40,000 nucleotides of DNA. It comes from an uncultured Persicitalea sp. (GTDB taxonomy: Bacteria > Bacteroidota > Bacteroidia > Cytophagales > Spirosomataceae). Below the pieces are notes generated by a model that ran no database searches, was not told the origin of the DNA, and worked only from the letters and a program-made list of their open reading frames with translations. Made by a program: the position numbers and the translations under genes. The stretch's first letter is position 1; every line of letters starts with the position of its first letter. Shown in pieces: positions 1 to 40,000 of this stretch. The stretch spans positions 1-40,000 of the forward strand of contig CAZCOG010000001.1 of NCBI GenBank assembly GCA_964500445.1, written 5' to 3'.

Positions 1-116
1 CATATCTTTGAAACAAATTAGTCTTTATTTCATTATGCTTTATAATTCCGCTGTATTACGGGAATGTAAAGTTTGTATTATTTTAATCACTTTTTCAACT
101 AAATTAAATACCAGCT

Positions 117-3100
117 ATGCGACTAAAATTTACGTGTTTAAACCGTGTACTGACCTTGCTTATCGTGCTGGCGAGCAGCACGATGGGTATAGCTCAGACC
201 AAAGCCGTCACAGGTACGGTTCAGGATGAGGCGGGCAATGGGTTGCCCGGTGTTTCCTTCCTTGTGAAAGGGACCAACAACGGGGGAGCCACCGACGCGA
301 GTGGTAATTTCCGGGTAAATATCGCATCCAACGACGCAGTTCTTGTTTTCTCTTCCATCGGTTTTCTGGGCAAGGAAGTACCCGTCGGAAATGCCAGTAC
401 TTTGACCGTTACGCTTGAAGAAGATACAAAACTACTAAATGAAGTAGTTGTCACGGGCTTTGGAATGACGCAGGAGACTCGCAAACTTGCTTATTCAGCT
501 ACTACAATAGAGGGCACGGATATTACGCGTACAAACAACGCCAACATGGTTAACGCCCTGCAAGGAAAAGTAGCAGGTGTAATGATTAACCAAGGCACAG
601 GTGGTCCAATGTCCTCCTCACGTATTCGTATTCGGGGTAACGCTTCCCTCAGCGGTAACACACAGCCGCTGTTCGTCATCGATGGTGTACTGATCCGCCC
701 CGGTACCTCGGGCGCTGATTCCTGGGGCGCGGGCCAGGACTTCGGCAACATCATGAAAAACATCAACCCCGACAATATCGAGTCCATGACAGTGTTAAAA
801 GGCTCAGCAGCCAGCGCACTATATGGCTCAGAGGCCCTAAACGGCGTAGTAGTTATTCAAACTAAAAAAGGACGGACCAACGTAGGGCTAGGCGTGACTT
901 ATAATCTCACCACTTCGTTTGAGAACGCTTATCGATTTCTAGATTTACAGAATCAGTATGGCGCTGGATTAGGACCATTTCCAATTGGAGCCGATGGTGT
1001 GCGTGAAGTAGAACGCGCTAACAACAACTGGGTCTATAACTACGGACCCAAGTTTGACGGACAACCTGTTCGTGACTTGGACGGCCGAATGATACCATGG
1101 CAAGCTAACGATCCGCTGAGCTTTTTCCAAACGGGCAAGTACATCAACCACAACGTTGCCATCGAAGGAGGGAACGATCGGGGATCGTTCCGGGCCTCTT
1201 ATTCTGGTTTGAACAATACTACGATCATGCCCGCCGGTACTGAAATGAAGCGGAACAACTTTAATATTCGCGGTACCCAGAAGATTGGTAAGATTTTCAA
1301 CCTTGATGTCAGTGCGGATTACACGGACAATGATATGGTCAATCCTATCCGTCAAGGAGGCAATTTCAACCCCGTTTTTCGGTTTGTATATAGTCGCCCT
1401 CGCTCGCTTGATATTAACTACTGGGCCAACAACTACGAAGACCCTGTAGCAGGTGGACGTCGTCAGGGTGCGAATGATCCTTATTTTATCACCGATTTCA
1501 TGTGGAATACTTTTGAAGATGTCCAATTGCGCAACGAGAAAGTTTTCCGTACTAATGTAGACTTGAAAGGTACACTCACTCCTTGGTTGAGCTTCCTGCT
1601 GCGTGGTAATATCCAAACCCAACTTAATACAGGTAGTGGCCGTCAACCTGGCCCTAATGCAGGATACTCGGGAGGCTATTACAGTGAGTTCACCGAAAAC
1701 GAAAATCAATCCCGTATCCAGGGATTGCTGATGGCCAATCATCAATTTGGCGACAATTTCAACGTGAGCTTCAACATTGGCGGCGAAAGTAACCGCATCA
1801 ATGGAGGACGAAGGTTCTCCGCTTCTACCAATGGAGGACTGCGCGTTCCGAGAGTATATTCATTAGCCAACAGTCAGAATACTCTGAATTACGGCAACAG
1901 TCTAGGAGCTTCCCGCCGTATCGATGCGCTGTACGCCTATGGTGATGTAACGTATCGGGACGCCCTTACGCTCAACTTCAGCGTGAGGAATGACTGGTCG
2001 TCTACGCTGACTTACGCCGATGGAAGTGGCGATTATTCTTACGCTTATCCTGCTGTAGGCTTAGCCTGGATCTTCACAGAATCACTCAATAACACACCCA
2101 CTTGGCTGTCGTTTGGCAAGTTACGCGCAAGCTACGGCTTCACGGGTGGCGATACGGATGCATACTCTACAAACCGAGCAGGAAATTACAGTCCGCAAGG
2201 ACAATACACCCTACCTGATGGCAGTCAGATTAATGTCTCCGGTTTCAGCGACAATACGCTACCCAACTATAATTTGAAGAACCGTCTCGCTCGAGAATGG
2301 GAACTGGGAACTGACATCCGCTTCTTCAGCGGCCGTCTGGGGTTAGACTTTACGGTATATAACAAACTGACCAGAAACGAAATCCTGAGCTTACCAATTG
2401 CATCGGAATCTGGCCTCAACCGTAAACTGGTAAACGCGGGTGAGATTCAGAACAAAGGAATCGAGTTGATGATCAATGCTACCCCTATCAGAAGTGGCAA
2501 GTTTGAGTGGAATACAAATATTAACTTCACCCGTAACCGAAACAAAATTCTTGATTTAGTAGAAGGAACCGATACCTACGAGCTGGCGCTCGGCTTTGGA
2601 GCCGATATCCGATCAATAGCCAAGGTCGGAGAGCAGTACGGTACTTTGGTAACACCTTATGGTTTTGCTACCTATCAATCTGATGACCCAAATAATCCAT
2701 CCAACGGCCAGCGGGTGATTGGTGCGGCCAGCGGTACAACTGGCGGATATCCTTCGTACCTGCGCAGCGGAGCATACGGCCAAGGTAACAAAGTACTGGG
2801 TACGATGATGGAAAATTTCCTACTTAGCAACATGAATAACTTCCGTTACGGCAATTTCTCGGCAACCTTGCAGTTGGACGGCAAGTTCGGCGGGTTGATG
2901 GGTTCCGGTACACACCAGTACGGTTCGTCAAACGGTAGCTTTGCAAACAGTCTGTTTGGACGCGATGCCGAAACAGGCGGTATTCAATTTACTGATGCGC
3001 AGGGTAACGTTCGAAACGACGGCATCATTCCCGAAGGTGTGTTAGCTGACGGCTACGAGGTGAAGGTGGGCGAAAATCTGATCGATTTGGGAGGAATGCC

Positions 3101-3455
3101 CTACTCTGAAGCAGTAGAGAAAGGTTACCTGACCCCAATTCCTGCCTATGCTTACTACGAAAACCTTACGCAATGGAGTTCGGGGATCCGAGAATACTCC
3201 GTCTTCGAGAACTCATGGGTATCGCTCCGTGAGGTATCGGTAGGGTACAGCATCCCTGCTACGGCTTTAGAGAAAATTAAAGTCCAGTCGTTGCGAGTCA
3301 GTCTGGTAGGGCGTAATCTGATTTACCTGTACCGTACGGCCAAAGACGGCATAAATCCTGAAGGTTTATACAGTAACCGTCCGGGTGAGTTCATGGAATA
3401 CGGCGGATTACCATTCACCCGCAACCTAGGCGTTTCAGTAAATGTCGGCCTTTAA
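117..3455 (+). CDS. SusC/RagA-family TonB-dependent outer-membrane transporter
   Basis: 1112-aa ORF. Sec signal peptide (...VLASSTMGIAQ). Carboxypeptidase-regulatory-like beta-sandwich (VTGTVQDEAGNGLPGVSFLVKGTNNGGATDASGNFRV). Plug motifs (LNEVVVTGFG; IESMTVLKGSAASALYGSEALNGVVVIQTKKG). Long beta-barrel region. A SusD-like gene starts 35 nt downstream. Confidence 0.93.
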   Translation: MRLKFTCLNRVLTLLIVLASSTMGIAQTKAVTGTVQDEAGNGLPGVSFLVKGTNNGGATDASGNFRVNIASNDAVLVFSSIGFLGKEVPVGNASTLTVTLEEDTKLLNEVVVTGFGMTQETRKLAYSATTIEGTDITRTNNANMVNALQGKVAGVMINQGTGGPMSSSRIRIRGNASLSGNTQPLFVIDGVLIRPGTSGADSWGAGQDFGNIMKNINPDNIESMTVLKGSAASALYGSEALNGVVVIQTKKGRTNVGLGVTYNLTTSFENAYRFLDLQNQYGAGLGPFPIGADGVREVERANNNWVYNYGPKFDGQPVRDLDGRMIPWQANDPLSFFQTGKYINHNVAIEGGNDRGSFRASYSGLNNTTIMPAGTEMKRNNFNIRGTQKIGKIFNLDVSADYTDNDMVNPIRQGGNFNPVFRFVYSRPRSLDINYWANNYEDPVAGGRRQGANDPYFITDFMWNTFEDVQLRNEKVFRTNVDLKGTLTPWLSFLLRGNIQTQLNTGSGRQPGPNAGYSGGYYSEFTENENQSRIQGLLMANHQFGDNFNVSFNIGGESNRINGGRRFSASTNGGLRVPRVYSLANSQNTLNYGNSLGASRRIDALYAYGDVTYRDALTLNFSVRNDWSSTLTYADGSGDYSYAYPAVGLAWIFTESLNNTPTWLSFGKLRASYGFTGGDTDAYSTNRAGNYSPQGQYTLPDGSQINVSGFSDNTLPNYNLKNRLAREWELGTDIRFFSGRLGLDFTVYNKLTRNEILSLPIASESGLNRKLVNAGEIQNKGIELMINATPIRSGKFEWNTNINFTRNRNKILDLVEGTDTYELALGFGADIRSIAKVGEQYGTLVTPYGFATYQSDDPNNPSNGQRVIGAASGTTGGYPSYLRSGAYGQGNKVLGTMMENFLLSNMNNFRYGNFSATLQLDGKFGGLMGSGTHQYGSSNGSFANSLFGRDAETGGIQFTDAQGNVRNDGIIPEGVLADGYEVKVGENLIDLGGMPYSEAVEKGYLTPIPAYAYYENLTQWSSGIREYSVFENSWVSLREVSVGYSIPATALEKIKVQSLRVSLVGRNLIYLYRTAKDGINPEGLYSNRPGEFMEYGGLPFTRNLGVSVNVGL

Positions 3456-3490
3456 CCTTCATTCCTCGATTAAAAAAAAATACAAATAAT

Positions 3491-5191
3491 ATGAAACTTA
3501 CAAAATATAAGTTCTTGCTGTTGGGAATGGTCGGACTCCTGACAGTATCCTGCGAGAAGCAAGCTTTTGTAGACATTAACACCGACCCTGACGTCCTAAC
3601 GGCCATTCCTCCCCAAAACCAGTTTCTACAGGCCACTAGCCAGATTCACGGACAGGATTTCGAGGCGTATTACGATCTCTACCGGCGGATTATGCCCTGG
3701 ATGCAGTACACAACTGACCTGAATGGCAATCAAGGTGCTTTTACCCAAAACTTTGATAACTTTTCTGGCCGCTATGGTAGGCTATATAACGGAATTGGGG
3801 ATCGCCTTACCGATGTCGAAAGGTTGGTTGAGGAGATGCCAGCCGAGGAGCAGCCCCGCTACACAAATATGATTCGTATGGCACGGATTCTCAAAGCCTA
3901 TTATACTTTCTATGTCACTGATATTTATGGAGCAATTCCATATTCAGATGCCTTCCAGGGCAGGTATGGTGGTACTTTAACTCCGGAATATGACACCCAG
4001 CAGGAAATTTGCGCTCAACTCGACAGTGAGATTAAGGAGGCGGTTGCTACCTTAAAGGCTAGTCCGCCAGCCCCACAGATTAGTCTAGGCCAATATGATC
4101 AGTACTTTGGTGGTGACGCCCAGAAGTGGGTAAAGGCAGGCAATGCCCTGCGGCTTAAGATCGCCATGCGGCAGCTCAAAGTAAACAAAGGACCCGCCGA
4201 GACAATTATCAAAGAAGTACTGGCCATGCCTGCTTCCGATCTAATGTCCTCTAATGAGGATGGCTGGGTGTTCACCGCTTACGCTGGTTTCACGGCAGGA
4301 GGCAACTGGGATCCCACCTCACTACGTGCACCCAAGCCCATCGTGGACTTCATGTGGAAAACAAAGGACCCGCGCATCGATGCTTTCTTCACTCCGAATC
4401 TATTCTCACAGGTGAATGTCGATCGTCTGATCGCGGCTGGAAAGTTGCCCGCGGGTACCACGGCACCCGAGCGTCGTTACGTAGGTAGTTTCACTAGTCC
4501 CGACGATGCGCAGCGCGCGGTCAACATCCAGCGCTATTACTCGCCTCCACAAATCGTGGTCAACGGCCAAAACGTGCTCATCGATACGCTGTCATTCATT
4601 CAGCCTCGTCTTTTTCGACCTGCTCAAGCTGACGCTCAGGGAAATGCAGGTACTGGACTCAATTACATGCCCGTTATTACCTATTCTGACTTTGCCTTTA
4701 TGCGTGCCGAAGCTGCCGCACGCAGCATTACCGGCGAAAGTGCCAAAGATTGGTACGAAATGGGTGTAGTAAGCTCAATTAATTGGTACGACAAGGTAGC
4801 ACAAGGATCAAACCTGACTAATTATACGCCAGTAACTCAAGCCGAAATCACTTCATATATGGCCATGCCGGAGGTGGCTTTTGATCCGAGTAAGGCGATC
4901 AATCAGATTGCCAGCCAGGCATATCTCCATTTCTTGAAGCAGCCAGCCGAAGGCTGGGCAAACTGGAAACGGACCGGGTTCCCCAATCCGAATTCGGTTG
5001 TTCCCATGCCTACTCTCACTAACAACGGGGCCGCGTTAACCATCGCACGCCGCGCACCCATTGGGTTGCTCAACGAGAATGATCCTAACTACCTAAACAA
5101 GAAAGCAGCCTATGATGCCATGCTCGCCTTACCAGGTTTTGGCAATGATTTGCAAGATGCCAAAGGCCGTGTTTGGTGGGATGCCCCCTAG
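3491..5191 (+). CDS. SusD/RagB-family nutrient-binding outer-membrane lipoprotein
   Basis: 566-aa ORF directly downstream of SusC, the diagnostic pairing. Lipoprotein signal (LLGMVGLLTVSC|EK). Size and helical W/Y-rich composition are typical of SusD-like proteins. Confidence 0.85.
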   Translation: MKLTKYKFLLLGMVGLLTVSCEKQAFVDINTDPDVLTAIPPQNQFLQATSQIHGQDFEAYYDLYRRIMPWMQYTTDLNGNQGAFTQNFDNFSGRYGRLYNGIGDRLTDVERLVEEMPAEEQPRYTNMIRMARILKAYYTFYVTDIYGAIPYSDAFQGRYGGTLTPEYDTQQEICAQLDSEIKEAVATLKASPPAPQISLGQYDQYFGGDAQKWVKAGNALRLKIAMRQLKVNKGPAETIIKEVLAMPASDLMSSNEDGWVFTAYAGFTAGGNWDPTSLRAPKPIVDFMWKTKDPRIDAFFTPNLFSQVNVDRLIAAGKLPAGTTAPERRYVGSFTSPDDAQRAVNIQRYYSPPQIVVNGQNVLIDTLSFIQPRLFRPAQADAQGNAGTGLNYMPVITYSDFAFMRAEAAARSITGESAKDWYEMGVVSSINWYDKVAQGSNLTNYTPVTQAEITSYMAMPEVAFDPSKAINQIASQAYLHFLKQPAEGWANWKRTGFPNPNSVVPMPTLTNNGAALTIARRAPIGLLNENDPNYLNKKAAYDAMLALPGFGNDLQDAKGRVWWDAP

Positions 5192-5222
5192 GTCTTACTT
5201 AGATTGGGTTAAATAATACTAG

Positions 5223-5254
5223 AAAAGGAGAATCGAAATTTCGGTTCTCCTTTT
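5223..5254. terminator. Bidirectional intrinsic terminator between convergent susD-like and FG-GAP genes
   Basis: aaaaGGAGAATCGA-aatt-TCGGTTCTCCtttt. The stem is 10 bp (one G-U wobble) and is flanked by A4 and T-run sequences, so it is followed by a U-tract on either strand. Confidence 0.75.
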
Positions 5255-5281
5255 TTCTTGCCTTTAATATCTTTTAGTTGG

Positions 5282-6811
5282 TTATCGAAGCATATTCTCC
5301 AAAACAACCACACCCTTATTTTCAGTCTTCCAACGCTCCAACAATGCTTTGGGGGTGGGCGTGATGGCCAGATAAAACGAACCCAGCAGAATGTCCAGAT
5401 CCCCGTCCTGATCTACATCGGCGGCATCCATTGTAAGCCAGCGACCACGGTTTGGATCGGGAAAAGTACGGGGAGTGAAATGGTCATTTCCGGTATTCTC
5501 CAAATACACAAAACTTCGCACCGGGTCAAGGGAAAAGTCAGGAAAGAAAGCGATGGCAGCAATGTCGAGGTCGCCATCCTGGTCAAAGTCGCGGGCCATG
5601 GCTTGGGTGGCTCCGTCGAGCGGGAAAAAGAATTGCTCTTCAAACTTATCTTTACCCTTGTTTATGAAAATCCTGATGCCATGATACGGCTTTAAGGTAT
5701 AAGACTTATCACCGTTATCTCCGTTGGCATACAGAATATCGGGTTTACCATCTTTATTAAAATCGACCAGTTCAAAGAAACCCGAACCATAAGAAGGGGG
5801 GAAGCGCAGCAGGATTTTCTTGGCAAAATTACCTTTACCACCATTGAGATATACAGCAATTTGCTCGTCGCCCTGCGCATAAAGTACCCACAAATCAGGG
5901 CGGCCGTCGCCGTCATAGTCTTGCCAGTAGGTCATACGCGCGCCGGGCCGTTCCTCGATCACGTGCCTAGTCATCGAATCAGTGGCTGTAGCGGCGTACC
6001 AAGCCAGTTTCCCTGTGTAGTTTCCGTATTCGCAGATGATTACATCTTCCCGCCCGTCCTCGTTTACATCGGCATAGGTGGCTTGTACAGGTCTCTGCAA
6101 ATCACCTACTACACGTCGACCACGCCAGTTTCCATCGGTTTTACGGATAGAAAGTAATGTACCTTTGTGCTCGTCGTTTGGATCCATGTACCCCATGCTG
6201 AGCAGTTTCCACTCGCCGCCTGACTGGGACCGAAAATCGGAAAAAGGACTTTCAAAATTGAATAAAGAATCTACCGCTTGCAGTTTGGGATTCAAAATGT
6301 GCATTGCTCCAGAACGGTGGCTGGTCCAGATCTGACGGCTGAAAGGATCGTAACGTACTGCTGTCACGGTGGCTTCCAATGGACTGATTGTGTTTTTTAC
6401 ACGAAAACCAGGCACCGGCTGCAACGTATCCTGTCGGGGACGCGGCAAATTTTCAGGTGCATTTCGCACGTAATAATCCACTATACTCGCCCACTCTTTC
6501 TCACTTATTTGGGGCTCTTTGGGAAAGATTCCGAGCTGCTCAATTTGTAATTGCGCTTCGTAGTTTTGAAATAAAGCGGAATCTGTTCCAGCGACTTGCA
6601 GTCCTAACCGGGGCGCCATATAGGGTAGCGCGCCTTCGGCCCAGGTTTTTTTGTCGAGCAGTGATGGCTCAGGAAAAATATGGCAGCCTGCACAGTACTG
6701 GTGGGCCAGTACTTCACCGTTGGGCTGCTGTCCCGTCCCACACGACCAGTAGGCCAAAGTTCCAATTGAAACCAGCGTGGTAGTTAACCAAATCTTTTTA
6801 AATGAAGTCAC
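5282..6811 (-). CDS. Secreted FG-GAP/VCBS-repeat protein with an N-terminal single CxxCH (c-type haem) motif
   Basis: 509-aa ORF. Its GTG start overlaps the argH stop (GTGA). Signal or lipoprotein-like N-terminus (...GTLAYWSCG). CAGCH motif at aa 40-44 (nt 6680-6694). At least 5 D-x-D/N-x-D-G-x-x-D repeats (DVNEDGREDV, DYDGDGRPDL, DFNKDGKPDI, DFDQDGDLDI, DVDQDGDLDI). Confidence 0.8.
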   Translation of the reverse strand: MTSFKKIWLTTTLVSIGTLAYWSCGTGQQPNGEVLAHQYCAGCHIFPEPSLLDKKTWAEGALPYMAPRLGLQVAGTDSALFQNYEAQLQIEQLGIFPKEPQISEKEWASIVDYYVRNAPENLPRPRQDTLQPVPGFRVKNTISPLEATVTAVRYDPFSRQIWTSHRSGAMHILNPKLQAVDSLFNFESPFSDFRSQSGGEWKLLSMGYMDPNDEHKGTLLSIRKTDGNWRGRRVVGDLQRPVQATYADVNEDGREDVIICEYGNYTGKLAWYAATATDSMTRHVIEERPGARMTYWQDYDGDGRPDLWVLYAQGDEQIAVYLNGGKGNFAKKILLRFPPSYGSGFFELVDFNKDGKPDILYANGDNGDKSYTLKPYHGIRIFINKGKDKFEEQFFFPLDGATQAMARDFDQDGDLDIAAIAFFPDFSLDPVRSFVYLENTGNDHFTPRTFPDPNRGRWLTMDAADVDQDGDLDILLGSFYLAITPTPKALLERWKTENKGVVVLENMLR

Positions 6812-8160
6812 GCTTTAAGTAAGTTCTGAAAAGCCTTTTCCACCTTATCAAACTCAAAACGAGCCAATTCATTATTCATACGCCGGGTTATTTCGGCCAG
6901 ATTCAAGTTACCAATGCTCCCTTCGTGGGTATGTTTGAGTTCGCGCGAAGGACGCAGCTCATCGCCACTATAATTCCCCTCCCCTATTTCCTTGCCCACC
7001 TGCCGGTACGCGTCCCGGAATGACACGCCCTGCATCACTAATTCATTCACCCGCTCCACGCTGAATAACAAATCATAACGGCTTTCGTCCAGCAGGTTAG
7101 CCTTGATCTCCATGTTTTCCAGCATAAAAGCGGCCACGTCCAGACAATCCAGCATTTCGTCGAAAGCGGGCATCAGAATTTCTTTCAAAAGCTGCATATC
7201 CCGATGATACCCCGATGGCAGATTGCTCAGTACCAGCGTCACTTCCATCGGCAGAGCTTTAAGACGGTTGGTTTTGGCGCGGAGGAGTTCAGCCACGTCG
7301 GGGTTCTTCTTGTGTGGCATGATGCTACTGCCCGTTGTGAAGGCATCAGGCAGTATGATGAAGCCGAAATTCTGGCTGTTGTACAGACACACATCCATCG
7401 CCAGACGCGAAACAGTGGCAGCAAGTGATGCCAGGGCAGTTAGGGCGGCTTGTTCGGTGCGCCCCCGGCTCATCTGGGCGTAAACTACATTATAATGCAG
7501 CCCTTCGAAGCCGAGCAATTCGGTCGTCATTGTACGATTCAAGGGGAAAGATGAACCATAGCCCGCGCCGGAGCCCAGCGGGTTGCGATTGGCCAGGCGA
7601 TAGGCGGCGTTGAGTTGCACTACATCATCGATCAACCCCTCGGCGTAGGCCCCAAACCACAGTCCAAACGACGACGGCATGGCGATCTGCAGGTGCGTGT
7701 AGCCAGGCAGCAAGTCATTTTTATGTTGCTCGGCGCGGCTTTGCAAGACCTTAAAAAGCTTTTCAGTAGCCTGTACAACCTGCGTGAGGCGGTCACGGAC
7801 ATAGAGTTTCAAGTCAACAAGTACTTGGTCATTGCGAGAGCGGCCGCTGTGAATTTTCTTGCCAGTATCGCCGAGTTTGCGGGTGAGTAGTAGTTCTACC
7901 TGTGAATGTACGTCCTCGACGCCCTCTTCAATAATGAATTCTGAGGTCTGTGTTTTTTTATAAATCGCTTTGAGCTCAGTCTGTAAATCGGCCAGTTCTT
8001 GGGCGGTTAGCAGGCCAATGGATTCGAGCATGGCTGCGTGGGCTAGGTTGCCCAGTACGTCAAATTCAGCCAGGTGGAGGTCCAGTTCGACATCACGCCC
8101 CACCGTAAAGCGTTCTATTTTTTCGGAGGTAACGGTATTTTCTTTTTGCCAGAGTTTCAA
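6808..8160 (-). CDS. argH: Argininosuccinate lyase
   Basis: Fumarate-lyase superfamily sequence colinear with ArgH (RFTVGRDVELDL, HSGRSRNDQV, GYTHLQIAMP, GSSIMPHKKNPD signature). The longest ORF reaches an ATG at 8292, and another ATG lies at 8190. The conserved ArgH N-terminus (M)KLWQK corresponds to a TTG at 8160, so I place the start there. The start is uncertain. Confidence 0.9.
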   Translation of the reverse strand: MKLWQKENTVTSEKIERFTVGRDVELDLHLAEFDVLGNLAHAAMLESIGLLTAQELADLQTELKAIYKKTQTSEFIIEEGVEDVHSQVELLLTRKLGDTGKKIHSGRSRNDQVLVDLKLYVRDRLTQVVQATEKLFKVLQSRAEQHKNDLLPGYTHLQIAMPSSFGLWFGAYAEGLIDDVVQLNAAYRLANRNPLGSGAGYGSSFPLNRTMTTELLGFEGLHYNVVYAQMSRGRTEQAALTALASLAATVSRLAMDVCLYNSQNFGFIILPDAFTTGSSIMPHKKNPDVAELLRAKTNRLKALPMEVTLVLSNLPSGYHRDMQLLKEILMPAFDEMLDCLDVAAFMLENMEIKANLLDESRYDLLFSVERVNELVMQGVSFRDAYRQVGKEIGEGNYSGDELRPSRELKHTHEGSIGNLNLAEITRRMNNELARFEFDKVEKAFQNLLKA

Positions 8161-8329
8161 AATAAAGGTAGTTTTCGGATGAGGTGCCATAGACGGGCGA
8201 GCCGCCCGTACCACAAAGCCCAAAGTTCGGGAGGTTTTGGGGATTATCCGAAAATTAAGGCTGGCATCCGTTTTTTTGAACACAGATGCCATTTAAAAGG
8301 CTTACCTCCAACATCGCAACCAATGATTT

Positions 8330-8369
8330 CCAAAAAGTCCTGATTGCCGGGGCGATCAGGACTTTTTGG
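8330..8369 (-). terminator. Perfect 15-bp palindromic hairpin 8 nt after the GH5 stop (putative terminator)
   Basis: CCAAAAAGTCCTGAT-(10 nt loop)-ATCAGGACTTTTTGG. The U-run is embedded in the 3' arm rather than trailing it, so termination efficiency is uncertain. Confidence 0.55.
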
Positions 8370-8377
8370 AAAAAACT

Positions 8378-11356
8378 TCACTTTCCAACCTTCAGTACTT
8401 TAAAAGTCCTAGTCGTACGGTCATTATATTCCACTTTAAGGACATATACACCTATCGAAAGGCTTTCACCGAAACGAACCTGTTTGCCACGTTGTAAGGT
8501 GCCAAGTTTGAGGTGTTCGTAGCCGATCAGATCGTGTACTTTCATCTCGCGAATGTCCTTATCGGCGATAAAGGTAAAATCCACGCTGCTCGGATTGGGG
8601 TAAACTACGCCAGCAGCTTCGCTGGTTTCGCCTTCAACTACCCCAAGCCGGGCCGTGCTGCAAACAGATACGCTTTTGCAGTATTGCTTGTACCAGGGCG
8701 CGGCGGAGTAATTGACACCCACACATACCTGACCACCCGTAAACCACGGCCCAAAATTGATGCTCACTTTAGAGGGCTGCCCTGGTACTTGCGTCATACT
8801 TTGCGTAGACCCCGTACACCACCACGAAAAGTTGGTGGCATTGGGTAGTTTATTAGCGTTGAGTTCAAAAACACTTGTTTGATTGGGCGTTACGCAGTCC
8901 AGCCCCGTAATATCGGCGGTGGGGTTGGGTGGCGGAGTCGAAGAATTTACGGTAACGGACACCGCGCCCGAAATTGTGCTGGCTCCCTGATTGTCGGTTG
9001 CTTTGGCTGTCAAAGTATACGCACCGGCGGCGACATTCGTCCACGAGAAATTATAAGGAGCGATCATCTTCTCGCCCAATTTAGTACTTCCATTGTAAAA
9101 CTCGACCTTGGCCACGCTACCGTCGCTATCGACGGCGTTGGCAGTCATTGAAATAGTGGCGGGAGCAGTGAAAGTAGCGTTGTTAGACGGAGCGGTTAGA
9201 CTAATTGTTGGGGCCTGGTTGACTGGAGCAGCATTTACCGTCACAGGCACCACCGCCGAAGTGGTGGTGGCGCCTTGGTTATCGGTGGCTTTGGCCGTCA
9301 GGTTGTACGTTCCTGCCGCAACATTGTTCCACGCGAATTCGTAGGGCGCGGCGGCATCCTCTCCCAGCTTGGTTCCGCCATTGTAAAATTCGACTTTGGT
9401 CACGCTGCCATCGCTGTCGGCGGCATTGGCGGCAAGTGGGATCGTCGCCGGGGCCGTGAAGGTGGCATTGCTGGTTGGGGTAGTTAAACTAACTGTCGGA
9501 GCCTGATTGGTCGGAGGAGGAGGAGGCGTTCCGGTGCAGACGGAAACGCTTTTACAAAACTGTTTGTACCAGGGCGCAGCGGAGTAGTTGACACCCACGC
9601 ATACCTGCCCACCCGTAAAGCTTGACCCGAAGTCGATGTTGACTTTCTGCGGTTGCCCGGATACGGCTGTGATGCTCTGCGTAGAACCCGTACACCACCA
9701 CGAAAAGTTGGTGGCATTTGGCAAGTTGGTCGCGTTGAGTTCGTAAAGCTTGGTTTGATTGGTTGATACGCAGTCGGGACCGAGCAGGTCGGCAGAAGGG
9801 TTGCCCGGATTATTGACGTAAATCGTTACCGCCGATGAAGTACCAATGGCATTCTGGTTGTCAAACGCTTTGGCAGTCAAAGTATAGGAACCCGCCGCTA
9901 CGTTGGTCCATGTGTATTCGTAGGGCGCGGTGGCGTCCTCGCCCAGCTTTGTATTTCCTTGATAAAACTCAACTTTGGACACGTTGCCATCGCTATCAGC
10001 AGCGCTGGCGGTAATCGTAACGCTCGCCGGAGCGGTGAAAGTAGCATTACTAGCTGGTGAAGTAATCGAAGCAATAGGCGGTTGGTTAGGCGCTGGAGCA
10101 GCAGTCACCTGCACCGCCAATGAGGTAATAGGTTCACCCGGATCCAAGATCGCTTTTGCGGTAAAGGAATAGGTGCCCGCCGCAATTTTGGTGATGGTGA
10201 ACGTATAAGGTACTGTTGCATCCTCGCCTAACTTAGTCGCACCTTTGTAAAATTCGACCTTTGACACGGTGGCGTTGCCCGCACTAGCGGTAATAGTCAG
10301 GCTGGACCCGATGTTTACCGTAGAGTTGTTGGCCGGAGAAGTAATGGATACGAAAGGTGTAGCCGGACCGAAATCATCCGCTGGATTCAGAATTCGCTGC
10401 TTCACCCAAGTACCTGAGGTACTGGTATTGTTCCAGGCAGCATTGCTGCAAGCACCTGGATTGAGAGCAGAAGAAGTTTCGTTTTTGTCGGCAAAGTTCC
10501 AGTTGCACCAGCTCAGCTTGATGCCTGAGGAGTTATTTCCCGCCATCAGGTCTACCCAATTCTGGGCGTTGCTGTAGTTATCGCCCCCGTTGCCCGAATA
10601 ATTGCTCGTCCCCCATTCCGACATAAACAATGGAACTGTTTTGATGACATCGTCGATGTAGTTTTGGGTAAAGTGCGACCCGGCGTAGAAGTGAAACGTG
10701 TACATCACGTTGTGGGCATTGGCGCCGCTGAGCATATTACCACGAACATCGCCCGGCGTGCCGCTGTAATTGGGCGTACCGACCAGAATGATGGCGTCGG
10801 GCGCATATTGCCGGATGACCGGGATGACCTGCTCGGCGTAATTTTTGATCGACGCCCAGTTTACCCCGTTGGGTTCGTTACAAATTTCGTAGATCACGTT
10901 TTTCTTACCGGCGTTACGCTGCGCCATAATCTGAAAGAACTCAATAGCATCGGCCGTATGGATATTCGGGTCACCGGGATTGAGAATGTGCCAGTCGATG
11001 ATGCAGTACATGCCGGCCTGTTCCGACCAGTCCACAATCTGGTTGACCTTGTTGCGCAGCCCGGCCTTGTCGTTCAGGTAGCCTCCCTCATCTACATACA
11101 TAGCTGCCCGGAACACATCAGCCCCCCAATCGTTGGCCAGAGCATTTACCGATGATTGCGTGAAACATTGCGGAAACCAGTGCAGCCCGTGCGAACTCAT
11201 ACCGCGTAGTTGGATGGGCGTTCCGGACTCATTACAAAGCTGGCGATTGATCAATTGTAGTTTCCCGTTAGCTGCCAAAGGAGTCTGAGCGAAAGAAAAC
11301 GAAGCGAAAAGCAGCAGACAGAAAACAATTGAAAGGCGTAGAGCGAAGTTTTTCAT
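8378..11356 (-). CDS. T9SS-secreted glycoside hydrolase family 5 endoglucanase (cellulase) with Ig-like and Cys-rich accessory modules
   Basis: 992-aa ORF with signal peptide (...ASFSFAQ). GH5 catalytic domain spans aa ~25-325, with acid/base motif VIYEICNEPNG (E161) and nucleophile motif FMSEWGTS (E247). It is followed by four Ig-like repeats, two copies of an ~86-aa Cys module, a PPPPP linker and a C-terminal T9SS sorting domain. Confidence 0.9.
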   Translation of the reverse strand: MKNFALRLSIVFCLLLFASFSFAQTPLAANGKLQLINRQLCNESGTPIQLRGMSSHGLHWFPQCFTQSSVNALANDWGADVFRAAMYVDEGGYLNDKAGLRNKVNQIVDWSEQAGMYCIIDWHILNPGDPNIHTADAIEFFQIMAQRNAGKKNVIYEICNEPNGVNWASIKNYAEQVIPVIRQYAPDAIILVGTPNYSGTPGDVRGNMLSGANAHNVMYTFHFYAGSHFTQNYIDDVIKTVPLFMSEWGTSNYSGNGGDNYSNAQNWVDLMAGNNSSGIKLSWCNWNFADKNETSSALNPGACSNAAWNNTSTSGTWVKQRILNPADDFGPATPFVSITSPANNSTVNIGSSLTITASAGNATVSKVEFYKGATKLGEDATVPYTFTITKIAAGTYSFTAKAILDPGEPITSLAVQVTAAPAPNQPPIASITSPASNATFTAPASVTITASAADSDGNVSKVEFYQGNTKLGEDATAPYEYTWTNVAAGSYTLTAKAFDNQNAIGTSSAVTIYVNNPGNPSADLLGPDCVSTNQTKLYELNATNLPNATNFSWWCTGSTQSITAVSGQPQKVNIDFGSSFTGGQVCVGVNYSAAPWYKQFCKSVSVCTGTPPPPPTNQAPTVSLTTPTSNATFTAPATIPLAANAADSDGSVTKVEFYNGGTKLGEDAAAPYEFAWNNVAAGTYNLTAKATDNQGATTTSAVVPVTVNAAPVNQAPTISLTAPSNNATFTAPATISMTANAVDSDGSVAKVEFYNGSTKLGEKMIAPYNFSWTNVAAGAYTLTAKATDNQGASTISGAVSVTVNSSTPPPNPTADITGLDCVTPNQTSVFELNANKLPNATNFSWWCTGSTQSMTQVPGQPSKVSINFGPWFTGGQVCVGVNYSAAPWYKQYCKSVSVCSTARLGVVEGETSEAAGVVYPNPSSVDFTFIADKDIREMKVHDLIGYEHLKLGTLQRGKQVRFGESLSIGVYVLKVEYNDRTTRTFKVLKVGK
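8381..8608 (-). other. T9SS (Por) type-A C-terminal sorting domain of the GH5 protein
   Basis: The last ~76 aa are VVYPNPSSVDFTFIADKDIREMKVHDLIGYEHLKLGTLQRGKQVRFGESLSIGVYVLKVEYNDRTTRTFKVLKVGK. This matches the YPNP...GvY.lkv...k.vK pattern of Por_Secre_tail domains. Confidence 0.8.
8660..8917 (-). repeat. Cys-rich module, copy 2 (aa 814-899 of the GH5 protein)
   Basis: ADITGLDCVTPNQTSVFELNANKLPNATNFSWWCTGSTQSMTQVPGQPSKVSINFGPWFTGGQVCVGVNYSAAPWYKQYCKSVSVC. All five Cys positions are conserved relative to copy 1. Confidence 0.85.
8942..10357 (-). repeat. Four Ig-like (Big_7-type) protein repeats within the GH5 gene
   Basis: Repeats lie at nt 10103-10357, 9812-10078, 9233-9502 and 8942-9217. 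Each carries the motif SKVEFY.G.TKLGED...PY.F.W.NVAAG.Y.LTAKA.DNQG. Copies 2-4 are clearly closer to each other than to copy 1. Cys module 1 lies between copies 2 and 3. Confidence 0.8.
9536..9793 (-). repeat. Cys-rich module, copy 1 (aa 522-607 of the GH5 protein)
   Basis: ADLLGPDCVSTNQTKLYELNATNLPNATNFSWWCTGSTQSITAVSGQPQKVNIDFGSSFTGGQVCVGVNYSAAPWYKQFCKSVSVC. It is near-identical in pattern to copy 2. The two copies share an identical 32-nt run at the DNA level (cccgtacaccaccacgaaaagttggtggcatt). Confidence 0.85.
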
Positions 11357-11570
11357 AAAACCCGTAGTCTAAAAGTTGAACACTATGAACCCAAAAATTT
11401 GTTAAAAGCGGAATTTAGTGTGTGCTTGAAAACTCAAAGATTTTTATGTCTAAATGTAACAAATAGTTCTATTAATTTAATAAAACGGTTACTGAAAAAA
11501 AATCTGGTAAGAATGAATTCCGAGATTTTACGATCCGTTCTCTGTTACAAACTCTTTAACTACTATTCCT

Positions 11571-12485
11571 ATGAATCAAGGCCAATCCACCGAAACCAAA
11601 CCCCTCGACACCGTCATGAACGGCCTGATGCGCCGCTACCAGGAGCGCGTCCCCGATGTAAAGAAAATCCTGAACGCAATGGTGGAAGAAGAAATCATTG
11701 CCCATACCGAAGCTATCGAAAACGATCACATTGCCTTTCGTACGCTGGGCGTTGAGCATTTAGGGATTGCTTCTTTCGAGAAGATCTTCCTGCACTACGG
11801 CTACCAGAAACGTGACTATTACTACTTCGAGGGCAAAAAGCTCGACGCCTACTGGTTCAGTCCACCGGAGCCAAACTACCCGCGAGTTTTTGTCAGCGAA
11901 TTGCGGGTAAACGAGCTTTCCGACGAGGCACAGCGCATTATTTTGAGCTATACCAGTGAAGTAAAAAGTGATCCGGTGGACAGTCTGAATTTAGAAGATG
12001 GCGAAGTCGTGGACGCTTTTCTTCATCAGCCACTCTGGCGTACGCCTACCCTGACCGATTACCTGACATTATTAAAAGAAAGTGAGTACGCTGCCTGGGT
12101 AATCTATAACCGCTACTACCTCAACCACTTCACAATCAGCGTCCATAATCTACCCGAAGGCTATAATACCGTAGCGGAGTTTAATGAATTTCTGGAAAAG
12201 CAGGGCATCAAACTGAACGACTCCGGCGGTAAAATAAAGGAAAGCCCGGACGGTGGTTTACTACAAAGCTCCGCCGTGGCGCAGATGCTGGAAGCTGAGT
12301 TTGCCAACGGCGAGAAGTACATGATTTCGGGCTCCTACGTAGAGTTCGCCGAGCGGCGAGTCCTGCCCGAGTTCGCCGAACTACCCGCTGACCAAATCCA
12401 GCGCCAACACCGCCGCGATGGCTTCGAAGCAGGAAACGCCGACAAGATTTTTGAAAGTACCTACACGACGCAGACGGGAAAGTGA
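11571..12485 (+). CDS. DUF1338-family (HglS/YdcJ-like) VOC-fold metalloenzyme
   Basis: 304-aa ORF with DUF1338-type motifs: DHIAFRTLG, YYLNHFTISV and GSYVEFAERR (His/His/Glu metal-site pattern). Confidence 0.7.
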   Translation: MNQGQSTETKPLDTVMNGLMRRYQERVPDVKKILNAMVEEEIIAHTEAIENDHIAFRTLGVEHLGIASFEKIFLHYGYQKRDYYYFEGKKLDAYWFSPPEPNYPRVFVSELRVNELSDEAQRIILSYTSEVKSDPVDSLNLEDGEVVDAFLHQPLWRTPTLTDYLTLLKESEYAAWVIYNRYYLNHFTISVHNLPEGYNTVAEFNEFLEKQGIKLNDSGGKIKESPDGGLLQSSAVAQMLEAEFANGEKYMISGSYVEFAERRVLPEFAELPADQIQRQHRRDGFEAGNADKIFESTYTTQTGK

Positions 12486-12621
12486 AGAAAGTTGAAACGA
12501 AATCGCGTTCACTTTGAACTTACTCTTTTAATTCAAAGAACTTTGTCCCTATGCTGCTCTGCGCCTTCTGAACTTTGTGGCTTTGTACCTCTGCCCCTCA
12601 AGTACTTTGCCCCTCAAATCC

Positions 12622-15507
12622 TCAATACCCGCTCCGGTCCACAAACGACCGTCGACGCGACAGCTTCAAATCCTGCAGGATGGATGACTTGGCTTTCAGC
12701 GTAAAGGAGTAGTTGCTGGCCCGCAGTCGGTTGCCCGCGAAGGGCGTCCAGTTGAACGACATATCCCAGCAGTGCAGATCGCGGTAGAGCGAAACCGTAG
12801 TAATTGATGGACTAAGCGCCTGAAAGTCGAAGCCCGTTTGCAAGCTTAGCTTCCACTTGGGCGTCAGGCTCAAGTCGCCGTTGGCGCTGAGAGTCTGGAT
12901 GATCTGAGCAGGCTGCAAGCCGAAACGACTCAGGCCAAAGTTGTAGTTGATGTTGACATTCCAGGGAATATCGAAATCAACGTACAGATTGGGGTTGCGC
13001 TGGATGAATTCCAAGTTTTCCGCCGTGGCTTGCGGATTGACGGGGTTGGGCGGCGCAGGCTTCTTCTCCGGGTCTTTTTTCTTAGGATTAAAACTTTTTG
13101 AAAAAGTAACGTTCAAATTTGACAACCGCGCCAGCCCCTGCCCGCGCTTAATCGCAAATTCATTGATGCGGATACCCGCTGTATTGTTCGGGCTTCGCGC
13201 ATCAAGAATGTAAGCATAAGGATCGAACGTCATGTTAAAGTTCAGGTTTAGATCCTTAATGGTCGTATTGGCATTGACCGATAGATTCGACAGATTGAGC
13301 GAATCGGCGATCAGGTTATAACTACCATTGAAGCTGAGGTTGTCCAGTAACGAAACCTTTTCAAATTGTTGATCGGAAGTGTCGCTTCGGGAGCGGAGTT
13401 TCATTTCAAAGGAGTTGTTCAGGCTATACGAAATTACGCCCGAGGCTCGTCCGTTACTGGACGTGTTGCCGATGCCCCGGTAGCGCGACAGGAAACGCGT
13501 TTCGCCATCGTCGTTAATCTGGGTGTTTTGGTAAAAACCAAAATTGTCCCCCGAGAAATCGGGCGTGTAGCTGAACGACACGGCTGGAATCACCGTGTGC
13601 CTGATAGCCTCCAGCCGCTTTCCCCTCACGAAAAAAGTACCATAAAAGCGAGTATTCAGTCCCGCGCTCATCGAATAGCTGTACTCACTACCTACCCGAT
13701 TGATGGTGTCGATTCGGACACGGTTATTACCCATGTAGGTGTATCTGTACTGCCTGGAAAAAACTTCGCCCTGCAACGAAATGCCGGGGGTGAAGTTAAT
13801 AAAACGAAGAAGTTTGAAGTTGGGCAGCGAGATGGGAATAGAGTAGCGACCATTGAACTGCGCGTCTTTAAGCAGGTCGGGCAGGTTGGTGAAGTTGAAG
13901 TCAAGCACCGTATCACCCTGCGTACGAACTTCGTCTATTTGGTTAGTGACAAAAAATCCGAGTCGGGAGTAGGTCGTGTCAATGGCCGAAAGCGTGTTAT
14001 TGACGCTATAATCTCCGTTGAAATCCATACCGAGCCGGAAGCTTTCGTACCACGCCCCACGCCCACCATTTAAGGCGAAAGGGGCAATCTGGTTGACGCC
14101 AAAGTTGAACGACGTCGAAACGTCGGTCTTACCGCCAGTTTTTAATCCAGTTTGAGGGTTGGGCGTACCGAAGTTCTGATTCACCCGCAGGCTGGCCCCG
14201 GCGCGGGCGTACTGCCCGAAGGTGCGGTTATACTGCACTGACGAACTGGCGACGTTCGAGATGTACTTTTGGGTCTCCTGGGCATTGTACTGGTTAAAGC
14301 TGTTGCTGGTTACGTTCACGTTGGCCGAGAATGTGGAGTTGCCACGCGGCACGGGTGCGTGCGACCACACGACGCTGAAATCATTGCGCCCCGGCCGGTT
14401 TAGTAATCTATCCAACTCGTCGCCGGACTTATTACGGTTGAAGCGCAGCGACACGTTGCCATTGTAGCGGTAGCGTTTGGTATAAACCGAACTCACTCCC
14501 AGTCCCCAGCTTCCGGTAGAATAAATTTGCCCGGTGACAGTAGCATTAAAATTCTCGCTGACGGCAAAGTAGTAGCCGCCATCGCGCAGGTAAAAACCGC
14601 GTCCGTTGGGTTCTTCGCCGTAGGCCGGAAAAAGAATACCCGAAGTACCAATCTCTTTTTTCTTAGGAAAAGGAAAAAAGCCGAACGGTAGCCCAAGCGG
14701 CAGAGGTACATCGGCAATGACCAGATTGAACGGCCCCGACACGACCTGCTTATTATCGATCAGCTTGATTTTTGGGGCATTGATGTAGAAGTGCGGGTGC
14801 GTGAGATTACAGGTAGTGTAGATGGCATGCTTGATGTACAAATTCCCCTCCTGATCTTTCTTGACCTGTTCGCCCCGGATATTTCCCTCCCCTTGCTGCG
14901 TCACCACACCCCGAATAAAACCCTTTTTGGTTTTATAGTTATAGCGTAGTTCTTTGGTATTATAGGCTTCCGCCCCATCCTGAAAAATGGGTTCGCCGAT
15001 GGTTTCCTTGGTGGTAGAATCATAAGTACCTCTAGCGAAAAGCTCATTCGTAGTCCAGTCGATACGGATGTAATCCGCCTTGAGATTGATGGTACCATAG
15101 GTCACCTCGGCGTCGCCGTAAAGGTGTACCTGCTTGCCGTCCACGTCCATAATCGTGGAGTCCGTGGACTTGTACTCTACCGTAGATTGCAGGTCGCTCT
15201 GTTTGGCCAAAGAATCTACCCGCAATGAATCGGCGCGGAGCGAATCCAGCCTGATCCCCAGTGTGTCGCTTGTCGCGATACGGACTCCGGTGGACAACGT
15301 CGTCGAGTCAGTCGCAGTCAACGTATCGGAAGTTACGGAGGGAAGGGAAATAGGGTTTTGACTCGCCACCGAGGAGTCCGCCGTGGCAGCTTTGCCGAAC
15401 AGGCGACCGGAACGGCCCGATTGTTGCTGAGTTCTTACGCATCCCACCAGCAGAAGTACGCACAGGCTCAGCGATATACTAAACCACTTTTTTTTCAGTT
15501 GTATCAA
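12622..15507 (-). CDS. lptD: LptD/OstA-like outer-membrane LPS-assembly protein (Bacteroidota type)
   Basis: 961-aa ORF. OstA-N-like segment (VEYKSTDSTIMDVDGKQVHLYGDAEVTYGTINLKADYIRIDWTTNELFARG), then a very long beta-strand-rich region. Arranged divergently from an Amidase_3 gene, which I recall as a common arrangement for this gene in the phylum. The LptD assignment is by family resemblance only. Confidence 0.7.
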   Translation of the reverse strand: MIQLKKKWFSISLSLCVLLLVGCVRTQQQSGRSGRLFGKAATADSSVASQNPISLPSVTSDTLTATDSTTLSTGVRIATSDTLGIRLDSLRADSLRVDSLAKQSDLQSTVEYKSTDSTIMDVDGKQVHLYGDAEVTYGTINLKADYIRIDWTTNELFARGTYDSTTKETIGEPIFQDGAEAYNTKELRYNYKTKKGFIRGVVTQQGEGNIRGEQVKKDQEGNLYIKHAIYTTCNLTHPHFYINAPKIKLIDNKQVVSGPFNLVIADVPLPLGLPFGFFPFPKKKEIGTSGILFPAYGEEPNGRGFYLRDGGYYFAVSENFNATVTGQIYSTGSWGLGVSSVYTKRYRYNGNVSLRFNRNKSGDELDRLLNRPGRNDFSVVWSHAPVPRGNSTFSANVNVTSNSFNQYNAQETQKYISNVASSSVQYNRTFGQYARAGASLRVNQNFGTPNPQTGLKTGGKTDVSTSFNFGVNQIAPFALNGGRGAWYESFRLGMDFNGDYSVNNTLSAIDTTYSRLGFFVTNQIDEVRTQGDTVLDFNFTNLPDLLKDAQFNGRYSIPISLPNFKLLRFINFTPGISLQGEVFSRQYRYTYMGNNRVRIDTINRVGSEYSYSMSAGLNTRFYGTFFVRGKRLEAIRHTVIPAVSFSYTPDFSGDNFGFYQNTQINDDGETRFLSRYRGIGNTSSNGRASGVISYSLNNSFEMKLRSRSDTSDQQFEKVSLLDNLSFNGSYNLIADSLNLSNLSVNANTTIKDLNLNFNMTFDPYAYILDARSPNNTAGIRINEFAIKRGQGLARLSNLNVTFSKSFNPKKKDPEKKPAPPNPVNPQATAENLEFIQRNPNLYVDFDIPWNVNINYNFGLSRFGLQPAQIIQTLSANGDLSLTPKWKLSLQTGFDFQALSPSITTVSLYRDLHCWDMSFNWTPFAGNRLRASNYSFTLKAKSSILQDLKLSRRRSFVDRSGY

Positions 15508-15513
15508 AAAGCG

Positions 15514-15521
15514 TATTTTTG
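15514..15521 (+). promoter_or_regulatory. -7 box candidate (TATTTTTG) for the amidase-mlaD genes
   Basis: A TAnnTTTG match 67 nt upstream of the amidase ATG, in the 80-bp divergent spacer with the lptD-like gene. Confidence 0.25.
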
Positions 15522-15587
15522 CCTAAAATTCAAGATGTCAAAATTAGTGGAGAAACCACTAAGGAGTAACGCACGAAGCAAAAAATA

Positions 15588-16379
15588 ATGTTAAAAGTTC
15601 TTAAAATGGCGGCTGCCTCGGGTGGATTGGTGTTAAGTTTGGCCTTCGCTCTTCAACAAGAACCCGTTTCTGAAAACAACCCCGGCCTGATCGACGTGGT
15701 AGTTATTGACGCCGGTCATGGCGGTCACGACCCCGGCACGCGTGGTAAAGTAGCCCGCGAATCCCGCACCACACTCAAAATTGCCTTGGCTCTGGGCAAG
15801 AAGATCAAAGCCGAAATGCCGGAAGTGAAAGTACTGTATACCAGAACTTCCGACGTTTTTGTTGAGCTCGATGAGCGTTCGGCTTACGCCAACCGCAACC
15901 GCGCCGACCTTTTTATTTCCATTCATTGCAACGCCGGTTCCAGCCGCGCTCTGGGTACCGAAACTTACGTTATGGGACTGCACAAGTCCGAGGCTAACCT
16001 TGCCGTTGCCAAGCGCGAAAACTCGGTAATTTTGAAGGAGAAAGATTATAAAGAGACCTATAAGGGCTTCGACCCCACTTCACCGCTGGCCCATATTATG
16101 CTGGCCAATTACCAGAGCGCCTACTTGTCGAGTAGTCTCTTATTCGCCAGTCGGGTGGAGCGGCAGTTCCGGGCGGAGTCGAAGCGCCGGAGTCGGGGTG
16201 TCAAGCAGGCAGGATTCCTGGTACTTTGGCGCACAAATATGCCCAGTGTGCTGGTAGAAACGGGTTTTTTAAGTAATCCGGAAGAAGAAGCTTATTTGAA
16301 TTCCGCAGACGGACAGGATGAAGTAGCGGAGGCGGTTTATGGTGCTTTCAAGCAGTACCGCAAGGAGATGGAACGATAA
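15588..16379 (+). CDS. N-acetylmuramoyl-L-alanine amidase (Amidase_3 family)
   Basis: 263-aa ORF. Zn-ligand motifs VVIDAGHGGHDPG, DLFISIHCNA and SVLVETGFLSNPEE. Signal-like N-terminus. Confidence 0.9.
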   Translation: MLKVLKMAAASGGLVLSLAFALQQEPVSENNPGLIDVVVIDAGHGGHDPGTRGKVARESRTTLKIALALGKKIKAEMPEVKVLYTRTSDVFVELDERSAYANRNRADLFISIHCNAGSSRALGTETYVMGLHKSEANLAVAKRENSVILKEKDYKETYKGFDPTSPLAHIMLANYQSAYLSSSLLFASRVERQFRAESKRRSRGVKQAGFLVLWRTNMPSVLVETGFLSNPEEEAYLNSADGQDEVAEAVYGAFKQYRKEMER

Positions 16380-16432
16380 TAGTGGTATTTTCGTAGCAGA
16401 AATAAACCTTTCCACCCTCACGCTTCAACTCA

Positions 16433-17428
16433 ATGAAACTCTCCCGCGAGCTGAAAGTAGGCTTATTGTCGGTCGTCACGATTGCGATGCTCTACTTTGG
16501 CTTCAATTTTCTGAAAGGATCCGATATCTTTTCACCAAATAAAAAATACTTCGTTGTTTATAATAATATCGACGGGCTTACATCTTCTAACCCAGTCATG
16601 CTCAATGGCCTGGTAGTGGGTCAGGTGCGGAAGATAAAAATAGAACAGGAAAAAAATAACCGCCTGCTGGTGACGCTGGACATCCGCAAAGATCTCATCC
16701 TGCGGCAAGGTACCCAGGCCATCCTAGCCGACGGCGGCTTACTCGGTGATAAGGTCATCCGGTTGCAAATCAGCCCCACAGGCAACGAATTACAAGACGG
16801 CGACACACTGATGGGCAATCAGGAAGCGGGTATTCAGGCACTTCTGCAGGAACGCACGCTACCCGTCATTACCCACGCCGATTCGTTGGTGCAGAATCTT
16901 AATACCGTCACCAAGGGATTTCAGGAAACCGGGGCGATTCTGAATCAGGTACTTCGTAATTTTGACCAGACGGGCAATGCCTTTCGGGCCACGCTTCAGC
17001 AAAACCAAAAAAGCCTGGCTGAACTTACCGCTAATCTGAGCGAGCTTTCCGCTTCGCTCGTTGAAACCGAAAAGAAAATCGGCCCGTTGCTCGCCAAAAC
17101 GGGTACTTTCGCCGACTCACTGAACGCCCTGCGCCTGGGCGAGACGGTCAACCGCGCCAACCAGCTGGTAGCACAGATGGAGCAGCTTGTCGCTTCGGTC
17201 AAGACGGGCCAGGGTACTGCCAGTAAGCTTATCAACGACGATAAGCTTTACAACAATCTCAACTATACTATCATCAGCATGAACCAGTTGCTGGCCAACC
17301 TGCGCGAGAATCCAAAACGATACGTAAACGTGTCGATTTTCGGCAGGAAGGATAAAGGCCCTACCGAGTCGCCTGTGGATACGACACTGGAATTTAAAAA
17401 GCCGGCGGTGGATTCACTACAAAATTGA
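16433..17428 (+). CDS. MlaD/MCE-domain protein
   Basis: 331-aa ORF. N-terminal anchor MKLSRELKVGLLSVVTIAMLYFGFNFLKG. MCE beta-barrel core (GLTSSNPVMLNGLVVGQVRKI), followed by a long coiled-coil-like tail. Confidence 0.85.
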   Translation: MKLSRELKVGLLSVVTIAMLYFGFNFLKGSDIFSPNKKYFVVYNNIDGLTSSNPVMLNGLVVGQVRKIKIEQEKNNRLLVTLDIRKDLILRQGTQAILADGGLLGDKVIRLQISPTGNELQDGDTLMGNQEAGIQALLQERTLPVITHADSLVQNLNTVTKGFQETGAILNQVLRNFDQTGNAFRATLQQNQKSLAELTANLSELSASLVETEKKIGPLLAKTGTFADSLNALRLGETVNRANQLVAQMEQLVASVKTGQGTASKLINDDKLYNNLNYTIISMNQLLANLRENPKRYVNVSIFGRKDKGPTESPVDTTLEFKKPAVDSLQN

Positions 17429-17575
17429 GTTGATTAAGTCAGCTTTATAGTTGAAAAGGGCAGAGATTGAACGGGTAGAGGCTAGGTTTTTCAATGTCGG
17501 AAAGTACCTGGCAGAAGCAAGTATAGAATTTGAATGCCACGAAGTACTTCCCAAAAACACTGCTTTCAAAGGTCG

Positions 17576-17607
17576 TTTGCTTAGTGGCGGGCGACTTTTT
17601 ATTTTTG
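17576..17607 (+). promoter_or_regulatory. Bacteroidota-type promoter candidate for the carboxyltransferase gene
   Basis: TTTG (17576-17579), 20-nt spacer, TATTTTTG (17600-17607). This matches the -33 TTG / -7 TAnnTTTG consensus. It lies 49 nt upstream of the ATG. Confidence 0.4.
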
Positions 17608-17655
17608 GTGTAAACAAGCACCACCAGTTTTTCAAAAAACCATTTCATCGACACC

Positions 17656-19269
17656 ATGACTAAGCCCAGCTCTTTAACCGAACTCATCGACGACCTCAAC
17701 GTTCGCTACGCCACGGCTCAGTTGGGCGGCGGCATTAAGAAAATCGAAAGTCAGCATAAAAAAGGGAAGCTCACCGCCCGCGAACGCATCGACTATCTAC
17801 TTGACGACGAGGCGTACTTTTTGGAAGTAGGTGCCTTTGCCGGGGACGGGATGTACGAGGACGAGGGCGGCTGCCCGGCGGGTGGTGTAGTAGTAGGACT
17901 GGGTTATGTGGAAAAACGGCTGTGCGTAGTCGTAGCCAACGACGCCACCGTAAAGGCCGGAGCCTGGTTTCCGATCACAGCCAAGAAAAACCTGCGGGCG
18001 CAGGAAATCGCGCTGGAAAACCGACTGCCAATTATTTACCTCGTCGATAGTGCGGGGGTTTATCTGCCTATGCAGGCCGAAGTATTTGCCGATAAAGAGC
18101 ATTTTGGACGGGTATTCCGTAACAACGCCCAGTTATCGGCTCAGGGCATCCCGCAGATTGCCGCCATCATGGGTAGTTGCGTCGCGGGTGGTGCCTATCT
18201 GCCAATCATGTCCGACGAGGCGCTGATCGTAGAAGGCACAGGATCGGTGTTTCTGGCCGGGCCTTATCTGGTCAAATCCTCCATCGGTGAGAACGTGGAC
18301 GCCGAGACGCTGGGCGGTGCCACGATGCACAGTGAGGTTTCAGGCGTAATCGACAACAAGTACCCCGACGATAAAAGCTGTCTGGACGCCATCCGTAGCT
18401 CTATGAGCAAACTCGGTGCCCCCGAAAACGCTGGGTTTAGCCGCATGGAAGCCGTGGCACCCAAACGCCAGCCCGACGAAATCTTCGACATTCTGCCCGC
18501 TGACCGCTTCAAGCCCTATGATATGGGACAGTTGCTGGAATGCATTGTGGACGCTTCCGAACTGGACGAATACAAGCCTGATTATGGCAAGACGCTTCTC
18601 TGCGCCACCGCCCGCGTTGATGGCTGGGCCGTGGGTATTGTGGCAAACCAACGCACCGTCGTGAAGTCGGGCAAAGGCGAAATGCAAATGGGCGGGGTAA
18701 TCTACGGAGAAGCCGCCGACAAGGCTGCCCGCTTCATTATGAACTGCAACCAGAAAAAAATACCCCTGCTGTTTTTTCATGACGTGACGGGCTTCATGGT
18801 CGGCAGCCGCGCCGAACAGGGCGGCATCATTAAGGATGGGGCGAAGATGGTCAACGCCGTAGCCAATTCGGTGGTGCCGAAATTTACGTTCATAGTAGGC
18901 AATTCTTACGGCGCGGGCAACTACGCCATGTGCGGCAAGGCCTACGATCCGCGCTTAATTTATGCCTGGCCTACCGCCCAGATGGCCGTAATGAGCGGAG
19001 CCGCCGCCGCTAAAACGCTGGTGCAGATCGAAGCGGGCTCTCTCAAATCCAAGGGCAAAGAACTTACACAAGAGGCAGAAGACGAATTATTGAAAGAAAT
19101 CACTGACCGTTACGACGCCCAGCTTTCACCCTATTACGCCGCAGCCCGGCTTTGGGTAGATGGAATCATCGACCCGCGCGAGACGCGGCGCATCATTTCG
19201 CTGGGCATCGAAGCGGCGAATCAGGCACCTATTACCAAGGCATTTAATGTGGGAGTGATTCAGGTGTAG
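17656..19269 (+). CDS. Acyl-CoA carboxylase carboxyltransferase (beta) subunit, methylcrotonyl-/propionyl-CoA carboxylase type
   Basis: 537-aa ORF. Carboxyl_trans domain pattern (GGGIKKIESQHKKGKLTARERIDYLLD; VVANDATVKAGAW; IAAIMGSCVAGGAYLP; GNSYGAGNYAMCG). No biotin carboxylase or BCCP gene is adjacent. Confidence 0.9.
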   Translation: MTKPSSLTELIDDLNVRYATAQLGGGIKKIESQHKKGKLTARERIDYLLDDEAYFLEVGAFAGDGMYEDEGGCPAGGVVVGLGYVEKRLCVVVANDATVKAGAWFPITAKKNLRAQEIALENRLPIIYLVDSAGVYLPMQAEVFADKEHFGRVFRNNAQLSAQGIPQIAAIMGSCVAGGAYLPIMSDEALIVEGTGSVFLAGPYLVKSSIGENVDAETLGGATMHSEVSGVIDNKYPDDKSCLDAIRSSMSKLGAPENAGFSRMEAVAPKRQPDEIFDILPADRFKPYDMGQLLECIVDASELDEYKPDYGKTLLCATARVDGWAVGIVANQRTVVKSGKGEMQMGGVIYGEAADKAARFIMNCNQKKIPLLFFHDVTGFMVGSRAEQGGIIKDGAKMVNAVANSVVPKFTFIVGNSYGAGNYAMCGKAYDPRLIYAWPTAQMAVMSGAAAAKTLVQIEAGSLKSKGKELTQEAEDELLKEITDRYDAQLSPYYAAARLWVDGIIDPRETRRIISLGIEAANQAPITKAFNVGVIQV

Positions 19270-19391
19270 GAGGATGTCATAAAAAGCGGGTAGAACGACA
19301 CACAGGCTTTTACAGAAAGACAAGAAAATTTGTCTGGCGTCGTTCTTAAATCCCTCGCCAATAGACCACCCCGAAACTGAATAGTACTTTC

Positions 19392-20636
19392 ATGAAAAAG
19401 ACTCACGGCCTTTTTGTGCTACTGACCATCGTCGCGCTAAGCTGTACACCGCCCGACGCCGCACTCGAAAAAAACTACCAGCTCGATCCCTCGCATACAC
19501 TAAGCCTCAACGCACCAGAGGGGCAGGAAATCCTTATCGGCGACCAACTTGATCTACTGAACTTGGTAAAAGTAACCGACCAGAATGGACAACCCGTGAG
19601 CGTTCCATCCCAGGCACTTCAGTACTTTATCAATAATCAGCCTGCCGGTAGTTCCCAGTTCCAGGCGACAGCGGTGGGAAGCTATACTTTCGCGGTGAAG
19701 ATCGGCAACCGGACAACAAACACATTCACACTGACGGTACTACCCTATCAATTAGTAAAAATTCCCGTCGTGTTTCATACCGTAAACTCCACACTTACCG
19801 AAGCTCAAATCAGCCGCATGGTGAAGGGAATGACAGACGCCTTCCGCAATAAATGGAACCCTTACAATGGGGCCAAAGATGAAAACGCGGTAGATAACTT
19901 CGTGGAGTTTTATGCCGCCGCAACGAATCCTTCGGGACAAACGCTCGCTGTAAAAGGACTCAACGCGGTGACTTCCTCGCGAACGACTTTCACCTCCCAA
20001 CAGGCAGTGTATGAGGCCTGGAATAATTACTGGAATCCAAATCGGTTTTTGAATGTATGGATATACGATATTTCGCGTGAAGAAAGCCTGAGTGGCTTTG
20101 CGTATAACCTCCCCGTCACCCGGGCAAGCGCGGGCTTCCGGGTTCAGTCAGCCAGCCGTACTTCGCCGGATTTGCCCTATGGCGTCTATCTCAATAAAAT
20201 CGATATTAATGACAGCCGCTCTAGTACGCTGGCGCACGAAGCGGGCCATGTGCTAGGCCTGAATCACGTTTTCGACGGCAACGGTGACGAAAGTAAGTCG
20301 TGCAGCAGCACCGACCCTGACTATTGCGCCGACACGCCCTACTATGATCGGGGTACGTATATGGACAACTACCGGACGCTACGCCAACGCCGTACGGCCT
20401 GCGATGGTACCAGCTATATAAGTACCAACATTATGGATTACTACCTTGGTTACGAAAACTCTTTTACCCGCAATCAGCGCGACCGCATCCAGCATACGCT
20501 GAATTATGGCCGATGGCTCCCTTCTCCGGCTAACAACGATCCCCGCGCCAGGCAAGCCGCCGAAATGGATTATGTTAAAAGGCCCAATGATTATGTGTAC
20601 ATCGAGCCTTTAATTTGCAAGAAAAAATATGAGTGA
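19392..20636 (+). CDS. M43-family (pappalysin/ulilysin-like) zinc metalloprotease lipoprotein
   Basis: 414-aa ORF. Lipobox (TIVALSC). Metzincin motif HEAGHVLGLNHVF. Downstream CADTPYY, Met-turn NIMDY and FTRNQRDRI, as I recall them from M43B enzymes. Confidence 0.85.
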   Translation: MKKTHGLFVLLTIVALSCTPPDAALEKNYQLDPSHTLSLNAPEGQEILIGDQLDLLNLVKVTDQNGQPVSVPSQALQYFINNQPAGSSQFQATAVGSYTFAVKIGNRTTNTFTLTVLPYQLVKIPVVFHTVNSTLTEAQISRMVKGMTDAFRNKWNPYNGAKDENAVDNFVEFYAAATNPSGQTLAVKGLNAVTSSRTTFTSQQAVYEAWNNYWNPNRFLNVWIYDISREESLSGFAYNLPVTRASAGFRVQSASRTSPDLPYGVYLNKIDINDSRSSTLAHEAGHVLGLNHVFDGNGDESKSCSSTDPDYCADTPYYDRGTYMDNYRTLRQRRTACDGTSYISTNIMDYYLGYENSFTRNQRDRIQHTLNYGRWLPSPANNDPRARQAAEMDYVKRPNDYVYIEPLICKKKYE

Positions 20637-20685
20637 TGAAAGGTGAAGAGCATAATCATTCATCATTTATAACTCATCATTCTAA

Positions 20686-21129
20686 CTACTCCTCCACTTT
20701 CTTTATTGAAGCCGAATTGATGCAAAACCGCAGGCCCGATGGCTTGGGTCCATCGGGAAAAACGTGGCCCAAATGCCCGTCACAGACATTGCACATCACT
20801 TCTACGCGCTGCATTCCGTAGCTCGTATCCAGGTCATATTCGATAACATCGTCTGATACGGGTTCTGAGAAACTAGGCCAGCCCGTGCCGGACTCGAACT
20901 TCACCGTCGAGTCGAACAGAGGTGTACCGCAAGCCCGACAGGCGTAGAGGCCCGGCTCGTGCCGCTCGCAGTACTCACCCGTGAAGGCCCGCTCAGTACC
21001 TTTCTGACGGATGACCTGGTATTCTTCGGGGGAAAGCTGCGCTTTCCATTCTGCTTCGGTTTTTTCCACCCGTTTGGGAGGGGTAGGATTGCCCTTTTGG
21101 GCGTAGTTTATTACGTCTGTCCAATTCAT
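20686..21129 (-). CDS. msrB: Peptide-methionine (R)-S-oxide reductase
   Basis: 147-aa ORF. SelR motifs GTERAFTGEY, two CxxC pairs (CRACGTPLF; CNVCDGHLGHVF), GTGWPSF and RFCINS. Confidence 0.95.
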   Translation of the reverse strand: MNWTDVINYAQKGNPTPPKRVEKTEAEWKAQLSPEEYQVIRQKGTERAFTGEYCERHEPGLYACRACGTPLFDSTVKFESGTGWPSFSEPVSDDVIEYDLDTSYGMQRVEVMCNVCDGHLGHVFPDGPKPSGLRFCINSASIKKVEE

Positions 21130-21185
21130 AATTTCAATATTGAATGATCATTGTGAATACTAATGAATAAAAATCACCTCGTGTC

Positions 21186-21193
21186 CAAATTTA
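21186..21193 (-). promoter_or_regulatory. -7 box candidate (TAAATTTG on the minus strand) for msrB
   Basis: The plus strand reads CAAATTTA. It lies 57 nt upstream of the msrB ATG (21129). Confidence 0.25.
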
Positions 21194-21503
21194 TGCCATA
21201 GGCACTGTGGTTTTGGTACTTCGTGGAGTGTTCTGGTGCGTACTTTGGTACTTAGAACTAACACTCAGGGCTGCGGTTATGTTTCTTCGTCCTTAAAAAG
21301 GATAATTTGTCAGGAAAGAATCCTACATCTCTTTTTTTTATTCAATTCTTATTGCAAAAAGAGAAATTGCAGGTTATACTTGTCTTCTCAACGATTTCCT
21401 AATCAATGTATTGATAGCCAGACTTACTTTTGAGTAACTTATTTAAAATAAAAGGGCTATTTAATTATTCTCATAAACTCAATTTATTCTAAAAACACAA
21501 TTT

Positions 21504-23912
21504 TTGAAAAAGCTATCAAGTACATTAAGTGGTTTATTTTTTCTACTGACTCTTAATACTGTATGGGCGCAAAGTCCCGAGGGTACTGCTACCGTCAGTG
21601 CTGATTTAGGAGAAATCATTGGAAAACTGGTGGATGCTTCGAATGATAATCCAGCCAGTTTCGCTACCGTCGCCCTCACCCGACCTGATTCTTCCGTAAT
21701 TAGTGGACTTACCGCCGATGAAAACGGAGTTTTTCATTTGACCAGCGTAAAGCCGGGAAACTACCTTATTCGCGTCACCAATATTGGCTACCAAACGCTA
21801 TTTATTCCGAACGTCAACATGCCCGCCGAAGTCACAACAACTGACTTGGGGATAATCCCATTAGCTGCGAATGTCCAGAATCTGAATGAGGTAGTGGTGA
21901 GAGCCGAGAAAACGATGATCGTATCCGATATTGATAAGAAAATCGTCAATGTGGGCCGCGACCTCCTGGCAACAAGCAACAATGTCAGCGAGTTATTGGA
22001 AAAAGTACCTTCCGTATCGCTGGACGAAAACGGTAATCCGATGGTGCGCGGCAAAGGCAGTGTGGTGGTGCTGATCGACGGCAAACCTTCGACGCTTTAC
22101 GGCAATGACGTGGCCACGGTGCTGCAATCGTTCCCCGCCGAACTCATCGAGCGCATCGAGGTCATGACGACCCCCTCGGCCAAGTACGAAGGCGAAGGCG
22201 CGTCGGGCGTCATTGACATCATTACAAAAAAAACTAAAATTGTGGGTACCAGTGGTAGTCTCCGCGGCACGCTCGGCGCCCAAAACAACAGCAACGGCTC
22301 GGCTTATCTTAGCTACAAGACGAATAAGTGGGCCGTCCGCGCCTCGGCCAGTGTTCGCAATCAGATCTGGTACTACCGCCGGACGCTGGACCGGCAGAAT
22401 TTCCTGGGTGATTCTACAACCTATTTCTCCCAGCGCGGCTCGGGCAGTAGTCAGGATACCGATTATTTTGGTCGCTTGGGAGTCAATTATGATTTTAGCG
22501 AGAAAAGCAGCATCGGTCTGACGGTCAACTACTCGCACAACAAGGATGTGGATAAGTCGGAAAATACCAACCAAACGCTGTCGCAGGAAGGTACTTTACT
22601 CGAAAAATTCGACCGCTTCTCGACAGGTGCTACTTTCAACGACAACCTCAACGTCAACCTGGATTACCGCAAGCGCTTCGCCAAGGAGCGGCAAATCTTC
22701 AATATTTCGGCCAATTACAGCAACGGTATTTCCGATGGCGAGTCTGAGTTTGACCAGCAGAGCGATTATGCATATCTGCTGCGCCGCCAACGTAATCTGC
22801 GTGACAACAATCGGCACGAAGCGGTTCTGGATGCAGACTACACCTGGCCCATTACCCCGAGTTCTACCCTGGAAGTGGGCGCCAAAACCCGGATGCGCCG
22901 CAGCCATGACGACAACGCCTTCTACACCTTCGACCAGGAGCTGGACGATTTCCTATTCAACGAAAATGTGAGTAATGTTTTTGGCTTCGAGGAATACACC
23001 CATACGGGTTATACGTCGTTCACGCAGAAAAGTGACCTCTGGGGCATTCGGGCGGGGCTTCGCCTGACGGATGCCACACAGAAAATCGATCAGATCAGTC
23101 GTGAACAGGCGTTTTCCACGCATTTCTTTTATCTGGTACCTTCCTTTGCCATCACCCGAAAACTTGACGAAGAGACCCAGGTTAAGGTCAATTACAGCCG
23201 ACGCGTGCAACGCCCGAGTTCGGACGCGCTCAATCCTTTCACCGATATTTCGGACCCGCGCAACATCCGGGAAGGCAACCCCGCGCTCCGACCCGAATAC
23301 GTCCATAAGGCCGAAGTAGGCTACTCGCAGTACAAGGAGCAGGGGGGCTGGGGACCGGCGTTGTTCCTTGACTATTCCAATAACGCCATCACCCGCATCC
23401 GCACCATCGATGCAGAGGGTATTTCTTACCAGCGCTACGACAACGTAGGCCGTGAACTGTCCTACGGTTTCGAGACAGATTTTTCCAAAAAAGTTGGGGA
23501 AAAGCTAAAATTGAACGCCAGCGGTCGGATATTCCGTAGCGAAGTGGTATCGTTGGCGGCTAACATCGACAACAAAATATGGAGCTACTCCGGCAATCTT
23601 AACGCTTTCCTGGAACTACCCCTGAAAATGCGGGCGTCAGCCTACGTCACCTACGACGGCCCGCGCGCTATCGCGCAGGGTACCCGCCCTGGCGTGTTTG
23701 TGGCCAACCTGGGCGTCCGCCGCGACTTCTTCGAGCGCAAGGCTACGCTTTCAGTCAGTGTTCAGGATCTGTTCCTCTCGCGCATCTACAAGTCAGAACT
23801 TAGTACGGCTACCTACACACAAAGTTCGCTCTACCACCGCACCAACCGCTTCGCGGGCGTAACATTCCACTACCGTTTCGGGAGGATTTCGGCGCAGGGA
23901 GAAGAGGGGTAA
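21504..23912 (+). CDS. TonB-dependent-receptor-like outer-membrane beta-barrel protein (CarboxypepD_reg + plug + barrel)
   Basis: 802-aa ORF with a TTG start; there is no in-frame ATG before the signal peptide MKKLSSTLSGLFFLLTLNTVWAQ. CarboxypepD_reg-like segment (IGKLVDASNDNPASFATVAL...GNYLIRVTNIGYQT). Plug motifs (LNEVVVRAEK; IERIEVMTTPSAKYEGEGASGVIDIITKK). Long barrel region. Confidence 0.85.
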   Translation: MKKLSSTLSGLFFLLTLNTVWAQSPEGTATVSADLGEIIGKLVDASNDNPASFATVALTRPDSSVISGLTADENGVFHLTSVKPGNYLIRVTNIGYQTLFIPNVNMPAEVTTTDLGIIPLAANVQNLNEVVVRAEKTMIVSDIDKKIVNVGRDLLATSNNVSELLEKVPSVSLDENGNPMVRGKGSVVVLIDGKPSTLYGNDVATVLQSFPAELIERIEVMTTPSAKYEGEGASGVIDIITKKTKIVGTSGSLRGTLGAQNNSNGSAYLSYKTNKWAVRASASVRNQIWYYRRTLDRQNFLGDSTTYFSQRGSGSSQDTDYFGRLGVNYDFSEKSSIGLTVNYSHNKDVDKSENTNQTLSQEGTLLEKFDRFSTGATFNDNLNVNLDYRKRFAKERQIFNISANYSNGISDGESEFDQQSDYAYLLRRQRNLRDNNRHEAVLDADYTWPITPSSTLEVGAKTRMRRSHDDNAFYTFDQELDDFLFNENVSNVFGFEEYTHTGYTSFTQKSDLWGIRAGLRLTDATQKIDQISREQAFSTHFFYLVPSFAITRKLDEETQVKVNYSRRVQRPSSDALNPFTDISDPRNIREGNPALRPEYVHKAEVGYSQYKEQGGWGPALFLDYSNNAITRIRTIDAEGISYQRYDNVGRELSYGFETDFSKKVGEKLKLNASGRIFRSEVVSLAANIDNKIWSYSGNLNAFLELPLKMRASAYVTYDGPRAIAQGTRPGVFVANLGVRRDFFERKATLSVSVQDLFLSRIYKSELSTATYTQSSLYHRTNRFAGVTFHYRFGRISAQGEEG

Positions 23913-23959
23913 GTATGAGGTTTCCGGTGAAAAGAGAACAGTCAGTGTAAAGCCAAAAA

Positions 23960-25174
23960 CTACCGCCACGTAACCTTTTTCTTTCTTTTCGAAAGTACCA
24001 ATCCACTTATGCCGATATAATAGATAAAAAGCGCAAAATCCATCGGAATAAAGCTCAGCCAGCCAAGCGTGCGATCCAACCGCTTGTTGATAGCCTGCAA
24101 AACGATAGTCTGCACCAGCCATCTTAACGCAAAAGTACCACCAAGGATTTGTAACAATAAGATATTAAAACTAAACAAGCCCCACACCAGAGCCAGTAAG
24201 CCTGCCACCCAAACGCCGACGTGCGACGCCGACAGAAGTCCCAACCGGATTTTGTTGGCAGAGCGGTAATGTTTACCTACCGACAAATGTCGTTTTTTTT
24301 GCGTGAGCCAACTTTTCCAACTCGTTTTAGGAAAAGAATACACAAATGAATCAGGATCGAGATTAACAGCAGTATTATCGGCCGTGGCCGCCTGATTCAT
24401 AAAAAGGTCGTCGTCGCCGCCCACGATGTGCTTGTGTTTGTAAAAACCTTTGTGCTGAAAAAACAGGGTGGTTCGGTACATCAGGTTGCGGCCTACCCCC
24501 ATATAAGGGCGATGCGCAGTGGCCAATGATAAGTACTGCACAGCTGTATAGAACGTCTCACAGCGAATGAACCAGTTGAGTAATCCTTTCTCCTTGTAGT
24601 ATGGAGAAAATCCGAGAACGATTTCCTGGTCTTCGCCCATTTGCCCGGCCATGCTGGCAATCCAGCCGAGGCTGGCGGGACGGCAGTCGGCATCGGTCAT
24701 CAGGACTACGGGATAGCGAGCATGCTTCATGCCCACGGTCAGGGCGTATTTTTTGGGCGTGATGTGCGGGTACTCAGCATCGATCCTCACAAAGCGGACG
24801 TGCGCCCATTGCCCGGCATTTTCTTTCAAAAAATCATTGGTGCCGTCTTCCGAACGGTCGTCGAGCACAATCACTTCAAACTCGGGATATTCCTGAGCGT
24901 CCAGCAAAGGGAGCAATTCCTGCAGATTTTCGAGTTCATTCCAGGCACATACAAGCACGGATACCCCTTCGGACGACGATCCGCCGGATGAAGCATCGCC
25001 GATGACTTCTTGTTGATAATTGATCAGCCGGGAAAAGACAAACAGGTAATAAAAAAGCTGAATAAATAGGAAGACGCCGAGGAAGGCAAGTAAAGTTTCG
25101 GTCACGCGGCCAGAGACATTGATAGAGGGATTTTCGGCAAATATACATTCATTACCAGCAATCTTTGCGGGCAT
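23960..25174 (-). CDS. Integral-membrane family-2 glycosyltransferase (processive-synthase-like)
   Basis: GT2 motifs are VSVLVCAWNE, IVLDDRSEDGT, LMTDADC (DxD), VGGDDDLF and TQKKRH (a QxxRW-like motif). There is one N-terminal and about three C-terminal hydrophobic helices. The start is placed at ATG 25174 (MPAKIAG...); the longer ORF to 25279 would overlap the divergent tgt coding region. Confidence 0.85.
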   Translation of the reverse strand: MPAKIAGNECIFAENPSINVSGRVTETLLAFLGVFLFIQLFYYLFVFSRLINYQQEVIGDASSGGSSSEGVSVLVCAWNELENLQELLPLLDAQEYPEFEVIVLDDRSEDGTNDFLKENAGQWAHVRFVRIDAEYPHITPKKYALTVGMKHARYPVVLMTDADCRPASLGWIASMAGQMGEDQEIVLGFSPYYKEKGLLNWFIRCETFYTAVQYLSLATAHRPYMGVGRNLMYRTTLFFQHKGFYKHKHIVGGDDDLFMNQAATADNTAVNLDPDSFVYSFPKTSWKSWLTQKKRHLSVGKHYRSANKIRLGLLSASHVGVWVAGLLALVWGLFSFNILLLQILGGTFALRWLVQTIVLQAINKRLDRTLGWLSFIPMDFALFIYYIGISGLVLSKRKKKVTWR

Positions 25175-25179
25175 AGGCG

Positions 25180-25187
25180 TATTTTTG
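25180..25187 (+). promoter_or_regulatory. -7 box candidate (TATTTTTG) for tgt
   Basis: A TAnnTTTG match 24 nt upstream of the tgt ATG. There is no well-spaced -33 TTG. Confidence 0.3.
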
Positions 25188-25210
25188 CGGCCCGCTAAGC
25201 CGAATACTCT

Positions 25211-26344
25211 ATGAAATTTACGCTCGAAACCCAGGATACCCACACCAAAGCCCGCACCGGCCTGATCGAAACGGCCCATGGTTCAATCCAGACGCCGATA
25301 TTCATGCCTGTCGGCACGGCAGGAACAGTGAAGGCTGTTCACCAACGTGAGTTGCGCGATGATGTAAAGGCGCAGATTATTCTGGGGAATACTTACCACC
25401 TTTTCCTTCGACCTGGCCTCGATATAATCAAACAGGCAGGTGGCCTTCACCGCTTCAACGGCTGGGAAGGGCCAATTCTGACCGATAGCGGAGGGTACCA
25501 AGTATACTCACTGGCTGGGACGGGCAGAAAAATAAAAGAGCAAGGTGTGGAATTTCGTTCCCACATCGATGGCTCGCTCCACACTTTTACGCCCGAAGGT
25601 GTGGTTGATATTCAGCGGCAGATTGGGGCCGATATAATTATGGCATTCGACGAATGTACTCCTTACCCCTGCGAATACGAATACGCCCGCGCCTCAATGG
25701 AAATGACTCACCGCTGGCTAAAACGATGCTGCGACCGTTTCGATGATACGGAAGCACACTACGGCTACCCACAGACCCTTTTTCCGATTGTGCAAGGAAG
25801 TGTTTACAAGGACCTTAGAATAAAATCGGCCGAAACCATTGCTGCCGCTGGTCGGGAAGGAAATGCCATTGGCGGGCTATCGGTGGGCGAACCTGCCGAG
25901 ATTATGTACGAATTGGCAGAGGTAGTTTGCGATATTTTGCCCCGTGATAAACCCCGTTATTTAATGGGAGTCGGTACACCCGCCGATATTCTGGAAGGCA
26001 TCGCTGTGGGGGTAGATATGTTTGATTGCGTGATGCCCACCCGAAATGCACGTAATGGTATGCTTTTTACAACCGAAGGCATAATCAATATCAGAAATCT
26101 GAAATGGCAGGATGATTTTAGCCCAATTGATAAAAATTTGGGCGGATATGTCAGCAATTCCTATACGAAGGCTTACCTTCGCCACCTTATCCGGTCAAAC
26201 GAAATGCTGGGAGCTCAAATTGCCAGCATTCACAATCTGACTTTTTATTTGTGGCTGGTTGGCGAGGCCCGGCGCAGAATTATACAGGGAGATTTCGGTA
26301 CCTGGAAGATTGACACGATAAAAAAAGTAATGCAAAGGCTTTGA
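25211..26344 (+). CDS. tgt: Queuine tRNA-ribosyltransferase (tRNA-guanine transglycosylase)
   Basis: 377-aa ORF. Motifs include ARTGLIETAHGSIQTPIFMPVGT, LTDSGGYQV, IMAFDEC and GLSVGEP. Zn site CVMPTRNARNG...H. Confidence 0.96.
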   Translation: MKFTLETQDTHTKARTGLIETAHGSIQTPIFMPVGTAGTVKAVHQRELRDDVKAQIILGNTYHLFLRPGLDIIKQAGGLHRFNGWEGPILTDSGGYQVYSLAGTGRKIKEQGVEFRSHIDGSLHTFTPEGVVDIQRQIGADIIMAFDECTPYPCEYEYARASMEMTHRWLKRCCDRFDDTEAHYGYPQTLFPIVQGSVYKDLRIKSAETIAAAGREGNAIGGLSVGEPAEIMYELAEVVCDILPRDKPRYLMGVGTPADILEGIAVGVDMFDCVMPTRNARNGMLFTTEGIINIRNLKWQDDFSPIDKNLGGYVSNSYTKAYLRHLIRSNEMLGAQIASIHNLTFYLWLVGEARRRIIQGDFGTWKIDTIKKVMQRL

Positions 26345-26421
26345 ATATTTCAAATCACCTTTTTTTTTAGAAAAAAATTACAATACCCCGTATTTAATCC
26401 GATTTTAGGAAGCTTTGGCAG

Positions 26422-26452
26422 TTGGTTAACTCATTTAGTTACCATACTTTTG
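26422..26452 (+). promoter_or_regulatory. Bacteroidota-type promoter candidate for the OmpA-family gene
   Basis: TTG (26422-26424), 20-nt spacer, TACTTTTG (26445-26452). It lies ~90 nt upstream of the ATG. Confidence 0.3.
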
Positions 26453-26542
26453 TTGCCAACTGAAAGGAACGGATAAACGGACAAAGAGAGTAAAAAACGT
26501 AAGAAGAATCCTTGTTCATCAAATAACGCAATTTTTTATAGT

Positions 26543-28003
26543 ATGAAAAAAGTATCCCTGTTAATCGGTTCGCTCGTTTTGGGATCAATGCTGGCACTTC
26601 CGTCAAGCGCCCAGTATGTGCAGCAGACGCAGCCTAACTCGCCAGACTACAACCCCAAGGCTTCCTATGAGGGCCCTTATAAGCTGAATACATGGTCGAT
26701 TGGTGTTCACGTGGCTCCCACTCTGTTTTTTGGAGATTTACGGGAATACGATTTTTTCCCCGTGAGTGGAAATTCGAGCGATACCCATAGTGAGTGGGGT
26801 ACTTTCGAGGGAGGAATCCAGATCAACAAGCAGCTTTCTTATTTGTTTGGACTGAAAGGAGACGTTTCCGTTGGTAATCTTACGGGTATGAAACGCCGGA
26901 ATTATTTCCGTTATTTCAAGACCAATTATGTAGACGCCAGCATCTCTGGGACCGTTAACCTGAAAGGACTTCTGCTTGGCCCTACCAAAATGAAGCACTG
27001 GAAAATTGATGCTTACGCTGGTTTTGGCATGATGTGGTATAACGCCACGGCATATGACCTGACGGGTGGCGTCGAACTTCGTAACACGGGTGCCACCAAC
27101 GACTGGATGATTCCTGTTGGACTTGAAATTAACTACGAACTAACGAAGCGTCTGGATCTGGGGCTTGATTTCCGCCTGAACAATGTCAACTCCGATTTTG
27201 TGGATGCCACCTACGGCGGCGATTATTCACGTGATCCGAATGGCTTCAATTTCGAGACCTTGCCTACTGCGCGCAAAGGCAATTCCGCTCTGGACAAATA
27301 TGGTTATGGTGCCATTATGCTTACCTACAAGCTCGGCAAAAACCCTCTGCGCGTGAGCAAAGTAGATGGTAAGTACGTATACGATCCCGATCAGGGAGGA
27401 TTCTACCACCTGCGCTATACCGATCCACGTTTGTTGGTCAAGCCACCAAAAATCCTGACGATGGAAGAAATGGACTCTGTGGCCAAAGCCAACCGTCCTA
27501 AGGACATCGATCCACGTTTGCTGCTCGATACCGACGGTGATGGTGTGTCTGACTTCTTCGATAAAGAGCCTAATTCACCCGCTGGCAGCGTTGTTGATGG
27601 TAGCGGTCGCGTAATCGACTTCGACCAGTACGTGAAGAACGCTTTGGCTAATGGAGCAGCTTGTAACGAAATATTTGCCAACGTGATGTTCGATACCGAT
27701 AAAAACGAGATCAAGCCTGAATATCGCGAAATGCTTAACAATGTAGCCGCGCTGATGAATCGCTCGGGCTGTCGTCTGCAACTGGCCGGTCATGCTGACC
27801 GCCGCGCTTCGGACCGTTATAATATGGCTCTGTCTCGCCGTCGTGTAGATGCGGTCCGCGACTACCTCGTCAACGAAGGTGGTCTGAAAGATCAGAGCAA
27901 AGTAGTTGTAGATTACTTCGGTTCCTTTAAGCCTATCGCCGATGGAGCTACCACCGAGGGTCTGATGAAAAACCGCCGCGTGGAACTACGCCTAATGCCC
28001 TAA
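26543..28003 (+). CDS. OmpA-family outer-membrane protein with thrombospondin-type-3 repeat
   Basis: 486-aa ORF. Signal peptide (...LALPSSAQ), beta-barrel-like N-terminal half and TSP3 motif DTDGDGVSDFFDKEPNSP. C-terminal OmpA_C domain (FDTDKNEIKPEY...LAGHADRRASDRYNMALSRRRVDAVRDYL...NRRVELRL). Confidence 0.9.
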   Translation: MKKVSLLIGSLVLGSMLALPSSAQYVQQTQPNSPDYNPKASYEGPYKLNTWSIGVHVAPTLFFGDLREYDFFPVSGNSSDTHSEWGTFEGGIQINKQLSYLFGLKGDVSVGNLTGMKRRNYFRYFKTNYVDASISGTVNLKGLLLGPTKMKHWKIDAYAGFGMMWYNATAYDLTGGVELRNTGATNDWMIPVGLEINYELTKRLDLGLDFRLNNVNSDFVDATYGGDYSRDPNGFNFETLPTARKGNSALDKYGYGAIMLTYKLGKNPLRVSKVDGKYVYDPDQGGFYHLRYTDPRLLVKPPKILTMEEMDSVAKANRPKDIDPRLLLDTDGDGVSDFFDKEPNSPAGSVVDGSGRVIDFDQYVKNALANGAACNEIFANVMFDTDKNEIKPEYREMLNNVAALMNRSGCRLQLAGHADRRASDRYNMALSRRRVDAVRDYLVNEGGLKDQSKVVVDYFGSFKPIADGATTEGLMKNRRVELRLMP

Positions 28004-28043
28004 TAGCTCGGATCGTTTTCCGACTAAAATATACAGAAAGAGA

Positions 28044-28069
28044 AAGGCTTCCCTAGGGGAGCCTTTTTT
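28044..28069 (+). terminator. Rho-independent terminator after the OmpA-family gene
   Basis: AAGGCTTCCC-tag-GGGAGCCTT stem (~9 bp with one bulged T), followed by T6 (28064-28069). Confidence 0.75.
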
Positions 28070-28082
28070 CATAGTGATTCAT

Positions 28083-28090
28083 TAGCTTTG
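28083..28090 (+). promoter_or_regulatory. -7 box candidate (TAGCTTTG) for the glf operon
   Basis: A TAnnTTTG match 32 nt upstream of the glf ATG and just downstream of the OmpA terminator. There is no clear -33 element. Confidence 0.3.
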
Positions 28091-28121
28091 TGACTTACTG
28101 AAATAGAGTATATATCCATCA

Positions 28122-29231
28122 ATGAAGAAGTACGATTATCTAATTGTAGGTGCCGGCCCCTGGGGTAGTGTATTTGCGCACGAAGCTACCAAACGTGGAA
28201 AAAAGTGTTTGGTAATCGACCGCCGGACCCATACAGGAGGCAACACTTATTGCCAGGAAGTAGAAGGAATTAATGTCCACACGTATGGAGCGCACATCTT
28301 TCACACCAATGACAAGGCCATTTGGGACTACGTAAATTCTTTTGTAGAATTTAACCGCTATACCAATTCGCCGGTAGCTAACTACAAGGGTGAACTATAT
28401 AATCTGCCCTTTAATATGAACACGTTCTACCAGTTGTGGGGCGTGACTACGCCGGAAGAAGCAAAGGCCAAAATCGCCGAACAGGTAGCGGAGGCAGGAA
28501 TTACTGAACCGCAAAACCTGGAGGAGCAGGCTATCTCACTGGTTGGTACGGACATGTACCAAAAGCTTATCAAGGCCTACACCGAAAAGCAATGGGGCCG
28601 GAAGGCCACCGAGCTACCCGCTTTCATTATTAAGCGGCTACCCGTCCGATTTACTTTCGATAACAATTACTTCAACGACCGCTACCAGGGAATTCCCATT
28701 GGTGGCTATAACAAACTGACCGAAGGTTTGCTGGCGAGTGTAGAAGTAAGGTTGGGCGTCGATTTTACCGAAGAGCGCGAGGAATTGTCGCAACTGGCTG
28801 ATACTTTAGTATACACGGGCAAAATCGACGAATATTTCGGCTTCCGTTTCGGAGCGCTGGAATACCGCAGCCTCCGCTTCGACCACGAAACGCTGGATAC
28901 CGGTAATTTTCAGGGGAATGCCGTGGTCAACTACACTGACGCTGAGACACCCTTTACCCGCATCATCGAGCACAAGCATTTTGAGTTTGGTACTCAACCC
29001 AAAACCGTCGTAACCCGCGAGTACCCGCAGGAATGGAGTAAAGGAGCAGAGCCATACTACCCGATCAACGACTCAAAAAATGACACGCTCTATCGCCAGT
29101 ATAAAGCCCTGGCCGAAGCAGAAGAAAAAGTTATTTTTGGGGGGAGACTGGCTGAGTACCGCTACTATGATATGCATCAGGTGATCGGTTCGGCGTTGAA
29201 GAAAGTACGGGATCATTTCGGAGATCAATAA
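28122..29231 (+). CDS. glf: UDP-galactopyranose mutase
   Basis: 369-aa ORF, colinear with Glf as I recall it. Motifs: YDYLIVGAGPWGSVFAHE (FAD fold), GAHIFHTND, LEEQAISLVG, YTEKQWGR, FTFDNNYFNDRYQGIP, GALEYRSL and FGGRLAEYRYYDMHQVI. Confidence 0.95.
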   Translation: MKKYDYLIVGAGPWGSVFAHEATKRGKKCLVIDRRTHTGGNTYCQEVEGINVHTYGAHIFHTNDKAIWDYVNSFVEFNRYTNSPVANYKGELYNLPFNMNTFYQLWGVTTPEEAKAKIAEQVAEAGITEPQNLEEQAISLVGTDMYQKLIKAYTEKQWGRKATELPAFIIKRLPVRFTFDNNYFNDRYQGIPIGGYNKLTEGLLASVEVRLGVDFTEEREELSQLADTLVYTGKIDEYFGFRFGALEYRSLRFDHETLDTGNFQGNAVVNYTDAETPFTRIIEHKHFEFGTQPKTVVTREYPQEWSKGAEPYYPINDSKNDTLYRQYKALAEAEEKVIFGGRLAEYRYYDMHQVIGSALKKVRDHFGDQ

Positions 29232-29238
29232 AATTTGG

Positions 29239-30003
29239 ATGAAACTACGCTTCGTTATCTTGCCAGTGGTTGTGTGTATGCTGCTATTTGCTTCGTGTCG
29301 GAGCCAGCGGCCTGCTCCCGTGCTGAATACCGAAGCTTTGAATCCGGTAGTTTCGGCGGTTGATAAAGGAGTATATCGAATAAAAGCGGGCGACAAACTT
29401 CTAATCCGTAACCTTAACTGGTCATCAGAACTCTTTCCTGACCCCAGCCAGACGGCAATAGGTGGGGCGGGTGCGGGATACGAAGCCGTAGTACGGACCG
29501 ACGGAAGCATTAGTCTGCCGGAAATCGGCCTATTGCCCGTAGCAGGACAGACCCGGCAGACCGTAGCCGACACTCTTTCGACGTTGTACCGGGATTTGCG
29601 CAATCCACTGTTTGAAGTGGACATCACCAACCTGCGCGTAAAAGTACTGGGATCTGTCAATAACCAGGGTGTCGTTATTCTCGATAAAGACTACTTGACC
29701 CTGGGAGAAATTCTGGCCCGTTCGGGTGGAATCAAGTACACCGAAGCCAGCAATATCATTCAGGTCATCAGAAGTGAGGGGACGCAGCAGCAGGTCATTG
29801 AGTATGATTTTCAGGATTTGGGAAATCCGTTGATTATGAATCAAAATATATACGATAACGACATTGTGTACGTTCCGCCATCGCGCGGCTCCATCCGCAA
29901 CATTAAATATCAACGGGCGCTGGTACTTGCTCAGCCCGTCATTACAGCGCTCAACCTGACATTGATTGTAATAAATTTCATCAGACTAAGCCCCCGACCA
30001 TGA
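29239..30003 (+). CDS. Polysaccharide biosynthesis/export protein (short Wza-like OPX lipoprotein)
   Basis: 254-aa ORF. Lipobox (LLFASC). Poly_export-type motif (YRIKAGDKLLIRN; DGSISLPEIGLLPVAGQTRQTVADTL). SLBB-like segment (VKVLGSVNNQGVV). Too short to contain the C-terminal helical barrel domain of E. coli Wza. Confidence 0.85.
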   Translation: MKLRFVILPVVVCMLLFASCRSQRPAPVLNTEALNPVVSAVDKGVYRIKAGDKLLIRNLNWSSELFPDPSQTAIGGAGAGYEAVVRTDGSISLPEIGLLPVAGQTRQTVADTLSTLYRDLRNPLFEVDITNLRVKVLGSVNNQGVVILDKDYLTLGEILARSGGIKYTEASNIIQVIRSEGTQQQVIEYDFQDLGNPLIMNQNIYDNDIVYVPPSRGSIRNIKYQRALVLAQPVITALNLTLIVINFIRLSPRP

Positions 30004-30764
30004 TCTTGCCTACCCATCCCAAGAAGGCCAATATCGGTGAAGATGGGTCTTATCTGGAAAAAATAGGGACTGACTTGCATCTTCATGTATTGCCGGGGAT
30101 CGACGACGGTTCGCCTTCGGTAGAAGAAAGCCTGCAAATCCTGGCCGCGCACCATGCCGCCGGCATTCGTCGGATTATCGCCACTCCGCATATTCGTTCC
30201 GATTTTTTTCCTAATGACCAGGATACCATCCATGCGGCCTGGCAGCTTCTGACCGAAGCCGCCGCCGACCGCTGGCCCGATCTGACGCTCACGTACGCCG
30301 CCGAACATTTTGGCGACGATTACCTGATGACCTTGCTGGAAAAAGGTCAAATGTTGCCGCTATTCGACCATTATGTGCTGGTAGAAACCTCCATGCGTGC
30401 CGAAATGCCATACTTTCCCCAAATTTTGCAAGCCATGCTCGACCGTGGCTGGCGACCAGTATTGGCGCATCCTGAACGTTACCGTCCCTGGCAGCAGCAA
30501 CCTGATCGTTATGCTGAACTACGGGAAATGGGAGTAATATTCCAGGTCAACTTGCTATCGCTGGGCGGGCAGTATGGCCCTACCGAAAAACTACTTGCCC
30601 AACAAATGATCCGGCAGGGTTGGATCGGTGCCGTGGGGACGGATCTACATCGGGCCAGCCAGTATAGTTACCTGCAAAAGGCTGCCCGCACTCCCGAATT
30701 CGCAATGCTGTGCGATATGCCTCTACTGAACCATCTGGTACCTGAGCATGAGGCAAGAAACTGA
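30000..30764 (+). CDS. PHP-family (CpsB/YwqE-type) protein-tyrosine phosphatase
   Basis: 254-aa ORF whose ATG overlaps the upstream stop (ATGA). CpsB motifs: DLHLHVLPGIDDGS, IATPH, LAHPERY and GTDLH. Confidence 0.85.
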   Translation: MILPTHPKKANIGEDGSYLEKIGTDLHLHVLPGIDDGSPSVEESLQILAAHHAAGIRRIIATPHIRSDFFPNDQDTIHAAWQLLTEAAADRWPDLTLTYAAEHFGDDYLMTLLEKGQMLPLFDHYVLVETSMRAEMPYFPQILQAMLDRGWRPVLAHPERYRPWQQQPDRYAELREMGVIFQVNLLSLGGQYGPTEKLLAQQMIRQGWIGAVGTDLHRASQYSYLQKAARTPEFAMLCDMPLLNHLVPEHEARN

Positions 30765-33180
30765 TAGCGCATTCTTTGAGCAACTTCTGAACAACTCCGA
30801 ATCCATCGACTTCAAGAAACTCTTTCGGGTGTTCAGGAGCCGCTGGTGGTGGATTCTGATTGCGCTGTTGCTGGCGGGTGCGCTATGTTTCCTGTATCTC
30901 AAGTTCGTCACACCACAATACATCGGGACGGTTACGCTTAAGTACCTCGACAAACAGTCGGAATTCGATGGCCTGACCGGTTCGCAGCCTACGTTCATTT
31001 TCGGCACGAGTAGCCCGGACTATCTGACGGAGAAATTCAATGTTCGCTCGCCGGAAGTAGTACAAAGTACTTTGGAACGAATGGATAATCCCTTCACTTT
31101 CTATCGGGTGAAGGACCTGCGCCAAATTGATGTATACCCTGCCCGCCCACTCGAACTGGAAGTCCTCAGCTATGACCCGGCAAAGTATCGACACGGTACT
31201 TTCTTTTTGGATGAGGATTTGTCGCTTCGCTACCAAACCGAAGAATCAGTTACGCGTCCGCTGCAATTAGTACGAGGAGGCATAGTAACCCTGCCAGGAT
31301 TGGTTTTCAGAATCAGTGAAATTGTCACGGCTGCCGGTTATAAATTCGAGTTTACCTACAACGACCCAGCCCGGTTAGTGAATGCCTTTGTGTGGCGCAT
31401 CGACATGGAGGAGACCGAAGAGCAAATGCCCGTCATGGACCTCACCTTCCGCCATCATAATGCGGCCTATACCGAAAATTTTCTCGCCAATCTGGTAGAA
31501 GCGTATCGGGATTTCGACTTGCGGCAGAAGCAGAAATCATCCGATCTTACGATAGGTTTTATCAATAAGCAGGTCGATATATACTCGGGCTACCTCAAAG
31601 AATCGGCTCGCGAACTGGAACTCTTTAAACAAAAAAACCAACTACTTGACATAAGTACTTCCGCCCTGGAGATCACCTCGAAAGTGCGCGAACTGGAGCA
31701 GCGGAAGAACGAGTTGGAAATCCAGAGATCGTATATTGACATGCTGGAAGCCAACATGGGTCGCACTTTCGAAACCGTCAACTACCTTTCGGTAGGCCTG
31801 GATGGCTCCACCGATGGCGTGCTGGTAGGTTTGTTGCAAAGCTTTAACGATCTCATAACACAGCGCAAACAGTTGTTGCAAAAGTACAGTCCTAATTCAG
31901 CCGCGGTAAAGAATCTGGATGAGCAGCTGGTCAAGTACCGCAGTCAGATTCTGGACAATATCCGGCTCCAGAATCAAAAAAACGAACGCACGCTCAAAAT
32001 TCTGAATGATAACCTGGCCGCCCTCAAAGGGCGATTTAGCCGCATTCCGGCCCTGGAAAAAAACTTCATATACCTGCAAAGTGATTTTGAAGTAAACAAA
32101 AACATCTACTCGCTGCTCCTGAACAAGGAAATCGAATCTTCCATTGTGAAGGCGGGCATGCTTCCCTCTTTCACAGTAATCACACAACTGGACACCGACA
32201 AGGTTTCGCCCATTGCCTGGCGAATCATTTTGCTATTTATTTTCGCTGGTTTATTTCTGGGTATAGGCTCCGTGCTTCTGGCCCGATCGATCAATAGTAC
32301 TTTTACCGACATTGGGAAGGTGGCCCAGCATCCGCGTGTGAGTTTACTGGGGCTGGTCCATCACTTTTCAGAAAAAGTGACCAACACCCGCCAGGATTTG
32401 ACCAATTTCCTCCATGATCGCACCGTATTTACTGAATCGCTGAGCGCTCTCCGTACTCGATTGAGTTTTGCCAAATCTGCCCTGGAAGCCAGAGTGGATG
32501 ATGAAGGGCAGCTCATTCTGGTTACCTCTGAGCGGGGCGGCGAAGGGAAGTCGTTTGTGACGGTCAATCTGGCGCTATCTTTTACAAAAATTGGTAAAAG
32601 AGTCATTGTAGTTGGAGCTGACCTGCGCAAATCGAGAATCCATCTGTTTTTCGACGCAGAGCAACCCTACGGGCTGAGTGATTTTCTGCAGAACCCGGAG
32701 GAAATCGATCGGACGATTTATGCCTCGACGATTGAGAATCTCGATTACATTCCCGCTGGGTTTGCGCCCTTCAATCCGGCCGAACTCTTGCAAAAGTCCG
32801 CAATGCTAGACTTGTTGAACTACTGCCGGAAAAACTACGATTACGTGTTACTGGATACGGCTCCGGTTGGGCTGGTAGCCGATAACGTACCACTACTACG
32901 CCAGAGCGACTATGTGATATTCATCATCCGCTGGTTGTTTTCAAACCAGGAGTCATACCACCTGGCCGGGCAACTGGCCGACGAGTATGATTTAAATGAA
33001 GTCAAAGTAGTAATTAACGATTTCTATCCCGATAACCTGCACAGTAGTCTGACCTCTGGCAGCAGCTATTACGGTTCCGGTAGCTACCAATATGGTTATA
33101 CTTACCGCAATAATGGGTACTTACCGGATTCGCGTACGGGTTGGCGGAAGAGCTTGAGAAACGTTTTCAGTAGAAAATAG
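30748..33180 (+). CDS. Polysaccharide co-polymerase / bacterial tyrosine autokinase (Wzc/GumC-like, PCP2a-type fusion)
   Basis: 810-aa ORF overlapping the phosphatase gene by 17 nt. Two TM helices flank a long coiled-coil periplasmic region. Walker A GGEGKSF, A' VVGADLRKS and Walker B DYVLLDTAP. C-terminal Tyr cluster SSYYGSGSYQYGYTYRNNGY (nt ~33061-33120). Confidence 0.9.
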   Translation: MRQETDSAFFEQLLNNSESIDFKKLFRVFRSRWWWILIALLLAGALCFLYLKFVTPQYIGTVTLKYLDKQSEFDGLTGSQPTFIFGTSSPDYLTEKFNVRSPEVVQSTLERMDNPFTFYRVKDLRQIDVYPARPLELEVLSYDPAKYRHGTFFLDEDLSLRYQTEESVTRPLQLVRGGIVTLPGLVFRISEIVTAAGYKFEFTYNDPARLVNAFVWRIDMEETEEQMPVMDLTFRHHNAAYTENFLANLVEAYRDFDLRQKQKSSDLTIGFINKQVDIYSGYLKESARELELFKQKNQLLDISTSALEITSKVRELEQRKNELEIQRSYIDMLEANMGRTFETVNYLSVGLDGSTDGVLVGLLQSFNDLITQRKQLLQKYSPNSAAVKNLDEQLVKYRSQILDNIRLQNQKNERTLKILNDNLAALKGRFSRIPALEKNFIYLQSDFEVNKNIYSLLLNKEIESSIVKAGMLPSFTVITQLDTDKVSPIAWRIILLFIFAGLFLGIGSVLLARSINSTFTDIGKVAQHPRVSLLGLVHHFSEKVTNTRQDLTNFLHDRTVFTESLSALRTRLSFAKSALEARVDDEGQLILVTSERGGEGKSFVTVNLALSFTKIGKRVIVVGADLRKSRIHLFFDAEQPYGLSDFLQNPEEIDRTIYASTIENLDYIPAGFAPFNPAELLQKSAMLDLLNYCRKNYDYVLLDTAPVGLVADNVPLLRQSDYVIFIIRWLFSNQESYHLAGQLADEYDLNEVKVVINDFYPDNLHSSLTSGSSYYGSGSYQYGYTYRNNGYLPDSRTGWRKSLRNVFSRK

Positions 33181-33198
33181 AGGAACCATTCGCTTTTT

Positions 33199-34071
33199 AT
33201 GAGTACCTACCAACGCCCCAGAGTTATATCGGAAATAGGCTGCAACCACATGGGACAGTTCGAGATTGCCAAAGAACTCATTCGGCTGTCGAAAGATTGT
33301 GGGGCAGAGTACGCCAAATTTCAGAAACGCAATTCCCGCGAACTCCTCACGCCCGATCAGTACAATGCCCCCCACCCCATCCCTTACAACGCTTATGGCG
33401 CGACCTACGGCGCTCACCGCGAGTACCTGGAATTTGACCAAACGCAACACGCAGCATTGAAGGAGTACGCCGAGTCGGTAGGCATTGGCTATGCCACCTC
33501 AGTGTGGGATGTAACATCCGCGCTGGAAATCATTGAATTACAGCCCGATTTTATCAAAGTACCATCGGCCTGCAACAACAATTACGAAATGCTGCGCCTG
33601 CTGCGCGACGATTATCGAGGTGATGTCCACGTATCGACGGGCATGACTACACAGGACGAAATCGTCCGGCTCGTAAAGTACTTTGAAGAAACCGACCAGG
33701 CCCGGCAGCGGCTCGTGATGTATAGCTGTACGTCGGGGTACCCGGTACCCTTCCGGGATATCTGCTTACTGGAAATCAGGCGAATTCAGGAAAACTACGG
33801 AGAGCGGATCAAGGAAATCGGCTTCTCGGGTCATCATCTGGGCATTGCGGTAGATGTGGCGGCTTATACGCTGGGAGCTGTATGGGTAGAGCGGCATTTT
33901 ACCAAGGATCGTACCTGGCGAGGTACCGACCACGCCGCTTCGCTGGAAGTACCGGGACTGCAAAAACTGGTGCGCGACCTGGAACATACTTATGAAGCAC
34001 TTACTTATAAACCCAGAGAAATCCTGGAAATTGAGGAAGTGCAAAGAGAAAAACTGAAATATCGGAAATAG
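33199..34071 (+). CDS. NeuB-family (N-acetylneuraminate-synthase-like) aldolase-type TIM-barrel enzyme lacking the SAF domain
   Basis: 290-aa ORF. NeuB-domain motifs in order: VISEIGCNHMG, AEYAKFQKR, IKVPSAC, HVSTGM, YSCTSGYP, GFSGHH, VERHFT and DHAASL. The protein ends where the linker and SAF/antifreeze-like domain of canonical NeuB would begin. Confidence 0.8.
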   Translation: MSTYQRPRVISEIGCNHMGQFEIAKELIRLSKDCGAEYAKFQKRNSRELLTPDQYNAPHPIPYNAYGATYGAHREYLEFDQTQHAALKEYAESVGIGYATSVWDVTSALEIIELQPDFIKVPSACNNNYEMLRLLRDDYRGDVHVSTGMTTQDEIVRLVKYFEETDQARQRLVMYSCTSGYPVPFRDICLLEIRRIQENYGERIKEIGFSGHHLGIAVDVAAYTLGAVWVERHFTKDRTWRGTDHAASLEVPGLQKLVRDLEHTYEALTYKPREILEIEEVQREKLKYRK

Positions 34072-34084
34072 AATTTATTCAAAA

Positions 34085-34711
34085 TTGACTCAGACAAAAC
34101 CATTTATTGTAGGCATAACGGGCGGAAGTGCCTCGGGGAAGACTTTCTTCATGAAGAGTCTGCTGGCTTCCTTTGGGGACAAAGAAATTTGCCGCATCTC
34201 GCAGGATAATTACTACCTGCCCATTCAACAAATCCCCAAAGACCGGAACGGAGTGGAGAATTTCGATCTGCCCGAAACGATCGACCACGCACTATTTGCG
34301 GAGCATATTGCCCAACTACGGCAGGGAAATGTAGTGCAGCACCTGGAATATACCTTCAATAATCCGTTGATTACGCCCAAACTGCTGACTTTTCAGCCGA
34401 CGCCAATCATTGTGGTTGAAGGAATTTTTGTCTTTTACTTCCCCGAAGTAGCCGATTTGATCGACTTGAAAGTATTTGTCGACGCCAAAGAACATGTCAA
34501 GATCAAGCGGCGCATCATTCGCGACAACAGCGAGCGTGGCTACGATCTGGAAGATGTCCTTTATCGCTGGGAAAACCACGTAGCTCCTACTTACGACAAG
34601 TACATCAAGCCCTTACGCGCCGAAGCGGATATTATTATCAATAATCACGATCAGTTTGATCGTGGCTTAGACGTAGTAGTAGCGTATTTAAAAACGAAAG
34701 TACGCTCTTAG
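34085..34711 (+). CDS. udk: Uridine kinase
   Basis: 208-aa ORF with a TTG start; there is no ATG upstream of the P-loop. Motifs: IVGITGGSASGKT, ISQDNYY, NFDLPETID, IIVVEGIF, R(R)IIRD..ERG. Confidence 0.88.
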   Translation: MTQTKPFIVGITGGSASGKTFFMKSLLASFGDKEICRISQDNYYLPIQQIPKDRNGVENFDLPETIDHALFAEHIAQLRQGNVVQHLEYTFNNPLITPKLLTFQPTPIIVVEGIFVFYFPEVADLIDLKVFVDAKEHVKIKRRIIRDNSERGYDLEDVLYRWENHVAPTYDKYIKPLRAEADIIINNHDQFDRGLDVVVAYLKTKVRS

Positions 34712-34793
34712 TTCAAAGGAGATAAAGGTACTTTAATTCTGATTCGCTGGTAGTTCTGTGCATTTCCGATTTGATCACATTGGAAAAAGACAA

Positions 34794-35462
34794 CTAGGAG
34801 CGAAGTTCTTTCACAAATCCCAAACATTCCGCAATTTTCCGCTCTACCCAGTCATAATCCTGCTGAGCAAGTACATCCTTGGGAAACAGGTGAGATCCCA
34901 TTCCTACACAGTAAGCACCCGCGCCAAACCACTCGGCGAAGCTTTCGCGGGTAGGCTTTACACCACCCGTCACCATGATTTTCAGATCAGCCATCGGACC
35001 GCGTACGGCTTTCAGAAAGCCCGAACCAAGTACCTCGCCGGGAAATAGCTTCACCACTTCGGCGCCAGCCTGGCGGGCGTTGTAGATTTCGGTAACCGTC
35101 ATCACCCCTGGCAGCCAGGGTACTTCGGCGGCGGCACAGGCCGTCCCCACGGCGGGATTCAGGGCGGGCGTCACCACAAAATCAGCCCCAGCGTAAATGA
35201 ACTTATTCGCCGACTCGTCATCATAAATAGTACCGATCCCCATCGCCATTTCGGGCAAATGTTCGTGCGCGTAGGCAACGAGTTGCTCAAAAGTGGCCAG
35301 CGCATTGCCTCCCCGGTTGGTGAACTCAAACACCCGCAGCCCCGCCCGATAGGAAGCCTTAAGTACCTCAATGGCCACAGAGGCATCATCGTGGTAAAAT
35401 AATGGCAAAACGCCACCTGTATACAGGGAATTGAGAACAGTGTCTTTATCTATGTGAGCCAT
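34794..35462 (-). CDS. eda: KDPG / 4-hydroxy-2-oxoglutarate aldolase
   Basis: 222-aa ORF. Motifs: FEFTNRG, IGTGT-like GIGTIYD, GADFVVTPA, LPGVMTVTE, VKLFPG and MVTGGV. Confidence 0.9.
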   Translation of the reverse strand: MAHIDKDTVLNSLYTGGVLPLFYHDDASVAIEVLKASYRAGLRVFEFTNRGGNALATFEQLVAYAHEHLPEMAMGIGTIYDDESANKFIYAGADFVVTPALNPAVGTACAAAEVPWLPGVMTVTEIYNARQAGAEVVKLFPGEVLGSGFLKAVRGPMADLKIMVTGGVKPTRESFAEWFGAGAYCVGMGSHLFPKDVLAQQDYDWVERKIAECLGFVKELRS

Positions 35463-35576
35463 TTAGTTGATGGATAGTTGATAATGGATGAGTGGCATTT
35501 ATTAATATAATGAGAGGAATTTATCAGGAAAAAGCAGCTATTATGAGTAACGGATAAACTACCCTTAGTCCGCCTA

Positions 35577-36572
35577 TTATCGCTTAATTCGCCCCGACGT
35601 CTCGCCCTGCCGGATGGCTTCCACCTCGGCTTCGGTGCTAACGAGTGCGTCTCCTTCGATGGTGTGTTTCAGGGCCGAGGCCGCCACACCGAATTCCAGG
35701 GCTTTCTGCTCGTCGTCGAATTTCAAAAGGCCGTGAATGAGTCCGGCGATGAAGGCGTCACCTCCGCCCACGCGATCCACAATGGGATTGATTTCAACGT
35801 CGGCAGTTTCTAGCATCCTTTCGCCATTCCAGAGAAAAGCTTTCAGCAAATTGTGGCTGGCACTGAGGGAAGTACGTTGCGTGTCCACCACGCGGCTTAC
35901 CTGCGGGAAGGCTTTTTGTAATTTCACGCAGGCATCCAGAAAATCGGTACATTCGATGCCAAATATTTCTTTAACATTGATATGATTGGCAATCACTATA
36001 TCCGTTCCGGCGGTGAGTTCAGGTAGTACATCACCGGGCGTCTTACCGTATTTCCAAAGGTTGGAACGGTAAAAGATATCGCCCGAAACGGTAATCCCCT
36101 TTTTGCGAGCTGCCTGAATCCCCTGCAGACAGGCATCGGCAGCCTCCTGCGAAAGTGCCGGGGTGATGCCCGCCCAGTGAAACCAGGTGGCGTCCTTCAG
36201 AATTTCGTTCCAGTCGTACGACTGCGGGTCGGCCGTAGCGAAGGATGAACCCGCCCGGTCGTACACGATTTGGCTACCGCGCAGGGCCGCGCCCGTTTCA
36301 AGGTAATAAACTGCCATGCGGGGGCCGCCGAACTGAATGTGCGAAATGTCTACACCATGAAACCGAAGGTACTGCGCTGCCGCCCGGCCCACGGGCGAGT
36401 CGGGAAAGTGAGTAACGTGCGCCGTACTGTGCCCCCAGTAAGCCAGGGCGGAAGCTACGTTGGCTTCGCCGCCAGCATAGGTAACATCGAAAGATCGGGC
36501 TTGCTCAAAACGAGAAAAACCGGGAGTACTAAGGCGCAGTAACACTTCGCCGATGGTAACTATTTGGGCCAT
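35577..36572 (-). CDS. kdgK: 2-dehydro-3-deoxygluconokinase (PfkB family)
   Basis: Start placed at ATG 36572 (MAQIVTIGEVLLRLS); the longest ORF begins 4 codons earlier at a TTG (36584). Colinear with Bacteroidota-type KdgK as I recall it: YAGGEANVA, IVYDRAGSSF, WFHWAGITPAL, and the PfkB signature GGGDAFIAGLIHGL. Confidence 0.85.
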   Translation of the reverse strand: MAQIVTIGEVLLRLSTPGFSRFEQARSFDVTYAGGEANVASALAYWGHSTAHVTHFPDSPVGRAAAQYLRFHGVDISHIQFGGPRMAVYYLETGAALRGSQIVYDRAGSSFATADPQSYDWNEILKDATWFHWAGITPALSQEAADACLQGIQAARKKGITVSGDIFYRSNLWKYGKTPGDVLPELTAGTDIVIANHINVKEIFGIECTDFLDACVKLQKAFPQVSRVVDTQRTSLSASHNLLKAFLWNGERMLETADVEINPIVDRVGGGDAFIAGLIHGLLKFDDEQKALEFGVAASALKHTIEGDALVSTEAEVEAIRQGETSGRIKR

Positions 36573-36772
36573 ACAGGAGGACAATCGGCGATCAGTGGGA
36601 AGCTGAAGACCTTTTCTACGGATAAAAAACTAATTGATTTTTTGAAAAACAAAGGTATGGATTTTCGTAAAGTAAGGAAATCCGACCCTCGCTTTGGCGG
36701 GAACAGACTTTATTTATTAAAATAATCAGTAATTTTATCCTCCAAATCTGAAAAAGACATCCATTAATCAAT

Positions 36773-37630
36773 ATGAAAACTGACACCCAAAATCCGCTGC
36801 CGAGTCTTGATGTCTGGGAAGAGGACGTCCTGACTCGCTACCCTGAGCCTTTTGAAAAAGCCAAGGAAGATTATCGCAACTACGACGAGCCGGGCCGCGA
36901 TACGGTTCGGGAGTTTTATCGGCTGAACCACACCTACCAGACGTACGACTTCGTACTTGAAAAAGAAAAGGAGTACCTCAAATTTGATAAAAAGGAAATG
37001 CCGGTTTGGGAAGCTTTCGACTTCCTGAACACGCTCGTGGACGACTCGGACCCCGATACCGATCTCGACCAGTGGCAACATCTGCTTCAAACTTCGGAAG
37101 CCATCCGTGCCGACGGCCATCCCGACTGGTTTGTGCTGGTAGGGCTGATGCACGACATGGGGAAGGTACTTTGCCTGTTTGGTGAGCCGCAATGGGCCGT
37201 CGTAGGGGATACTTTTCCCGTAGGCTGCGCCCATTCCGACAAGATTGTTTACCCAGAATATTTTGCCGCCAATCCGGATACGTACGATGAGCGCTACAAC
37301 ACCAAGTACGGTGTGTACGAGCCCAATTGCGGCCTGAACAACGTCCACATGTCGTGGGGGCACGACGAATACGTCTATCAAATGACGAAGCACGGCATGC
37401 CCGAAGAAGGGCAGTACATGCTGCGTTACCATTCCTTCTACGCCCAGCACCGCGAGCATGCCTACGACCATCTGCTCGACGACCACGACCGGGCGATGTT
37501 CGAATGGGTAAAGAAATTCAATCCTTACGACTTGTATTCCAAAGTACCTACCCCACCCGACTGGAAAAAACTCCGACCCTATTACGAGGATCTGGTGGCA
37601 AAGTACCTGCCCGGTTCACTGAAATTCTAG
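36773..37630 (+). CDS. myo-Inositol oxygenase (MIOX, HD-domain diiron oxygenase, PF05153-type)
   Basis: 285-aa ORF. Motifs: [70 protein letters not shown] and KYLPG..KF. These are in the same order and spacing as the animal enzyme as I remember it. Confidence 0.9.
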
Positions 37631-37654
37631 ATTCCGGCATTTTCATTATTTTGG

Positions 37655-37711
37655 GGCCGCTATTCATGGTAGAGATGATTTTCGATCTCAGCCAGAATAG
37701 CGGTCTTTTTT
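37655..37711 (+). terminator. Terminator-like stem-loop between the MIOX and symporter genes
   Basis: GGCCGCTATTC (37655-37665) pairs with GAATAGCGGTC (37695-37705), giving 11 bp with one G-U. The 29-nt loop contains an inner GAGAT/ATCTC stem. T6 follows at 37706-37711. The symporter ATG is only 19 nt further on. Confidence 0.45.
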
Positions 37712-37729
37712 GCTTCCGACTCGTACTTC

Positions 37730-39115
37730 ATGCTCGCAATTTGCATTCTTGGTTATCTGGCCCTTAACCTGGGTATTGGGCTTTGGGCGTCACGTCGAGT
37801 TTCCACCACTCAGGATTTTGTGTTGGCAGGCCGCAACTTACCACTTCTGTTGGCAGCATCGGCTACCTTCGCCACTTGGTTCGGTTCCGAAACCATCATG
37901 GGTGCTCCTGCTGAATTTATTCAGCATGGCGTGCTGGGCGTCATTGAGGATCCCTTCGGAGCAGCGCTGTGCCTGTTCTTGGTAGGTGTATTTTTTGCCC
38001 GTCGCCTTTACGAAATGAACATTGTTACTTTCTGCGACTACTTCCGTATTCGCTACGGTCGGCGGGCAGAACTGTTGTCGGCGATTCTTATCATTCCCTC
38101 GTATTTCAGTTGGATTGCCGCACAATTGATGGCGATGGGCATCGTGCTGAAAATCGTATTGGGCTGGTCGCTGACGGAGTGCATCCTGCTGAGTTCGGTG
38201 GTTGTGATTCTCTACACGGTTTGGGGTGGCATGTGGTCGATTTCTATTACTGATTTTCTGCAAACGATTCTAATCATTCTTGGACTAAGCATCGTAGCCA
38301 TAATCCTTTACCAAAAAACGGGTGGAATGGCTGCTATCACTCAAAAACTACCTGAAGACTTCTTCCGTTTTTATCCTGAATTCACCTTTAAAAGCTCGGT
38401 GGAATACTTTGCTGCCTGGATTACCATCGGGCTGGGATCTATCCCGCAACAAGATGTTTTCCAGCGCGTCATGTCGGCCCGCTCGGCCCAGACGGCGGTG
38501 CGGGCTACGTTGATCTCCTCTTTCATGTACCTGAGTGTGGCCTTTATTCCGCTTTTTATTGCCCTCTGCGGCCACCTGCTCTATCCCGAACTCGAGCAGC
38601 AGGATGGGCAGATGATTATCCCTCAAATGATGCTATTGCACATGAGCCTGCCGCTGCAAGTCATGTTTTTCGGCGCTTTGGTTTCGGCTATTCTCAGCAC
38701 TACAAGTAGTGCCGTCATGGCCCCGGCGGCTGTACTAGGCGAAAACATCGTCAAATTCTTTCGCCCCGATATTACTGATCGACAGCTCCTACTCGTCATT
38801 CGGATAAGCATTGTATTAATCACGGCTGTCTGCATCTTTATGGCGACCACCCGTGAAAGCATTTTCGAACTCGTGGCCGAGTCCTCCGCGTTCAGTCTGG
38901 TATCGCTATTCATTCCGTTGGCCGTCGGTATCTACTGGCAGCGGGCCAACACAGTAGGCTGTTTGCTTTCGATGATAGCGGGGCTGGTTGCCTGGCTTTT
39001 CTGTATTTGGCTGGAAACTGAATACCCGCCATTAATCTATGGTTTGCTGGCTAGTACAGTAGGGATGCTGATCGGAGTCTTTTTATATGGCAAGCTTAAA
39101 CTCCAAAACGTATGA
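37730..39115 (+). CDS. Sodium:solute symporter (SSS/SLC5) family transporter, substrate unknown
   Basis: 461-aa, ~12-TM hydrophobic ORF. SSS N-terminal pattern GIGLWASRRVSTTQDFVLAGRNLP...ATWFGSETIMGAPAEF. Its stop overlaps the next gene's start (ATGA). Confidence 0.85.
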   Translation: MLAICILGYLALNLGIGLWASRRVSTTQDFVLAGRNLPLLLAASATFATWFGSETIMGAPAEFIQHGVLGVIEDPFGAALCLFLVGVFFARRLYEMNIVTFCDYFRIRYGRRAELLSAILIIPSYFSWIAAQLMAMGIVLKIVLGWSLTECILLSSVVVILYTVWGGMWSISITDFLQTILIILGLSIVAIILYQKTGGMAAITQKLPEDFFRFYPEFTFKSSVEYFAAWITIGLGSIPQQDVFQRVMSARSAQTAVRATLISSFMYLSVAFIPLFIALCGHLLYPELEQQDGQMIIPQMMLLHMSLPLQVMFFGALVSAILSTTSSAVMAPAAVLGENIVKFFRPDITDRQLLLVIRISIVLITAVCIFMATTRESIFELVAESSAFSLVSLFIPLAVGIYWQRANTVGCLLSMIAGLVAWLFCIWLETEYPPLIYGLLASTVGMLIGVFLYGKLKLQNV

Positions 39116-39957
39116 AAATCAAACTACTCTGTTTATTACTGCTCGGTAACGCGGCCTGTTTCGCCCAAACATCGCCCGCGCGCCTCATCATCCGCGGCGA
39201 CGACATGGGCTTTTCGCACTCCGGCAATCTGGCTCTGGTTGAAGCATACAAAAACGGTATCGAGACTTCCATTGAGGTCATCGTTCCCTCGCCATGGTTT
39301 CCCGAGGCGGTGCAGCTGCTCAAAGAAATCCCTACGGCGGATGTGGGCATCCATCTGGCTTTGACCAGCGAATGGGATTTGGTAAAATGGCGGCCCTTGA
39401 CGGCGGCAACAAGTTTGGTGAATGCGGATGGTTATTTTTATTCAATGGTTTTTCCGAACAAAAACTACCCCGGCCAGTCCATTTCCGAAAACAAATGGAA
39501 AATAGAAGACGTGGAGCGGGAATTCCGGGCACAAATCGAGATGGCTCTGCGGCACATTCCGCGCATCAGCCATGTGTCGGCGCACATGGGCTGCACGAGT
39601 TTGTCGAAGGAAGTGGCGGCGATGACTAAGCGGCTGGCACAAGAGTATAAAATTGACCTTGACCCGGACGACTACGCGGTGCAACGGCTACCGATGGAAG
39701 GGCTGCGGAACACGCCGGCGGAAAAAGCGCAGAGTTTCACAAACGCACTTGACAAAATGCAACCCGGCAAAACCTACCTCTTTGTGGAGCATCCCGGCCT
39801 GGACAACGCCGAACTACGCGCCATTCACCACATCGGCTACGAGAATGTGGCCGAAGATCGGCAAGGCGTGACGAATCTCTTTACTGATCCGAAAGTAAAG
39901 GCGCTGATTGAAAAAAAAGGTATTCAGCTGATTGCGTACCGGGATTTGGAAAAATAA
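39112..39957 (+). CDS. ChbG/HpnK (YdjC)-family carbohydrate deacetylase with Sec signal peptide
   Basis: 281-aa ORF. N-terminus MKIKLLCLLLLGNAACFAQ looks like a cleavable signal. YdjC-type motifs follow: LIIRGDDMGFSHSGN, GIHLALTSEW and SHVSAHMG. Confidence 0.8.
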   Translation: MKIKLLCLLLLGNAACFAQTSPARLIIRGDDMGFSHSGNLALVEAYKNGIETSIEVIVPSPWFPEAVQLLKEIPTADVGIHLALTSEWDLVKWRPLTAATSLVNADGYFYSMVFPNKNYPGQSISENKWKIEDVEREFRAQIEMALRHIPRISHVSAHMGCTSLSKEVAAMTKRLAQEYKIDLDPDDYAVQRLPMEGLRNTPAEKAQSFTNALDKMQPGKTYLFVEHPGLDNAELRAIHHIGYENVAEDRQGVTNLFTDPKVKALIEKKGIQLIAYRDLEK

Positions 39958-40000
39958 CCCTGATCACGCCCCCTCCCTAATTGCCAGTGCCAGCCGAATC

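Follow-up and report, generated by a model that had tools for sequence, protein, structure and literature searches.

The DNA around a myo-inositol oxygenase (MIOX) gene in the window (the whole 40-kb stretch that was analysed) is, on balance, probably a patchwork of three units that evolve independently rather than one dedicated pathway locus, as judged by comparing its sequence with 80 Bacteroidota loci carrying MIOX relatives of 72-98% identity. An earlier note had joined five genes (eda, kdgK, MIOX, a sodium symporter gene and a ydjC-type gene) in a single functional locus. Its gene coordinates agree with the ORF listing, and its family calls for all five genes are supported by the profile scores (Pfam/NCBIfam) and the best solved relatives, which establish the gene identities directly. 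Of its interpretation, the real MIOX accompanied by a transporter and the coherent route are retained, but the dedicated five-gene pathway and the acetylated cyclitol are not: kdgK-eda is displaced, ydjC is lineage-specific, and the five genes do not recur as a unit among the 80 loci. The conservation of the neighbourhood amounts to lineage-specific synteny only, with kdgK-eda beside MIOX in 4 of the 80 loci and ydjC in one. This soil Bacteroidota locus is mostly ordinary, and the neighbours of the inositol oxygenase that suggested a dedicated new pathway were placed by recent reshuffling.

The inositol oxygenase and its symporter

The MIOX gene (36773-37630, plus strand) encodes an HD-domain diiron oxygenase of 285 aa whose sequence leaves little doubt that it is a genuine myo-inositol oxygenase. 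The PF05153 match spans its full length (351.7 bits), in agreement with the earlier description of a full-length homologue, and the match to mouse MIOX (2HUO) covers residues 16-284 (282 bits, E 5e-83). All six Fe ligands (H103, H127, D128, H197, H220 and D253) and the catalytic K131 are conserved, and the inositol-contacting residues of the mouse enzyme are all kept. The window protein shares at least 54% identity (a lower bound, the reference copy being OCR-damaged) with an orthologue from Flavobacterium johnsoniae that converts myo-inositol to glucuronate in E. coli, where its combination with Udh gave glucarate titres from myo-inositol near those of the mouse enzyme (PMC4551912). In the window organism the enzyme would convert myo-inositol and O2 to D-glucuronate in the cytoplasm, and D-chiro-inositol is probably a second substrate.

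Located 99 nt downstream and co-directional with MIOX is the gene for a sodium:solute symporter of 461 aa, here named SSS461 (37730-39115, plus strand), with a PF00474 (SSF) score of 161.5 bits. It falls in the CHT1/PutP/PanF-like branch and was under every cut-off of the NCBIfam equivalogs; assignment to the SGLT/SMIT (sugar/inositol) branch was rejected, as the choline-transporter/PutP/PanF branch scored higher. Among solved structures, the choline transporters 9RWS (137 bits) and 8J74 (115 bits) come closest, and vSGLT scored 66 bits. At W254 and W406, Trp in both of these choline transporters and taken here to be choline-cage residues, SSS461 carries Gln and Val, respectively.

The proximity of SSS461 to CHT1 could point to a MIOX that cleaves a non-inositol substrate, such as a hydroxylated onium compound brought in by a choline-transporter-like symporter. 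This would be analogous to the HD-domain oxygenases PhnZ and TmpB, and the substrates of HD-domain diiron oxygenases have diversified. We regard such a substrate as extremely improbable, given the complete inositol-binding residue set, the strong full-length match to the animal enzyme, the Gln and Val at the two Trp positions of the symporter, and a Bacteroidota orthologue that works on inositol (PMC4551912).

MIOX together with a sodium symporter is the only recurrent core of the locus. A symporter gene was present in 56 of the 80 loci, and in 48 it was an immediate same-strand neighbour, no more than 600 nt from MIOX. A vSGLT-like symporter was found at 45 loci, although none is present at the window MIOX locus, while orthologues of SSS461 (at least 50% identity) lie downstream of MIOX in 22; eleven loci carry both, with the SGLT-like gene upstream and SSS461 downstream. 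Among metagenomic loci, MIOX was directly upstream of SSS461 relatives in only 8 of the 67 that could be evaluated. The MIOX-SSS461 unit appears to end after the symporter, since a convergent NUDIX gene comes next in 18 of 30 evaluable loci.

SSS461 is the most likely carrier for inositol uptake, which is the weakest step of the proposed mechanism. Its close relatives (73-85% identity) mostly occur without MIOX, which makes this role uncertain: only one of 19 loci had the oxygenase, and the relatives in the other 18 (73-79% identity) stand alone. It is possible, though unlikely, that MIOX and SSS461 share no substrate and that their pairing is inherited synteny only, with SSS461 taking up an unrelated solute and inositol entering by another carrier or being formed internally, as by the turnover of inositol lipids. 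The 18 relatives without MIOX would fit this account, as would the solitary MIOX genes of several full-length loci and the eleven loci with both symporters, which point to the SGLT-like protein as the carrier of inositol. A common substrate is favoured, however, by the close spacing on one strand, mostly 10-123 nt, that two separate Spirosomataceae subclades have preserved, their SSS461 proteins being 60-91% identical to that of the window, by the presence of SSS461 as sole transporter at the MIOX locus in the Persicitalea, Arundinibacter and Telluribacter clade, and by its departure from the solved choline transporters at W254 and W406.

The kdgK-eda pair

Divergent from MIOX, across a spacer of 200 bp (36573-36772) that matches the earlier estimate, are kdgK and eda, both on the minus strand. 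The kdgK gene (35577-36572) encodes a 2-dehydro-3-deoxygluconokinase of 331 aa (PfkB, 93.1 bits), which among solved structures is closest to the KDG kinase 2AFB (237 bits). Its first listed start is a TTG at 36584, but the start was placed at the ATG at 36572 because the orthologues in three related loci (L002, L003 and L066) begin with MAQIVT. An identity as IolC was rejected for this gene, with 88 bits against a model cut-off of 300. The eda gene (34794-35462) encodes a KDPG/KHG aldolase of 222 aa (PF01081, 118 bits) that passes the NCBIfam equivalog NF005499 (284.7 bits, cut-off 275).

Orthologues of kdgK (53-91% identity) were found in uxuA-uxaC-(MFS)-kdgK-eda clusters of Salmonirosea, Dyadobacter, Telluribacter and Fibrisoma, with uxuB and LacI nearby, and eda was directly downstream of kdgK in all relatives examined. 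In Persicitalea jodogahamensis this operon is broken: LacI-sigma-uxuA-uxaC maps to ~640-643 kb and kdgK-eda to ~687 kb of one contig, on the same strand and ~44 kb apart. The four loci in which kdgK-eda abut MIOX are all Persicitalea-level relatives, and the junction is missing from a Persicitalea MAG whose MIOX is 92% identical (L006) and from Arundinibacter (91%). The split in P. jodogahamensis, together with the intact operon of related genera, indicates that the juxtaposition of kdgK-eda and MIOX is a recent within-genus rearrangement. Such an event would have parted uxuA-uxaC from kdgK-eda and left the latter head-to-head with MIOX. Thus, the pair that had been counted as part of the MIOX locus is better described as the displaced tail of an ordinary hexuronate operon, and the adjacency, biochemically fitting as it is, would be a historical accident rather than a conserved design.

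A conserved kdgK promoter block (36650-36680, minus strand) has TACCTTTG at its end, compatible with the Bacteroidota -7 consensus, TAnnTTTG. In the alignment the block is nearly invariant across the window, L002 and L003 and more divergent in L066, the rest of the spacer being poorly conserved, and it is common to the uxaC-kdgK spacer of the intact operon of Salmonirosea. On the MIOX side, GTAATTTTAT (36729-36738, plus strand), 35 nt upstream of the start and invariant in the four-sequence alignment, is a candidate -7-like promoter element. Comparison of upstream sequences revealed no operator common to MIOX, kdgK and uxuA.

The exported YdjC homologue

The last gene (39112-39957, plus strand) encodes a YdjC-family carbohydrate deacetylase homologue of 281 aa (PF04794, 158.3 bits), with 8JQE as its best solved relative (E 6.5e-29). 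The ORF coordinates confirm that its start overlaps the symporter stop codon by 4 bp (ATGA). The Sec signal peptide reported earlier is also well founded: a charged segment, a hydrophobic one and a small-x-small motif make up the N-terminus (MKIKLLCLLLLGNAACFA/QT), comparable leaders in the orthologues finish with A-x-A/Q, and the catalytic domain begins where leaderless homologues begin. Members of the orthogroup share a signal peptide, the invariant motif RGDDMG and the motif H-x-S-[SAG]-H-M.

The earlier note took the exported deacetylase as a hint of an acetylated or GlcNAc-linked cyclitol as substrate. In its full form, MIOX-SSS461-ydjC and the divergent kdgK-eda would have evolved together as a locus dedicated to a cyclitol or uronate that is acetylated or linked to N-acetylhexosamine, with periplasmic deacetylation by YdjC, import by the symporter, ring opening by MIOX, and processing by KdgK and Eda. 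The ATGA overlap ties ydjC to the symporter gene, the signal peptide and a symporter that is not a plain sugar-type carrier would fit, and an exported de-acylase recurs in this position, as three sister lineages (L006, L007 and L010) have an exported TAT-signal alpha/beta-hydrolase with weak DLH/AXE1 matches after SSS461. We nevertheless consider a dedicated locus quite improbable. L002 is the only one of the 80 genome loci with ydjC beside MIOX and the symporter gene, the 80 metagenome loci include no such case, and the slot after SSS461 is highly variable: three close relatives have an OMP beta-barrel gene there, and in 18 of 30 loci no co-directional gene follows. Because its orthologues are solitary, unlinked to MIOX or symporter, in Salmonirosea, Arundinibacter, Adhaeribacter and Dyadobacter, and the slot is variable, the modified cyclitol is left without comparative support; the rearranged kdgK-eda pair and the MIOX residues that bind unsubstituted myo-inositol also speak against it.

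The distribution of ydjC points instead to a lineage-specific passenger, recently inserted and probably riding on the MIOX-SSS461 transcript, whose product probably has an N-acetylated glycan of the periplasm as its substrate and no connection with inositol. Against a pure passenger, the 4-bp overlap implies co-expression, which the passenger model does not require.

Metabolic role and comparison with known systems

The best reading of the sequence is that myo-inositol would be converted to glucuronate and enter the general hexuronate route, a scheme whose biochemical coherence stands. Glucuronate would be processed by UxaC, UxuB and UxuA to 2-keto-3-deoxygluconate, and by KdgK and Eda, the tail of this isomerase pathway under its own promoter, to pyruvate and glyceraldehyde-3-phosphate. 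The 40-kb window contains no iol gene, as noted before, nor uxaC, uxuA or uxuB; however, the middle steps are not absent as such, since the sister genome of P. jodogahamensis has uxuA and uxaC, although uxuB was not found among the Persicitalea-clade sequences examined.

Glucuronate might instead serve envelope or exopolysaccharide synthesis, as in plants, where MIOX feeds UDP-glucuronate pools, or MIOX could control inositol levels. Polysaccharide export and biosynthesis genes (23960-34071; Wza-like, CpsB, Wzc, NeuB-like, UDP-galactopyranose mutase and GT2) do adjoin the MIOX locus, but they flank MIOX only in the Persicitalea subclade, and no glucuronokinase or UDP-sugar pyrophosphorylase gene was found in the 40-kb window. 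A non-catabolic role appears very improbable, as the usual MIOX partner is an uptake symporter, at times with SusC/SusD and LacI, which is a catabolic signature, and a MIOX cluster with SusC/SusD and LacI matters for plant colonisation (PMC13440311). In agreement with the earlier note, our literature search found no physiological characterisation of the MIOX-glucuronate-KDG route in bacteria.

Among the closest described systems is 'PUL39' of the plant-associated Bacteroidota strain YX-36, which comprises a Na+/sugar symporter, SusD, SusC, an inositol oxygenase family protein and LacI; a 2026 fitness study found it mildly important for plant colonisation, its authors calling it uncharacterised (PMC13440311). 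The same LacI-MIOX-SusC-SusD architecture occurs in 6-13 of the 80 loci. In both PUL39 and the window MIOX is clustered with a sodium symporter, but window MIOX has no adjacent SusC/SusD or LacI, and its symporter is of another subfamily: SGLT/SMIT is the branch of the commoner MIOX partner, not of SSS461, which has the SSS fold in common with the SLC5A7/CHT1 choline transporters and is closest to them in sequence, at scores of just 115-137 bits. Animal MIOX (mouse, PDB 2HUO/3BXD; EC 1.13.99.1) belongs to the same Pfam family end to end, with the same iron ligands, Lys and inositol-binding residues, whereas window MIOX sits in a bacterial operon with a symporter. ChbG/YdjC deacetylases (E. coli ChbG; PDB 8JQE, 2I5I, 2E67 and 7VI8) share with window YdjC the fold family, the N-terminal Asp-Asp motif and the GxHLxLT histidine, but three aligned solved homologues have H-I-D-S-H in place of H-x-S-[SAG]-H-M, and, unlike ChbG, window YdjC is exported, lacks a chb-type context and scores 72.8 bits, far below the ChbG equivalog cut-off of 227.

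The Iol pathway of Bacillus subtilis (iolG/E/D/B/C/J), of which IolC-DUF2090 variants are described in bacteria (PMC9007349), serves the same purpose, myo-inositol as carbon source, but by dehydrogenase/dehydratase chemistry, whereas MIOX performs an O2-dependent ring cleavage. The final gene pair of the hexuronate isomerase operon, in its Spirosomataceae form LacI-sigma-uxuA-uxaC-(MFS)-kdgK-eda, is orthologous to window kdgK and eda, which appear to retain the internal promoter of that operon; unlike the intact operon, the window lineage has MIOX upstream of kdgK, on the opposite strand.

Gene content of the locus and the inositol oxygenase

Five ORFs make up the locus, at the positions given in the earlier note, and the family calls made there are borne out by profile scores, each protein having a clear sequence-level family match. 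On the reverse strand are eda (34794-35462; PF01081 Aldolase, 118.1 bits; NCBIfam equivalog NF005499, 284.7 against a cut-off of 275) and kdgK (35577-36572; PfkB, 93.1 bits), whose closest match is the KDG kinase 2AFB (237 bits). The forward strand carries MIOX (36773-37630), the 461-aa SSS symporter, here SSS461 (37730-39115; SSF, 161.5 bits), and the gene for a 281-aa deacetylase homologue, here YdjC (39112-39957; PF04794, 158.3 bits). Spacings are 114 bp between eda and kdgK and 99 bp between MIOX and SSS461; the 200-bp divergent kdgK-MIOX spacer and the overlap of the SSS461 stop codon by the YdjC ATG, both described previously, were recovered in the ORF calls. A close relative is Persicitalea jodogahamensis, with 98% amino acid identity in MIOX and ~83-87% nucleotide identity over the locus.

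Judged by its sequence, the window MIOX is a genuine member of the inositol oxygenase family (EC 1.13.99.1). It covers positions 2-249 of the 249 in the PF05153 model (351.7 bits; cut-off 25) and can be aligned with mouse MIOX along its full length (2HUO, E 5e-83). The diiron ligands of the mouse enzyme, which we take from Brown et al. 2006 to be H98, H123, D124, H194, H220 and D253, are all identical in this alignment (window H103, H127, D128, H197, H220 and D253). Catalytic Lys127 and the inositol-contacting residues R29, Y44, D85, D88, D142, S221 and K257 (mouse numbering) are conserved as well. O2-dependent conversion of myo-inositol to D-glucuronate, predicted for the window enzyme, has been shown just for a Flavobacterium johnsoniae orthologue, which, expressed in E. 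coli together with Udh, gave glucarate titres from myo-inositol near those of the mouse enzyme (PMC4551912). The window MIOX is at least 54% identical to this orthologue, a lower bound as the text copy of the supplement has OCR frame errors.

A search of the species-representative genome set returned 565 confirmed stretches related to MIOX. The best 80 of these 565 are all from Bacteroidota, at 72-98% identity, and cover Cytophagales, Chitinophagales, Saprospiraceae and Sphingobacteriales. A 240-aa ORF antisense to MIOX (36764-37486, reverse strand) was rejected as a gene; it recurs in 54 of these 80 loci because MIOX is very highly conserved (72-98% amino acid identity across orders).

The remaining genes of the window have unrelated functions (SusC/SusD, GH5, LptD, amidase, carboxyltransferase, tgt, OmpA-family, an EPS export cluster, NeuB-like and udk). 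No uxaC, uxuA or uxuB was found among the genes of the 40-kb window, and iolG, iolE, iolD, iolB, iolC and iolJ were likewise not found across it, as the earlier note had reported for iol genes. MIOX does not lie in a PUL, the SusC/SusD pair of the window (117-5191) being ~30 kb off. The Rfam scan of 34000-40000 gave zero matches, and in the sigma-70 promoter and terminator scan counts did not exceed the shuffle expectation and no intergenic terminator was found. A short NeuB-family protein of 290 aa (33199-34071), well under the NeuB and PseI equivalog cut-offs, adjoins a uridine kinase gene (34085-34711) where the Wza/CpsB/Wzc export cluster ends; this flank is conserved in the Persicitalea subclade only. 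An isolated HGLS homologue (2-oxoadipate dioxygenase/decarboxylase, PF07063; 11571-12485) has a GH5 gene with Big_7 repeats on one side and an LptD-family gene on the other.

Neighbours of MIOX and the symporter

ORFs were called in the best 80 of the 565 MIOX loci, with up to 10 kb per side, and compared with the window proteins and with one another. The recurrent feature beside MIOX is a symporter, and a MIOX-symporter two-gene unit recurs across Bacteroidota. An SSS symporter of any type was present in 56 of these best 80 loci, and in 48 it was immediately adjacent to MIOX on the same strand. The pairing is not universal, as MIOX is solitary in several full-length loci. Two types of symporter were distinguished: a vSGLT-like protein of ~540 aa (45/80) and the SSS461 type (at least 50% identity; 22/80, all Spirosomataceae), with both types at one locus in 11 of the 80. 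Other neighbours within the same 80 loci were a LacI regulator (13), SusC (11), SusD (6) and Gfo/Idh/MocA oxidoreductases (5-7). Examples of the usual partners, namely vSGLT-like SSS, LacI and SusC/SusD, are L078:10887-12515, L080:10979-15729 and L013:10983-12011, and the LacI proteins adjoining MIOX share 35-39% identity with the LacI of hexuronate clusters. Some MIOX loci contain Gfo/Idh/MocA oxidoreductases, in some cases with a TAT signal, as well as ThuA-like and possible sugar-phosphate-isomerase-like proteins (examples of these genes are at L020:11712-14455, L022:13857-15017 and L053:12865-13602), a set that calls to mind the functions of inositol dehydrogenase and inosose isomerase.

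The neighbourhood of MIOX-SSS-YdjC with the divergent kdgK-eda pair was not conserved in related genomes beyond the species group. Among the best 80 of 565 loci, KdgK was found near MIOX in four (L002, which is P. jodogahamensis, L003, L004 and L066), Eda in three and YdjC in one (L002). Adjacency of these three genes to MIOX was confined to Persicitalea-level genomes, where MIOX is at least 94% identical. UxaC was found near MIOX in a single locus of the 80, and UxuA and UxuB in none. The kdgK gene upstream of MIOX is absent from a Persicitalea MAG (L006, MIOX 92%) and from Arundinibacter (L007, MIOX 91%), and the kdgK/MIOX junction therefore arose within the genus.

The best solved matches of SSS461 are high-affinity choline transporters (CHT1/SLC5A7; 9RWS, 137 bits, and 8J74, 115 bits). 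An SGLT/SMIT-type assignment is not borne out, since the score to vSGLT is 66 bits against 137 bits to the choline transporter; the symporter found more often beside MIOX scores 474 bits to vSGLT and is plainly of the vSGLT-like type. The choline cage of CHT1 is presumably formed by W62, Y91, W141, W254 and W406. When aligned with human CHT1, SSS461 keeps W62 and W141 and has Ala for Y91, Gln for W254 and Val for W406, the last two positions being Trp in both solved choline transporters. As a lead from this alignment, SSS461 may not be a choline carrier. In evaluable metagenomic loci of SSS461 relatives, MIOX was directly upstream in 1/19 at 73-85% identity, 7/24 at 55-70% and 0/24 below 55%, and close relatives without MIOX, apparently from Dyadobacter-like lineages, had no conserved metabolic partner. 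As MIOX is mostly absent beside these relatives, the MIOX-SSS461 coupling is lineage-restricted. We infer that SSS461 could be an inositol carrier.

The split hexuronate operon and the slot after SSS461

In Salmonirosea, Dyadobacter, Telluribacter and Fibrisoma, orthologues of the window KdgK (53-91% identity) are encoded in a canonical hexuronate cluster with the order (LacI)-sigma-uxuA-uxaC-(MFS)-kdgK-eda, and uxuB is a few kb from eda in the last three genera. The window KdgK and Eda are orthologous to the products of this cluster. Using Salmonirosea UxaC as probe, the glucuronate isomerase of P. jodogahamensis (WP_229580221.1) was retrieved; its locus (BMXF01000001.1:632586-652034) contains ABC-F, DUF349, LacI, sigma, uxuA and uxaC genes at ~640-643 kb. 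On the same contig kdgK-eda lies at ~687-688.6 kb, on the strand of uxuA-uxaC, and MIOX-SSS-YdjC lies at 683.4-686.6 kb on the strand opposite to kdgK-eda. The operon is therefore split by ~44 kb in P. jodogahamensis. The middle steps of the route, as the earlier note had observed, are absent from the window. Of these, uxaC and uxuA are present in this sister species; uxuB was not found in the sequences of the window or of the two P. jodogahamensis loci (MIOX and uxuA-uxaC).

The spacer between kdgK and MIOX contains a conserved block on the kdgK strand (36650..36680, reverse), TACCTTTG, which fits what we take to be the Bacteroidota -7 promoter consensus, TAnnTTTG. This block is common to the window spacer and to the uxaC-kdgK spacer of the intact Salmonirosea operon, so kdgK kept its own promoter through the rearrangement. 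A motif search and palindrome scan of the intergenic regions returned it as the sole recurring element, upstream of kdgK only, and found no operator common to kdgK, MIOX and uxuA. An inverted repeat in the window, GGATTT-N13-AAATCC, was considered as a shared regulatory site and rejected, as it is not conserved in relatives. The position of MIOX at the breakpoint of the split hexuronate operon is happenstance, and the juxtaposition with kdgK-eda and YdjC, previously read as a candidate catabolic locus, reflects recent genome rearrangement and not a dedicated pathway locus.

The leader of YdjC is convincingly of the Sec type, in agreement with the earlier note. An exact match for YdjC lies on a contig whose shortness makes it uninformative. 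The protein belongs to the broader YdjC family PF04794 and scores 72.8 bits against the ChbG equivalog, whose cut-off is 227; no chb genes were found near it. Its orthogroup (63-90% identity) is widespread in soil Cytophagales and Chitinophagales. An RGDDMG motif is invariant in the orthogroup, and every member has H-x-S-[SAG]-H-M, against H-I-D-S-H in three aligned solved homologues; the orthogroup looks like a distinct periplasmic subfamily on these motifs. A literature search turned up no paper on the closest solved YdjC structure, 8JQE, which may be a Cytophagales chitobiose deacetylase, an identity on which the analysis does not rely.

The gene following SSS461 was scored in 30 evaluable MIOX-SSS461 loci, and this slot is plastic. 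In 18 of the 30 a convergent NUDIX gene follows, with nothing co-directional; an OMP beta-barrel gene occupies the slot in three (L003, L004, L066), a TAT-signal alpha/beta-hydrolase gene in two (L006, L007), and YdjC in one, that of P. jodogahamensis, where a convergent RecQ gene comes next. The window is the second case with YdjC. The hydrolase, with weak DLH/AXE1/S9 matches, is encoded at L006:11728-13044 and L007:12400-13713, and also, at a larger distance from SSS461, at L010:13245-14549; in L007 it is apparently in two ORFs, with a possible frameshift. The most likely reading is that YdjC was inserted recently and is carried on the MIOX-SSS transcript.

It had been suggested from the exported deacetylase that the true substrate could be an acetylated cyclitol. 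This finds no comparative support: YdjC orthologues are solitary in Salmonirosea, Arundinibacter, Adhaeribacter and Dyadobacter, with no MIOX or SSS nearby and with unrelated neighbours (GH30/PAP2, GH3, IS1, HAD), and YdjC was present in 0/80 metagenomic SSS461 loci. The reading keeps a small probability because an exported hydrolase recurs in three sister lineages. Candidates for an exported de-acylase in the slot are YdjC in the window lineage and the TAT-signal alpha/beta-hydrolase in Arundinibacter, Telluribacter and the Persicitalea MAG. Recruitment of such an enzyme more than once behind MIOX-SSS461, together with a non-sugar SSS, would imply an undescribed substituted-cyclitol route, which we regard as very unlikely. 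On this very unlikely reading an acylated or otherwise substituted plant or microbial cyclitol would be trimmed in the periplasm, imported through a new specificity of the choline-transporter-like SSS, whose two positions that are Trp in both solved choline transporters are replaced, and ring-opened by MIOX.

The proposed route and known systems

The mechanism with the best support runs from uptake through MIOX and UxaC/UxuB/UxuA to KdgK/Eda. Inositol would be taken up, possibly through SSS461, and converted by MIOX to D-glucuronate; UxaC, UxuB and UxuA, encoded elsewhere, would then yield KDG, and KdgK and Eda would finish the route. The observations of the earlier note are thus upheld, and its interpretation is supported in part.

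If a soil or rhizosphere member of the Bacteroidota were shown to run MIOX with the ordinary hexuronate route, metabolic reconstructions would gain a second, O2-dependent bacterial inositol pathway, which would also account for inositol use in genomes without iol genes. The significance lies in how widely MIOX occurs among Bacteroidota and in the odd transporter, not in the gene arrangement of the window. The window itself adds little beyond this point; the juxtapositions that set it apart arose by recent rearrangement.

For animals, plants and fungi, inositol catabolism that begins with MIOX is textbook knowledge. Both the enzyme and the pathway logic are known, and here they occur in a bacterial setting. 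No physiological study of any bacterial MIOX was found in the literature searched, and as far as this literature shows the statement that the route has not been physiologically characterised in bacteria stands. The GapMind/fitness paper treats variants of the Iol route only and does not cover MIOX (PMC9007349). An RB-TnSeq study from 2026, carried out on Bacteroidota associated with plants, described "PUL39", composed of a Na+/sugar symporter, SusD, SusC, an inositol oxygenase family protein and LacI, as mildly important for plant colonisation, its authors stating that the substrates are unknown and close homologues uncharacterised (PMC13440311). The architecture of PUL39 matches that of a subset of the 80 MIOX loci (best 80 of 565) compared here.
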